From: Oopsacas minuta
Lineage: Eukaryota > Animalia > Porifera
Direction of reading: 5' to 3'
Length of the DNA: 64,000 bases
Assembly: GCA_024704765.1 (NCBI GenBank)
Contig: JAKMXF010000350.1
Location: 38,913-102,912, forward strand
Positions 1-64,000 of this stretch are shown here, piece by piece. How positions within the stretch are numbered: position 1 is the first letter of the stretch; the number at the start of each line of letters is the position of its first letter. A model generated the notes under the pieces. It was not told the DNA's origin and did not search any database. It saw nothing but the letters and a program-made list of their open reading frames with translations. Both the position numbers and the translations under genes were made by a program.

Positions 1-4
1 ACAG

Positions 5-3000
5 TTGAAGAATATGCCTGAGAAAAAATACACACTAAAATTCGACCTGAAGACGAAAGGAATTAACCTGTATTTCCGTGGGAAATGCAAACACAAGATC
101 CGATACGATGAGGATATCAAAAGCTTTGAATCTGATGAAGATAACGCTTTCATACTCAGGACTACCAGCCTAGACCTCATGGAATTTGAGGCTGAGGGCT
201 TAGAGGAGAAGAATGCAATACTGAATGTGTTAGAACGCTTCGAACAAGATCGAAGATCAGCTGAAGATGCGATAAGTGAAGAACAAAATAAAGAGGATCA
301 TGAAAAGAGCGAGACAGACAAAGAAGATCAAGATGCGATCACAAGTTTACCAAGTATGGCACAACGCAGTGGAAGAGATGACCTGGTGAAATCTCTGAGA
401 ATTCCTGTCTACAAACAAATCCTCAAAGAGGGGGAGTTGGAAAAGCAGGGACATGGAAAAGGTGCACTTTCCTGGCCAATCCGATACGTTGAAATCAAGC
501 CTGGTCAATTGGCATACTACAAACCTTCAAACAAAAAGCAACCTCTTAACATATTAACTCTAGATCGAACTGTAACCATTGAGACTTCACAGGAAGGATT
601 CGAAATAAAATTAGCTCCAAAACGAGAACAAAATGTAAATGATCGTTCTTATAATTTCCGTGTGAGTAAAACACACGGAAATTTCCAAGCTGAAGTTAAC
701 CAGTGGCTACATGCCATAGAGTTAGCTATTCAGGGAACTAATGAGAAGGAAATAATGATGTCATTATGTGGGAATAGTCCTTCTACAAGAACTCTAACTG
801 GCATAAGACGTATAGAACCGCAACAACAATCAAGAAGAAAATCTCATATATTTCAGAAACCCAAAAAGCCTAAAGGAAGTATTAGCTTCGAACCAGCTCC
901 TGCTGTAGATCTAGAGGATCCGAATATAGCTAAACTATTATGTCAGTTGAAACAACAGATCAATCACTTGCTGCTGATCTCTGAAGAGATTAAGAATGAA
1001 CGTATTAAGTCTGTTTTTGATAATTTATCTGAAATATGTAAATTCATGGAAGATCAAGTTCGCGGAAATCCTGATGACAACCTTCCCTTCCAACCTCTCA
1101 ACCGTGTAGGTTCAATTAGAGCAGATAGGTCTCCTGGATTTAATCTACCCGACACGCCAACTGGTAATGGAGTAACTGAAAAACAAGCTCCAGGAGACGA
1201 AGAAAAGAGAGAGGACTGGGATCAGGCCAATAGTACATTAACAGAAGCAACTACTATCGCACAAATGCAACACCAAATATCCTTAAATCCTCCAAAAGAG
1301 GAAATTCCATCTGCTGACAATACTAACAAGGACATCACTCAGGAAGAACCAGTCCCTATTGACCCAGATATTTTACGTAGAATACCAGACCCTCCCCCCT
1401 ACATGCAGGAAGCTATTGATTTCTTTTTATTGATTGAGAAACGACCAACAGGAGACCCAAAGATCCCCTGTTGCCCTCCGAATATGCCAGAAACAAATAA
1501 ATACATAAAAACGGTTATCCTGGGAATCCCAGATATCCCTCCACCACCACCTAACCTACAAATAGTAGATGCGACACTCGGAATAGATTCTGTTAACCTA
1601 GGCATACAGAACTCAGTAATGCGGAAGGTTAATATGAAGCCTCTTAATTGGAACAAAATTGGTTCCAAGCAAGTCAAGTGTAATAGCATGTGGTTCAATT
1701 CACACAATGATTTAGATATAGATATTGATAAGCTAGAGCATTTATTTAAAGAAGAGAAAGTTGTTAGAAAAAACAAATGTAAAAGTCCTGAAAAACCGCA
1801 AAAAATTGTTTATTTAGGAGACAAACGTGCGATGGGAATTGATATTTTCCTCAGAAGAACAAGATTCAATTTCGAAGAACTGGACGAGATATTGAATAAT
1901 GCTCTGGAGAGAGAGAATAGTGTCGGACACAAGATCTGTCTACAACTTGAAGAGTTAGAAGATTTGAGTAGATACCCCACTGAAGAGGATAACGATCTAT
2001 TCAGAGCAGTTAAAGAGAGTCCTGATAAAATGGTAAAAGCAGATCAGTTCATTCACACAGTATGTCATCTCCCATTCTATAAAGAGCGAGTAGATGTTAT
2101 TCTATTGATGCGAGAAATACCAACTAATACTACACACATACAAGAACCTATTAAGATTCTAACAAAAGCTTGTGCCGAGTTAAATAGTTCTGTAAAGTTT
2201 GTTAAGATTCTAGGGCTAGTACTCAAGATTGGAAATCATATCAACTCAGGTAGTAATCGTGGTGATGCAGGAGGATTCCATCTCTCAGCCCTCTCTAAAC
2301 TGATTACCTACAAGGGAATTGAACCCAAATTCAGTCTCTTACACTTCATCGTACAGCAAGTTATGGATGGGAATGAAGAGCTTCTCAATTTCGATGAGGA
2401 ATTGTCTACTGTCCACAAAGCTATTGATGCATCTGTTGAAGGCATATTAGCAGAGATAGACTTAATGAAGCAACAGCTCAACAAAATTAAAAAGACCAGA
2501 GAACTAATGACTAATAGTAAGGGTGCTAGTAATTATCAACAGTTTACGACTGATGTTGAAGAGTTCTTGCAAACTTTTGAAAGCAAACACAGAGAATTGA
2601 TAAAAGAGCATGACCAGCTGAGGAGTGCTTATTCACAAGTTTTAGTTAAGTACGGTGAAACAGAGGCGGAATCTGACGAGTTTATGGCGCAAATAAATGA
2701 TTTTATTCGCGATTTTAAGAAAGTGTCAACAGAATTAATAAGGAAACGAATAAATGAAAAGAAGGCCCAGGATAATATTCTAAGAAGCAAATCTACTTCT
2801 GCACAGAGTTGCAATAAGGTACAAGCAAGAAGTAACAAAAAGATTGAACCTAAAATGATGAAAAGAAGTTCTACCGTAGCTGGCGTTAAATCTCCTCTTA
2901 TGGAAGCTCAAAATGAAAAAGGACACCTACCAACCATACAGAGCGAAGAGGAATTGAAAAGTGAAAAAGAGAAAGGAGCGGCTAAGATTGAGCCAGTGAA

Positions 3001-3304
3001 TACCAAGGCTTGCGAGCCGAAAACCTATGATAATTTACAGCTGGAGAAGAAAGGCTACTTCAAAACGGAATGGAAGAATAAAAGATTTGTTTTAAGTGGC
3101 AAACAGCTGAGATGTATGACAAGCAAAAATGATATCGAGGATGTATTACACCTTGGAAGACAAACCCAGATTTATATTGATACTCAAGATCTCACAGTCA
3201 TAGAAATAAAAATTAAGGACAAAGGCAAGGAAAAGAAAATACGAATTAAATGTAGTTCCCCTGTGGAAGCTGATGAAGTAATGGCTGACTTCAAACAAAG
3301 CTAA
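5..3304 (+). CDS. Formin-like protein (FH1 proline tract, FH2 domain) with PH-like domains near both ends; 5' end probably truncated by window edge
   Basis: 1099-aa uninterrupted ORF open to the window start. It has an FH1-type proline run (PDPPPYM, IPDIPPPPPNLQ) followed by a long FH2-like region. PH-domain-like segments lie near the N-terminus (GALSWPIRYVEIKPGQLAYY...WLHAIELAIQG) and the C-terminus (KKGYFKTEWKNKRFVLSGKQL). The bases acag preceding position 5 could be a splice acceptor. Confidence 0.65.
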   Translation: MKNMPEKKYTLKFDLKTKGINLYFRGKCKHKIRYDEDIKSFESDEDNAFILRTTSLDLMEFEAEGLEEKNAILNVLERFEQDRRSAEDAISEEQNKEDHEKSETDKEDQDAITSLPSMAQRSGRDDLVKSLRIPVYKQILKEGELEKQGHGKGALSWPIRYVEIKPGQLAYYKPSNKKQPLNILTLDRTVTIETSQEGFEIKLAPKREQNVNDRSYNFRVSKTHGNFQAEVNQWLHAIELAIQGTNEKEIMMSLCGNSPSTRTLTGIRRIEPQQQSRRKSHIFQKPKKPKGSISFEPAPAVDLEDPNIAKLLCQLKQQINHLLLISEEIKNERIKSVFDNLSEICKFMEDQVRGNPDDNLPFQPLNRVGSIRADRSPGFNLPDTPTGNGVTEKQAPGDEEKREDWDQANSTLTEATTIAQMQHQISLNPPKEEIPSADNTNKDITQEEPVPIDPDILRRIPDPPPYMQEAIDFFLLIEKRPTGDPKIPCCPPNMPETNKYIKTVILGIPDIPPPPPNLQIVDATLGIDSVNLGIQNSVMRKVNMKPLNWNKIGSKQVKCNSMWFNSHNDLDIDIDKLEHLFKEEKVVRKNKCKSPEKPQKIVYLGDKRAMGIDIFLRRTRFNFEELDEILNNALERENSVGHKICLQLEELEDLSRYPTEEDNDLFRAVKESPDKMVKADQFIHTVCHLPFYKERVDVILLMREIPTNTTHIQEPIKILTKACAELNSSVKFVKILGLVLKIGNHINSGSNRGDAGGFHLSALSKLITYKGIEPKFSLLHFIVQQVMDGNEELLNFDEELSTVHKAIDASVEGILAEIDLMKQQLNKIKKTRELMTNSKGASNYQQFTTDVEEFLQTFESKHRELIKEHDQLRSAYSQVLVKYGETEAESDEFMAQINDFIRDFKKVSTELIRKRINEKKAQDNILRSKSTSAQSCNKVQARSNKKIEPKMMKRSSTVAGVKSPLMEAQNEKGHLPTIQSEEELKSEKEKGAAKIEPVNTKACEPKTYDNLQLEKKGYFKTEWKNKRFVLSGKQLRCMTSKNDIEDVLHLGRQTQIYIDTQDLTVIEIKIKDKGKEKKIRIKCSSPVEADEVMADFKQS

Positions 3305-5296
3305 TTAGAGTGTGTTAGCTTGTTATTATTTGGTTATTACTTTTTGTATATTTATCTGCTCAATACTAATCAGCTGTTATTTGTATATTATGTTAAATAT
3401 TTTCATTAAATTTTTAGTAATTTTCTAATTAATCGTAATCTAATTATACTCTGGTGCTTCTCAAAACACTGATCCAGATTTTAGCGGGATGTCCCACTGA
3501 ATCTTTCCAAAACGATAATTATCCCGATTTTAGTAGTCCAGTTGCGGTCTAATGTTAATATGCAACGTCCCACCAAGTCCTGCTAAATTTGAACAATCCT
3601 GCTTGTTCTTCACTCGGGTTGGGAAGTATGGATGCCTGAAGCAGAGTTTTAAACTTGGGGTCATATGACTAATATCCTTTGAGCAACATGATCAAACGTG
3701 ACCACTGACCAATCTTAACAAACAAATAACTTGGGTGTAACCATGCTACACAAATTTACATAAGGTGTGGCCATAACCAGACCCTAACTCCCAAACCTAT
3801 TACCGTCTCCACCTGAAGCAATTAAGTCAATACTCGTGATATTATAAGTATATAATTCAGGCTAGGGTTGACTCTAAGACAGAGGTAGATGCAGACATAT
3901 CAGCATTGTTAGGAGCAATGCAGAAGAAACAACTTGATGATGAGAGGGAATCTTCCATAAATAGCCCTGAAATACAGATAGATAGGTAATTAGATTACTA
4001 ATAAGTCTTATTGCTTTATTCTATCTAGGTTCATATACAAATTTCTGATGTATTAGTATTGGGGGGATATATATCTACGTATCTGTTATGTCAGGATTAT
4101 TCAACCATTTGACAATACGACACACTCTATATAAGGTTGTGTTCACCTATTAGCAGTTTGTCTAATACCAACCAACCAACCAGTTACTTTTTTGGTGAAT
4201 TAATTGATGAACTCACAACTCCCCATTCTACACATGCATCTCTGGTAATAATGCACTTTTTCAACATATTAATTTGTTTAACAATAATTGGGATGTGGAG
4301 GAAGATAATAAATCATTTATGAGTAATTAAATGACTTTATTTAATTACGAATTTCCTTTAACATTCTAAATGCTACGTATATTGAAGGATAATACATATA
4401 TAAGTAATTTTGACAAGTTGGTTGAGTGCAGTATCAATAAAGAGGATTGTATATTGTATGCTGAGGTGGTGCTAACCCAGGAATATAACCTGGAATGAAC
4501 AAGAGACATTATGTGTTTGACCATTAAACTAGTAAGCGAATTAGCAAGTCTGTTCGTATATTTTGAGATTTTTTGATTTCGGTAATACCCTGATACGCGG
4601 CCGGGCGCTTATTGATGAAATATGGTATTTGCTTACGTTTAGTCATCAAAACAACGTATGATCAAGTTTCATAGAATTCTAAATTAGATATAGTGCAGTA
4701 TTAGTGAGGATACCTCTAAAAGGAGATTGTGGAGAAAACCTATACACCGGTTGAATCCTTAAGCTAATAAGTATATACATAATACCGAACTTCAGAATTA
4801 CAACACAAGAGGTTACTATCGAAGAGGTTATAACAGGTGTATGGATTTATTAATTACCCTTATTCATAGCATCCTCATTATTGAAAGTATAAATAGGCTT
4901 AAATTCTAATATAATGTAAGGAGGCTAAATGGATCGCTACTTCGCTTTTTAGTTTAATGGTCAAACATACGACAGATAATTGTAATTTCCAAGTTCGATC
5001 CTTGGGGAAGCACCTCTTTGCGATCTGTACAACCTTCCTTATTGAAAATAATACGAATATATAAGTGATCGCTATACTATACTTCTGTGTTTATTCATGC
5101 TAATGTTAGCTAATACCAGATTACGTGAACCACCTAAACCAGTATTGACATCTTCAAATGCCAATATCAATACTAACCTAGGTAGTTTCTGTCATTTGTA
5201 TTTCATCCCGACCTGACACCTGTATTTGTATGGCTTAGAATGACGTTCCAAAAATGTGGAAAATTTTCCAAAATATTCCCATTTTACTATCAAAAA

Positions 5297-5410
5297 CGAG
5301 CACACTTCAACACGTTATAATTTTGTCCACATGGAACCTAGAGAAATCATCCAAATATCATCTCTCTAGGGGCAATGGGGACAAAGTTATAACGTGTTAA
5401 AGTGTGCTCG
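5297..5410. repeat. 114-bp palindromic (hairpin) element with ~32-bp arms
   Basis: cgagcacacttcaacacgttataattttgtcc ... ggacaaagttataacgtgttaaagtgtgctcg, with 2 mismatches between the arms. Confidence 0.7.
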
Positions 5411-6111
5411 ATTTCTCGCTGCTAACTTCATACTCGTTATGATAGTTAACATGTAATACGCATATTAATCGGAGTGAATTCGTTATACAAGGCCAATTCC
5501 CAACTTAAAAATGATGGCACTATCATGAAGACTTGTAAATCTCCCATTATGGATTTGCTGATTTCCGGTAGATTGTACCTGACTCCGGGAGAGTTGGTAG
5601 TCCTATATGAATTATAGCTTTGTTATCGAATTAGCTAATGAACCTAGCGTTACCTGCCAGTATCTCTTTCCATGTTTTGTGGTTCTTCATAATTTTATTG
5701 ATGATTTCACTTTACTTTCTAAAGAAATCTGAGCCGGACCAATTTTCGTGACAACAACAGCAATACTATAATGTTTTCAACTCTACTTCTATTGATTCTG
5801 ACTATTATAGCCTAACAACTATGAATAATGTGTACACAGTTTGTTGTTTAACACATGTGAACTAATAGTTATACATATGTATACGTATCCATTAGTTTCA
5901 TACGACCACTGATTTTAGATGCTGCCGGTAATTATATGCCTAGCGTAAATGTGGCGGGTAGAGGTCGTAACGGGCTGAGTTTTTCGGCCCGAAGCTCGGC
6001 CCTGTCCGGCGGATGTCTACAACATTGTGTAGAATATTTTTTAATGAATAATTGATGAACAAGATCGTACAGTCAGAAAAGGTGTTTGTAAAATAATTTG
6101 AATGAATTTAA

Positions 6112-6184
6112 TACAGTAGAACTCGGATAAGACGTACCCCCTCGGGAAGTCTAAAAAAGTACGTACTAACTGAGTTCTACTGTA
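6112..6184. mobile_element. MITE family B, 73-bp copy, TIR tacagtagaactc / gagttctactgta, flanked by TA(A)
   Basis: Perfect 13-bp inverted termini read directly. A larger relative lies at 62408-62578. Confidence 0.75.
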
Positions 6185-6435
6185 TAAGGAATTAGGAAAG
6201 TTTATTCTGAACCCTAAATTAGAGGCCCTGAAGCCTAGCCCGAGCCCTGACTGACCTCGGGCTCGGGTCGGGCTTGCGACCTTTAGTGGCCGGCATGCTG
6301 CAAAAGTTTTCGAACTCCTGCTATTAGCCATCCATTTCATTCAAAAACTAGCAATTTCACTTTCTGACAATAATACATACACACTTATGTTTGAATGATA
6401 ATTATAGTACAAATCTACCTAAGATCGTAACACAA

Positions 6436-7155
6436 TTAATTACAAGTTTTTAACTTTTCAGAAGCCTCATTGAACTCTGGACTCTGATAGAAAGTGCTGA
6501 GAATTTTCTCGAAACCAGGATTAGGAGAAGCCATCATTCTCTTCTTTTTAACAAAAGTGGTAGCTTCCTCACTCTTCATATTATTCTTACACATAATATA
6601 AGCTATAACTGCAGTAGAAGATCTAGATCTTCCCTGAGCACAATGCACCAACACATTACCCGAGTTAGCTCTAGCTTCTTCTATAAATAGCACCGCTTCT
6701 TTTAAGCTACTCAGCTCTATTTTGAAGCTAGGATCATCCACCCAGTTCGTTTCTTTCGTAACAATTGAAAGATTCTTGTTGACTTTTTTAACTAATTCAA
6801 CGAATTTAGTCCCAAGAGTAACTTCAAGCCCTTTAGCAGTATTCAGTATGTGTGTAATGTTATTACACTGCAAGAATTCTAAGTTAATAACTCCCTTGTA
6901 ACCGCCAAGGTACACTGATCCTAGTCCCCCCTTACCCTCTAGGATTAAACTAGGTATCTTCTCCATAGCCTGTGTGTACTCAAGGGCCTCTAATAGAACA
7001 GATTCATTTACTGAATCTTTAGAGTGTTTGAGAACATCATTAGAGCAGTTTACACAAATATTCTTCTTGAATCTGTTTGGTTTGAATTCCTCACAACTAA
7101 CCTCTCCACTTAAGTGGATTTGAGAGAAGATATTAGCTTCAATATTCTGAGCCAT
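6436..7155 (-). CDS. Dual-specificity protein phosphatase (DUSP family)
   Basis: 239-aa ORF containing the catalytic P-loop VHCAQGRSRSSTAVIAYIM, which fits the HCxxGxxRS consensus of dual-specificity phosphatases. Confidence 0.75.
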   Translation of the reverse strand: MAQNIEANIFSQIHLSGEVSCEEFKPNRFKKNICVNCSNDVLKHSKDSVNESVLLEALEYTQAMEKIPSLILEGKGGLGSVYLGGYKGVINLEFLQCNNITHILNTAKGLEVTLGTKFVELVKKVNKNLSIVTKETNWVDDPSFKIELSSLKEAVLFIEEARANSGNVLVHCAQGRSRSSTAVIAYIMCKNNMKSEEATTFVKKKRMMASPNPGFEKILSTFYQSPEFNEASEKLKTCN

Positions 7156-7315
7156 GTCTCGATTAAATATCTAACTATATTTCATACATACCAAGCTGGC
7201 GAAATTAATATAGTTGACCACACGAAACAACCAATATTTGGCAGGATTGCTTAGCTGATTCAGCAGCTTGGATAGTCACGTACATAAACCCTAAATATCA
7301 ACCAGAGTTAGGGCC

Positions 7316-7344
7316 AGGGTGGTGCGGAGTGGTGCGACGCACCA
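7316..7344 (-). promoter_or_regulatory. GC-rich inverted repeat ggtggtgcg ... cgcaccacc ~165 bp upstream of DUSP ATG
   Basis: 9-bp stems with an 11-nt spacer. Confidence 0.25.
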
Positions 7345-8823
7345 CCTCAGGTATTACTTATCACTTGAGTTCAAAGACAAATACGGCCATACGGTATATA
7401 AATATATTAAGCAACTAACCAGCTGTTTGATCATTCTAGTGCCTTGTTTGTTAATTAGAAAATGCAAATTCATTTCTATATAGTAGCAACGAGATTTGTC
7501 GCACCATAATCGCAACCTCGCTACGTCACTGGTTTGAGCATTTATTGAATTTGTAAATTTCATTTCAAATGTAGATTTACATTATCAATCATTTTACAAA
7601 TTATAGTTTCGTTTGTTGGTTTAATTTGCAAATCGACATACCATCAATAGAAGTAGAAAAATCAATTTTTCCATGGGGCGTCATTAGAGGCCCAACTTTA
7701 GAAAAGGTCTCCTGATTTTTGTGTTCTCTTATTTTAATTATTACATATTAGTAATACACACTGCGTATAGCGAACGACAAACTAATATAATTAAAAATCT
7801 TGTAAGCTAATCAATTAATATTCCGTTTATAATGTTTGAAATACTTTTAAGGACATCAGCTATGAAGGAACATCTCACGCCTTATAAGGAAGCAAAACCT
7901 CCTCAGCAGTCCAGGAGGAAAGCTCCTTCTTTCAAAGGCTCAGTGGCTATTATTGGAACAAGCTCAGGAAGTCATATGGTATGTTATTCTAGTGAATGCT
8001 TTTAATATATTTGCGTATTTGAAAATTTATTACTTCAAAGCTGTTATTAAATATTAACAGAATCACGTGTACAGGCGCTTACTTATCAGGCAAAAGTGAA
8101 TTGGTCAGGTTGACCTCTTCTTTTCATAGATGATAAATTACTAAACTCTATTATAGTCAATTTCTCATCATCAGAGGCGGGGCCAGGATTTGACAAACGG
8201 AGGGGCTGGGCCTGGCGACAAGTTTTTTCGTGGGGGTCAAGCTCGCTCGGCATGTCAATTAAAGTATTCAAAATATTAGCCTTTAATTGCCAGAAGTCTA
8301 TGACTTGGTGCTTTGGATGAAAATTTAGGTAAATCAGAATAGAAGACAGATTATTAAGGTGAATTATAATGTACTAACAATCAAACACTAAAATTGTAGG
8401 CAAACATGGCCTGTGTACCTAATCTGCCTATACAAAAGGGGAAAATGAAGTAGCCATCAAATTCGAGCCCCTCCGTAATTTTCAGAAGATAAAAATTTAG
8501 AAATTCTTAACAGAACTTGCTTCATCTAGCTTGAACCCCAAATTTGCCCTGACGCCGCTCCTGCTCATGATTCGAGGACAAATTGTTTTCTGTTTATAGC
8601 TATACAACAACTGCTCTGCAGGTTTCTCGCGTCATGAACCAACCTAGCCTTAAAGCGCGCAAGTTCACAATAAAATTATAGTATTATTCTCTGAATATAC
8701 TAACATACGTCATTACCAAAATATTAGCTTATATTCTGCTTAAACTGAAAGCATTTAACGAACAGAATTGTAAAAATGAAATAGCAAATATATCTAAACA
8801 TTTACAAACATTTTAACATCGAA

Positions 8824-10371
8824 TCAAATACCACAGGTACACTCCCCTGGCATTGATATAGTGTTATTCTTGAAAATACTCCACGTAGTGTTCCCTACAT
8901 GAGACAGACAGCACAGATTAGTCGTATTACTAGTTCTCACGAGCACTGTCTCGTAAAAAGGAAGTGACAGTAGTATGCCGACAGCAAGACCAATGAAAAG
9001 CATGAATATCCCTATAATCCCACCGCTTTCCTTGTCACTAGCATTGAGTTTGGTGGGGATTAGCATGAGGGGGATAGAAGCGAAGAAACCGTTACTAACT
9101 CCAAATACAGCCACGACTATTTGGAAGATCGGAAATCCAAACTTGAAAGACACCAACGGATTTGAAATCGGGAAAATAAAGATAGCGAATAATGGAATAA
9201 ATAAAATTCTCGTTAAGCTAAGTAGGAGAAGAACACACTGATTGTATTTGACTGGAATTAGTATAACCCAGCGTGTGATGAAGTCAAACAGTGTGAATAC
9301 ACATAAAGTTATTATAGGCCCCCAATCACATAGCTGAGATCCACATGTGTAGGCAGCTGTGAGGAAGGTAGGATATAGCAGTAATGTTATAATCATAGCA
9401 GAGAGAATAGTCAACTGAAGTTTCCAGGTTTTCTTAAATATAATAAACTTCTTTTGTATTGTCAATTTTAGTCCATTAAATTTTCTGCTTACATTTCCAT
9501 CACCAAAAGTAGTAGTGTATTCACTGATGAGTGTATCAGTTCTACCTGCGATAACTGACTCATCTTCATCAAAACTATCTGTCGAGTGCTGATCTAGCAC
9601 TCTATACTCTATCAGGAAATTTTTCTGAACAAGTTTAAACCAGTAATTTGTATACTTATGCCAGTAAATGAACTTCAATACAGGTATACTGACAATCATA
9701 AACACTACAGTTAATGCAATGAATATTACCGTATCATAGCTCTCACATGACCCAGCTGGCTTAAGTAATCTAGTACCAACCCTGAAACATGCGATTATGA
9801 CTCCAGACGCAGTCTCTCCCACTACTAATGCCTGTGTGTACCGAGGAGGTAGCAAGCTAGACAGACCGTAGTAAGACGGCTGTATTATACCTGAACCTAT
9901 TCCTGATATGAAACCAGATATTAGCGGAACATAGCCTATTGCGTGAGGGGCCGAGTCAAATATCCCTAACGAAGTTAGAACAGTGAATAACAAGAAAGAG
10001 CTGAGAGATAGAATGAATAGAATATGTCCTGTAACCAGACGTTTTGATAAAGATACCCTGTCTGCTATAATTGTAGTTATAAATGCAAAACTTAAACTAG
10101 TACATAGTATTACTGATACCATAGCCCAGTATAGGAGGTTTAACTCACAAAACTTTTCCGTATAGAAGTCAACTAAGAATAAATATGTACTGAATGGCAT
10201 CAGAAGTGTAGCTCCTTGGAATATAAACGACAAATAAACCAGATTAAATGAATCTTTAGGTTTGTCAGTTATTGTAGTTGTGAGTTCTTGATAAAATAAT
10301 TTCCTTTCCTTACCACTGATAATATTCGTTTCTGAGTCATTCTTAGAATTAGAGTTTACGAAGGAATCCAT
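8824..10371 (-). CDS. Equilibrative nucleoside transporter (ENT/SLC29 family)
   Basis: 515-aa polytopic membrane ORF. The motifs SGIIQPSYYGLSSLLPPRYTQALVVGETASGVIIAC and VSNGFFASIPLMLIPTK align, from memory of hENT1, to QGSLFGLAGLLPASYTAPIMSGQGLAGFFAS and FSNGYLASLCM. The N-terminal TM1 is also ENT-like. Confidence 0.75.
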   Translation of the reverse strand: MDSFVNSNSKNDSETNIISGKERKLFYQELTTTITDKPKDSFNLVYLSFIFQGATLLMPFSTYLFLVDFYTEKFCELNLLYWAMVSVILCTSLSFAFITTIIADRVSLSKRLVTGHILFILSLSSFLLFTVLTSLGIFDSAPHAIGYVPLISGFISGIGSGIIQPSYYGLSSLLPPRYTQALVVGETASGVIIACFRVGTRLLKPAGSCESYDTVIFIALTVVFMIVSIPVLKFIYWHKYTNYWFKLVQKNFLIEYRVLDQHSTDSFDEDESVIAGRTDTLISEYTTTFGDGNVSRKFNGLKLTIQKKFIIFKKTWKLQLTILSAMIITLLLYPTFLTAAYTCGSQLCDWGPIITLCVFTLFDFITRWVILIPVKYNQCVLLLLSLTRILFIPLFAIFIFPISNPLVSFKFGFPIFQIVVAVFGVSNGFFASIPLMLIPTKLNASDKESGGIIGIFMLFIGLAVGILLSLPFYETVLVRTSNTTNLCCLSHVGNTTWSIFKNNTISMPGECTCGI

Positions 10372-11778
10372 TAGAAATTTGGCTACTCCTTACTTGTATA
10401 AATGTCAACTCACGTTATATCTAAAATTCACGATATTACTTCGATATTATTGGTTGTAATTTAATTATAAATCGGGCTTAGGGACAGTATTTACATAGCT
10501 ATTTCTATAATTCGATATAACTAGAATATCTGTATATCCGAGCTGGATATAACAGGAATTGACACTAGTAAACATTAACATTTGTATTGATAATGGAATA
10601 ATGCCAATACAAGAAGCAATATCTGCATAGGTATACCGTGGTGTTAAATGAAATGAACTGAAGGAAGACATTTGCTAACAGAGATATATAATTATGTGCC
10701 TTGTATGTTGATCCAGCGTATATGAACGTGCTAATCTAGTGGTCGAGCTTTCTCCGAATCTTACTCCATTAATATTTGTACACAAACTGATTACACAATG
10801 ATCACTTGTAATGTATTGTACGATAGTACATAATGTAATTGTACATAAATGATTGAATGTATGTTTAGAAGATGATAGGTAGTATCACTGGACAGAGTCG
10901 TGTTAAGCGTACAACTGAACACAATATTACATTGAAATAATTAATATATTCATAATTATCTCCTACTGGTCTGTACTGGTAGTACGTATATACCTCTTAT
11001 AAATACTTTCACTGATTAAATCATGAGTTTGCTACCTATTACTCAATGCTCCACATGATGTTGTCTTGTGAGTATATGTTGAGTATTATTACAGTTTGAA
11101 TGGATTTAAATTGCCTGTTTTGTCGAATTGTTGGATGAGTCAGTTGTCGATTTTCATCTTTATAGGGAAGCGGATTTCTTGGACGAGCGAGCGTAGAGAG
11201 CGAAAATTTTCTGTTGTCCAGGGATTGACGTAACGAAGGTTGGCGTGCATGTTATGTAGATACTAATGATTTGGTCCTTTGATAGATAATGTGCCGCCCT
11301 GGGCGAAAGTTTATTAGCCAAAAAGAGACGCGTAGCAGCTCGAGTGTCACAGAAGGCCATTGAATGTAATTCGGATTGACCATGGATTACAAAAATATTA
11401 AAAAGTTCGCTATTTCTTTATTCGAGGCACGTAGTGTCGAGTATATCTGGTCGGTAGCAACCAATAGCACTAAGAAATTTAGCTGTTTATTACTTAATCT
11501 AATCTGACACTAAGCTGACGAGCGACCTAGCAAGCGAAGCGCGCTAGTAGTAGTTTCATTGGTCAATTAATAAATAATAATAAATATAGTTACATATTTA
11601 TCAAATTTTTCATAGATTCCCCCATTTATAGAGTAAATTTCAATGATGATAGACATAACTATCTCTAAAGTATGCCCCATTCCCAAATCCCCGCTTATAG
11701 AGATTCCCCATTTATGGAGACCTCACCTATAGAGGTTGCACTGTACTTTGTAAACATTATATATTTATACTAATATTA

Positions 11779-12165
11779 TCTATATTATTAAATTGCCATT
11801 TTTGTCTGTTTGTCCGTTGTCAAGTAAAGGATTTATGGAATGTCCTATCGAATTCGAATTTATCAATACTGAGATGTCGCCTAACTATGTATTTATCGTG
11901 TATACCAAGAAAGTAGAACAAACTTGAATGAAAATATCGAATATACTGAATCTGATTTTCACGCTTCTAAATTAATCATATGTAAATTTATTCGTTGTTT
12001 TTATGAATATAAAGTTAACAAATAGTTGAAATCTCCAAATATTTTGAAAGAGTTGATCTTAACGTCTACAATGAAGTAACAGAGTATAATGAATTTGAAT
12101 TGCATTTTAAAGTTTCTAATAGTTCAATTTATTGTTGTTGTAATAAATATCTAGTAAACAAATAG
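11779..12165. repeat. Family A element copy (downstream of TRIM-like copy 1)
   Basis: It has the same terminus (tctatattattaaattgcc...gtttgtccgttgtcaagtaaaggatttatgg) and the same subrepeat as the other A copies. Confidence 0.7.
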
Positions 12166-12245
12166 TAATATATTAATTCAATTTTACATTTTTTTTGACG
12201 AGTCCGATGTGAACACAGTGTTGGCAAGCCGCGGCTCGTTATGTA

Positions 12246-13828
12246 CTAAGTTATGAAGTGGATCTCACCACTAGACAGTAGCATGATCTGATTCTTTGTC
12301 TCATCAGAGAATGCTCTTATCATTGTGTCTTTAAGAGTTTTCCCTTCAATATCTGTAGATTTTGGAATAGAATTTTCTAACACAGATTCCTGATTCAAAT
12401 AATGATTTTGTTGCGCATACGTATGTGTTTTTTTAGCGTATCTCTGATTTTGTTGAGCGTGTATTTTTTTGTGATCATATTGATCATTTTGTTGAATCTG
12501 ATTAAGATTGTATTTATGAATAGAGCCAGTACTCACATCCACTACATATAGTGTATCAATAATTGTAGTTATACAGCAGAAAGGAGACATTTGTTGAGAT
12601 AAAGTATATAATCCTTGATATTGCAGGTTGTTAATGTTGTACACCTGAATGTAATATTGATTATTATTGGAATTAGGATAACATGGATTGTTATTAGCAT
12701 GCGGGTTTACTGTATGAAGAATCAATAACTCATTGGTTTGTGTAGTAGATCTCACCATATCTACGAAGTTTACATAATCTGTTCCGAGAATATTTTGTGC
12801 ATAGGTTCCGAGATTAATTGTTCCCTCCTTAACTCCAGTTTGATAGTTTACTTTATAAATGTTAGGAGATTCAATACAAGGTATGAATACAGAATTGATA
12901 TCTGAAAATGTGTATAATTTGGGATTAGGAATGGTACCAATTTGATTTATCATCTTTATTTGTTGGAGAACTTTTCCTTCTTCAGAATACACATATATAA
13001 TATTATCAGAGATAATTATAACGGAAGTATTCAAAATAGCTATAGAAGAGTTTAATTGAAATGAAGCTGGGGCTGTTACTTTAATAGTTTGTCTTTTTCT
13101 CAAGGAATTATGAATTTGTTGATAAGTTTTCCAGTGAGTGCGAAACAACACATAAAATACATTAGTAGATGAATTGTATGCAACATCAATTGGGTTGTCA
13201 GAGTATACGAGTATTTCCCGAATATTCTTTCGTCCTAGTCGGTAACTCTTATGCTTTTTGGCAACAAAAACTGATTGCTTTTGGGTCTCTTTAGGATTTT
13301 TAGCTTTATATACAGTCAAGAATTGATTCAAAGAATTCTCTATATTTTGTTCAGTTTGATGATTAACATTGACATTGTATGAATCTGGTGAAATATTGAA
13401 ATCATTTAGAAACAAAGAAATATCCTGTAACTTGTCTACAGGTCTATTACTGATACCAGTCACATATGAGTACATACTCAACACACCCACATAACCTGTG
13501 TATGTGACTGTTTGTTTCAGCTGTTGAATAGCATCTTCCAATGGAGTAATCAGTGTTTGATATTTGTTAGACAATTCTTCTAACAGAACTGCTTGTCTAA
13601 TCTCCAGCTGATTGTACAGCTGTTGAAAGAATGTGAGCACCTGTGTAGTCTGTGTATTCCATTTCTTTTCTAGATTTGATTTCCTATCTTCTAACTGACA
13701 AATACGAGAATTAGCTTCTTGTAAACATTCCTCTTGCAACATATTTGTTGATGACGTAATATTAATACCCTCAGAATAAGGATGTAGATATTCTTCTGTG
13801 AATTTGTATCTTGCTTCTATCCCATCAT
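12246..13828 (-). CDS. TRIM-like E3 ligase copy 1, exon 2 (coiled-coil + beta-propeller/NHL-like C-terminal domain)
   Basis: Acceptor aaaattag|AT restores the reading frame with exon 1. The ORF-track N-terminus (MNVNTHNIYIHIYIYIY) is a translated (TA)n microsatellite lying in the intron. The exon is near-identical to copy 2 over long stretches. Confidence 0.65.
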
Positions 13829-13842
13829 CTAATTTTGTGGAA

Positions 13843-13875
13843 TATATATATATATATATATGTATGTATATATTA
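13843..13875. repeat. (TA)n microsatellite in the TRIM-like copy 1 intron, next to the exon-2 acceptor
   Basis: Direct read. Confidence 0.9.
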
Positions 13876-13980
13876 TGTGTATTAACATTCATTATAAAAG
13901 GCTGAACATTACATCCATGTGATGGAAACTATCAGAATATAAAGGGGAATTTTATGCAATTGAGCGGTAAATGTGAAAAT

Positions 13981-14450
13981 CTATATTATTAAATTGCTAT
14001 TGTTATTTGTCCGCCAGTCCGTTCTTTGTCAAGGAAAGGAATGATGGAATGCTAAATTGAACTTGAACCTCGCAATTCAGGAACATAACTATGGAGTGCT
14101 CAAGAAGTCCGGACATCAGTCTCGGCCAAGATAGATATTAAATTGAGGTAAAATGCTTCTCAACTATCATAATCATAATCGTGAATATAAAAGCACTTAA
14201 ACAACACTGAACGCCAAATCATTAACTAATTCGATAAAAATCGTTCTCGCATTGCGAATAGCAGCTTGTTCATATGCGAATTTGAATTTGAATATATGAA
14301 ATTTATTGTTGTTTTTATGAATATAAAAGTAACAAAAGTTCCATAAACTTGGTTTCAACGGTTATACCGGGTAATCGAGTATGCTGATTCTGAATTTCAC
14401 ACTTTCTAGGTACTTATGCGTAAATAATTGTTGTTCTAATGAAAAAATCG
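13981..14450. repeat. Family A element copy inside intron of TRIM-like copy 1
   Basis: It has the same terminus and the same subrepeats as the other A copies. Confidence 0.7.
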
Positions 14451-14697
14451 AGGTACGAAGTGCTGAGTTACATGCGAATAGTGTTCGTAAGCCCAGCAGC
14501 GAGAGCAAGCAATGCGGCTCATTTTTATGAAAGTATACCCAGATTAACCAATCGTTCTGTTTAAAATGAAAATTTCATGAATCGAAACAAGCGTTCCTGA
14601 AATTTTCAAAAATTATAGTACACTAAATTCTACTGATGCTAGAGATTGCCATAGTAAACTGACATACGTATTGGAGAATACTACCAATCAAACTACC

Positions 14698-15222
14698 TCC
14701 TGTAGTAGTAGCTTGTAGACTTGTGAGAATATCCTGTACAGAAGACTCCTGTAGTGTGTGTAGCTGTAGTATGAGATGTCCTATGTTATACTTCTCATGA
14801 CTCTTCATATCAATCTTACAAATAGTAGCTTTACATTCTACACAATAAGCTACAGCTGTCTCACCTGGGTCTCCAAACACACAGTCAGTACATCTGAGAT
14901 TATCTGTATTAGTCTTCAGTTGTTTCAGCTTGTTGATTAGTTCTGGTAAAGGATTGCTCTGTAGCTCTAAGCTATCATCCTCGTAACTGGGACAGAGTGG
15001 ACACTGTATTGACTCATTTCCTTCTTGTTTAACCTTCTGATCAATACAGGTCTTACAGAATGAGTGTAAACAAGATAGGAATGTAGCTCTCTTGACAGAA
15101 TATTGACAGAGATGACAAGTGAATGTCACATCATTAAAGTGTTGCTGTCTCTTACTATCAGCTACTTTATCAGTTTTATATTGAGTCTCTGTTGGTGGAA
15201 CCTCAAAAATTCTTGTAGCCAT
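14698..15222 (-). CDS. TRIM-like E3 ligase copy 1, exon 1 (RING + B-box)
   Basis: C3HC4 RING (CHLCQYSVKRATFLSCLHSFCKTCID...CPLCP) and B-box (CTDCVFGDPGETAVAYCVECKATICKIDMKSHEKYNIGH). The exon ends at donor G|GTAGTT in phase 1, upstream of the ORF's in-frame stop. Confidence 0.7.
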
Positions 15223-15312
15223 AGGTTATATAATTTATTATGTTTCTATTTTCAAATTCAAAACTAAGGAGCTGTTAGTATGCACGGCGCTTCGTGACGA
15301 TCTAAATTAGTG

Positions 15313-15404
15313 GTTTCAATAAAGCCTTTATTGAAACCACTTTTTGGGCTTCTTTCAGACCGACTAATTCAATCGCGGGCCGCGGTTATAAATTTCGGCC
15401 CGCG
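15313..15404 (-). promoter_or_regulatory. Two palindromes ~100-180 bp upstream of TRIM-like copy 1 ATG (candidate promoter elements)
   Basis: Perfect 15-bp-arm palindrome gtggtttcaataaag c ctttattgaaaccac (15313-15343). GC-rich inverted repeat cgcgggccg...cggcccgcg (15374-15404). Confidence 0.3.
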
Positions 15405-17157
15405 TGCAACTCTGATTGAAACTCAAACTTGAGGCTAAGCCAAGTTTCTTAGTTGCTTTGTCAATCTGACTTTTATACCTTGTTACTCTGGAAACACGGA
15501 CTTACTACTTGTGTATTACTGATACGAGTTGTTTGGTGATGTCCCCCAAACAGAGTATTTTCCATGAATCAACTGTTGGTTAGCATCTTGTAGATTTAAA
15601 CCCTATCCTGTATCCAAAGTATTTACCCGATTTATTTAAAATTTACTGGTGAATTTTGTACGGGGTTATAGGATGAAAAAGATATGTGCAAATATATGTT
15701 TTAGGCCTTAACACGGTCACAGGAAGATAACCTCAAATTTATCAAATATAGGAAATCTTTCGACATAGAAATATAGTATTAAAAAAGGGTTGAAATATCT
15801 GAATTCTTCAAACAAGCACCCTATGCTGGAAAAAATATCATGGCAGCCCAGAGGCCTATCCAGACTATACCCGGAACCAGTGCTCAACAAGATCAAAATT
15901 TGTTGGTAGAGATTAGCCACTATTTTTCTCCTTTTCGAAACCTAGTTTATAACCTCAATGTAGAATCTAAATATTTTGGTGGCATATCCAGTGACGTAAC
16001 GAGGCTAAGTGTCGCTGGGGGCAAGTGCGAAAAACGCCGCCCCACAAGAAAATTACACTAAATATATTTTAAACAAACCTATTTTATTAAAACAGCTGGA
16101 GTGTTCAAACCTCAAACGTGGGCTCAACCTTAAGATTGCGAGCAATTTGGAATCTAGGAGCGTATGCAGTGATGGATCCAAGAATTTCTGGTGTGGGATA
16201 CCCATCTAGCTGGGGTATGGGGTGCAATTGGGCCCCAGATTGCCAGGCATAGTTTTGGGAAAACCTATTGATATATCACTCGAGCTTTCTTGATTAACTG
16301 CGAATATATCTTGAAATCAGTTATAAAAATATTACTCTCATTGTTCAAGAAATAATAAATATTATTGTATCTTATGGCTACCGCATCCTTTAGACAAATG
16401 CTTATACAATATTGTACAATGATCAAACTGTTATATATTAGTATGCGATTGCGTGCAATTTGTGTAATTATGTGGAAAAGTGTAAATCCGCCCCTATTGC
16501 GGGCTCGTATTATGAATGCAACAGTATTTACGTATGAAATGCAAATTTCCTGAGTTTAGTTACCAGAATTGAGGTCCAATTAAGGGTTCAGATAAATGAA
16601 TGTCTTTAATGTTAGTCACATTAAGACCTCTAGTAAGCTCCATATGATATATGAGGAGTTTAGAATTATGATATACAACATACATATCATCTTTCTGCAT
16701 TTTACGAAAATAATTTCAACAATTAGAATAATATGACTGTAATTCACTTTGTGCTCGAAAACATCGAATCCGAACACGAATCGAACCCGATTCTAACTCT
16801 GATTTGGTTAGATTTATCTAACTTTCATCATACTCAATCGAAAATGTTATTTAGTCTCAAATTTGAGTTCTAAACGACTAGTAGTAATGCTTTGGGGGTC
16901 AGATCACTGTCCTGCCTTATACCATCCAGGTGGCCCAGAGATCCAGAGCAATTTACTGCTCCCATGATTGATCACTATTACAACAAAACATAATACTAAA
17001 TCTACATTCCATTCTAAAAGAAACGATAAAATACAGAATCTAAGATTAGGCTAGAGGCATATATACAATCCTAATTCACGATACAATTATAATAGATATT
17101 TAGTAGCGAATATTAAGCCTTGAGACTACACATAGTTATGTGTGTATAATGCACGTA

Positions 17158-18905
17158 TTAAGTTATGAAGTGGATCTCACCACTAGATAGTAGCATGATC
17201 TGATTCTTTGTCTCATGTGAGAATGCTCTTATCATTGTGTCTTTAAGAGTTTTACCTTTAATATCTGTAGATTGTGGAATAGAATTTTCTAACACAGATT
17301 CCTGATTCAAATTATGATTTTGTTGAGTGTACATCAGCATTTGGTTATGGCGATTGTCGCTCATTCCGTAATCATAATCAATATCTCTATCATAATTTGG
17401 TTGAAAATATGGATTATTATTTTGAACATTTTGTTGAATCTGATTAAGATTGTATTTATGAATAGAGCCAGTACTCACATCCACTACATATAGTGTATCA
17501 GTAATTGTAGTTATACAGCAGAAAGGAGACATTTGTTGAGATAAAGTATATAATCCTTGATATTGCAGGTTGTTAATGTTGTACACCTGAATGTAATATT
17601 GATTATTATTGGAATTAGGATAACATGGATTGTTATTAGCATGCGGGTTTACCGAATGAAGAATCAACAACTGATTGGTTTGTGTAGTAGATCTGACCAT
17701 ATCTACGAAGTTATATAATCCCATACCCAGATGTTGTCCACCCATGCCCAGATGTTGTCCAGGCATACCCGGATATTGTCCTTGCATACCCGGATATTGT
17801 CCTTGCATACCCGGATATTGTCCTTGCATACCCGGATGTTGTCCTTGCATGCCCAGATGTCCAAAAAAGCCACCATGTTGTTGTGCATAAGTTAAGATAT
17901 TAATTGTTCCCTCCTTAACTCCAGTTTGATAGTTTACTTTATAAATGTTAGGAGATTCAATACAAGGTATGAATACAGAATTGATATCTGAAAATGTGTA
18001 TAATTTGGGATTAGGAATGGTACCAATTTGATTTATCATCTTTATTTGTTGGAGAACTTTTCCTTCTTCAGAATACACATATATAATATTATCAGAGATA
18101 ATTATAACGGAAGTATTCAAAATAGCTATAGAAGAGTTTAATTGAAATGAAGCTGGGGCTGTTACTTTAATAGTTTGTCTTTTTCTCAAGGAATTATGAA
18201 TTTGTTGATAAGTTTTCCAGTGAGTGCGAAACAACACATAAAATACATTAGTAGATGAATTGTATGCAACATCAATTGGGTTGTCAGAGTAATCGTGCAT
18301 TTGACCAGTTTGTTTGTTAGCAAGTCGGTAACTCTTATGCATTTTGGCAACAAAAGCTGATTGCTCTTTAGGATTTTTAGCTTTATTTACAGTCAAGAAT
18401 TTATTTAAAAAATTCTCTATATTTTGTTTAGTTTGATGATTAACATTGACATTGTATGAATCTGATGGAATATTGAAATCATTTAGAAACAAAGAAATAT
18501 CCTGTAACTTGTCTACAGGTCTATTACTGATACCAGTCACATATGAGTACATACTCAACACACCCACATAACCTGTGTATGTGACTGTTTGTTTCAGCTG
18601 TTGAATAGCATCTTCCAATGGAGTAATCAGTGTTTGATATTTGTTAGACAATTCTTCTAATAGAACTGCTTGTCTAATCTCCAGCTGATTGTACAGCTGT
18701 TGAAAGAATGTGAGCACCTGTGTAGTCTGTGTATTCAATTTCTTTTCTAGATTTGATTTCCTATCTTCTAACTGACAAATACGAGAATTAGCTTCTTGTA
18801 TACATTCCTCTTGCAACATATTTGTTGATGACGTAATATTAATACCCTCAGAATAAGGATGTAGATATTCTTCTGGGAGTTTTGATTTTGTTCCAATCCC
18901 AGCAT
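17158..18905 (-). CDS. TRIM-like E3 ligase copy 2, exon 2 with 21-bp repeat-encoded Q/G-rich insert
   Basis: Acceptor cccatatttcag|AT in the same phase as copy 1. It contains the heptad run HLGMQGQHPGMQGQYPGMQGQYPGM..., which copy 1 lacks. Confidence 0.65.
17721..17868. repeat. 21-bp tandem repeat (~7-8 units, catacccggatattgtccttg) encoding PGMQGQ[YH] heptads in TRIM-like copy 2
   Basis: Direct read. The consecutive units differ by single substitutions. The repeat is in frame with the CDS and is absent at the equivalent position in copy 1. Confidence 0.85.
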
Positions 18906-18922
18906 CTGAAATATGGGTATAC

Positions 18923-19110
18923 ATTATTAATTATAAATTGTTGTTTATTGGTCTGTCTGTTTGTATGTTTGTTCGTTCTCAAGAAAATGATTTATGGTAT
19001 GTATTTTGAATCCAAATTTCGCCCTTTTGAGAAGTTGCATATTTATGTATTTATCGTTTTTTCAAGAAAGTAATTAAATAAAACTCGAATATTGTGAATT
19101 CGATGTAAAT
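18923..19110. repeat. Family A terminus (diverged) inside intron of TRIM-like copy 2
   Basis: Diverged family A terminus: ...gtttgttcgttctcaagaaaatgatttatggtatg. Confidence 0.55.
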
Positions 19111-19299
19111 GTTTTTTACGAGCCTGCGATGAACTCGGCGCATTGCGCCTCGAAGTATCCATTATTCTCCAAATTGATGGCCCCTTTGAGTATTATAATA
19201 TAGATATATTTAGAACAATGTAATTCACAAATAAGATCAACCCCCTTTGTAGCCGTTTAGAGCAAGCCTGTACGTATATTTTGAGATTTTGCTAATTTG

Positions 19300-19700
19300 T
19301 TTACTTTATATTCATAAAAACAACAATAAATTTACTTATGATTAATCCAAAAGTGTGAAAATCGGATTCAAGCATGTTCGATATATTTAGTGAAGTTTAT
19401 TCGAATTCTATTTACTTCCTTGATAAACACAATAAATACAAAGTTATGCGACAATTTCAAAATTGCATACCATAAATCCTTTCCTTGACAATGGACAAAC
19501 AGAATAATTGAGATTTTATAATATAGATTTTATGAATATAAATTAAGTAAACAAAGGAATCGAAATTTCAAAATATACGTAGACACTGGCTCTCAACAAT
19601 TATATTGGCCTAATCAAGTATGCTGAATCCGAATATTACATTGTCAACAACGTATTGTGAACATATGTTGTTTAGTGCATAAAGTAAACAAATTTGTAAA
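19300..19700. repeat. Family A copy, reverse orientation, with subrepeats, inside intron of TRIM-like copy 2
   Basis: It ends ...ataccataaatcctttccttgacaatggacaaacagaataattgagattttataatatagat, which is the reverse complement of the family A terminus. Tandem subrepeats follow. Confidence 0.65.
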
Positions 19701-20067
19701 TAGTCTCAGAAACTTGTTTCAACAGTTATCTGAGGGAACTATGTACCCTCATTCCAAATTTTTCATTTCCAAGTTACTCATATCAGTCATATGTTCTTCT
19801 TACTATAAAAAATTCTAGGCGCGAAGTGCAGGGTTACAGTTACATGTGAATACAGCTTGCAACCCCGCAGCGCGAGGAAGCGAAGCGGGCTCGTATTAAT
19901 GAAAGTATAACCAATGTTTATGTATGAAATGCATATTTACTGATTCGATACAAGGGTTTCTTAATTGCTGGGGTAGCCTGATATTTTCAAAACTGAGATT
20001 GCTATAGTAAACTGACAGTAGTATTGGAGAATATTACATTACTAACTCGACTATCCTATCAAACTAC

Positions 20068-20593
20068 CTCCTGTAGTAGTAGCTTGTAGACTTGTGAGAA
20101 TATCTTGTACAGAAGACTCCTGTAGTGTGTGTAGCTGTAGTATGAGATGTCCTATGTTATACTTCTCATGACTTTTCAAATCAATCTTACAAATAGTAGC
20201 TTTACATTCTACACAATAAGCTACAGCTGTCTCACCTGGGTCTCCAAACACACAGTCAGTACATCTGAGATTATCTGTATTAGTCTTCAGTTGTTTCAGC
20301 TTGTTGATTAGTTCTGGTAAAGGATTGCTCTGTAGCTCTAAGCTATCATCCTCGTAACTGGGACAGAGTGGACACTGTATTGACTCATTTCCTTCTTGTT
20401 TAACCTTCTGATCAATACAGGTCTTACAGAATGAGTGTAAACAAGATAGGAATGTAGCTCTCTTGACAGAATATTGACAGAGATGACAAGTGAATGTCAC
20501 ATCATTAAAGTGTTGCTGTCTCTTACTATCAGCTACTTTATCAGTTTTATATTGAGTCTCTTTTGGTGGAATCTCAAAAATTCTTGTAGCCAT
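20068..20593 (-). CDS. TRIM-like E3 ligase copy 2, exon 1 (RING + B-box)
   Basis: Almost identical at the nucleotide level to copy 1 exon 1, with the same donor position. The start is taken at MATRIF by analogy with copy 1; the ORF track starts 18 nt upstream at MIRPYIMATRIF. Confidence 0.7.
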
Positions 20594-20753
20594 TATGTAA
20601 GGCCTAATCATTGATTATTTATACAGATTTAAATTACTAAGGAGTTGAAAATATGATATAGCGAATATCCCATACAGTTAAATTATATTTATTTATAGGC
20701 AGCGGCGTAGCTAGCATTTTCTCTTTGGGGTTACCACTGGGGTTGCTGATAGT

Positions 20754-20781
20754 AGCTAGGGGTTGCCAGCAACCCCTAGCT
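20754..20781 (-). promoter_or_regulatory. GC-rich palindrome agctaggggttgc ca gcaacccctagct ~160 bp upstream of TRIM-like copy 2 ATG
   Basis: 13-bp arms with a 2-nt centre. Confidence 0.3.
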
Positions 20782-22274
20782 ATGCTTATGTTTATAGGGC
20801 ATGATTTATCATTATTTAAATTACCCAAGTTGTTATAGACATCAAGTACAACTGAATTGCACACATGCTAACCAGGCTGAGAGAATAGCGAAATGGAAAG
20901 CGGTATTTATTTGCTTCATACGTTGAGTTTTAAATTCCCCCATCAAAAAGTATATCTGTATATGTTTGAAACACTCAGAAACCTTCAACCTTTAATCTCA
21001 AATATTACCGATACTAGCACATCAACCACGTTTGGTTAAATTTATTAAATTCATATTATTGAGAAAAATGAGATCAAAATTTCAGGATCATTTCGTAAAT
21101 ACTAACTACTTCCATTTATGGCATTTTAGTATTCCTACGGTATTCTAAACATATTTGGCAAGGGCTGAGAATTTTCGCACTGGACTCTATAATATATTGA
21201 AAGGTAGGTAACTGATTATAGCATCACATGAGTAGAATATTAGCGTCTACAACTATCACTAAAATGTGATTCTGGCACACTACGCTTAGACTTTATACCA
21301 AGCTTGACAGTCCTGACAACCAATTCAATTATACCGCTTAATTTTCTTTTGAAGAGGGCACTGATGAAAGTTACACAATGAACAAAGAGTATCGGACTTA
21401 TCTGACCAAGAATGAATCTCAGAAGTCAGAACCAAACTTACCTGACGAATATAATTTGTCTCGCTTCTTTCGTGATGATTCGGCTATGCATCTACGCATT
21501 TGTTGACAGTAATTTGTCTACGTCTCCTTTGTTAGTTTTCATTACTCTACGATCCCCATCTCAAGATTTTGGTACGATCCCGCTAACAAAAATATAGGAG
21601 TGCGTTGTAGCTTGCTTGTAGACCTAATTCCTTCACAGCAGAGTATGGAAATTAGCATCATTGAAGCAAAGTACAGCTAGAATGACAGTAGAAAGGTAAT
21701 TAAAGTGTTAGCAATTATAGCTTGTTATTCATAACCTTACTGATTTTTACAGCGCCCATTGACCCACTGTATCGGAAATTTGTGATGGATTGCAATAACT
21801 TCTTAGACATCTGAATGAAGAACACGACATATATCCTCCTGAAGATAGTTCATGGTTATTATTTTCACGTAGGTTTGAAGCTTGAGACTATTTCTCAAAA
21901 CTGCGTAATACACATTTGGTTGGATTATTTTCCGATTGACTTTTGCTTTGTGTATTATTAATAAGATGGATACATTTGATCAGGGTAATACTCGAAAATA
22001 ATACTTAGATCCGTATTTGGATTACATAATATTGAGGGTAAGATTTTACAGTTTGCAAATTTAGCCAACGGCAGTGGTGTCCTGCTGTGGGAGCGGGTGG
22101 GAGCGCCGCTCCCATACTTTTTTAACAAATCAAATTGGCAAGTAACAATTAATTCAGAAGTTACTGAATTTATGTACCTGATATCTATAGTAGCATGCAA
22201 TCAATATTTGAAATCAATTGAAATTTGTTCCAAATATAATTTAGTCGAGTTGGAGAGCAAATGTTTACTTTATA

Positions 22275-22628
22275 GCGCCATGCAGGCTTGGACCGGGTCA
22301 CTATTTTCAATGAATTTTGGGGTCTGAACCGGGTCACTGATTTTGACTTGACCTGGTTTAATCTTATAGATAATTTAATTATATCGGTTTGTAAAATCAT
22401 AAAGATTCAGTCAATATTAGTTGGACGTTTCATTTTCATGAATCATTAGTATTTTTACCAAACTTATTTGGTATCACTACTATTGTATACTTATATACAT
22501 ATATGCTCTTATGTACGTATAGATATGTAATATAGAAAATTAATGTTTTGAAAAACCGGGTCACCGGGTCAGAGGTTTCAACCTGGTCTACCGGGTCAGG
22601 AAATCATGACCCGGTCCAAGCCTGGCGC
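22275..22628. mobile_element. ~354-bp MITE with ~25-bp TIRs (gcgccatgcaggcttggaccgggtca) and accgggtca subrepeats
   Basis: The left terminus and the reverse complement of tgacccggtccaagcctggcgc at the right end match except for a 3-bp indel. The motif (a)ccgggtca(c) recurs more than six times in the interior. Confidence 0.65.
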
Positions 22629-23963
22629 CATGAATATATCGTAGAAGTTATTCCATGCGATTCATCTAAATGCGAAAGGGGGTTCAGTTAAATGAATATC
22701 ATATTGGATGAGAACGAAACCGGCTTACAATAGAACACGTTTCTTCTTTGCTGTTTATCCAGCTTAATGATCCACCACTGACTATTTGGAGACCATTGGA
22801 ATGTTCTAAATCTTGGCTCTTGCACCATAATTCAGCAACAGATATCCATGGCTTGAAATCCAAAATTTCTGAGCCCCATAAACAAGAAGAAATTTGGAAG
22901 TATTATTAGTTAAATAATTTTAGGTACTCAATTACTTGTTAGAACTCTATTTTCAGATTTACTACTAAACCTTTGATATTATTCATACTTATCTTATTAA
23001 TTCAATTACAGGTATATTGTTTGAATTTTGTATTAGAAATTAGGATATATTCAATTGAATTTGAAATTTGAAATACCGCTCCCATACTTATAATTAGAGC
23101 AGGGCATCTCTGGCCAACGGGGCATGCCCTGGGGCACGAGATTTTGCCAGGGGGGGCTTTGCCCTCTACGCCCCCCGTGGCATCATAACCGATTTACATT
23201 TCGTTTCATGCACATTACAGAATCACAATAATGAACTTTGTTATATTTCCCTATTAACTAATATTCAAAGAAATAGAATAGTCAAAGTTCAGCTAATTCG
23301 TATATTTTTGTTAATATAAACTGACTATGGATAGACAACTAGAATTGATTCACTATGTTATATTCATGGTTCTGATCGATGAGTTCAGATCGTTTACGCA
23401 TTATATAGTATATTAGATGAATAATGGGCGATACCATATCCCACCGACAAAACTACCAAACCAGCCAACTAATTAGCGCCAGCTAATCCGGTGTATTAAA
23501 CAGGTGCGGGGGTAATAATTATTAAACATTAAAGTGGCTTAACTCCCTCATATACAGGAAGATTTTCCGACTGTCCTGTTTGTGAGACAATCAGTTTTAC
23601 GGATTTAAAATGAATGTTTTTTCCGGTCGAAACGTTCCAATAAGCAGAGTCCTCCCACTTTTCATTAACCAGATTAGCCAATATACACCTACCATTCTCT
23701 ACTAAGTCTACTGTAGCTGTATATTCGCTCTAGTTGTTATGCGTATTTAGGAAATTATCTTATTAACAATTCAATAAACATCCTTAAATTAAATAATCAA
23801 ACATTTCAAAATGTATTCAATTGTATGCAGCCCTTTTGTGTTAAATAATCTATGAAATAGAATGTGTAACTGCTCTTTATACATAAATTTAGTTAATTCC
23901 ATCTGTGAATTCAGTCATCTCTACAGCCCAGCAGAGTGTGTTATAAAATTTTCCTAAATGACA

Positions 23964-24509
23964 CTATGGCGCGCGTCTCTTAGTCTGTGTGGCGATCCAC
24001 TCTAGACCGTTGTATAACCCCTCCCCCGTGAGAGCGCAGCAGCTCTGAATGTGCCATATACGGTCCTTGAGAGAGGTGAGGTTGAGATACTTTGATATTT
24101 CTGTAGCACTCATAGCATCAGAGAGATCCTGTTTGTTAGCGAATACAAGAAGTCTAGCTTTCTTCAGTTCTTCATTCTGTATCATGCTGTGTAGTTCTTC
24201 CTTCGTTACAGGCAGTCTCTCCCTGTCTGTGCTGTCCACTACCAGAATTATTATTTCAGCATTAGAGTAGTATGATCCCCACGAGGACCGGATAGCATCC
24301 TGTCCCCCGATATCCCACATTATGAATTTAGTATTATTCCATAGAATCTCCTCTACATTGCTGCCTATTGTGGGAGATGTGTGTACTACTTCATTTGTGA
24401 GGAATTGGTATAAGATGGTTGTCTTTCCAGCATTATCTAGTCCCACTATAATAACTTTATGATTCTCATTACCGAATAGACTCCAAAGCTTGCTCCATAA
24501 CAATCCCAT
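23964..24509 (-). CDS. ARL5: ADP-ribosylation factor-like GTPase ARL5
   Basis: [36 protein letters not shown]...WDIGGQ...NKQD...CALTGEGL gives near-collinear identity to ARL5A/B as recalled. The start is taken at the Met-Gly myristoylation site, not at the 23-aa upstream extension of the ORF. Confidence 0.85.
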
Positions 24510-25393
24510 ATCTTGAATATCTATTGTGTTACTATGATTAATAAACAAATAAATAATTAATACAAACGATGATACCATACCTAGTGTTAAAATTGTTGCA
24601 ATACGTATTATAACAGATACAAAACCAAGTAATACGAATAAATAAATCTATGAGATTGTCATCAAGTTATATTTAATTTATAATCCTAATTACAGACACA
24701 ACACTAGCCTCATTATATATTTACAATAAATATTATGTATTCTATATTATACAAATGTCTAAATTCAAATTGTGATCAAGAAAGTTTGAATAGAAGTTAT
24801 AGAGATAATTCTTAAATAAGTGATAATTCTGCATGTAACCTGCAGCACCACAGGGTTGAGCACAGGGGCGGTCCCAGGATTTTGCATAGACCGAGGTAAG
24901 GCCGAAGCAAAGATTTCAAACCCGGAGAAAAATCTTATTATATAATGGGCAGTGGTGGCCTGAGGATCTGGTAAAACCGGGGCAAATCTCTCTCATACAG
25001 GGACATAACTAAACCCGCATTAACTGGTGCGACAGCAAAGAAGCGGGATTAGCTATATTAGTACGGTAATATAAGTAGTGTATGAAAATTGGTGGCACAA
25101 CATTAATTTCCCCTCTGCTTACTTATCTGCTGTCATATATATAATTGATAATTCGTAATAAAATAAACATTTGTGCTTGTGCATTAGTAATATTGATTAC
25201 ACATGTTAATTAATTATAGATCTTAAATATATTTGCAATAATGTACTCAATTATTATTATACTATTTCCTGGGAATACTTCCTCCCTCATTAATTAATAC
25301 CCCAATCAACAAAGAATGTTACAATATATGGATTATATGCGAATACGTATTTTTTTGCATTCCTAAATACATACGTATACTATTTCCCTACAG

Positions 25394-25557
25394 ATCCATA
25401 CATCTGGTGAAGAGGATGTACTAGAGGGGAGGAAACAAGTACAACACTCTATTCCTAAAGATGGACCACTTAAGTTTTCTATTCAAGGAGGAACAGATAC
25501 GGTACATGGTGGTAGAGTATTAATCTCACATATCCAGGAGGGAGGAGTAGCTCATAA
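25394..25557 (+). CDS. PDZ-domain gene, internal exon (N-terminal half of PDZ fold)
   Basis: Acceptor ttccctacag|ATC. The exon translates to ...PLKFSIQGGTDTVHGGRVLISHIQEGGVAH and ends at donor AA|GTAAGA in phase 2. Confidence 0.55.
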
Positions 25558-25854
25558 GTAAGATATGTTCCTTGTAATTAAATAATTATATGATTACTGT
25601 CAAATTCACAGAATGTAGGCTTAAATATATATCGTATTTCGCTGAATTTGAATAAGCGCCTCCCAAAGTAGTGGAAAAAATTGTTATTCTAAATATCACG
25701 AAAATTTTTAAACCTAAAACTCGCCACGAAAAACTAGCCCAGGGTCGCTTATTCAGGCCAATACGGTATGTATCATCTATGTCTGGACATGTATCCTTTC
25801 ATGGAATAATTGCCCACTTTAGCGGAGTGACTTTATGCTATAATATTTCTTTAG

Positions 25855-26006
25855 ATATGGACAAATACACGTAGGGGATCAGATTTTGAAAGTAGATGGA
25901 GAGAGTTTATTAGGAGTTACTCATGAACAAGCTGCTATGGCGATAAAAACAGCGATGGCTTCTAAATCCCCAACTCTCAATCTTCTGCTAGCTCAAATAC
26001 CAGAAG
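25855..26006 (+). CDS. PDZ-domain gene, next exon (C-terminal half of PDZ fold)
   Basis: Acceptor tttctttag|A completes the Lys codon. The exon translates to YGQIHVGDQILKVDGESLLGVTHEQAAMAIKTA. Joined to the previous exon, this gives the classic PDZ motif GGVAHKYGQIHVGDQILKVDG. The exon ends at donor G|GTCGTA. The exons further upstream and downstream were not resolved. Confidence 0.55.
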
Positions 26007-27646
26007 GTCGTACGTAATTACACTTATTCCCGTTATAATAAAGTCAGATATAACGACGCCATGCTCAGGGAGTACTTCCATCTAATTGCATTACAAAAAC
26101 TTCGTATATACCAAAATGGATATAACGAATTTCCGCTTATAACTATGTGATTTATAATATCCCATATAAGTATTTAGTTAGAATTTTACTCCCACAGTCC
26201 AGCTACGTACAACATGCAGAGGTACGGAGCACTTTGTTATATTCGGGTTCACTGTACAGAGCCGGTATGGCAGGTTTGGCCATGGCCTGACCATTATTTA
26301 TTGCCGAACCTAGAAAATCTGCATCCGTCGGGTCTGCTAAATCTAGAGCTAGGATATATTCTGATATATTACTGGATGTTGTAATTGTGTAGGTAAAGAT
26401 GGCCAATCTTCCAACGTGCTTTCTCAGATATAAAGCAACTATGTATCACTTATAGAATTCCAGAATACTTACTACCCTAACATTATATATTTATATATTC
26501 TATTTTCACTTTTTAAAGATTTGCTTTTATATACACGTGGTCCTGACTAGAAATTACGCAAGATTGGTAACCAAGGAAGAGGTACTAGCAGAAATTGAAA
26601 TACAGAATATCTGCGTCGCATACGTATGCAAATATCTACATTTGCTGATCTGAACCTATCTATTCTGAATAAACTAGGATTCATGAAATTGTGAAAGGGA
26701 TTCTGCAACTAATCGTCATAATATTAATAGTGAGCAAGATACGTATGTAAACTGACTGCGTAGTCATTTTAGAATCATTGATTGGGTCATGAATTAAATC
26801 ATGAACCACAAAGAAAGTAGTCAAAACACATCGAAGTGATATCGTAGTCCATCAGGATATAAGACGAGAATAATAGACTGATATACGATCAATTAACTAA
26901 ACAATTATATCTCTGGTAAAACACATTTGTTAGTTTAATAAATCAGATACACAATGAATTATTTCTCAACAGAAAACAGTCAACAAATTAAGGTGGTTTG
27001 GTGGAGATATCACCAAAAATTATCTAATAACTCTTGCAGTGTATTAAATAAATTTGTGAGCGCAAACACAGAGAATTTATCTCGCGCGGCGTATATAGGG
27101 TAAATCTCTTATACCAGGTACACGCTTACCGAAACATTTGCTTGTAAGTATAGATTTTAACTCGTACTAGCAAGTGAGGTGGCATCGAAGATGAAAGTAT
27201 GTCTCTGTTATTTCCCTAAATTGAAAGATTTTGAATTAATTTTGTCATTAACCCAACAATAAATCAATTGATCGCCTAACGGATAAATTATCAAAGTCAC
27301 TCTTACACAAAAATGTAATTAATTTCATCACTAGAGGGTGAATCTGTTAAACTATTTATAGTTCAACAAATTGTATTAATTTATGAATTAGTGTTAGTGT
27401 TGGGTCTAGTAAATTAAATATCAGATTTCTCTTACTAATATTGTAGATGGTAATTATATACTATCAGGGTAAAGTTCAACATAAGGCGGGCTACTATTTC
27501 AAAGTATTGGGAGTTGCTTGAATTCTCAACCTCGTGTGATATAGTATTTGTGAGCTAATCAATACCCATCACCCCAGGAGTACTACATAGGAATGTCAAT
27601 AATTTCCAGTCTAAAAAGAATAGCATAACTATCTCCCTAACAACGG

Positions 27647-28960
27647 TTATACAATTTCCATATCTCCTGAAGAATTCTGGCTCTCAACTTTATCAGGAAC
27701 GATTAGAAATTTTCTAATAATAGGTGAAATGCTGTGATGTCTCTTTTTGTCTGTCAGTCTAGTTAATGCCTGTCTCTGATCAGCAGCCATATCGTGACTG
27801 TATGTCTGTACTAATACAAGCAGACACTGATGCCATAACACAGGCAATGAGTGTTGATTTGTATCAAACCTGATGAAGTAATTCACGAGGCTATCTAACA
27901 CACGATAAGGTAGACAGTATTGTTTGTTGATTAGTACTCTCATAAACACACTAACTGGTCCTGAGTAGTGAACGGTCTCTGCTAGCTTCATGAGACAGGC
28001 CCCGGAGTGTAGGACAGGAATACTGGTCTTGACAAGTAAGCTAGATATGATGCATGCTTCTCTCAGGGAGCAGCCCTCAGTAGTAGCCAGAGGAAGGAGG
28101 ATTGATTTGAAGAAGGCTGCTGGTTTGAAAAGAGACTTCTTAAGTGCAGCATACAGATGGTAATTAAGCTTCCCAAACTCTGTGATATCATCTCTAATCC
28201 TGGGTAGTAGCACTAGTCTATAGAAACGCTCTACTCGAGAAGGAACAGCATTAGAAGCGAAGAGACGAGTAGCTTGATACACAGTTGCTGCTGTCCAGTT
28301 ATCAGGCTCTGTCAGTAGTAAAATCTCTTCCCATCTCTGTAGCCGGGGCAGTGCTTTGAATGCTTTAGGTATCTTCCCAGCTCTGTACTCAGATAGAATA
28401 ACACCAACCTTCTTGAACAGAGATACTACAGGTGCGTCTAGACTCAGACCTGTACTAGCACCTGACATATGAGATCTAACATCAGAGAGCTCCCCCCGCT
28501 TCTCCTTGAGAGCATGCTCAATCAGATCAGATATCTTATAGCGCCCTACTCCCTCAGCTGGTAGGAACTTATCTATAGAGTCAGCGTCCTGTTTACCTAA
28601 CTCCTTCTCTAGGGTTCTAGCTTCTCTTACTGATTGTTCGTAGTTTTCATCTATGTCAGACCCTGAGTCTGATGATGTATCTGAATCAAGATTAGCTGTG
28701 TGTACGAGTGAAGGAGCAGGTAGTCTGTCAGGTGGGTGTGGGAGGTGTTCTTCCATTAGCTCCTGTTGCTGTTCACGAGCTAGTCTTAAGATCTTGCTAG
28801 ACATAGAGGGAGCTACAGCTACTGGCTCTGCTGTATCACCTAGAGGGACAAGTTCTGGAGAAGGTGACTTTTTCTTTGCTCTGTCTGTACTGAGGATCTG
28901 CTTGGTTAGTGTCTCTCTGCGCTCTTTGTAACTTCTCTTGATTTTCTTAGTTTTACCCAT
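27647..28960 (-). CDS. BYSL: Bystin (BYSL/Enp1, 40S ribosome biogenesis factor)
   Basis: 437-aa single exon. The segment KIPKAFKALPRLQRWEEILLLTEPDNWTAATVYQATRLFASN...LPVLWHQCLLVLVQ is collinear with the human bystin domain as recalled. Confidence 0.85.
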   Translation of the reverse strand: MGKTKKIKRSYKERRETLTKQILSTDRAKKKSPSPELVPLGDTAEPVAVAPSMSSKILRLAREQQQELMEEHLPHPPDRLPAPSLVHTANLDSDTSSDSGSDIDENYEQSVREARTLEKELGKQDADSIDKFLPAEGVGRYKISDLIEHALKEKRGELSDVRSHMSGASTGLSLDAPVVSLFKKVGVILSEYRAGKIPKAFKALPRLQRWEEILLLTEPDNWTAATVYQATRLFASNAVPSRVERFYRLVLLPRIRDDITEFGKLNYHLYAALKKSLFKPAAFFKSILLPLATTEGCSLREACIISSLLVKTSIPVLHSGACLMKLAETVHYSGPVSVFMRVLINKQYCLPYRVLDSLVNYFIRFDTNQHSLPVLWHQCLLVLVQTYSHDMAADQRQALTRLTDKKRHHSISPIIRKFLIVPDKVESQNSSGDMEIV

Positions 28961-30717
28961 CTTATAATTCTAAGAATTCTACTGATTGCATACAAATTAT
29001 AATTTAGCATCTATCCATGAGTACAGGTGGGTCCTAACAATTAATTAATTAAACTCCCAATTGACAAATATTCCTAAAGCTTAACGGTGCAGGACACCAA
29101 TTCAAAGTTTGCTGAAAGTTGTTTTTCTGGCAAGATGGCACCAAAAGCAACCTTTTTGCTTTTAGACCTAAGCGATCAGACTCATGGTTTCGAGATTCAG
29201 TAGAATCTTGTTATGCGTACACCAGCGGACCTTCGATATTTGTACTTCCTATCCGGAGTACGTATTAAGCGTATTAATCGGAGTAATGCAGGGACTAGAT
29301 TTTGTGTACATATTTTGTTCGTATTAAAAGTGTAATCATACTAACAAGGTTCTATAATGTGGCAAAGATTTCGCCTAGTTAGGGACTCAGGGTCTGTGCT
29401 AGCTATAAAACAGTTTATAAGAGGTCCAATCTTCTAGAACTGTAGTGTTAAGTGTGACTTTAAGGTAACCCGTAACAGAGCAGCTGTTAATAACATGTTT
29501 CATAGACCCGAACCTATAACTTTCCTTATGCTGGTCATCATACCGTTTTTACGGTTTATTGCAAAATATAGACAAGTGAGGAAAATAGTTTCGATGAAAA
29601 TATTGCCCTGACATAACATTGAGTAGTAAATTAAAATAATTTTCAAGAATAATTCGAATTTTTAAAATTTCATAATACAAGCTATCGCTACAAATGCTGA
29701 TCACTTGGGGTGTATGATGTTTCAGCCCATAAAGTCACAGGTAATGATGCATCTGGATATTTGAGCGATTGGTTTTCATAACCATTACGAATTTCATTAT
29801 CTAGTGACATTTTCATAGGTAAATTACTTTGATTAGAGGTGAGGAATTTGATAGTTTGCATGTTGTACGTAGTAAAATAGCTATTTCTATGCACTGGCGT
29901 AGTCAGGGCTAATATTTTGGTATGGTCACTGGTGGTCAAGGTTAGAATTCTTCCACACTCATCGTAAATTTAATGTTACAATATTCGAACAAACACGTCT
30001 GAAGGAAGTTTCTGATAGTGGAACTAGTTCAGTAAATGGGACCCTATACCCTAGTAGAACTGTACAAGTAAAATACGAGAATAAATCGATATATCATCCA
30101 GGGGTATAGCTACTGGCGGGGGAACTTTGGAGCCCTGCATTTACATTTTTCGGGGTCGCGGCCCCCCTTAAACTAACCCTGATGGATTTTATTTCGGATT
30201 TTAGCAATGGTGGATCTAGACAGTTTCCAAACCTCCTTTGGCTACCGAATGGAGTGAAGTTCCCTATCAGCAACTTGCTTTTAGGTTTATCACTTGAATT
30301 ACAGACTTGTACTTCTCCCTGTCTCCCAGATTTCAAAGCCACATGGCGCAGAGTCTAGACTCTAGAACATCTCTTCATAACACCCCTTAGATATTAAGTG
30401 AAATATTTAACTACAAAGCATTGGAAGCAATTACAACTGATTCTGGTTAACCTTAACACCACTAAGGGACCGTTAAATTAGTGATATACAGTAATTATAG
30501 AATTACATATCAATACACAGTTTTAATATATGAGTACTATAATATCGAAATCTACATACATTTAGTAATTTCTAATTATGAAAATAATTTCGTAACAAAC
30601 TAATAGAAATCTACCAAAATTAGACAATCTGTTGACTATATGACCTAAAGGGGCTAATACAGAGATATAATTAATTAACACACAAACCACACTGAGTGTT
30701 CTAGCTATATGAGGAGT

Positions 30718-33285
30718 CTATGCGTCTTCAGGGGCGTGCAGTGCTGGAGCACCGCCGACTAGGCCTTGAGCTGTGTTGAAGAGATTTATAGGGTTAGTAC
30801 CGTCTGTAATGAGGGTGGATTTCAGGCCGAGGGACTGTAGCAACTTAACCTGCATCTCTGGTCCCGATACAGCAATCGCACGGATAGTATCAGATCCTAT
30901 TGCTCCTACCATATTCTTGAACTTGTCTGTCTCAATCGCTGCCATATCTCTAGCCTTGGTAATCTCTAGTTCGTTCTGCTCCTTCACCCACTTGGCGTCA
31001 GCTTCTCGTTCCTGTGTGAGTCTGTTTAGTTCGGACTCATGCTCGATGTTAGAAGCCTGAGCCTTGAGTCTAGCCTGTTCTACTGAAGCTTCTCCCTCTA
31101 TCCTAGCAGATTCTGCTCGAGACTGAGCCTCAGCCTTAGCTTGTCCTGTAGACTCTACAGCAGCACTCTGAGCTTGTAGCTCCAACAGTTCCCTTCTTGA
31201 CTTCTCAGCCTCAGACTCATCAGTGATCTTCTGACGCTCCAGTCTACCTCTGGCCTCCTGCTCTACACGCTCTGCTTCATGCTTAGCTGCTGCTTCCTGA
31301 GAGTTAGTAGTGATCTCTATAGCCAGCTGTACTGACTTCTGTAGCGAATCCTTTGTACGCTGATCTACTGGCTCTACTGACTGGATATCAATAGAGGTGA
31401 TTACGAGCTGATTCTGAGGGAAGTTGAACTTCTCACGCACTTTCATGTTAGCATCTAGACCGAATACAGATGACCTAATAATCTTAGCAGAGTTCTTATG
31501 GAAATCATCGAACTGTACCCCCGCTACATTTCCTCGGATACGAGAGGCTATAGCTTTACAAGCATCCCCTACGAAATCTGGCACTGAGAATAAATTAGCA
31601 GCTTCTACAGGGTCCGCCTTGTCCTCTACTTCAAATCTCCAATTATATGCTAGTTGTAGTTGTAGACGAGCGTGATCAGCTGTTTCGATTACAATGACGT
31701 CAGTACAGAAATCGGGTCCCAGCAATAGACACAGAGATTTGATTACATTAGGCTTCTTAGGCTTTCCTCCTGACAGGGATAGCTGAGTAAACTGTTCGTC
31801 TGGTCCCAGCATCACCAGATCAGGACCGAATATGACACGGGCTCGCTTCTCCTTATAGTCATAGATCTGTACACATGCGTTATGAGGTACACGATAGGCT
31901 ACCACTTTAGTCTTGTCACGCTTAGTGGTGGGTGCAGTGGGCTTGTCACCACGGTTAGCTAAAGGGTCTCTATGCTCAGAGAGTAGACCCTCAACACCTG
32001 GGGGCAGTTCCTTCGACCACATCTCCTCGTCTTGATCCATCATGTAGGTCTGACCACAGACAGCTCGTACTTTACCAGTCTTAATGTTCCGCACATATAT
32101 TCCCTCATTCTCATCTAGAGGGATAGCCTTACGTCTGGATACAACCTCAACCTCTACACAGGGTACGTACTCAGCTGGACCACGGATCATCCATCTGTCT
32201 CCTGGTCTCCTCAATACCTCTGCTTCAGCATCTTGGAATATTTCTAGTGCTCTAAGGATCAACCCCTCATCTTCGCCCAGGATATACATGTTCTGTATTC
32301 CTTTCTCTAGTCTCTCACCTGGCTCCAGGAAGAAGGACTTCTCTCCCTTTACTAGTTTGCGCTGTCCCAGTTGAGGCTTCCCATTCTCCCCTACAGGATC
32401 TAGAATCACACAGTACTGCCTACTAGTTAGTGTAGTGATGTCTACTACACCCACAACCTCCTCATACACCCCTGGGATGTGTGCTTCTGTATCCTCCATA
32501 CGGATAAGCCATTCCTCTCCGTTCTTACGTGTCACACCCTTATCGTCCTCAAATGTGCGGGTAGATCGCATATGTAGAGCTACTTTCTCAGTCAGGACGT
32601 ATGCATCTACGATTTCAACTACTTCCTCATTAGCTACAGGCAGATAAGCTCCTATCTTCTTCACCAACCATTCTTCCCCTGTAACGCGGAAATGACCCCC
32701 TCTGTCGTCAGTCTCCCTGCGAGCTCTCAGCTTCAGAGCTTGATTGGGTTTGATAACTGTCGCACGGATGGTTTCCTCGATCTCAACCTCCTTCTTGGGT
32801 ATGTAAGTACCAGGACCCTCAAACAACCACTCATCTCCAGCAACTCTCTTCTTGCTCTGTTCCTCATCCACGAAATCTAGTGTAGCACGTAGACGTAGCG
32901 CAGTGTTAGCCTGTACTACTCTCAGTGTAGTAACGCCCCCTTTCAAACCTTCTCCCGGGTATAGAGGGAAAGGATCCTGAGCCAATCGTACCTCTAAGTC
33001 AGCATGATACAATTTTATCTCTCCGCTCTTGTCTGTCATTACGTTACCCTTATCGTCACGCATCACGGGGTTCTCTACGATACAGTAGTGTCTGGGAGGT
33101 ACCATTATCATCTTCTCAGGGCCTAATATGACCTTCTCATTGTCCTGTCGAACGTATGTGAGCGGACCGGTTACAACTCGTGTTACGTTAGTGTTGTAGT
33201 CCAGAACATGGAGGTAGTAGTTGGGAGGAATACGGAAGATACTCTCTCCGTCTCCATCAGCACGACGAGGGGGAGCTCGGGACAT
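30718..33285 (-). CDS. MVP: Major vault protein (vault ribonucleoprotein shell)
   Basis: 855-aa single exon. It aligns along its full length to vertebrate MVP as recalled: [79 protein letters not shown]. Confidence 0.9.
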
Positions 33286-35442
33286 ATTCTAACTTTTGAA
33301 TATCTATAGAATAAGATTATTATAAACAGTACAGTAAACTCACGTTATATCGAAGTACAAGGGACCGCGATAATTACTTCGATAGATGCCGAGTTAGATA
33401 TAACCAATAAGCTTAGGTTTGGGCGCTTGGGACCATATATTTGTACAATTTCACATTTAAACAGGGTTCAAGTTATCCGGTTCGATCAACGGAGGATATA
33501 ACTAGGCATAAATACAGCACAAAGCTGTAAGAAATAGAAACACTACCTATATCAACTTGAAAGTTTTCCTAAATTGTATAATAGAATAATTACCTGGAAA
33601 ATTGTAGTTGGGAATAGTTTCGGAAGAAAAAGCAAATGAACTAATAAATGTAATCAGACTATAAAGTTGAACTATAAATACTCGGGAAGATGAGACTAAT
33701 TTTAGGTTCAATCACAAAGTATCAAATAGCTAGGAATATTCTAGTTCATTATATGTCATAGAAGTTCGTATCAGTTACAAATGAGTTAGAAGAACTAAAA
33801 TTAAACTGTGAATGAGAAGAGGCTGCTTTTAGAATTGTGGTACGAAGCAGAAATAATGTAATCGAGAACTCATTTTATTTTCTTGAGCTAAAATTAGCAA
33901 TAAAACTATTACACAAACATCTAATTTCCTGGTCCTGTTTTCATAATATTCCTAGATAGTGGATTATTATGGATCTCTCCCAGTTATTGCAATCTAAGGC
34001 GCTCTTTAAGCCAATTATACACGATGCAACAAAGTTGCATTCAAAAATTAACATACACGATGTATGTTGGGCTTTACAAATAGAGATTAGAGGTGAGTAA
34101 GTACTTGCGGTTAAGTTAGTTCTTTGCTTATTGGGGATAGATCTAAATAGATTTAGGATAATTATATAATATAATACTCTATTGTAACTATGCAGTGCTC
34201 CCATAGGCTCCTAATAGAAATAATGTATTTGAATACATTGTGTAAGTGTGTAAGAGGCCATAAAAAATCATAATTCATATGGGAATCCTACGGGATATCT
34301 TGGAGAATTCCAATAGAAATTCTTGCCTGTCAAAGAAGGCAGCATTTTGACATTTGATATTCGACGGTTTGTATATTAATATGAGGGGCTTTGTATATGA
34401 ATTATACTTTGCATACGTCTTAATATTCGTTACTCTAGTAAAATAGCTTGGCAAAACTCGGTTGTTTTACACATTATAAATTGAAAATACTAAAATTACT
34501 TAAATATCCTCCTAAGAAACCTAAAAAACCTCAAGTTTTACTTAACCACCATCTACTACCCTCCTAGGGTAACTAATCCTAAATATTTGTGAAACGAAAT
34601 ATCAACACAAACCAAATAACATCTCATCAACTCTTTACCTTGGTAGCAGACACTGTTAATAAAAATACGGTCAACTCCCGTTAAATCGAACACGAATATA
34701 TCGAAATACCCGCTTATTGTACGAATAAGGTCACAAACCTTTACATTTCATTGGTTATATCGAAGTAATTATCCCAGTACCTTGAGCTTCGATAATAACG
34801 ATATAACGGGCGTTGATTGAAAGTCACAGCAATACATCATTATGACAATATCATGTACTTAACTATCTATTCATCATTAATAGCGTGTAACTTTACACAA
34901 ATCTTCGTATAAATTAATTAATTCTGATAACAACCAATTTCTTAGAAATCTGACTCTCTCAGTAATTCAATTGCAAATGAAATATTAGCTTTATACAGTT
35001 TTGTAAAATAACAATTACGTAATAGATACACACTCTGGTTAATTTTGACCATGTGGAGTCATTTTAAAACAATAATATATACCTGCAGATGTTTTGTTCG
35101 GATTAGCGAGAGTTTGAATTAAAGAGATGAGGTGTAAGCACTACTGACCCTAACATTGTCTTGAATACGTTAATTGTTATGGTAAACCTCACGATCATAT
35201 ATTGAATGGTTTAGAATTCATGATTACAAAAGTTGAAATTGCAATGGATATGAACCATCTCCTTACACCCCATTCACCCCCGCCCCGCCCCCTAGTTACG
35301 CCCCTACTATGGTTATACGTACTATGGCTAAGAAGTTGAATATCTACCCTAAAATTCTATTTTATTTACGTTATTAAGTATAAATAACAACAAATATACA
35401 TCTAATAAGTAATTGTAACACTACAAAGTCGTAGAATCGCTG

Positions 35443-37953
35443 CTATAATACAAAGTAATAATTTGTTACTTTCATAAAACTAACAACACTGATTGCAATA
35501 ACTAAATTAACAGAGTGACATATCTCATACAAGAACTTAGGTGCAAATACGCTCCAAACGAATAGATGGTATCTGAATGTATGCATTACAAGAAGATATA
35601 TGAATAGTGTGTAGAGACGGAATGATAAGAATAGATGCAATTGAGACCAGAGGAGCTTAGGATTCAAATGTGCGAAATGAAAAGATAGAGTTATAAAGAA
35701 CATAGAGAATACAGACAGATATGTTTGAATTGTAGCTCTTGGCTCGTAATGTGAGCTCATTCCTTTAAACCCAGCCCCCAGATCTACACTAGCGAAGTGA
35801 TTAGAATTACCGCAGGCATAATGTGTAGCATAGCACACCCATAATATATATACAGTAATGGTGTATCCTCTGCTACTCCTCAGTAGTATGTATGGGTATA
35901 GTATAGCATGTGATATCAGTGTTATCAATAGGATAAGGCTATAATAAGGCTTTGTTAGCATCAGGAATACTACCTGTAATCCTGTGAACAAACCAAACAG
36001 TAGGTTGGATTCTCTTGTATAGGACATGACTAATAATAATGTTAATAAGAGGATAAACCAACTCTGCCACACACCATGAGAATACTTCACTAGTTGACCA
36101 GTCATCGTCACCTCTCCAATGACAAGTTTAAAGTATAGAATAGCAAGTAGAGATCCAATAAACAGCAGTTTATTGTGTGTACTAGCTCTTCTTATCAAGA
36201 AAGCATTATTCATAATACAAATAGTGAATAGTGTATAGGAATACCCTACTAGATAATAAAAGTCATTTCCTTCTCTCTCTAACCAAGTACTAATATCCTC
36301 AAGATGTATCCAGTTTATTCCAGTCTGTTTCAATGAGACCATAAGCTTAGAACATACCACCAGCATGATAAAGCATACAACACTTGTAACACCTGCAGTA
36401 TTAGCTGTAGAACTGATAAGCAGTATAAACTGGAAAGTAGTTAGCCAGTAATACCAGAGATTGTGTTCTTCTTCCACACAACTACTGGAGAATAGCAGAA
36501 TAGGATATAGCAAGCTACCACACACTAATACCTGTGTACAACCAGATGACACAAACATACAAATCACAGCTCTCTTATAATAATATACTTCATGTCTGAG
36601 TATGTATATCCAAACAAAGAATACGATCACTAGGAGGTAAGCACACAGGAAGAATAGAAATATAGAAATAACTATAATACAGTATCTGTGAGGTAGTCTA
36701 TGGGTTATGAAGCGTGGATACTCTAATACTAATCTCAACAGAATACTTACACTCAACTCTAGTGTAACAGCTAGTATGAATAATCCAGAATAGAGATATA
36801 CGTGATCATACTCACTAGTCGTAGATAGCAATGCATTTTGTACTAATCTAGCTTGTTCTACTAATAATTCCAAACTAGTTTCTAGTGACTTATCCAAACA
36901 CTTATACTCATCTCTCTGAGATGGTTTCAACAGTCTACACAGATGTAATATGTTATTTCTAACTACTATCAGCTGATCCTGTTCACTAAGCTCACTCAAC
37001 AACTCTGGTATAACCACACCCACACTCTCTAGAGGAATACTCAATCCCATCAGTACAGCTAAGGTAGAAGTAATGTCTATCTGCATTATGACGTCATCTA
37101 TATTAGATGTAATATTATCATTATTGAATAGAGAACTTATAAACAGGAGAGGGACTAATGTCTCGTCTCTTGTCGCCCCACCGTGACTCCCTGTAACACT
37201 CATCCCATGATCTCCTAGAGCTACTAACAAACTCCTATCCTCACTTACCGCTGCGAACACTCTACTGATTATATCATCCATCTCTCTCAATTTAATATCA
37301 ATCAACTGGCTTCTGCTACCAAAAGTGTGTCCTATATGATCTAGTCCTAGATAGTGTAGAATCATAACGTCCCAGTCCTTATTAGCTAGTTCTCTGGGGA
37401 GATGACGTGTCACGTTGTTATCTACCTCTGTAAAGTCATTAACAAAGAAGGATACAGTACCATCTTGTCGCATGAAGCTATCTGGAAATAGTTTTATCCA
37501 AGTATCATCTCCATAGAATACAATTCTCTTATTCGTAGCTACTAGTTGTGTGATGATATTATCTTGCTTGAGAGCTGGAGATGAGATCTGAGTTATCATA
37601 TCGAAGAATCCGGGAACTGTTCCGGTTGTGAGAGCCTTGATACGAGGGAGTGTTACTGTAGGTGCGTGAGCATGTCCTGTGAAACATCTCGCAGAATTAT
37701 TCGATAGCATACCACTAACAAAACTCATCGGAGAGTTTGGTGATAGCACAAAATCATATCTAAGAGCATCGATAACAATGATTACCAGTTTGTCATAAAG
37801 AGGAGGGATATGAGGCTGGTGGTGTGTAGGGGGGACAGATTCTATTGAATGAGAGAGATTGAGTGGGAAATATCCTAGGAAGAATGTAGATAATCCAATA
37901 CAACTAAATATTAATAGAGATAGTGTGTGTGGGTATAGTCTGTGTTCTCTCAT
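35443..37953 (-). CDS. GPI ethanolamine-phosphate transferase (PIGO/PIGG/GPI7-GPI13 family)
   Basis: 836 aa. The N-terminal alkaline-phosphatase/sulfatase-like domain carries IDALRYDF and LGDHGM...HGG motifs. About 12 hydrophobic transmembrane segments follow. Confidence 0.7.
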   Translation of the reverse strand: MREHRLYPHTLSLLIFSCIGLSTFFLGYFPLNLSHSIESVPPTHHQPHIPPLYDKLVIIVIDALRYDFVLSPNSPMSFVSGMLSNNSARCFTGHAHAPTVTLPRIKALTTGTVPGFFDMITQISSPALKQDNIITQLVATNKRIVFYGDDTWIKLFPDSFMRQDGTVSFFVNDFTEVDNNVTRHLPRELANKDWDVMILHYLGLDHIGHTFGSRSQLIDIKLREMDDIISRVFAAVSEDRSLLVALGDHGMSVTGSHGGATRDETLVPLLFISSLFNNDNITSNIDDVIMQIDITSTLAVLMGLSIPLESVGVVIPELLSELSEQDQLIVVRNNILHLCRLLKPSQRDEYKCLDKSLETSLELLVEQARLVQNALLSTTSEYDHVYLYSGLFILAVTLELSVSILLRLVLEYPRFITHRLPHRYCIIVISIFLFFLCAYLLVIVFFVWIYILRHEVYYYKRAVICMFVSSGCTQVLVCGSLLYPILLFSSSCVEEEHNLWYYWLTTFQFILLISSTANTAGVTSVVCFIMLVVCSKLMVSLKQTGINWIHLEDISTWLEREGNDFYYLVGYSYTLFTICIMNNAFLIRRASTHNKLLFIGSLLAILYFKLVIGEVTMTGQLVKYSHGVWQSWFILLLTLLLVMSYTRESNLLFGLFTGLQVVFLMLTKPYYSLILLITLISHAILYPYILLRSSRGYTITVYILWVCYATHYACGNSNHFASVDLGAGFKGMSSHYEPRATIQTYLSVFSMFFITLSFHFAHLNPKLLWSQLHLFLSFRLYTLFIYLLVMHTFRYHLFVWSVFAPKFLYEICHSVNLVIAISVVSFMKVTNYYFVL

Positions 37954-38417
37954 CCCTCTGGCCCGTAGGTAGCACTAGTATCGAGCTATTTAGCATTCTA
38001 ATTAATAGATAAGGTGTCTTAGTAGTCAAATGTGATAATTATATAATGAATAATTACATTAATTTTTACAAGTATTAAGTTTCTTTATCCGTTGACGGAA
38101 AGATGGTCGCGGAAGAATTTACACGAGCTATTTGTGTCGGAGTAAATTCGTAGTTGTTCTAGGCCTTTGAGGCACTACTGGATTGTTTTGGTGGGGATTT
38201 ACCCTGGAATATTGGCCATACCTGCTTGGATGTTGTTCCAGATAATTTTGAGGAACTCCTGCGATGGTTGGGGTGGAGATCTACCCTGAATTATTGTTTA
38301 TACCTGCATGGATGCTTCCGCCACCAACTTTCGGCCATTCATCATTATCACAGGGCCGTAGGTGCCGGTGTGGGGCTCGCCACACCAATAATTCAGAATT
38401 TCTATTATTATTATGAA

Positions 38418-38422
38418 TGGTC
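38418..38422. repeat. Target-site duplication TGGTC (left copy) of the Transib insertion; right copy at 41716-41720
   Basis: Direct read of the 5 bp immediately outside each terminal repeat. Confidence 0.8.
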
Positions 38423-38824
38423 CACAGTGGTTTAATAGGGCAGTTAGTAAAGAATAGCTATTTTGGTGTGAGATAGCCATATGAAATGTATTATTTACAT
38501 ATAGATTATTATATATAAGGAACCAGTACAGCTTGTCATAACAAGTATATGGCCTAAAATTTCCAAGTTATGACGTCATTGATATATGTGAAATTTTAAA
38601 TTTTCTTCAATAAATACATTTTACTCGACTTTATCGCCATGAAATCTATTGATTACATATGGGTTATCCGTATTTGGCAATCACCTTGAACTTAAAATTT
38701 TGTTGTAGGGCTTGTATTTATAGAGTTATGACGTCACACTTATGATGGAATTTATCTTATTGATTTACAAAATATACATTATATTCATACTTAAGTTCAT
38801 GATAGGCAATCTGTATTGGAGGTT

Positions 38825-39548
38825 TCAAGTCGTGAATAAAGTCTGTATACTAGTTTTCTGATTGTTCATAGCACTGCAGCGTTTAGATCTCGTTGTGTGT
38901 ACAGATTGACCACATCGTTCACAAGTCAAAATTCTTCGATAGTTTACTAAGGTTGGATCACTTTGAGAAGTTAATCTGACGAAGATATCCATATTATTGG
39001 TCTCAAAACTAACTTTACGAGCTAAATTCTCCCCATATTTTCTAACTAATTTGTTGCATGATTCTGTGCCTTCTTCTGAAAATGCCTTTAAGCCATAGCT
39101 AGAATTCGACTCACGTATTAACTCCTCGGAATGGGCCAAGAGCTTGTGCAGGGTTGGAGTCAAGCTAGCCCAGGGGAAAGAATCTAAGATGACAAGGTAG
39201 GTATCCTTGCACCACTTCCCCAATTCCAAAGTGTTAACCTTGTGACTTGAATTGAAAACCCGAAGAATGGCTGAAAGCTGAGTATGTATATTTGATAAGA
39301 TTGGGCGATATTGTATTGCTACAGTTGATAGAATGCATTCAAGGTATTCAGTTTCATCAGAAAAGGCTCTTCTAGCAACATTCCCTGTTGAGGTGGTTCC
39401 ACCGCTAGAATTAGGCTGGTCAACCTTTAATCCTGTCTTCTCCTGAATAAATGTTTGAAGGAATTTCATTGACTCCTTGATAACTGGTGAAGTTGGGGAC
39501 CAGGTAAACTTTTCGATGCGAAGATGATAAACCAGCAAATTGAACCAC
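38825..39548 (-). CDS. RAG1-like/Transib transposase, exon 2
   Basis: A 64-bp GT-AG intron (39549-39612) joins ...TGVFR|WFNLLVYHL in frame. HKLLAHSEELIRESNSSYGLKAFSEEGTESCNKLVRKYGENLARKVS aligns to RAG1 [43 protein letters not shown], which contains the third catalytic residue E962. There is a C-terminal CxxC...H...C cluster. Confidence 0.8.
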
Positions 39549-39612
39549 CTAAAATTGGTTTAATTATGTGAAGACAAATTCTGAATGATTAATGGAGTAC
39601 TAGATTACTTAC

Positions 39613-41042
39613 CTAAATACGCCTGTGTATGAATGAAGTGGAGATGCTGGATGTATGTTAATCTCTGAAATTGGTTGATGAGTTGAATTGAAGCGTTCAT
39701 TAGTCGAAAGAGCAAAGAACGACTCAATGTCATCAATGTGCGAAAATAACTCGATTGCATCTGTGATATTTCTGTTGATGGGGAACCCTTCAAGAACTAA
39801 ATTCCGGTCCTTCAAATCTTTATGTGTGGCAGTGCACATCTGACAACTGGCTCCTCCAGCTCCAGAGAGAATGGCTGCCATCTTCTTATCAAACATTGAG
39901 CGGATAATATCGACATTGACAACACCATTTTCTAAAGGAATCCCATTTTGCAACATCGCTATATCGGGATTAATCATAGTCTCCATGAAGGAACGAATAT
40001 TTTCTTCGCATTCTGTCGCAGCGCAGAGAAAAATAGGTCTTTGAGCGAAGGGTGAATTAGGGGATTTATTCTGCCAAACAATCCTGTTTGTTACAGTGTG
40101 GATGGAGATGGGCTTGAAACAAAACAGAATGAAGTTTTTGGTGAAAGTATTAGTTGTCTGCTGGTTGTAGATAGTGTGACAACCAGAACCATCTAAGCCA
40201 TCTGCGATTTTAAATGTGAGTGGGAATTCTTCACTTGTGGGGCGATCTACCATTGATAATATTCTTTCCAGGGTTTTCTGAACTTGAAGACAATATGGTG
40301 CGTGTATACCTATTAGTTTAGCTGGATTAGGATATAAAGTTATACTGGATCGCGAAATCATGACATCTCTCAGATTAGCTAGCTTGCTGTAAGATGGGAA
40401 ATGTATATTGTCTGGTAGAAGTGTTTGACGTAATTGAGTGTATTTTCGTCTGCCCACTTCAAGTAAATCTAGCAGGAATAAGGCTTTATCAACTGGAACA
40501 TGCTTGTTACTGAGGTTACAGAATCCTCCACTGACAATAATCTCTTTGGCCACCGTAGCAACCTGACGATTATTCTCCTCATTTGCCAATAGTTGTAATG
40601 AGAGTGCTGCAATGCTTATTTCTGTAGTATTCTCAATAACTGAGAGTGACTTAATGCATTCTAGCGGACTTGACAATCGAGTACGCTGTTGTTGCAGAGA
40701 GAGATCATCAAGATGCTTTCTATGACTCACTGAATGAATGGGAACTTCACCATCATCAGAAGACGACTCTAGTAAATCAGAAACACGATTTTTCTTTAAC
40801 TCAGGTTTCATGGAAATGTTAGAATGCCACCATTCTCCTTCTAAACAATCTAAAGATCTCTTCGCCTTCTTGAATCTGTCCCGAATTCTTAACAGCAACG
40901 TTTCCAAGAGTTTCGTATTATCAGAGTCTATTTCAAAGTGTTCTTTGAAATATTTTGTCGTTTTCAAGATACAATTATTATTGTCTTTCAGGATTCTTGC
41001 CAATTCGAGGCGGGACTTTGGGAAAGTTAACTCTTCTGTCAT
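39613..41042 (-). CDS. RAG1-like/Transib transposase, exon 1
   Basis: ADGLDGSGCH matches the RAG1 ESCDGMGD first catalytic Asp region. GGASCQMCTATHKDLKDRNLV matches RAG1 [22 protein letters not shown] (zinc C-x2-C). The first ATG is MTEELTF. The exon ends at donor AG|GTAAGT. Confidence 0.8.
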
Positions 41043-42402
41043 TGTTTTCAAGAAATTACGAAAAATATGTTGTATTATTCAGTAGATTATATATATAAGT
41101 CACTATAATAAATTTCAAGAACGAAATTCAATACTATTTCATTCCATTGTTGCAGTATGCTACAATGGGAATTTCCTAGCAACGAAAAGTTGTAATGGAA
41201 TGTCATTGAAAATTATAGGTTGCGCACTGTTTCGGGTTTTGTGGTTTTAGATTACGTTTTTAGGAATCGTAATGCGTGTATCCGATTCATTTTGCGCTGT
41301 TGTTTTGTGTTGTTTATTTTTCCTGACACTTTAAGTATTCCTCTTTGTAAAAATTCTGTATGGATTTTACTAGATTTTAGAAATCTTATGTTCACGAAAT
41401 GTATACAAGATACGGTCATGGAAACAAGATATTTAGAATTAGCATAGTCGAAATATATAAAGTATACCAGATTAGTAACATTCGATTATGTAATTGCTCT
41501 TACAGGTTCATTTGAAATTGTGGCTAAATTTGGAAATCATGAAGCCGCAATTTTCCTATAAATATTTTGCATCTTTGATGAAGAAATTTTACAGCTTCTA
41601 GGGTCTCAATCGCTTAGATATTTTAAATGAGAATCATTTAAACAATATAAAATGAAAAGAAACCATCAAATACGGAATCAATTTTTTGTCTATTCTTTGC
41701 TTCTAAACCACTGTGTGGTCATATGTGAGGAATGCACCACCAAAATCAATGTACCTCTCCGCACCAATATTAGTTGCTCCTGACGTCTCTGTATCATAAT
41801 ACAAACAGAATGTCAGTAATGTAGTATTGCTTTTAGCAGATGAACCTCCAATATCAAAAAATGAAAAATGAATATCATAGACATAAGTCATATAATAAAC
41901 GTAACGGTTCCGAATATTTAGTACCTAAGTCAGGGAGTTATACAGGTTATTAGGAATACACTGCTCCCAAATTTTCATACTCTTAAATCAGTAAATTAGT
42001 GTTATTGTACAGTGGATGCCGGTTATAAGGACACTTCATATAATGTTTTAAACACATGTGGACATTATTATAGAAAACTGTTCTCATATATATTGTATAA
42101 TTTATTCCGATTTTACAAACATACCGGTAATAAGGACCAATTTTATTACTATTCTAAGAGCTGACTCTTTGAATTAAGAAGTGAAGAGACCGAGGTTCCC
42201 CCGTGACTTGTTTTATTCTGTTACCTAAATCTTTACAATTTACAAGTCCACTGAAACTAAACATATCTCAGCAATTTGGCGAGAAATCCATAAAATGGGA
42301 CACAAACGATAATGGAAAAGACCCAGCTGAACTAAGGAAGACAAGTAGAATTTGAAACATTCGATTGATAAACAAAACCAATAAACAATGAAAATGATTA
42401 AA

Positions 42403-44127
42403 TTATGTTTTTCTCTTGGTTTTCTGAAACCTTTGAATATGCTTCCTCCTAGTTTTATAAGATAATTTAGTAACAACTCTAATGGGTTTCCTCTTCCTAG
42501 CCTTTCTAGCTCTCTTCTCTCTTTTCCCAGGTTTCTTTAACTCTAACATCCATGGTTCAACAGAGTGTCCTGATTGATGAATAGCAGTAGCAATACTCCT
42601 CAGATTATTGATGTCTCCCTCAGTGAATAAGGTAATAGCTCTCCCAGGTCTACCAGCTCTTCCTGTACGTCCCACACGATGTATGTATGATATCAGAGAG
42701 CATGGCATATCGAAGTTAATAACCATATTAACACCTTTGAAGTCCATTCCTCTAGCTACCAGCTCTGTAGCTATTAAGACCCATAGCTTACCAGCACGGA
42801 ACGCCTTCACTACATTGTCTCTCTGTGCCTGTGTACGCTCCGAGTGTATGACGTCAGCATTAATCCCATCGTATATCAGCTCACGCATGAGGTCTTTAGC
42901 TCTCTCTACTGTCTCTAGGAATATCAGTACAGGAGGGTGTAGATCTCCTTCTTGCACCATTTGACGGATAGCAAGTAGCTTACCGTCCTCACTGCCTACA
43001 AACTTAAGCTCTTGTTCAACCAGACTACACGCGGAATTTCTCACCCCCACAGTGACTCTAACGTAGTTAGGCAGGTGAGCTCTACACCACTCGTCCACCT
43101 TATCTGGTAGTGTAGCTGAGAATAGACCTAGTCTAATATCTGGATGAGAGCAAGCAGTGAGAATAGCAGATATCTGTTCTACGAAGGGCTGCTTGCTTTG
43201 AGCCTCAAATAACTTATCAGCTTCATCCAGTACTAGCCAGCGGACTGATTTGAGTGACACCCCAGGGGGGTCGGTAGACAGGAGGGACAGTAACCTCTTT
43301 GGAGTAGCTACAAGGATATCAAGCCTTAGAGCACCAGCTGGCGAGTATATCTGAGCAGCTGATGAGGACTTGGTTAGAAGATGGATTTGGAACTTAACGC
43401 CTATAGACAGACGTATGAACTCTCTGTATATCTGAGCGGCTAACTCACGGGTAGGGGTAAGCACGAGTGCACGGAATCCAACTCTCTGAGGCTGGTGGAG
43501 GCTAGATAAGATAGGTAGTACGAATGCTGCGGTCTTACCAGATCCTGTAGGAGCACAACAGAGCACATCTCTGTTATGCATCATTAGAGGAATAGCCTGC
43601 ATCTGTATAGGGGTAGGAGACATAAACCCTGATTGAATGAGGTTATCCAGGAGACAGCACGGCATTTGAGAAGTGTAGTTGTCATGGAGAGATTGGAATG
43701 TATCATGTGGGGCTGGTATATCACTGCCTTTAACATGTATTTTATATTGCTTACGTAACAGAGCAGATTGATCAGGGAGAGGGTCAGATTTCTGAGTTAG
43801 CTTTATCTTCTTAGATCTAGATAGTGTGTTATCTGATAGCAGTTGTATGGTATCCTCTGTTTCTGCGGAATCTAACACATTCCCAATAGATTCACTAATC
43901 TCTACAGACTCACTCAGTTTATGCTTCTTTCGTTTTCTTTTAGAGGAATCAGACTGTTTTTCAGTTTGAGACATATCTTCAAAGAAATCCAGAGCTCTCT
44001 TTGGATCAATATCTGATGTCTGGACATGTGTATTAGCAATAAACTGATTGAGAACATCTTTGTTTGATTTACTATTGAAACTGGTTCCTACCCTCAGTCT
44101 CTTGAATAGATTGTTTGTGTCTACCAT
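42403..44127 (-). CDS. DDX52: DEAD-box RNA helicase DDX52/ROK1-like
   Basis: 574 aa carrying the Q-motif, GSGKTAAF, PTRELA, LVLDEADKLFE, SAT and HRVGRTGRAGR motifs, with a basic KR-rich C-terminal tail. The overall layout is like DDX52/Rok1. Confidence 0.8.
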   Translation of the reverse strand: MVDTNNLFKRLRVGTSFNSKSNKDVLNQFIANTHVQTSDIDPKRALDFFEDMSQTEKQSDSSKRKRKKHKLSESVEISESIGNVLDSAETEDTIQLLSDNTLSRSKKIKLTQKSDPLPDQSALLRKQYKIHVKGSDIPAPHDTFQSLHDNYTSQMPCCLLDNLIQSGFMSPTPIQMQAIPLMMHNRDVLCCAPTGSGKTAAFVLPILSSLHQPQRVGFRALVLTPTRELAAQIYREFIRLSIGVKFQIHLLTKSSSAAQIYSPAGALRLDILVATPKRLLSLLSTDPPGVSLKSVRWLVLDEADKLFEAQSKQPFVEQISAILTACSHPDIRLGLFSATLPDKVDEWCRAHLPNYVRVTVGVRNSACSLVEQELKFVGSEDGKLLAIRQMVQEGDLHPPVLIFLETVERAKDLMRELIYDGINADVIHSERTQAQRDNVVKAFRAGKLWVLIATELVARGMDFKGVNMVINFDMPCSLISYIHRVGRTGRAGRPGRAITLFTEGDINNLRSIATAIHQSGHSVEPWMLELKKPGKREKRARKARKRKPIRVVTKLSYKTRRKHIQRFQKTKRKT

Positions 44128-44405
44128 TAAATAAACTTATAAACAGTAAACTCAAAAAGTAGTACGTAATCCCGGGGTTTGGCTTATGAATCAGGGAAAT
44201 ATAATATTGGATATTTATGGCTTTTCTCATTAAAGAGGGAAATTTCGGGATACGGACAGTTCGCTAATGGACACTTTGCTATATTGTTAGTGAGGCTTAC
44301 ATAGAGAAATGTCATGTGTATCTAATAATCAATATATTCATCCATAGCATGCAATGGTATATAGTAAATTTTATTTTAACTAAATAAATCAGAATACAAG
44401 AGTCA

Positions 44406-44429
44406 CCCGAAGAGGGTACCTTCTTCGGG
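44406..44429 (-). promoter_or_regulatory. 24-bp near-perfect palindrome cccgaagagggtaccttcttcggg ~280 bp upstream of DDX52-like ATG
   Basis: Centred on GGTACC, with one mismatch between the arms. Confidence 0.3.
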
Positions 44430-44555
44430 GACTAAGTGTTCGAAGGCTGTACAGCGATAGCCAGCATGAGCCTGCTAGTTAATATTATATATCGAAAATA
44501 CATTTTCGATTTATTTATTCAGCGAATGGATAGCGGAGTAAACATGTAAGCATGT

Positions 44556-45065
44556 TAAATCTATATTATTAAATCTCAATTGTTGTCTGTTTGTTTGTCC
44601 GTTGTCAAGGAAAGGATTTACGGTATGCGATTATGAAATTGTCTCATAGCTATGTATTAATCGTGTTTATCAAGGGAGTAAATAGAATTCAAAAAACTTC
44701 ACTAAATATATCGAACAAGCTGAATCTGATTTTCACACTTTTGGATTAATCACATGTAAATTTATTGTTGTTTTATGAAAGTAAAGTAAACAAATTATCC
44801 AAATCTCAAAATATATGTAGAGACTTGCTATTAACACAGCAACAATGGGGTAATCAAGATCAAGTAGACTTAACCCGAATTTCACATATATTCAAGTTTC
44901 TCATATGCGAATTTATTGTTGTTTATATGAATATAAAGTAAACAAATCATTGAAATCTTAAAATACAGGTAGGCTGAATCCGAATTTTGTATATTAAAGT
45001 TTCTTATTAAATTTAATATATGTAATTTTATTGTTGTATTTATGAATATACAGTAGACTCCGCTT
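44556..45065. repeat. Family A element copy plus ~120-150-bp tandem subrepeats (units ending tttattgttgttt(t)atgaatataaagtaaacaaat)
   Basis: It shares the 5' terminus with the other A copies. Three tandem units begin near 44761, 44912 and 45028. Confidence 0.7.
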
Positions 45066-45713
45066 AATAGAGCCACCAGTAAATTGAGTAAAGCTGAATA
45101 ATCGGGTCACAATGGCCACCAGGTCCGATGTGACCCTATTAAGCGAAATCTACAGTATGATAACCGAATCATTAAAATATTTAAATAAGGCCATGTAATA
45201 TAAATTACTGGTTTCTCATCCGGAATTTCTTCAGGAACTGGGACGGCGGACGGTATTCTATTTTTTATAAGCCAGTTATTATGTAAATAAGATGACTCTT
45301 CGATTATTCGATTATCTCATCATTTACTTCCTGGACAGAAAGATATTGAATTTGTTCAAATATACAAGTATTAAAATGTGGATTGCACACTCTGTAACCA
45401 AAGAACTATCCATAAATTTGGAAAGAATACAAATAAATCTGTCCGGACGGGGACAAATTTTGGGACGGAAGGGATGAGAAACAAGTATATTACTTCACAT
45501 GGCCTAAGCGTAGAGACTGACTCTTTTCTGAATTAGTATAATAGCTGCAGGTGTAACTGAACAATCTGTTTAATGAATAATTGTTATATAATCCTATAGG
45601 AATCCGCTACATCAATATGGAGAGTAGTAATACTGCAAATACATTCTTACATTTGAATACTTTATCAGTAGATTGGGTTAGAGGTAGAACAAACACATTT
45701 GTTGAATATTGTC

Positions 45714-45715
<2 letters not shown>

Positions 45716-45750
<35 letters not shown>

Positions 45751-45751
45751 G
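45716..45751. repeat. (AAT)12 microsatellite
   Basis: Direct read. A second (AAT)n lies at about 46190-46215. Confidence 0.9.
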
Positions 45752-46282
45752 TATACAACAAATCTTTACGATTCAAGAACCTTTCTACGAAACTATTAGT
45801 CAACCACCTAACGAAGAACCCGATAATACTCCAGATGTCACAATCAATACCACAATTACAACTGATTTAGAATATATTAGTTCAGAAAATTCAAATGATC
45901 ATCTCTAAACCAACATGATTACATAGCCTGTCAGCAATCAACTTTTTCAGAAACCACCATTGCTCAAATCCACTTTATATAGTAACTCCCATAAATAATA
46001 TTAGTAAGCCCATATACGCTTTATCATCCTTTGTTACTCAGAAATCTAGAATGTTCCTTCAAACCTTAGAATAGCAGCAATCAGTTATATTTAGTACTAT
46101 AGTTGTGTTTGTACTGATGAGCTGGATAAATAGCCAGCGAAACAAATTATGTTATTGTCTACTACTATTAAATCTACATATACTCTTAGTTAATAATAAT
46201 AATAATAATAATAATGCGAAATAATAAAAACAAAAATATATAAAAAATGTTAACAATCAATTATCAAATTAATTCTCCTTCC

Positions 46283-46884
46283 TTATGAGGGTAAGCTAGT
46301 ACCTGGCCTGTAATTAATGAGGTAGCCTGGATAAGCTAATCCATTTTCGTATAGAATATATACCTTAGTACCAGCTGGGTGTATGCCAGTTACAGAGTGG
46401 TAGCCTTGTCGAGGTCCAAGTAACTCAGAATTAGCCTCCTCATACCTTGCGTTTCCCACAAACACTTTAGAGAGAAACATAGAACAAATACCCGTGCTGT
46501 CCTTATAAGCGAGACCATGTGAGTATGAAGCATTTTGTGCGAAATATATCCCTCTACCCCACATACCCTCCTTAGCATACTTAACATTAAACCCTACAGG
46601 ATCTTGTATGATGACCTCAGGATCTGTGCTAGAGGATCCATGGAAAAGTGGTTTGATTAAAAGTGTGTTTTCTCTAAAATTCGAACTTCCATCATCACCA
46701 TCTTGAGGCTCAATTTTTCTCTTAATATTCTTAACAAAATTGTCCCAGCATGTCTTGTGGTGTATCTTGAGTACAGTCATTATCGTAGCATTAGGTAGAG
46801 TATTCATAAAGTTTCTAGCTACAGCAGAATATTCATCACTATCTGGTAGTAATTCTTCTTTAGTCAGGGTCGGGTATAGATCAA
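46283..46884 (-). CDS. PARP-family mono-ADP-ribosyltransferase catalytic domain; 5' end unresolved
   Basis: PARP catalytic signatures LFHGSS (His), WGRGIYFA (Tyr) and VYILYENG...YLINY, with Val at the PARP1 E988 position. That is an H-Y-hydrophobic triad typical of mono-ARTs. The ORF has no ATG until residue 33. A pyrimidine-rich acceptor, ctaccccaatctag|TT, suggests an unresolved upstream exon. Confidence 0.55.
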
Positions 46885-47036
46885 CTAGATTGGGGTAGAG
46901 CAATTAATATTGTTACTAATCATAAATGTAAAAAGTACACACGATTAGAGCCTGCTAGCCTGAGGTCGAATTATTATCTAAATTGACGGCAGTCAGCAGT
47001 ATTTTTGACTTTAGGTAATCTATAGCTAATTAGCTA

Positions 47037-47366
47037 TACCTATTATTAAATATCAAATGTTATTCGTCTGAGTGTTTGTCCGTTGTCAAGGAAAGGATTT
47101 ATGGTATGCTATTTGAATTCGTATTTTGCAAAACCCAGATGTAGTAAAACTATGACTTTATCGTGTTCACCAAATGATTCAACACACTTTACCCCAGTGT
47201 AGCTTTTTGAGAGCATGTACGTCTCTCATGTATTCTGAGATGGATCGAATTTGTTTACTTAATAATCATAAACGAAACAATAAAAATAGTATGCCATAAA
47301 TCCTTTCCTTGATAACGGACAAACAAGCAGAAAGACAGACAACAATTGAGAATTAATAATATAGAT
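47037..47366. mobile_element. MITE family A, complete copy with ~70-bp terminal inverted repeats
   Basis: The 5' end tattattaaat...gtttgtccgttgtcaaggaaaggatttatggtatgc and the 3' end gcataccataaatcctttccttgataacggacaaac...aattaataatatagat are reverse complements of each other. Confidence 0.75.
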
Positions 47367-47386
47367 AATGAACGTGTAAATATGTA

Positions 47387-50300
47387 TTAACCAACTGTGG
47401 CCCCAAAGGAGCCGATTTTATCGCGAAGCGACTGGCCCAAGCCCCATAGTTTAATAATAAACAATAAATGTTCCTTACAATTCTCTATCTGTGTCATCAT
47501 GAGAGATTGAGCTGTAGGCTGTATCCATATCTTATCGTCTTCGCTGAACATTAATTCTTTGAAAGTAGGAAATTCAGATTTCACAATTCCTAATATGTCA
47601 GACGTATTCTTAATAGCTTCTCTCGCAGTGGTAACTGAAATATGCTCCATTGGTATACAACAACCAATCCCTGGTGTCATTAACGGATTTTTAGCATTTT
47701 CATCAAAGTTTATCAGAGACACACAGAGAGAACTGAAGTTGTTATAAGCTATCGTAGATTTGAAAAATATCTTGACAATATCCAATAAGATGTCTAGGTT
47801 CCTCTGACAAGATATATTAGCCTTGTTGTATTTGTTAATATAGAGAATAGCAATACAAGTCTTCATTGCACACTCAAAACAGTTGGCACAAGCGTGTGGT
47901 GGGAATATTGCACCATCAGCCTCCTCACAAACTAACTTCTTAGCTGCTCTCAAATCGCATTGAGCCGTGCGGATCCATAGTTTTGCAATGAATTTATCTT
48001 CATTTGAGATTACAGCAGAGATTGTATTAGAGATAAGTCTTATAGGAGGAGTGTGAATTATTTGTAATAATGTTGCTCTTGTTACACCAGCTGGACGAGT
48101 AGCTGTCGGGTAATGAGATGTAGAAGTACTGCTTGGAGTGAGTCGTGATGAGCTAATGGGTGTGGTACGCATTACCAAAGATGTGGAACTTTTCACCGAT
48201 GGTAGGTTAATATCATCGATAAATGGACAGGCTTGTATGTTAAAGGAGTCTAATTTCTTCATAATATCACAAGTATTATCACAAGATAAACATAGTTGAA
48301 GAGCAAATAACATATCACTGAATATATTCCCAAAATGTAGATTTAGTGCATAGGTCAGGTCATGGAAGAAATTCACGTTTTTAATATTTCCACCATTTGC
48401 ATATAAAACTGAGTTTTCAATAAAACAATCGTAAATTCCATCTTTGGTAATTACAGCACCACCTGCAACCTCAGTGATTTGCATTGAGAGCGTAGATACT
48501 ATTGTGATTGATAATTTTTGTAAAATTTGAAAACAAGTCAAATACAGAGGATCATTTGCAATCCCTGGTTCCTTAGAGATATCCTTTACATTACCATTCT
48601 TTATACGAATTAGACTTAGATCGCCTTTTCCATCAGCTATGTTGGAATGATAATAAATACGAATTAGTCCTTTAGCAAATTCTCTACACTTAAGCAAGTA
48701 TTCCATCTCAAGACACTCATTTCTATACCGTGATATCGTGCCAGCATTCTTTAAAGCAGGATCTAAAGTCGCACTGATAATCTCACTCAAGTGTTTAATT
48801 TTGAGAGAAACAGGTGGTTTACATGACCCCAGAGAGTTCGGAGGTAATTCAAGCAAAAACTGAAGGTTGGAAAGACTCGGGAAACTTTCTATATGTATCT
48901 TAAGTCTTGTATTATCAATATATACTACGTTAGGTATAGGGACAATTTCATAAATATCAGATAATACCATTGTGTTCAGAGGATCTATATTAATAGTACA
49001 GTTAGACTGTTCTGCTTTCCTTAGGGTACTGATAAACAGTTGAAATGTTGTTTTACTAATCTCCTTCCTCTGTTCATTTCTCAGAGGCCTATCATGGTAG
49101 ATATCATTCATAACAGCTGCGTAATGAAAATAATCAGCTGATTCACTCACTCCTACAAGTTTCAGAAATGCATGATAACTCTTGAGAGCATCTGGAACTT
49201 TGAATAAATACTCGAGTATTATCGTGTTTAATGAAAATACCATGTTCCTGGGATAGAACAGTTTGTTTTCATAATAAATGCATTTAATATTGGTAAACTT
49301 GTTTTTCAAATTTTGACTACAATTTTCTTGTAAGAATCCATAAGTTTCAATGAATAAATTGTCCATAATTGAGTGATGATGAACGTGAATTTCGTTAAAA
49401 TTATCACAAATCAACTCAAGATGGCTTATAACAGTTTGTATGTCAGGTTTGGAACGGATATTCAGATATAATTCTGTATTATATTTTTTAGTGTATGTGT
49501 AACAATCGGAAACTAATGGATTATGGATATGTGTAGCCATGCAGCAAGAGTATTTGAATTCACACAACTCAGCCTTACTAAAGCTCGATATTATTTGAGT
49601 ATTTGCACTAGAGTTTGGGATACATTTCCAAACAGGTAGGAATTCAATTTTAGATAATTGTTGTAGTAGAGATGTATTATGAATATTCAAATTAATACCC
49701 TTAGATATCAACTGAGCTAGTGCAGATAGAGGTACAAGATAATCACTTGATGTGTAGATAAATTTTCTACTTTCTATCTTCTGGGCAGCTGTGAGTATTG
49801 ATTCTAGATCTGCTTTATCATGCAAGCCAAGATTACATAAAATCTGAGAACAATTTCTATAACCATAAGTGTTAGACCATTCATTGGGTAAGAGGTCTTC
49901 TGAAAAGAATATTTTGAACAATCCTACTTCTGGTGAATAGCAGTCACTGACTAATCTATTTCTATGAATAAACCTTACAGATTTGAGTTTATGAATAAAA
50001 TCCATTTCATAAGATGTAGGAGTATTTTGAATAAATAGAAGTAATTCTCTTTGCCCATTAATGTCAAGTTGTGTAAAATATCGCAAGACATAGACTAGGA
50101 AGAAATCACTCTCAGTCACCATGTGTATTCTAAGAGTTTTTGCGATGTGTTTAATAAGTGCTTCTTGTTTTTTAGAAGCCTTAAATATTGTAACTCTTTC
50201 GTTAGTTAGTTTGTTGATCAGTAAGGCTCCAATGTTATATGTAGAATTGTGAATGTAAAAGTTATCAAATTGAGCTATACAACACAATACATCTTGGTGG

Positions 50301-53300
50301 GATAAAAATATCTTCAGTAGAGAGATTATCCTTATCTCCTCACTCGTTAACTCATTTAACTTAGTATTAGGCAATAGATTCCTCAGTGAAGTAGCCTCGC
50401 TCTTATCAAATCTCACACATTCTATATTAATGTCAGATAGTTTTACTGCTGATATGAATAGAGGGAAAGTTATAGTACTGGAGATGACTAGAGGCTGTAA
50501 ATACATTGCTAGCGTACTCACATCGAAATCATCTTTAGCTAGTTTGTCTAGACATAATACATAACAATTCAGTTTAATCAAGGAGCTGTATAGCTCTTTA
50601 TTGGAAGATGCGTTACTTGAGGTATTGAGTATAGCAGGTAGATTTGATATCAACGTATACTCTCCAGCAGGGTTATTCTTAATAGGAACTAAAGGAAATT
50701 TCCCAAATTTCTGTATTAAATCATAGGATTGGAGTCCTGATTGAAGTATGAATTTCCAAAACAAACAACATTCCTGTAGCTGGAATTCCTTAACTTCTAA
50801 ATTATTCGATAAATAATCAGGTGAAAGTTCTTGCATAAAACCATGCGCACATAGTATTTGTATGCTATTGATAGGAAATATAGATGAAACAAACATTCCA
50901 GCACGATGAGGAAGTAGACTCCCGTATGCAGGCGTGAATGTAGGTTTAGTTTTAGTAAAATGTCCCAATCCTCCATTAAAATCAATCTTTAATGGAATTT
51001 TCTGAAATAATAGAATACATTCAGGTTTGGCTGAGAACAGATATTCTAATAAAATATCTATTTCCTTCATACTTAATATGAGAGCATTAAAAGCAGTATA
51101 TTCAATTCGGTTGAGGAATGATAGTAAAATAGTTTGATCCAATCTAGTTAGGTAACATGAAAATTTCTTAAAACTGTGATAAATGTGATCTGGGGCACCA
51201 GTTAAAGGTAATCTCAATTTCTTGAGAGTTAAATATAGTGAGTCTTGCTCTAAAGAGTGTTTCCGACTCTTACTAGCAGACAAAAGATTATGTGATGATG
51301 AGATACCAGATAATCTTCTAGAGCTATCTGGGAATATTCCTCCATGCTCTCCATGTAGAGGATGCAAACGCTCATAGCATCCGCTGCTGATGAGTATTTT
51401 CTCATTACTACTATACATTAGAATGTATAACTCCTTACATAGTGCGTATAGGAAGTTGGTATACACTTGATTACCTTCAATAAGTTTACCCATGTCTGGG
51501 TATAGAGAGTAGTACCAGTCGTAGTAATCAGAATCTATAAAATTTGTTAACTCAGTATCCGCTCTACTCTTTAGATAGATAAGTAAAGAAGCAAATAGCG
51601 GTGCTATCACGTGCTGGATAATAGATGAATGCCAAACATCTTCCCACTCCAATTTTTCAGGAGAATCTCCACTCACATCTCTGAAGCGAATGTGCTGTCT
51701 CTCAGGCTCAAGGATAAAAGGAGCATTAATCAGAATTGGAAAGTTCACAGATCTATCATCCCCTATCGGGAGATAAGAATACAAACAGCTTCCTCCTGTT
51801 GGTGTCCTGCAGCTTGCATCAGTTGGAACATGTACCGCTATTCCACCATACACTTGATGAGTTAATTTTTCTCTCTCATAAATACTTTTGTATTTAGTAA
51901 TTTGAGGAGAACATTTTTCTAGATCCTTCATAGACCCTTCATGCGTGAATAGGATCCATGAAGATGTATGTGGATAGCTTCTATTTCTTTTTCCAAGAAT
52001 ACTAACATTTGGTTGATTTGGTGAGATTGTTGTAAATTTTTCATGTATTATTTCTCTTTTTGTAATCTGTATAGTATTCAAGAATTTACAATTGAGTGAA
52101 ATTGGAGGTGGATATGGATTCAGGGGGGTAACCAGTAATTTAAATGTACCCATCATAGTTGTGCTATCTTTATCACGTTTGTAGATTGATATTCTCTGAA
52201 TATTATTTAAAAAGAGATTGAAATTTGACGAGTTTTTAAGAAAATCAGATAATATTTTCTCGACTTCAGTTTCAATACTAGATTCCATAATAGGAATTCT
52301 AAAGATAGTATAATCTCCATTGGTTAAGGTAGGGAATGTATTAGCGGATGTAGTGTTGAGAGATTCTAGAGAGTATGGAATAAACTGGTCAGGGAATTGA
52401 TCTATGTTTTCTGACTTAAAAGTAAATTTCATTCCAGGTAAGTTCTGAGGAGGGAGTATTAGGAATTTACGAAAAGGATCAAAAATACAAAAATAAATTT
52501 CTCCACCGTTATTCCTTCGTGTTAGTAAACAAGGAGAATCAGTTAAATTATAAACAGCATTAAATCCTAGCCCAAATTTCCCAATCGTATGGCTGTCCTT
52601 TTTACCACCAAGACCAACTGACTGTATTCCTTGTAAATCTTTATCACTGAACGTACTATTGTTATACACAAGTAATGATGTATACTGCTGGTATTTGTGC
52701 CAGTTTGGCTGTTCATTCTCGCTCAAACATAGGGTGTTAGTCCTAGAAGAATATTCTGTAGTATCTAGTATAAAAGCTACTTCTGTTGCTCCAGCATCTT
52801 CTGCATTCTGTAACAGCTCTTTGAGTATTGTAGTACCACATGGAAATGCTCGCTTAAGGCCTCTAATTCTATCAGCGATATCTTCATACTGTCCAAACTC
52901 TTCAAACGCAGAACTTGTGTAATATTCACTTCGCTTACTCCTTGCACCGAGATTAAAGGCTGCTATCGGGTGAATGCGTTTATGAACTGTATTGGATCTG
53001 TTCAGAGAGGGAGGGTATCCTGTCTCCTCCCAAGGCATATCATTGATCACTAATTCACAGCCAGGGCACAGTTGTAATTCTGTTGAGAGGAGAACTTGTT
53101 TAGGATTGTTAGAAAATAGATATTTTTGAACATTATGGAAAAATAAATTGGTGAGTACAATAATAAGATCAATAAGGAGTTCGTCATGGATATTAGAATT
53201 CTCTCTAGCAATAAGATGTAATATCCTGTGAGCATCTGTTTGTGAAATATTTTCCTTTATTTCTAATCTTTGTAAGAATGATTCCCTTAATCCCTTATTC

Positions 53301-56300
53301 TCATAATTCAGTTTGTAAGGAAATGTTAAAAGGAATTTACAACTGTAATGAGAGAATTTCTCAGAACTGACTATATACGATGTATGACGAAATGATCCAG
53401 AAACTGGATGCCAAATGTAATTAAGAGTTTCTATAGAAACGGCAGGATCGTTTACCCAGTGTTTGAATATGGTAGTGTATATATTTTCTGCCCTTGCTGA
53501 TAATTCATTTTGAAGATTAAAGGAATGAATTTGGCCTTCTTTTTCTCTCAAGCTCTGTAATAATGAGGCGAGTGTGCGAATATTAATAGATTTCCATGCT
53601 TCGCGGATAGACAGGAATGTTTCAATACATTTAAGTTTGTCCACTTCTTTTGTAACAGCGTAACAATTTGTAGACATGAGGTACCGTAGGTCATAAGAGT
53701 AACATTGACTCGGACTAGCAAACTGAGTACATCTTTGTAATCCTAGTCGTATGAGAAATAAATCATTCCAAACAGGAATTAATTTAATGTTCACTAATTT
53801 GCTTTGTATCAATTTTAAATCCCTGTCTTCGTAGCCAGAAGGAGATGATGAAGACATATTGTTAAGATACTGAAGGATAGTCATACAATGTTCAAATCTT
53901 CTTGGATTTAAGAAACTTATCTGACATTCACAACGTTCAATGAGATCTGATACTGGTAATGTATTCTCAATTATTTTTAATATCTTCAAAGCTTTGTAAT
54001 GAATTGTTTTTGGTGCAAATAACTTGTCTAAATCTGGATGAATAGTTCTCTTATCACTAGGACAATATAGTCTAGCTACAGGTGAGCGGGGGCTAATTAC
54101 CTCTGAAGGTTCGAGAAGTGAGTAATCTTCTCCGGCACCACACGGAATACATGGTACATTAGAGAATAACTCTTTGACCCAGTTTTGAGATCCTTTGTGT
54201 ATAACTGGTAACAAGGATGTGAGTACTAGTTTAATATCTGGGAATGAAAATGTAGAAAAATTAGGGAAAATAACTTCACGACAAATTCTTTCCAAACTAA
54301 AAATCTTGTCTTTATTATTTTGCAAAATAATATGAAATAGATGAGTTGATTGTAAGCTAATACCTAAGTCTACTAAAGATATATTAAATTGTAAACATTT
54401 TCTTCTAGCAAAGTTATAAAACTCTTTCAAAGAATTGAAGTCGGAATAATCCTCATAAAATATAAAGTTAGCTTCATTATAACCAATCCACTCATTTCCC
54501 AAGCCGTAATAGAATAGAGGTGTATCAGTATTCATGACTCTAATAGCAAATGCTTTAGGAAATTCTCTCCAAATGATTAAATGAGGTTGAGCGTTGAGAG
54601 GCCACAAACGATAGAACTCATATATTTGTTCTTTTCCTTTAGAAAACTCCCCTCTTATTTGAACAAACAAATTGATAAATGTATTTACAAGGCTGTCATT
54701 GACAAGAGCTATATTCCATGTAGTCCTGTCACTACCATCCTCAGTACATGCTATTCCTCTTCTAGATTGATCTAATGCAAAACACCCGTTGATGTACATG
54801 GGATAAGGTGAAGTGACAGGTAGAGGTAGATAACAGTACATGTAGTAGTTATTTTTCTTTGGAGGAGATTTTCCTATTGAATTAAGGGGAAGTGCAACTG
54901 AAGTAACAGGCATGTAATTTGATATCTTTCTATGCGAATTTTCCTCCAGAAACTCTATACATTGCTGAATTCCAGTCGAATAGGAAATAATGAAACTTTT
55001 TGATTCCTTTCCTGAAAGTCTTTCACATGTGATAGTAACCTTTTGATGATGCACAACAGGTGTAACATTAGGGGTAGTCAATAACTCGTCAAAATGAGCC
55101 AAGTTTTTAGAAATAAAAGTTTCATGAAGTTCAAATGGCTGTGTAATTTCCTTTTTAGACACTTTCAGAAGCAGAACTGGTTTCGAAGTTAGTGGTTTTT
55201 CGTATATTTCAATACATTTAATATGCTGAAGGAAACGAATGCTTGATTCAGCTTCCAATAATATCCGTGATTTTAGTTCCCCTATCGCAGAGCTATTATA
55301 GACAGTACCGGATATATCAGATGACACAGTACGGAATGGTAATCGAAAGAGAGTTCCATTGAATGGTTCAGGATCAAAAACATCACAGCCAAATAATTTT
55401 AGGTTAAAAACACTGAATTGATCTCGAAACTCAAACGTTTCGGTATTGTTAAGTACAAAATCGACCTGAATACCTGGAGGGTTACTTCGATGAAGAAACT
55501 TCCTATTAGGATCCAACATGTGTATATACCTCCCACTCACAAAACTAGGTAAATCTGTCAAATGGTAAACTGTGTTGAAACCTAATCCGAATTTTCCGAT
55601 TTTCAATTTATCTTCAAGTTTCGTTTCACCAAAAATTTCCATTATGTTATCAAAGTCAGCATCTGTGAATTGTGCATCATCATAGAAATACAAAGCAGGA
55701 CCTTGCCATTGCTTCATTGTAGGCTCTATGAGTGAATCTGTAGGGAAACTATTATAATCAATGAGAATACGGGCTGTATTAGCTTTAGCGTCATCTGCGT
55801 TCTGTAATAATTCCTTGTAAACATCAATATTTGATTCATATTCCTTTAGAATACTACGTAACCGGGTGGTTAACTCTTCAAACTGACCTTTGAATTTAAA
55901 GAAACCCAACTGATCACCCAACATTGTTAGTTTAAATGATGTGGCTCCAAATTTTAAAGCAACAAGTCTAGATATATTGGAGTTTACGATAAAATACATC
56001 TTATCATTTTTATTAACTTGAGATTCCTTTGAGGATTGTAAAGGATTGTCATATACCACACACTCGGTGGCTAAATGAAGCAGATTATCAACTCCCAATA
56101 GGAAATGATCGCTAAATGATTGAGTCTGAGAATTATAGAGACTATGGATTATGTTAAGGATGAGTTTTACATTATGAGGTCTAGAATCCATAGATTGGGA
56201 TTGATATAAGGTATCCAAAATCTGGTATAATTGATTATCAGAGAGAGATTCATTTGCTCCACAGTTTTCGAATAATTTCCAAGCAGCTTCAGAGTAATTC

Positions 56301-59300
56301 AGCTTTTCAAAGGAATAATAAAATGGCTCTAGAGAATAATCTAAGTTTCTAGCAACTAGTTTCGCTTCAATAAAACTATTTGTATGTTTCACATACACAA
56401 AATGTGTTACTATCTCATCTATCACTGTTAGGATAGATGGTGAAGAATAAATTCTATTTAATAAAGAGTGAATCCTTTTTGGGTCGGATGAGTGGATTGA
56501 TGTGAGTGAAATTTTATTTAATTGTTCAGCCATCATTCCACCTGTTACTTCAGTATTACAATTGAGATGATTCAGTAGTTCATTAGATTGATTGTCTTGA
56601 TAAGATGGGAAGAATTGTACACATATCCTTACACTGGCAATAAGGGAAATATCTATATCGTTACAGAACACGACTGACTGTAGTTGAGTTAACTTACGTT
56701 CTCCTAAGAAGGGTATACATTTGGGGTAATCACCAGGACGAGTATATGATGGTAACACAATACTACTACTCAACAGGATTCTAGAAATTGGATCAGTGTT
56801 AAGGTTTGAACTTTTCCAGCAAGATGTAACAAATTGAAGAAGTGTAGAAAAACGTTTTCTCCATAATTCATTGCAATTAGGAACATTAATATCCAAATGG
56901 AAATAACATACAGCTGATTGTGTAACTGCTTCAAACATTTTCTGATTAGTTAGTTGTGTGGAAATGAAAAAAAGTTCCAACTTCTTTGCCATGTGAAAAT
57001 AATCTTTGTAGTCTTTATGAACGAAGAAATTAGATTTAGAAGGTAAGAGTATTTTTAACATATCATCATCAGGATAGAACAGCTGATTAGGCTGACGATA
57101 GTTACAAGGTTGTGATATGGAATTTGAATTGTCTACAATCCATTTAGTAGTTTTCAAAACCTGAATATTTTGATAACTTACTTTATCCAGATTGTTTAAC
57201 AGCCATATACTCAAATTAAAATGTTGAACAAACATATTAGTCTCAATCATAACTTGCATGAATGGTAATATATTATTTATAAGGAAATTGTTAAAATCTG
57301 GAGCAGTTATACCCAACTTTCCATATAACGTATTTACATTGTAGATATCTGGAGATAGAAAATTAGCTGGATACTGAAACTGTGAGGGAAGGTAAATATT
57401 ACCTGGTACTCTCACAAATGTAGATACAGCGATAGAAATATGATTCCCGTTAATAGTCGGGAATATTGGGAGCTTCTTAATTAATTGTATTTGATTATTA
57501 GTAAATCGGGAATCGTTGTTCAGAATATCGATAATGAGTTCGAAAAGTTGTTCATTCGTATCTTTTCTGAGTTTGTTAATAAACGTATTTAAGATGTTAT
57601 TGTTTGTCTGCAATAGAGTCAATAATCCATTTGGAATAGGACTAAGGACTAAACTATCTAAACATTCGACAAATTTATGTGAGTGTATAAATACACTCCC
57701 ACATTCTAGCAGTATATTCTCTAAGGGTTTGCACTTATCACCTGTAGAACATTGAATGTAATTGCTACTAGTATTAGATGAAACAATAGGCAAGAGTTGG
57801 TTATTGATTGAATACAAGTCATGCGTTGGGAGCAAGGGTAGATCACCTAGGGATCTAGCAAGGTTCTCATCAGATCCTATAAAAGACCATACGAGTTTTA
57901 TCCAGGATTTATTGAAGGGAAAAAAGTTAGGATTCCATTTTAATGGGGGGGTCGTAATCATAAAATGTGATTTTATTGATAATTCGAATAAACGTTTCAA
58001 TAAATCTAAATCTGTTTTGATGTTAGATATATCTTTGAGGTTAATCTTTCCTTTACATGTGTGAGATAACATTAAGATACGAGAATATATTTCAGTAGGT
58101 ATACCTCGATCTACAAATGAGCCTTCTGTTCCAGGGAAAAGGTTAACAAAATCAAAAGTATCATCATAAACATAATAATAAGTTTTTGGATTAATAGAAA
58201 ATTTGAAAATATGTGGAGTAGCTACTTTCAAAAGTGGGATACTATCAAGTTGATTCGAAAAATTACTATTATGAACTGTAAAGTCTGATAAAATGAAATT
58301 TAGAATAACAAATGTATGATCTTTAAGATTTGCAATAAAAAATACATTCAATGCAGGATTATTTGAGTGTTTCACCAACAGCTGACGAAGTAGAGCGGGT
58401 GTTACTCTACGTCTATCAATATCATTCTTAACAGAATCTATTCTGTTAAATAAAGTTAGGATAGTTTTAGGAAGAAGGACTAAGGGTTCTTTTAAAAGTT
58501 TCAAGAGCTTTTCTAACGGGCAATTAATATTAGTATTAACATCAGATAGGTATATTCCTTCTTCAATTTTAATCCATTCATTCGTAATGCAAGAATATAC
58601 AATTTTCTCATTCGCTAAAATCCTTAATCCCTGGTCAATTAATATAGAGGATTGCTTCTTCAACGTACTTGCTCCCAGCATTTGATAATGGTAGTTACCA
58701 GGGTTGCCATGATGAAAAGAGTTGAGGAGAATACTGTAGAAGATAGCGTAAGCACTCACACCAAGCTGTTCTATCAATAATTTATTCCAAGTAGAGTCTG
58801 TGTCTTGTGAGTCAACACTCGGCCATTTGATTTGACGTCTGTCATTTGACAAAGCAAAGTATCCATGTAAATTAAAAGGTAGATCTGTAGGTTCAGGAGT
58901 AGGAAGAAAACAGAATAATTTACCAGTATCAGCTGATAGTTTATGATTAAAACGAACTGTTAAGTGAAAATTAAAATTTTCAAGAATTCTATAAATAAAA
59001 TCCAGAAGGTTATTTCCGTCCCAATCATCTTGGAAGTTCATAGCTTTTGATGTACCAAGTTGATCACTTGTTATACCAGTTTCCATTGCTATTCCTATCC
59101 ATGGTAGATAATTAAGGTTACTCTTAGAATAAAATTCATAAAGTTCAGTTTGTGATTGAGGAAATCCGATCATATTTAAAACGAGCCATACTTTATCCTC
59201 TCTGCTATTCAATGAAGAAATAGGAAATAAATTTATCGTCACTTTGATAGATTTGTGAAAATTCTTTTGCTCAACATGATTTGATAGTAATCTATTAGAG

Positions 59301-59721
59301 TACACTACGTCATCAATATAATTATTTGGTATGTTAATAGAGAATATCTTCTTCGTCTCAATTCCAGATTTTGTGTAAAGAGTAATTGACTTAATATTTT
59401 TAAGAAATATTAGAATATTACTAGATTCCTCTTGCAAAGGTTTAAATAATTTAGCCATAACACTATCAGCTGTGTATAGCCCAGCTGGTTTGATTTTAGA
59501 TTTTGATTGTTTGTTTCGAAGTGGAAATCTGAATATTGTCCCGTCATACTTACTAAGGCCATTATAATCGAAATAAGAACGGAAACAATTCTGATGAGCA
59601 GAATATACTGGATCTTTAAAGAACTTTTTCAGTTTTATTCTCTTCCCCGGTTCATTAGGATATATCTGTTGCTGTGGATCCAATATTCCAATACTGTTAT
59701 TACTCAAAATCATAGGGACAT
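47387..59721 (-). CDS. SACS: Sacsin-like giant protein, terminal 12.3-kb exon (HSP90-like ATPase sacsin-repeat modules 2 and 3, HEPN-like C-terminus)
   Basis: 4108-aa uninterrupted ORF. It contains LLQNADDAKANTARILIDY and ILKELLQNAEDAGATEVAFILD with downstream GKFGLGFN motifs (sacsin SRR). Acceptor ttctattctgaatag|AT continues the frame as ...ITD-VPMILSNNSIGILDP, matching sacsin ITDVPCIFSGDQIGMLDP. Confidence 0.85.
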
Positions 59722-60055
59722 CTATTCAGAATAGAATAAATAAATTATCATAACAATATCACTGCTTAGACCGTAAAAAAATACACTTGCCTCCTATCAC
59801 AACTCGTTCCCACCCAACCAACGAAATTAATGTGCAGTGTACACGACATATCCAGATCCCTGGTATGCGATAGAATATGAAGGATAAACTATCAACTGTA
59901 TAGCTTGATACATATACAATACTTAACCATAGCTAATACATGGCTATTCCTAATATAAAAATACGATGCTGTTCCCTGTTCATGACAAACAATGGATGAA
60001 ATACAATAGTAATTTACTATGCATGGCTGAATTATATAATATACTATCATAATAC

Positions 60056-60314
60056 CTGTAATATGATAGACAGCTACAAATCCCAATCCAAATCTACCAA
60101 CTTTCAAAGTTTCTTCTACTTTACCACTAATCCCAATATTCCTGATCCCCTCCCAATCACGTGTTTTGAATTTAGCATTATTCCATGAGTATAGAGCTTC
60201 TCCCTGATACAATGAACATACAGGCTTTATAAGATTAACACAGCTGTGTTTAGTGTAATCTAGAAGGAAAGCTACCGAGGTAGCTTCTGCATCATCTGCA
60301 TTCTGTATTATCTC
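60056..60314 (-). CDS. SACS: Sacsin-like gene, exon 3 (first HATPase-like module)
   Basis: EIIQNADDAEATSVAFLLDY...LKVGRFGLGFVAVYHIT. It is flanked by acceptor atctatctag| and donor ACAG|GTATTA, and the phase is consistent with its neighbours. Confidence 0.75.
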
Positions 60315-60770
60315 CTAGATAGATATCAATAATTGAGTATAATGACATGCTTCAAAAATCACAATAATAGAGTTTCAAGTTAAAATAAATATACGATATA
60401 AGAACGAGAATCTGAATATCGAATTCATTGTTTGTTATCAAAGCGTTTGGATAAGGTATTACATGAGTAATAGAGGTTGTAACGTAAAAGCATCGGAAGG
60501 GTTAGGATGGTGAGATTACTACCAAATGATTCAAGGTATGAAGTGAGGTAGAATCCGTAAAGCGACTATTTGAGGGAATTTACAATGCTACATGCTCCAG
60601 CTAGAGATAAGTGGACACTTGGTCCTCGGTAAGTTCGTAGCTAACAATTCTCTATGAAAATTGTATATTGAGTACTTATACTAACTTACTAAGTAGTAAT
60701 AGTTAGAATAAAACACAAAAATCGCTATGGAGGAATTCAGGACAGCTTTCTACACGTAAATAGTACATAC

Positions 60771-60862
60771 CTTCAGGATTTGACTCCCATCTGGATAACT
60801 GTTAAGAATACCTTTAATATACTCTATTAGAGGAGGAGTCCTCTGGCCAAAGTCTCTCTCAT
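60771..60862 (-). CDS. SACS: Sacsin-like gene, exon 2
   Basis: ERDFGQRTPPLIEYIKGILNSYPDGSQILK matches the sacsin N-terminus [28 protein letters not shown]. Acceptor ttctgttcacag|, donor AAG|GTATGT. Confidence 0.75.
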
Positions 60863-62159
60863 CTGTGAACAGAAAATTATCAATTTAGGAAAGTACTAAA
60901 ATAGAATAAGGGGAGTCGGACAATTTGGGCTAGGGCGGGATTAAGAGAAGTAGGGGCCTAAGCCCAATTATTGATTGGCCACCCATCACAATTTGAATAC
61001 ACTGACATCATATCGTGATAAATTCATATGAAAAATTGATGGCTAATAATTTGTAACTGTATATAGGGCCAGCCATTACTAGCCTAGTTCACGCAGCCCA
61101 ATAAGAGCCCTGCAGATGGATAAGTCCTGAAACGGTGGTTATCCAAAAGTTGAGGGCCAGTAGCTGAGCCGGGCATTTCTAGTGGGGATAATTCATCAGG
61201 GTCCTAGGAGGCCCCCCAGTGGGGTCTAGGAGCGCAGCCTGAATAAGACAAGCTATAATTAGTACGTATAAAATTAGTTCCCTTTGTACTGTCACATAAC
61301 TTCTATACTTGTACATATGGTTACTACCCCATAACCTTCAGTCCGTAGATCAATTCAAGGTATTTACGAGGTATATACGAAGTATATACCTGAGATTTTG
61401 GTGAAATAACATGATGTTAAGGGTAAAATGTGAGCGAAGCGGGCCCAAAAATTTATTGTTTGTAATTTGAGCTCAATAACGAAACAATTGAATAACATGA
61501 ACATTCCAGATAGTGTATAAATATCCTGAAGGGTTACATCCTCCTAGAGGATCCGCCACTGGTGGGGCACCCTAAGGGTGGGGGCCTAAGCCATGACTTA
61601 GTTGGCTTATAGGTTAATCCGGGCCTGACTACCGCGAGTTGACTCTGCCATTATATAAAATGTATAGGTGGGTGCTGGGTAGGCATGACGTCATCTCTGT
61701 ACACCCAGCTCATGAGCTTAGTTACGCCAATAGTTGGCTATCACCAGGCGTATCTATTTAAAGTTTAACCCATGATATTTGAGAGGAAATTTAGTAGAGA
61801 CTCCATGTAACAATATGGTAATAAATATTGTGCTATTTGGGTTGCTGCCATTTCAATAGCTAATGCAGAGCAGAAAATAAATGAATTGAGTAGAGAAGAT
61901 TAGAAAAAACTAACTTACCCTCACTGCTAGAATCACTTGATTCATCATCTAGAAGAATATAATATGGTATATGTAATATTATTCTATCGTTAAGTCAAGT
62001 AATATTTTAGTAAAAATCGTCACCCATGACTGAGTTTTATTTAGGTTATAGGATCTTTTCTGACCAACACAGAATTTGTTACAGATAGAATAATATAATT
62101 TGTGTTGATAATGAGTAATACAAGTAATAGCCGAGCTGAATTATAAATGATATACTCAC

Positions 62160-62235
62160 GAGATATTTGTTGGCGTTTTGGATTATCTGTTGTTATAGGT
62201 GCATCTCTTTTTCTTCGGGATATGTTCTCAGCCAT
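62160..62235 (-). CDS. SACS: Sacsin-like gene, putative exon 1 with start codon
   Basis: ATG-initiated MAENISRRKRDAPITTDNPKRQQIS ends at consensus donor C|GTGAGT. Its phase (1 nt) matches the 2-nt start of exon 2. There is no homology support; it is assigned by splice-signal and phase logic only. Confidence 0.45.
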
Positions 62236-62407
62236 TGTAGTCAGCTTGAAGGAGTCATAAAGGTAGCTATCGGGAATAACAACTGACTATAGATAATAAG
62301 CAATAGAGACACAGCGATCTAGACCGACCTACAAATGTCAACCCTGTCCGCTCGCTGGAGTGCCTGGACCAATGCATTTCTACTAAACAGGTTTTGCTTA
62401 ACCAAAC

Positions 62408-62578
62408 TACAGTAGAACTCGGTTAGCACGTACCCTGGACAAGACGTACTTCGGCTTAGTACGTACTAAATTTTATGAACCAAAATTCATTATTACAATA
62501 GGATTCTATGTAAATACAACTCGGATAGTCATACTTATTAGACTTCGAGGGGGTACGTCTTATCCGAGTTCTGCTGTA
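62408..62578. mobile_element. MITE family B, 171-bp copy upstream of sacsin-like gene
   Basis: It has the termini tacagtagaactcgg and ccgagttctgctgta. The interior shares the ggataagacgtaccccctcg core with the 6112 copy. Confidence 0.7.
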
Positions 62579-62801
62579 AATTTAGCCCAGAATAAGTTAA
62601 CATGACATAAGTCATAATTGTAAGAAATTAATCAGAATCTAATATAATACATCGATACCAACCTAGCGTCTCAACAATCTTGAAGGGACTTCACCCAAAA
62701 TTACTTGGATAAAATGAATATAGCCATATAAATATGTTGAGGAGTCCCCCAAATTTTGGGGGACTTTCCCAAATGAAACCCTACATATAAGGTTTGTACA
62801 G

Positions 62802-63400
62802 GGTGTTAAGAAATTGATTTCCTCTTTCAGGAAAATGTAAACAACTGTTGTATATTATCAGATCTTCTTGTTTGTTTTAATAAAGGATTCAAATATATTA
62901 TCGATAATTTCAATAATAATAATCCACCGAAATTGCGAATTTCATAGTTTTTCAGAAGGTGATACTTTCCATGTAGGGTTTTGGTATTTATTTTAGCGAT
63001 TTTTATTGTCGATTCTACTCGGATTACTAAGTTTCCACAATTGCATAATAAAAGGATTTCACTTTCTTTTTATGCCAGAAAGTTACATATCCATTCATCT
63101 TTCACTTAGGTAGCAACATAACCACTTTGAGCCTTATTAATTTGCATTTAGGTTGTGAGCTGAGACAAATTTTCCAAGGAGAATGTTTCAAACATGTTTC
63201 GTGAAAATAATTTGGTCGTTCTACTATAATCCCAGTATTGTTGAAACGAATCAATGCCTATCTATAAAACGTTTCCAAATCTACATTAAAATAATTCATA
63301 TTTATTATTAATTTTGATAAGGACTACAATATCAATTGGCATTGTTTTCGCAAGATGAATTGAACATATAAATCTAACAGGAAATCAATTTCTTAACACC
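62802..63400. mobile_element. ~600-bp non-autonomous TIR element (22-bp TIR ggtgttaagaaattgatttcct)
   Basis: The left end ggtgttaagaaattgatttcct and the right end aggaaatcaatttcttaacacc are perfect reverse complements. The interior is AT-rich with no long ORF. Confidence 0.7.
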
Positions 63401-63726
63401 TTGTATGTCAAGAATTGATTGAAGAAACTGGAGGAACAGCAGGGCTGATTTTGGCCCAGATTACTATCCAAAAGCCACGAGAAGCCCCAGTATTACCACA
63501 GAAGGCCATTAAATGGAATTTGGATGGATAATAAATGAATTATAAACAATGAAATCGGGATAACATAGGTCCTGACGATACTTGCTATGGGAGTCGGGAT
63601 AAATGAAATGAAATCACAAGGGCCTCGTGATATACTGTCACAAACTGTCCAACCTTCGAGGCTTGGACAGTGCTAATATATTAGGCCACGGAAATTGAAT
63701 ACGTTGTTTCCCACCACAAGTACAAG

Positions 63727-63955
63727 TACAGTAAAACCTCCAAAAGGTGAACACCCTGCGGACCAGCAAAAATGTTCACTTTTCATGACCGGAACAATTC
63801 AACTGACATGGACCACAGATTAAGTGTTCACATTTCACTTGTTGGAGGTGTTCGCATTCTAAAGGAGTGACCACCATGTAAAACAATTGGAGTAATTTGG
63901 GACGAGAAAAAGTGTTCATATTTTGGAGGTGTTCACTTTTGGAGGTTTTAATGTA
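63727..63955. mobile_element. 229-bp MITE with ~28-bp TIRs (tacagtaaaacctccaaaaggtgaacac) and internal ggaggtgttca subrepeats
   Basis: The right end gtgttcacttttggaggttttaatgta is the reverse complement of the left end, with one indel and one mismatch. Confidence 0.65.
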
Positions 63956-64000
63956 GTATATTAGTATTATACATAGGCGCAGAACCCGGGGGCCAAGGCC

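Follow-up and report, generated by a model that had tools for sequence, protein, structure and literature searches.

The 64-kb window, the whole stretch of Oopsacas minuta DNA that was analysed, contains a 3,293-bp element that lies between two genes, one for a DDX52-like helicase and one for PIGG; the PIGG protein encoded beside it matches an O. minuta protein on the same contig at 100% identity. The element carries a single gene of two exons, encoding a 717-aa transposase that GenBank already lists as a hypothetical protein. Both its length and that of its product agree with the Transib norm (3-4 kb and about 700 aa). Besides the transposase no ORF longer than 115 aa was found inside the element, and there is no RAG2-like gene. 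In two related sponges the gene order helicase-PIGG-MVP-bystin is kept, with no Transib at the locus. The helicase-PIGG spacer measures 639 bp at one other locus (L007) and 4,449 bp in the window, or 1,151 bp once the element is taken out. A base-level empty site (...GAATGGTCATATG...) was not recovered; the orthologous spacers of the related sponges are too diverged to align. Coordinates of all features are collected in Table 1.

Table 1. Features of the Transib element of O. minuta, with positions numbered along the window
Feature	Position	Strand	Remarks
Whole element	38423..41715	- (transposase strand)	3,293 bp; perfect 12-bp TIR and 5-bp TSD
Left TSD	38418..38422	.	TGGTC; same pentamer as 41716-41720; match stops before sixth base
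Right TSD	41716..41720	.	TGGTC
TIR, element 3' end (transposase orientation)	38423..38434	+	CACAGTGGTTTA; heptamer CACAGTG at 38423-38429
TIR, element 5' end (transposase orientation)	41704..41715	-	exact reverse complement of CACAGTGGTTTA; heptamer CACAGTG at 41709-41715
Second end motif, long-spacer end	38449..38457	+	AAAGAATAG; 19 bp inward of heptamer
Second end motif, short-spacer end	41690..41698	-	AAAGAATAG; 10 bp inward of heptamer
Transposase exon 1	39613..41042	-	ATG at 41042; residues 1-476 and 2 nt of codon 477
Intron	39549..39612	-	64 bp; GTAAGT...TTTTAG; phase 2
Transposase exon 2	38825..39548	-	residues 477-717; stop codon 38825-38827
Catalytic D284	40193-40191		exon 1
Catalytic D385	39890-39888		exon 1
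Catalytic E639	39064-39062		exon 2
Zinc ligands C400/C403	39845-39834		exon 1
Zinc ligands H611/H616			exon 2
NBD-like region, residues ~108-172	40527..40721	-	RKxLSxLT...RxRL; resembles the RAG1 nonamer-binding domain (NBD); aligns to a 20-residue RAG1 segment
CxxC-to-LH segment, residues 404-467	39642..39833	-	shared by RAG1/RAG1L and Subgroup I Transib; largely lacking in HzTransib
CTT1-like zinc-knuckle tail	38876..38923	-	C686-x2-C689-GQSV-H694-x6-C701; aligns with MleTransib_3931 tail

The original prediction had described a 3,293-bp element bounded by perfect 12-bp terminal inverted repeats (TIRs) that begin with the consensus RSS heptamer and are flanked by a perfect 5-bp duplication of the target site (TSD), TGGTC; boundaries, repeats, heptamers and duplication were all reproduced at the same positions. 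When up to one mismatch was allowed, the 12-mer CACAGTGGTTTA matched just two sites in the window, both of them the termini of the element. The heptamer CACAGTG alone occurs four times in the window against 5.5 expected and is not over-represented, so the case for an element rests on the paired termini, the duplications and the protein rather than on a lone heptamer. Diverged elements found in other sponge assemblies have termini of the same form, CACAGTGG(T/C)TT(A/G/T), with CACAGTG at both ends as in the window element. Three of these relatives are flanked by a perfect 5-bp TSD, different in each (TAAAG in L001, ATGTG in L002, AACTA in L006). The boundaries of the Transib element are therefore fixed independently, by elements that share its termini but have TSDs of their own. 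The exception is L005, which is without a TSD and in which the 3' heptamer is mutated. Ends that begin with an RSS-like CAC and a 5-bp TSD are features of the Transib superfamily as defined by Kapitonov and Jurka (2005; PMC1131882), for which a preference for GC-rich targets was also reported. The G+C content of the four TSDs available here is 7/20, or 35%, as in the genome, four being too few to judge by.

Inward of the heptamer, each end carries a second motif, AAAGAATAG, and the two ends differ in the length of the spacer between heptamer and motif (10 or 19 bp). This motif occurs three times in the 64-kb window; two of the copies lie within the terminal 35 bp of the element, facing inward. 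Its position at the long-spacer end is kept in L001, L003, L005 and L006. Among five complete elements compared, four (the window element, L001, L005 and L006) have the exact 9-bp offset of the inner motif between their two ends; in the fifth the offset is absent at the 5' end (L002). An asymmetric pair of TIRs is one of the features by which Subgroup I Transibs were defined (Tao et al. 2022, PMC9435367), and the sponge element has such a pair in its 10- and 19-bp spacers. These asymmetric bipartite ends had been overlooked in the original prediction.

The two-exon gene model, with its 64-bp intron and 717-aa product, was also reproduced, and the spliced product is identical to O. minuta KAI6646904.1 (LOD99_9096). 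Splicing recovers the family-invariant F476-R-W478 without an indel. The intron is kept in L003, a degraded copy that is 94% identical, and three relatives that are 57-60% identical (P0001, P0003 and P0004) are single ORFs without it. The aspartate, the CxxC zinc motif and the glutamate helix (E962 in RAG1) singled out at first reading correspond to conserved residues in 17 sponge relatives: D284, D385, C400 and C403 are invariant in these, and E639, H611 and H616 are at least 90% conserved. All of them align with their counterparts in HzTransib, BbRAG1L and RAG1, so that both a DDE triad and a CxxC/HxxxxH zinc site are present.

Searches of the PDB with phmmer matched the transposase to HzTransib (8.7e-23), amphioxus RAG1L (6.9e-11) and RAG1 (about 5e-5). 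With a profile of the sponge family the same three were found at 7e-43, 1e-17 and 1.5e-15, the last over RAG1 residues 362-980. An AlphaFold model of the protein (pLDDT 80.2, pTM 0.71) was compared with the PDB using Foldseek; the best 49 matches were all HzTransib, RAG1 or BbRAG1L, with TM scores of 0.82 for HzTransib (target-normalised) and 0.73 for BbRAG1L. The Transib or RAG1-like identity originally proposed is borne out by these three lines of comparison. The profile check suggested along with it succeeded against the PDB, with the family profile and by fold, but fell short in Pfam, where the RAG1 model (PF12940), built for RAG1 and not for Transib, matched residues 606-660 at 20.6 bits (E 1.3e-4), below its 25-bit gathering threshold. 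The same model matches 14 of the 17 relatives, all weakly, and sponge relatives carry a precomputed match to PF26100 (RAG1_RNase_H). A Pfam scan of the transposase found no RING, zinc-finger or other N-terminal RAG1 non-core domain. Judged by sequence comparison and predicted fold, the identification of the transposase as a RAG1-fold DDE enzyme of the Transib or RAG1-like kind holds.

Three regions of the protein bear on its place among Transibs. The linker from CxxC to LH is 65 aa long here and 68 aa in MleTransib_3931, but HzTransib and EpuTransib have linkers of 29 and 27 aa, respectively. Residues 404-467 within it align to BbRAG1L and RAG1 without a major gap, and short helices are modelled there with pLDDT 81-87. 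By the proxy of linker length, alignment and predicted helices, the equivalent of the alpha11-alpha12 region of the zinc domain that marks Subgroup I (PMC9435367) appears to be present. The second region is NBD-like: the profile alignment to RAG1 begins at RAG1 residue 362, the Foldseek alignment to the NBD-containing RAG1 core spans about 640 columns, and R120 and R122 show little or no variation among the relatives. The third is a tail of the CTT1 (CCHC-like) type, also a mark of Subgroup I (PMC9435367). Its motif, CxxCGExGH...C(C), is common to most of the 17 sponge relatives, and the window copy deviates from it at G693V and C700R.

Scores agree with this architecture, each comparison being with one Subgroup I sequence. 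The window protein scored 152.7 bits against MleTransib_3931, 82.5 against HzTransib and 65.2 against EpuTransib in phmmer, and the family profile gave 268, 149 and 114 bits, respectively. The Transib sequences used for comparison had been keyed in from a supplement read by OCR. Going by scores and architecture, and not by a phylogenetic tree, the sponge protein is more like the ctenophore Transibs of the RAG1L-proximal Subgroup I than like the insect Transib. An affinity to Subgroup I had not been remarked in the original prediction.

We therefore regard the feature as one copy of an autonomous-type, cut-and-paste Transib transposon in O. minuta, with a probability of roughly 0.9. By analogy with HzTransib, ProtoRAG and RAG, a transposase dimer would synapse one short-spacer and one long-spacer end, nick the DNA at the heptamer border, and hairpin the flanking DNA to free the element; insertion with a 5-bp stagger would then produce the TGGTC duplication. 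The nick-hairpin mechanism of HzTransib and RAG is summarised in PMC10629977. The NBD-like region, the C-terminal knuckle or both might conceivably read AAAGAATAG, and such reading could impose an asymmetry of end pairing analogous to the 12/23 rule, in this case without a RAG2 partner.

Whether the window copy still supplies its own enzyme is a separate matter. It had been described as young and possibly still mobile; its ends and reading frame are indeed intact, but compared with its closest paralogues three residues of its C-terminal zinc knuckle are privately changed (G693V, C700R and N702S), and an indel of 1 nt makes a stop codon and removes nine C-terminal residues. These changes make the current activity of the copy uncertain, although its ends should be mobilisable in trans. 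We give somewhat less than even odds to the possibility that the element, with the same identity, was recently immobilised, its transposase impaired by the tail and its intact ends moved only by the enzyme of another family member. All four changes, one of them in the 'GH' of the knuckle (G693V), lie within the last 25 codons, and the other 690 or so codons contain just about three private changes; the dN/dS of 0.48 in the comparison with L003 is compatible with selection mixed with neutral decay. The O. minuta paralogues point the same way, being mostly truncated: gene models more than 90% identical number at least 11, on at least eight contigs, and the family in this sponge is multi-copy and decaying. 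Against impairment, the residues of the catalytic site and of the zinc domain are in place, C701 persists as a potential fourth ligand, the H-to-C spacing already varies among relatives, and some relatives (P0033, P0038 and P0041) are wholly without the knuckle.

Far less credible is an origin from a RAG1L-RAG2L transposon that has lost its RAG2-like gene, an idea of Transib origin raised by Martin et al. (2020; PMC7204232). As in RAG1L, the zinc segment that contacts RAG2 in RAG1, the NBD-like region and the CCHC tail are all kept, which would suit such a remnant. However, neither a RAG2-like ORF nor a linked kelch gene, with or without PHD, lies inside the TIRs as it does in RAGL transposons of the ProtoRAG type, and L001 and L006, at 3.2-3.4 kb, have no room for one; the sequence match to HzTransib is far better than that to RAG1L, and no N-terminal non-core domain was matched in Pfam. 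It is hardly believable that the gene is instead a domesticated RAG1-like host gene beside a coincidental inverted repeat and pentamer, for although LOD99_9096 carries the annotation of an ordinary gene with two exons, has an intron and an open frame, and matches the host in base composition (GC 35.9% in the element, 35.8% in the window), its family is multi-copy, with many decayed members spread over different contigs, two related sponges do not have it in their orthologous spacers, and the identical terminal architecture and 5-bp TSDs are seen in three further diverged elements.

As a Transib transposon, then, the element can be set beside the systems already described. It is most like the Subgroup I Transibs of ctenophores, in which asymmetric bipartite ends are likewise found. 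MleTransib_3931 of Mnemiopsis leidyi (Tao et al. 2022, PMC9435367) is also a single-gene element with a transposase of about 700 aa, to which the sponge protein is 27% identical over 607 aa (BLASTP, E 1e-49) from the NBD-like region through the C-terminal CxxC..H knuckle. The end of the ctenophore element PbaTransib_0868 likewise starts CACAGTGG. The host phylum is different (Porifera, Hexactinellida), and the sequence of AAAGAATAG and the 10/19-bp spacing are specific to this sponge lineage. In the Transib/RAG literature that we searched, sponges are not mentioned. HzTransib of Helicoverpa zea (PDB 6PQN, 6PQX and related entries), a Subgroup II element and the Transib that has been characterised both biochemically and structurally, is the best solved match by both sequence and fold. 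The DDE triad and the CxxC/HxxxxH zinc site are found in both elements, as are a 5-bp TSD and a heptamer that starts with CAC. In HzTransib some 35 residues that follow the CxxC are missing, as is most of the NBD-equivalent region (Carmona et al. 2016), and the HzTransib tail is CTT2 (Tao et al., PMC9435367) rather than CTT1-like; the sponge protein has about 220 aa more.

The ProtoRAG transposon of amphioxus (BbRAG1L-RAG2L, PDB 6B40) and RAGL elements share with the sponge element the fold and catalytic core, the 5-bp TSD, heptamer-initiated asymmetric ends and a CCHC-type C-terminal tail. The spacers of AanRAGL, 4 and 13 bp, likewise differ by 9 bp (Tao et al. 2022, PMC9435367). The similarity of the sponge protein to these systems is much lower than to Transib, and they differ from it in having a RAG2-like gene. 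With vertebrate RAG1 and its 12/23 RSS, the element shares the exact heptamer CACAGTG and the arrangement of heptamer, spacer and second motif with two spacer lengths. D284, D385 and E639 correspond to D600, D708 and E962 of RAG1 (numbered from the E962-S963 context in PMC10629977 and from alignments), and the ZnC2/ZnH2 ligands are shared, with an identity of about 16% in the structure-based alignment. Unlike the vertebrate system, the sponge element has spacers of 10 and 19 bp, a second motif that differs from the nonamer ACAAAAACC, a protein without the GRPR motif of the NBD, no RAG2, and no RING or N-terminal non-core region; it is mobile and multi-copy, whereas vertebrate RAG1 is a domesticated recombinase.

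The element extends a known transposon family into sponges and is not a new kind of system. A Transib in a sponge is an extension of known biology and no surprise; the gene is on record, and in the RepeatMasker table of the O. minuta genome paper a line that includes Transib accounts for 1.22% of the genome. A more ambitious proposal, which we think unlikely but put forward tentatively, is that glass sponges harbour live, RAG2-independent Subgroup I Transibs of ancestral type, in which the exact RSS heptamer and a second motif at 10/19 bp are read by an NBD-like domain, a knuckle or both, and that a 12/23-like pairing rule thus predates the capture of RAG2 and goes back to the earliest-branching animals. 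As part of the same proposal, the family may have moved recently between hexactinellid species, since the copy that is 94% identical in coding sequence sits in an assembly in which no close host orthologue was found.

It is accepted that Transib elements are related to the transposon from which the vertebrate V(D)J recombinase arose. Here, one compact 3.3-kb element with a single gene joins the exact RSS heptamer to asymmetric ends with two spacers, and the same element also has an NBD-like region, the zinc segment that in RAG1 contacts RAG2, and a CCHC-type tail. A sponge enzyme restored to consensus, together with the 10/19 ends, would offer a manageable way to ask whether asymmetric end pairing can be imposed without RAG2. 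The element bears on the form of the pre-RAG2 ancestor, and on when asymmetric bipartite signals arose.

The perfect 12-bp terminal inverted repeats (TIRs) and the perfect 5-bp duplication of the target site (TSD) of the original prediction were both reproduced, the TSD on both flanks. The element is 3,293 bp long, and its GC content is 35.9%, versus 35.8% for the window. When the terminal 12-mer was searched with up to one mismatch, it occurred nowhere in the 64-kb window beyond the two element ends, and neither other copies nor MITE derivatives of the element were found there. The predicted two-exon gene, encoding 717 aa once a 64-bp intron is removed, was likewise recovered. An identical protein exists in GenBank (KAI6646904.1, LOD99_9096, a 'hypothetical protein' of O. 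minuta), and the two-exon model is therefore already in the public annotation. The intron is taken to be real because splicing rebuilds, without an indel, a VFRWF motif spanning the exon junction, which is good internal evidence; the F and W of this motif are invariant in the 17 relatives of the sponge family alignment. Cluster mates of the protein bear the UniRef name 'V(D)J recombination-activating protein 1 RNase H domain-containing protein'. Two copies of GTTATGACGTCA, which includes the CRE-type palindrome TGACGTCA, were noted in the 3' untranslated part of the element (38569-38582 and 38727-38738).

Coordinates of the element, its relatives and its flanking genes (window positions unless a relative locus is named)
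Feature	Position	Strand	Details
Left TIR	38423-38434		CACAGTGGTTTA
Right TIR	41704-41715		exact reverse complement of CACAGTGGTTTA
TSD TGGTC	38418-38422 and 41716-41720		directly outside both TIRs; sixth base no longer matches
AAAGAATAG	41690-41698	minus	10-nt-spacer end
AAAGAATAG	38449-38457	plus	19-nt-spacer end
Transposase exon 1	ATG at 41042	minus	1,430 nt
Intron	39612-39549	minus	64 bp, GTAAGT...TTTTAG, phase kept across junction
Transposase exon 2	stop at 38825-38827	minus	
L001 element	5276-8693		protein 60% identical to window; terminus CACAGTGGTTTA; TSD TAAAG
L002 element	1899-7899		nested insertions; protein 71% identical over retained part; terminus CACAGTGGTTT(G/T); TSD ATGTG
L006 element	4304-7529		protein 57% identical; terminus CACAGTGGCTTA; TSD AACTA
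L005 element	4288-7549		protein 57% identical; 3' heptamer mutated to CATAGTG; no TSD
DDX52-like DEAD-box helicase	42403-44127	minus	intronless
PIGG	35443-37953	minus	intronless
Helicase-PIGG spacer, window			4,449 bp; minus element 1,151 bp
Helicase-PIGG spacer, L004			6,866 bp
Helicase-PIGG spacer, L007			639 bp

The identity of the transposase as Transib, or RAG1-like, was upheld by sequence searches of the PDB, by the family profile, by the predicted fold and by conserved residues. With phmmer, the window protein matched HzTransib (E 8.7e-23), amphioxus RAG1L (6.9e-11) and vertebrate RAG1 (about 5e-5 and weaker) in the PDB. A profile of the 17 sponge relatives gave E values of 7e-43, 1e-17 and 1.5e-15 for HzTransib, amphioxus RAG1L and RAG1, respectively, and its alignment covers RAG1 residues 362-980, starting ahead of the nonamer-binding domain. 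From the same 17-relative alignment, AlphaFold2 gave a model with a mean pLDDT of 80.2 and a pTM of 0.71. In a Foldseek search of the PDB, the best 49 matches were all HzTransib (TM 0.82, target-normalised), RAG1 (about 640 aligned columns) or BbRAG1L, and the next was the P-element transposase (E 3e-4). Residues D284 (GLDGSG), D385 (SMFDKKM) and E639 (SEEGTES) align with the RAG1 residues D600, D708 and E962, and in the alignment C400/C403 and H611/H616 fall at the RAG1 zinc site; conservation of these catalytic and zinc residues across the sponge family is complete or at least 90%. The profile-HMM match proposed as a check on the original prediction fell short with the Pfam RAG1 model, which scored 20.6 bits, under its gathering threshold of 25, but the PDB, profile and fold routes all gave the identification. 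The element contains no second long ORF, and so no RAG2-like gene. The feature is real, and its reading as a Transib is supported.

Relatives with independently determined boundaries were obtained as contigs of ENA sponge-associated assemblies, retrieved by exact protein look-up. Of the five complete elements, four (the window copy, L001, L002 and L006) are flanked by perfect 5-bp TSDs of unrelated sequence. The 5-bp TSD is described by Kapitonov & Jurka 2005 (PMC1131882) as the hallmark setting Transib apart from the other eukaryotic DNA transposon superfamilies. The GC-rich target preference reported for Transib was not seen among these TSDs, which are 35% G+C overall with n=4 only.

Past the 12-bp repeat the two ends of the element differ, yet they do so non-randomly, a feature absent from the original prediction. 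Reading inward from the right end in the window, upstream of the ATG, CACAGTG is followed by 10 nt and then AAAGAATAG; at the left end, downstream of the stop, it is followed by 19 nt and the same motif. Counting both strands, the window contains AAAGAATAG only three times, and two of these are the inward-facing copies at the ends. The two-spacer layout is kept in L001, L005 and L006, and also at the 3' end of L003, a further relative copy. The second motif co-varies between the ends, being AAAGAATAG in the window copy and L001 and GGAAATAG/GGGAATAG in L005 and L006. In a shift scan, 9 bp was the unique best offset in four of the five elements (matches 11/14, 11/14, 7/14 and 10/14), the 5' end of L002 being the exception. 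The two-spacer ends follow the logic of 12/23 signal sequences: a heptamer, a spacer and a second element. Asymmetric TIRs are described as universal in Subgroup I Transibs, and a protist RAGL element with 4/13-bp spacers also has a 9-bp difference (Tao et al. 2022, PMC9435367).

Besides asymmetric TIRs, Subgroup I is characterized by a zinc-binding domain that keeps its alpha11-alpha12 part, a CTT1-type C-terminal tail and a position nearer RAG1L; it already includes ctenophore and Hydra elements, and most classical Transibs, HzTransib among them, belong to Subgroup II (PMC9435367). The references were the ctenophore MleTransib_3931 for Subgroup I and HzTransib and the fungal EpuTransib for Subgroup II. 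With these comparison sequences, transcribed from an OCR'd supplement, phmmer scores of the window protein were 152.7, 82.5 and 65.2 bits, respectively, and those of the sponge family profile 268, 149 and 114 bits. The segment from CxxC to LH is 65 aa long in the window protein and 68 aa in MleTransib_3931, versus 29 aa in HzTransib and 27 aa in EpuTransib; its alignment to BbRAG1L and RAG1 shows no major gap, and the model predicts short helices in it. By BLASTP, MleTransib_3931 is 27% identical to the window protein over 607 aa (E 1e-49), and it shares a C-terminal CxxCG..H..C knuckle with the window protein and most of the sponge relatives. Window residues ~108-172 (RKxLSxLT..RxRL) align with the nonamer-binding segment of RAG1, but without its GRP motif. 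Judged by architecture and score rather than by a tree, the sponge family would be placed as Subgroup-I-like.

The 'bacterial Transib' contigs that root the RAG/Transib tree (CthTransib_0091 and CthTransib_0066) come from the SUP05 metagenome bins SPONL and CRYPa; they are AT-rich, carry AUGUSTUS gene models with introns, and one has 0.19x coverage (PMC9435367 supplement). The possibility that these bins hold sponge-host contamination linked to the present family was considered and dropped, as CthTransib_0091 shows no detectable similarity to the sponge profile (-1.5 bits). The bacterial origin of these contigs may deserve re-examination.

The family is multi-copy in O. minuta: the window protein falls in a cluster of >90% identity comprising 11 NCBI gene models, spread over at least 8 contigs and for the most part truncated; the 717-aa length is unique to the window copy. 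Exact-protein look-ups with P0008, P0002, P0068, the exon-1 ORF and the helicase neighbour, in a collection that appears not to index the NCBI O. minuta assembly, gave no record of further O. minuta copies or an allelic empty site. Another dozen O. minuta proteins are 36-61% identical, indicating that older Transib lineages coexist in this genome. In the genome paper, the RepeatMasker line 'Other (Mirage, P-element, Transib)' lists 1,552 elements, or 1.22% of the genome, without discussion. A degraded copy, L003 (ENA ERZ25069837, ctg27922, 5388-9065), is 94% identical to the window element in coding sequence (dS 0.087, dN 0.042, ratio 0.48). Two insertions interrupt it, its 5' end is truncated, and it has a stop codon; the intron is retained. 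The relatives of 57-60% identity (L001, L005 and L006) lack the intron, their transposases being single ORFs of 723-725 aa, so this looks like an intron gain within the sublineage of the window copy and L003. No ENA protein in the collection was more than 80% identical to O. minuta PIGG, and a search with an L003-flanking host gene returned no O. minuta orthologue. Either the L003 assembly belongs to O. minuta itself or to a very close relative whose PIGG went unindexed, or the family passed horizontally between glass sponges.

The window copy has six private amino-acid differences in 717 residues, three of them (G693V, C700R and N702S) within the last 25 codons, and a 1-nt indel creates a TGA stop that removes nine residues, LTSNTDCLS, at the C-terminal end of the frame. 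In each case the alternative state is backed by the paralogues P0002 and P0010 and by L003. In this copy, perfect ends and an intact catalytic core go together with a putative DNA-binding tail at the C-terminus that is its most mutated part. 'Young', as the element had been called, is a fair description; it may or may not still move by its own enzyme.

The element occupies the helicase-PIGG spacer; both flanking genes, PIGG and the DDX52-like helicase, are intronless and on the minus strand. The adjoining 836-aa ORF matches, with 100% identity, the GPI ethanolamine phosphate transferase 2 annotated for O. minuta on the same 172,971-bp contig. The order helicase-PIGG-MVP-bystin is kept in two related sponges (L004 and L007), in which PIGG shares 80% and 72% identity with the window protein. 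No Transib was present at their helicase-PIGG loci, which is a weak statement, as the orthologous spacers are too diverged for base-level alignment. The spacer lengths fit insertion into a short ancestral spacer, short of base-level proof. An empty allele would join ...ATGAATGGTC directly to ATATGTGAGG..., and a paralogous empty site would have the form ...GAATGGTCATATG....

Long intronless ORFs make up most genes of the window (formin, nucleoside transporter, bystin, MVP, PIGG and helicase), and an uninterrupted ORF of 4,108 aa at 47387-59713 (minus strand) encodes a sacsin-domain protein. A tRNA-Ile (GAT) gene is found at 4943-5014 (plus strand). Two segments of about 3 kb (12243-15000 and 17155-20354) form a segmental duplication with 91-99% identity and one intronless ORF per copy (548 and 588 aa, no Pfam match), with a 21-bp tandem array at 17722-17868 in the second copy. 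A short interspersed repeat family occurs in both orientations at 11758-12163, 13984-14337, 18962-19582, 44560-45062 and 47041-47386; its arms of about 50 nt contain TGTTTGTCCGTTGTCAAGGAAAGGATTTATGGTATG, and an inverted pair (47067-47119 and 47279-47331, 159 nt apart) looks MITE-like.

A full-text literature search returned no title or abstract pairing Transib with 'sponge' or 'Porifera', and sponges are unmentioned in the Transib/RAG evolution papers PMC10629977, PMC9435367 (with supplements), PMC7204232 and PMC4411706. Transib-like proteins number 'hundreds' in 'other metazoans' according to Tao et al. (PMC9435367), and our profile search of public data (1.84 billion proteins) found 4,705 related representatives. 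Ten full-length hits from this search that were looked up are ENA/Logan sequences on contigs of about 2.5-6.4 kb. Given these numbers and the Subgroup I elements of ctenophores and Hydra, the sponge case, a Subgroup-I-like Transib family in Hexactinellida, is therefore an extension and no surprise. Its value is that a compact single-gene element of an early-branching animal cleanly combines the RSS heptamer in exact form, asymmetric bipartite ends with 10/19 spacing and accessory regions like those of RAG1L.

Follow-up and report, generated by a model that had tools for sequence, protein, structure and literature searches.

The minus strand of a 64,000-nucleotide stretch of Oopsacas minuta DNA (the window; contig JAKMXF010000350.1, positions 38,913 to 102,912) contains a giant sacsin-like open reading frame (ORF), which raises the question of where the gene holding it ends and what kind of protein it encodes. 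A sequence-only reading had proposed four exons, the last being a single 12.3-kb exon, and a product with a HEPN-like C-terminus. In the explanation put forward here, which we regard, taken as a whole, as probable rather than firm, the locus from 62235 to 46283 (−) is one sacsin-family gene with a product of about 4433 aa that ends in a PARP domain. The gene is already present in GenBank, where the deposited protein, named 'Sacsin-like', has 4433 aa; its model was predicted by BRAKER/Augustus, with hints from RNA-seq as a guide.

The giant ORF at 47387..59713 was found with the predicted length of 4108 codons (4108 aa). The four exons proposed earlier (62235-62160, 60862-60771, 60314-60056 and 59721 onwards) have GT-AG borders throughout and, joined in frame, encode 4253 aa, and the intron sizes of 1297, 456 and 334 nt agree. 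The count of four exons did not hold, the deposited model having six coding exons, or five if a 30-nt exon is skipped; P0001 was mapped to all six, including the giant one, at 100% identity using tblastn. Coding exon 1 (62160..62235; 76 nt) starts with the ATG at 62235 and ends in phase 1 at C/GTGAGT; its N-terminal peptide, MAE(N/R)xSRRKRDAP..KRQQ(I/L)S, is kept in the relative L001, as is the phase-1 donor. The predicted, frame-preserving 30-nt mini-exon (61919..61948; DESSDSSSED; flanks ttcttctag/ and /gtaagt) is part of P0001 and the deposited model and was absent from the earlier proposal. L001 and L002 yielded no counterpart of it, and in L001 exon 1 appears to be joined straight to the DFGQ exon; the mini-exon may be a cassette exon. 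Coding exon 3 (60771..60862; 92 nt) ends at a phase-0 intron (QILK/E) and coding exon 4 (60056..60314; 259 nt; EIIQNADDA...GRFGLGFVAVYHIT) at a phase-1 intron (HIT/D), both of which lie in the first sacsin repeat module and are shared with Lineus (a nemertean) and with SACS of skate. The 5′ exons were assigned to the sacsin gene, and not to a separate one, on account of their conservation in two relatives. The giant exon (47479..59721; 12,243 nt) encodes residues 153-4233 of the 4433-aa product and is followed by the last intron (46885..47478; 594 nt; phase 1) and the terminal exon with the PARP catalytic domain (46283..46884; 602 nt including the TAA stop), all on the minus strand. The O. minuta genome averages 1.59 introns per gene (PMC10280926); single-exon genes neighbour this locus.

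In the deposited protein, the giant ORF is left at a GTAAGG donor (between 47479 and 47478), 31 codons short of its stop, for the PARP exon, which lies beyond the region first considered. The donor, AAT T/GTAAGG, was found in the window and also, at the same position and in phase 1, in the two relatives L001 and L002 (identities of 53% and 44%), and protein similarity with both ends exactly there. The read-through tails of the three genomes are unrelated, short (8-31 codons), and alike only in their first two residues (CK), which the donor sequence fixes. The acceptors are phase-compatible in the same three genomes, with F as the junction residue in 3/3, and L001, L002 and L006 each have a same-strand PARP ORF further downstream; for P0008 and P0009, one was found on a contig of identical size. 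Three SACS domains and PARP are encoded within one ORF in P0014, a more distant relative, and SACS and PARP in a single uninterrupted ORF in P0152 (2722 aa). In the window, the first 25 codons of the PARP exon are free of ATG, but conservation extends into this part as well. We conclude that the giant exon is penultimate, because its conserved donor splices to the PARP exon.

These data bear on the model in which the giant exon is terminal, translation stops at 47387, the 4253-aa product ends soon after HEPN, and the downstream PARP is a separate gene merged by automatic annotation. The ORF does reach that stop, the four exons do join in frame, ORF-based gene calls in relatives list the PARP ORF apart, and a search for a transcript-derived protein spanning the HEPN-PARP junction returned none. 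Nevertheless, we consider this model very improbable, given the donor position and phase conserved across three genomes, tails that share just CK, a PARP exon conserved upstream of its first ATG and devoid of a conserved start codon, the uninterrupted SACS and PARP ORFs of P0014 and P0152, and the same layout in Amphimedon.

Less improbable, but still unlikely, is the existence of both forms, where retention of the last intron would yield a 4263-aa isoform ending after HEPN (or its counterpart without the 30-nt exon, itself alternative) and splicing the PARP-tailed one. Both alternatives keep the reading frame, the 30-nt exon is missing from L001 and L002, and the family has members, such as L007, that end at HEPN. 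Within the last intron, a MITE-like element with terminal inverted repeats (47041..47361; inverted repeat of 53 nt, 87%) was detected, whose repeat motif occurs in 7 copies in the window versus 0 expected; this insertion makes up more than half of the intron and could weaken splicing. Against this stands the tail itself (CKEHLL...ATVG, with the stop codon at 47387-47389), which is not conserved; the retained isoform would therefore bear a non-conserved 31-residue tail.

The terminal exon matched Pfam PARP (PF00644) above the cut-off (E 4e-17) and PARP12 in the PDB (2PQF; E 3e-12), and a Foldseek search returned PARP12/14/15 (E ~2e-8). The catalytic triad is H-Y-V, with H in LFHGS, Y in GIYFA and V in KVYILYE; His and Tyr, which bind NAD+, are conserved, and H-Y-V/I was found in 6/6 PARP-tailed homologues. 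The domain is of the mono-ADP-ribosyltransferase type, and its closest characterised kin are the PARP12/14/15/ZAP group. An exhaustive search revealed macro-WWE-PARP proteins to be its nearest non-sacsin relatives. In the literature, no paper describing a PARP-tailed sacsin was found.

The product starts with a short, charged segment. Three sacsin repeat units come next, every one of them opening with an ATPase domain of the Hsp90-like (GHKL) kind; they are followed by a linker rich in Ser and Thr, by HEPN in degenerate form and, at the C-terminus, by the PARP domain. The three sacsin repeat (SRR) modules anticipated from the letters were recovered with Pfam SACS (PF25794; E 4e-133) and the PDB structures of sacsin SRR1 (5V44-47; E ~5e-40). 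SRR1 (residues 36-300; 59279..60862, including two introns because it spans exons 3-5; Pfam SACS E 1e-66) carries the N-box KEIIQNADDA at 66, Asp at 119, GRFGLGF at 139 and the loop DRRQ at 446-449. SRR2 (residues 1436-1671; 55166..55873; 5V45 E 5e-40, self-match E 4e-35) has KELLQNADDA at 1455, GKFGLGF at 1528 and SRRG at 1805-1808, and SRR3 (residues 2427-2671; 52166..52900; self-match E 1.5e-28) has KELLQNAEDA at 2453, GKFGLGF at 2533 and ERQH at 2826-2829; all three modules lie on the minus strand. The motif G(K/R)FGLGF was thus confirmed in every module, while LLQNA(D/E)DA, likewise claimed for each, applies to SRR2 and SRR3 and reads IIQNADDA in SRR1. Residues for ATP binding and hydrolysis (N-box, Asp168 equivalent, GxFGxGF, catalytic-loop Arg; roles taken from PMC9880540) are kept in 3/3 modules; whether sacsin modules act as ATPases is itself a matter of debate (PMC9880540). 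Neither a UBL nor a J domain nor a recognisable XPCB was detected in the product by searches with Pfam, PDB and a vertebrate-sacsin profile, and the sole HPD (residue 2047) is outside any J-domain context; the sequence-only reading had seen no J-domain HPD motif. The Ser/Thr/Pro-rich linker (residues ~3983-4057; 48008..48232, −) sits where vertebrate sacsin has its J domain, and the profile skips its positions 3899-4168, the J-domain segment, at this point.

The HEPN-like domain proposed for the C-terminus is real (residues 4058-4202; 47573..48007, −; family HMM 30 bits, E 7e-9; alignment), but it is followed by PARP. Its AF2 model has a pLDDT of 82, and Foldseek ranked 1WOL, 3O10 (human sacsin HEPN) and 4NQF as the three best matches. 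Where the family has Arg, this domain has Lys (AKNPLMT) with no His after it, so that the Rx4-6H motif, intact in P0050 and P0082, is lost.

By homology, the three ATPase modules would work like those of vertebrate sacsin and provide an ATP-driven, chaperone-like scaffold to which client proteins bind. HEPN would serve dimerisation or nucleotide/RNA binding, and probably not RNA cleavage because of the lost motif. The output would be enzymatic and replace the Hsp70-recruiting J domain, with PARP mono-ADP-ribosylating the bound clients or its own protein. Architecture and family dynamics suggest stress or innate-defence signalling as the likeliest setting: the sponge family is expanded and tandemly clustered, and its C-terminal modules are swapped between HEPN alone, HEPN plus PARP, and Death, to which the literature adds TRADD-N (PMC3710099, PMC8195603); the PARP domain, moreover, is closest to the PARP12/14/15/ZAP group. 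Possible, although doubtful, is a housekeeping role for the same architecture, in which the protein would, in the manner of vertebrate sacsin, be a chaperone for proteostasis or the cytoskeleton, with PARP only regulating it. This would fit the collinearity with vertebrate sacsin over ~3950 aa, the conserved ATPase residues, the catalytic degeneracy of HEPN, as reported for human sacsin in PMC3710099, and the housekeeping genes surrounding the locus; it fits less well with several divergent paralogues (28-53% identity) and tandem clusters of family members, with module swapping that includes Death domains and HEPN whose Rx4-6H is intact, and with the PARP12/14/15 type of the PARP domain.

A neighbour-joining distance tree built from the best 111 matches (bootstrap 100 for the three main clades) placed the gene in a 19-sequence clade, presumably of glass sponges, that includes a second O. 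minuta paralogue, and vertebrate SACS in a separate bilaterian clade. Four giant sacsin-like ORFs were found on contigs each of 152,939 bp, presumably one contig, and a Dysidea member with a Death domain was among the matches. The proposed sacsin orthology stands as family membership, the vertebrate profile being collinear, but not as straightforward SACS orthology, given that UBL, J domain and XPCB were not found, the added PARP and the separate clade; sponges have several in-paralogues, this gene among them, that are together at best co-orthologous to bilaterian sacsins. The 'sacsin-like' P0054 of Amphimedon queenslandica (4699 aa) and its relatives P0050, P0082 and P0061/L006 likewise have three SACS domains, HEPN and PARP. 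The layout is also the same, with a giant exon (13.6 kb in P0054), a phase-1 intron behind it and then a PARP exon of ~590 nt; the junction is one codon off the O. minuta position in pairwise alignment, and the triad is H-Y-V. This group falls in a different major clade, however, and P0054 is without 5′ introns. Against the O. minuta PARP, Amphimedon-clade tails scored 73-80 bits versus 95-100 bits for macro-WWE-PARP proteins. Because they are less similar than these PARP14-like domains, it is not established that SACS and PARP were fused only once, in an ancient event common to sponges, and the Amphimedon-group fusion may have arisen independently.

The suggestion that the giant-exon layout is ancient was weakly founded on the O. 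minuta genome alone; direct comparison backs it, as Lineus and skate SACS have the two SRR1 introns of O. minuta at the same positions and in the same phases, and as all three, and Amphimedon too, have 11-13.6 kb of uninterrupted coding sequence. Introns are clustered (P ~2e-5 under uniform placement), and the layout, with introns at both ends only and ~12 kb of unbroken coding sequence between, appears, from this comparison, to go back to an early ancestor of the animals.

Vertebrate sacsin (SACS/DNAJC29, the ARSACS protein; PDB 5V44-47 for SRR1, 3O10 for HEPN) is matched by its profile to O. minuta residues 30-3982 (1088 bits); identity between the proteins is only 23-25%. Both have three repeat units, each with an Hsp90-like SRR and kept ATPase residues, followed by the HEPN fold, whereas the O. 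minuta protein is without UBL, J domain and recognisable XPCB and carries PARP on an extra exon; its giant exon begins ~500-570 codons earlier than that of SACS, at the HIT/D intron, and is not terminal. With the mono-ADP-ribosyltransferases PARP12, PARP14, PARP15 and ZAP/PARP13 (PDB 2PQF, 3GOY, 3BLJ, 2X5Y), the catalytic fold and the H-Y-(I/L/V) triad are alike at ~22-26% identity; these proteins have CCCH/WWE or macro domains N-terminally, in place of the 4200-aa sacsin scaffold of O. minuta. Sacsin fusions with Death and TRADD-N in sponges and other invertebrates were read as conflict systems in passages of Anantharaman et al. 2013 (PMC3710099) and Kaur et al. 2021 (PMC8195603), and these passages do not mention a PARP fusion. 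As described there, such proteins of the same multi-copy sponge family likewise combine the scaffold with an apoptosis, immunity or conflict-type module, which is an adaptor domain in the Death and TRADD-N fusions and a C-terminal enzyme, the PARP mono-ADP-ribosyltransferase, in O. minuta.

The minus-strand ORF of 4108 codons (47387..59713), which a sequence-only reading had described as the last of four exons of a sacsin-like gene, was present in the window. The three 5' exons proposed with it showed canonical GT-AG borders and introns of the lengths given in that reading, were joined in frame to the giant ORF to yield 4253 aa, and were kept in L001 and L002, the loci of two relatives, confirming them as part of the gene. 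Comparison of the 3' junction with these relatives, on the other hand, revealed the giant exon (59721-47479, minus strand, 12,243 nt) to be penultimate instead of last, with the gene running on to 46283. The protein deposited for the locus (P0001, 'Sacsin-like', 4433 aa; UniRef label 'Poly [ADP-ribose] polymerase'), a BRAKER/Augustus prediction with RNA-seq hints (PMC10280926), differs from the four-exon model in two respects, namely an extra 30-nt exon and an exit from the giant ORF before its stop. Its donor, AAT T|GTAAGG at 47479|47478, lies 31 codons upstream of the giant ORF stop, and the acceptor aatctag|TTGAT at 46884 opens a terminal exon that extends to a TAA at 46283.

Both L001 (53% identity) and L002 (44%) have a PARP ORF downstream of the giant one, in the same orientation. 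The donor T|GTAAG occupied the identical codon and phase in the window, L001 and L002 (3/3), and protein similarity among the three ended precisely there, the read-through tails being mutually unrelated (CKEHLL..., 31 aa; CKYIYLLL; CKFSKIISYLYLY). In each of the three, similarity restarted at a phase-compatible acceptor that creates a junctional Phe. In the window's PARP exon the first ATG does not occur before codon 26, yet conservation extends upstream of that codon. Furthermore, three SACS domains and PARP are encoded within a single uninterrupted ORF in the homologue P0014 (29% identity), and SACS and PARP likewise in the 2722-aa P0152, while the PARP-tailed sacsin-like gene of Amphimedon queenslandica (P0054) has a 13.6-kb exon followed by a phase-1 intron, aligned one codon away, and then by a PARP exon of 591 nt. 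A search for a transcript-derived protein spanning the HEPN-PARP junction yielded nothing beyond two separate genomic ORFs, and a shallow profile search with A1 gave 14 matches. As a practical lesson, a terminal domain exon can be missed when a giant ORF is read to its stop codon.

The extra exon of the deposited model (61948-61919, minus strand), encoding DESSDSSSED, has good splice sites. Neither L001 nor L002 yielded a counterpart, and in L001 exon 1 seems to be spliced straight to the DFGQ exon; the 30-nt exon is regarded as putative and unverified. In L001, the exon-1 peptide (MAERNSRKRDAPTKLKNAKRQQLS) occurs twice, at 1789-1860 and 4140-4211, 2.35 kb apart and upstream of the giant ORF, through a duplication of either the first exon or the promoter region.

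The presence of three sacsin modules was borne out by three Pfam SACS matches, the number of SRR domains over the curated threshold being three. On the giant ORF, PF25794 (cut-off 32.8) reached 443 bits over three stretches, of which one is an incomplete SRR1; the spliced N-terminus scored 225 bits. SRR2 matched PDB crystal structures of sacsin SRR1 with E ~5e-40, and the modules matched one another at residues 36-300, 1436-1671 and 2427-2671. With a vertebrate sacsin profile, residues 30-3982 were collinear in one stretch (1088 bits), including the SIRPT body beyond the SRRs. The N-box KE(I/L)(I/L)QNA(D/E)DA, the equivalent of human Asp168 and the G(R/K)FGLGF motif were kept in all three modules, and each contained at least one catalytic-loop Arg (DRRQ, SRRG and ERQH); the SRR3 loop ERQH has a single Arg, compared with RR in the other two. 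With lizard sacsin as the intermediate, human Arg474 corresponds to the second Arg in DNRR. With residue roles taken from PMC9880540, the GHKL/Hsp90-like ATP-site residues are conserved in all three modules at the sequence level.

For the C-terminus, which had been described as HEPN-like, the HEPN assignment stood as regards fold and homology, but the PARP exon lies C-terminal to it. Since neither Pfam HEPN PF05168 nor single-sequence phmmer against PDB gave a HEPN match in the C-terminal region, detection depended on an HMM specific to the family, a profile of the clade and a structure model. Residues 4058-4202 scored 30 bits with an HMM made from 63 homologues that carry a HEPN annotation. 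A two-domain model of HEPN and PARP (pLDDT 65) returned structure matches to PARP only, and the HEPN segment was therefore modelled separately, giving pLDDT 82 and pTM 0.80. The best three PDB entries in Foldseek were 1WOL (archaeal HEPN, TM 0.76), 3O10 (human sacsin HEPN, TM 0.71) and 4NQF (HEPN), with probabilities of 0.99-1.00 and E-values of just 0.01-0.1. Profile and model together identify residues 4058-4202 as a HEPN superfamily fold homologous to the sacsin HEPN. At the site of (S/T)RYP(D/N)..., the protein has AKNPLMT; because the family Arg is Lys and no His follows, the Rx4-6H endoRNase motif is absent from this HEPN. It is kept in the relatives P0050 (RYPNYH) and P0082 (RYPNYYH). 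For human HEPN, RNA binding has been reported (bioRxiv 10.64898/2025.12.18.694329).

The last exon scored 62.9 bits against PF00644 (cut-off 26.7) and matched PARP12 in PDB with E 3e-12. Its best PDB sequences and folds were PARP12, PARP14, PARP15 and ZAP, with Foldseek values for PARP12/14/15 of E ~2e-8 and TM ~0.65 (normalised to target length). The triad His was found in LFHGS and the Tyr in GIYFA, and the third position is Val, aligned to PARP12 Ile (KVYILYE vs SIFVIFE). The H-Y-E triad for poly(ADP-ribose) elongation is, thus, replaced by H-Y-V, and the third residue is Val or Ile in 6/6 PARP-tailed homologues. An H-Y-Phi triad is the pattern of the mono-ART class, and the domain is predicted to be a mono-ADP-ribosyltransferase.

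Ranked by PARP-domain similarity to this exon, the clade-A relatives came first (193-300 bits), followed by P0010, the second O. minuta paralogue (163), P0152 (120), P0014 (109), macro-WWE-PARP proteins (95-100) and the Amphimedon-clade tails (73-80). There is good support for a single SACS-PARP fusion inside the glass-sponge clade. A single ancient fusion for all sponges, which would give these and the demosponge PARP tails a common origin, received no clear support from the ranking. In the exhaustive search, the best match for the PARP exon was P0145 (1154 aa), which carries five tandem PARP catalytic domains, an unusual architecture. Among the homologues there was also a 6802-aa protein of the dinoflagellate Polarella glacialis (P0062) with SACS and PARP Pfam domains, which suggests that the combination is also present, or has independently arisen, outside animals.

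The proposal that the giant-exon organisation is ancient was supported, on better grounds than exon size, by shared introns and intron-free bodies. The O. minuta genome is poor in introns (1.59 per gene, PMC10280926) and the genes next to this one have a single exon, so that the giant exon alone would prove little. All five introns lie within the first 457 nt of the 13,302-nt coding sequence or at 602 nt from its end; under uniform placement, such clustering has P ~2e-5. Exact exon mapping of a sacsin-like gene of the nemertean Lineus and of skate SACS, and comparison with the sponge gene, revealed the introns QILK|E(I/L)IQNA (phase 0) and H(I/M/V)T|(D/E) (phase 1) in identical columns and phases in sponge, nemertean and skate, with a unique splice solution for each. 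Lineus and skate further have in common a Q|G intron (phase 0 vs phase 1, within one nucleotide) and a phase-1 intron directly before their giant exons of 11,085 and 11,565 nt; the sponge gene lacks these two bilaterian introns, and its giant exon consequently starts earlier. The phase-2 introns of Lineus and skate do not align with each other. A long intron-free body was present in every lineage examined, intron-rich ones included. The giant exon, so far a vertebrate curiosity, thereby becomes a datable trait with two intron positions shared from sponge to skate, and the question is raised why the intron-free body resisted intron gain for so long.

In a neighbour-joining tree of 111 proteins (3451 columns, 100 bootstraps), three clades were recovered, each with bootstrap 100. 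One, with 19 members, contains the gene under study, P0010 and P0014 and splits into three subclades, in every one of which a PARP-tailed protein occurs; another, with 58, includes the Amphimedon PARP-tailed forms; and a bilaterian clade of 34 unites hemichordate, mollusc, annelid and nemertean proteins with vertebrate SACS. With the 19-member clade holding P0010 beside it and the bilaterian clade separate, both at bootstrap 100, there is no one-to-one relation with vertebrate SACS: by these clades, the gene is one of several sponge in-paralogues, and it and SACS are at best many-to-many co-orthologues. The PARP tail is not universal in the family, as evident from L007, which ends at HEPN; in L006, SACS, HEPN and PARP ORFs follow in series, and another fragmentary SACS ORF (1-110) immediately precedes the gene. 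Four giant sacsin-like ORFs (P0028, P0069, P0070 and P0072) are on contigs of 152,939 bp each, presumably one contig, and several further pairs of such ORFs are on same-sized contigs.

A MITE-like element (47041-47361), whose TIRs of at least 53 nt are 87% complementary, accounts for more than half of the HEPN-PARP intron of 594 nt. The TIR motif CAAGGAAAGGATTTATGG had 7 occurrences in the window at up to 2 mismatches, compared with 0 expected, and related copies were found near 11821, 14030, 18980, 19470 and 44606. Two adjacent minus-strand ORFs of 480 and 237 aa (38825-41051), the second matching the RAG1 recombinase core of Pfam (PF12940) below threshold (E 2e-4, 19.9 bits, cut-off 25; profile positions 556-608 of 653), are probably a Transib/RAG1-like transposase remnant, split in two, in a glass sponge. 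A two-part unit is tandemly duplicated at 12246-15222 and 17158-20611 on the minus strand, where a RING-finger ORF of ~190 aa is followed downstream by an ORF of 548-588 aa that gave no Pfam match; the second copy has a PGMQGQ(Y/H) repeat insertion, and the units may be a TRIM-like gene pair. The neighbours major vault protein (KAI6646902), DDX52 (KAI6646905) and bystin (KAI6646901) were exactly matched; the bystin/MVP stretch (28001-34000) has a GC content of 0.40-0.44 compared with ~0.31-0.39 across the rest of the window, and the MVP protein shares a 90%-identity cluster with sequences found in other sponge data, Vazella pourtalesii among them.

What was observed directly is the architecture, together with the conservation of both the ATP-site and the NAD-site residues. 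Mechanistically, the protein may act as an ATP-driven sacsin scaffold whose output would be mono-ADP-ribosylation, not Hsp70 recruitment, while the HEPN domain could serve dimerisation or nucleotide or RNA binding. As for its biological setting, a role as a housekeeping chaperone is a serious rival to one in stress or defence. The stress or defence setting is favoured because the family is multi-copy and tandemly clustered (the 152,939-bp contigs and the L006 upstream fragment), because its C-terminal modules are exchanged (HEPN, HEPN plus PARP, Death), because the PARP domain belongs to the PARP12/14/15 type, and because the literature already ties sacsin-like proteins fused to Death and TRADD-N domains to conflict systems (PMC3710099, PMC8195603). 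A GenBank record already exists and the domain content is visible in databases; no paper was found on the sacsin-PARP architecture, nor on SACS intron conservation beyond vertebrates. We tentatively propose, while considering it rather doubtful in its entirety, an undescribed class of sponge giant effectors that combine the sacsin triple Hsp90-like ATPase scaffold with a mono-ADP-ribosyltransferase and a HEPN domain (sometimes RNase-competent), serve innate defence or stress signalling as ATP-driven sensor-effectors instead of being J-domain co-chaperones, and retain a SACS layout (5' introns in SRR1, then >11 kb of intron-free coding sequence) already in place in the last common ancestor of sponges and bilaterians.

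The molecular function of sacsin, a 520-kDa protein implicated in human disease, is not yet clear. The present data suggest that the sacsin scaffold is a general ATP-driven platform for varied outputs (J domain, HEPN RNase, Death, PARP), which offers a useful frame for what the scaffold itself does. Vertebrate SACS is composed of UBL, SIRPT x3, XPCB, DnaJ and HEPN. In the sponge protein, PF00240 gave no match for a ubiquitin-like domain, only 35-45 residues precede FGQ, and in the alignment with skate SACS the UBL is without counterpart. XPCB had no Pfam or PDB match, although Pfam omits it for true vertebrate sacsins too; in the XPCB window, 13/72 aligned positions were identical, no better than for Lineus or Amphimedon. 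The sequence-only reading had seen no J-domain HPD motif, in agreement with the lack of a DnaJ match in Pfam and PDB, the sole HPD (residue 2047) being out of context; the J-domain segment of the vertebrate profile (positions 3899-4168) was skipped, and an 82-aa Ser/Thr-rich linker takes its place. In comparison with the sponge gene, in which neither was found, the UBL and the J domain between SIRPT3 and HEPN are features of vertebrate SACS; this deep-branching animal has kept the whole ATPase scaffold, with the Hsp70-recruiting J domain swapped for an ADP-ribosyltransferase.
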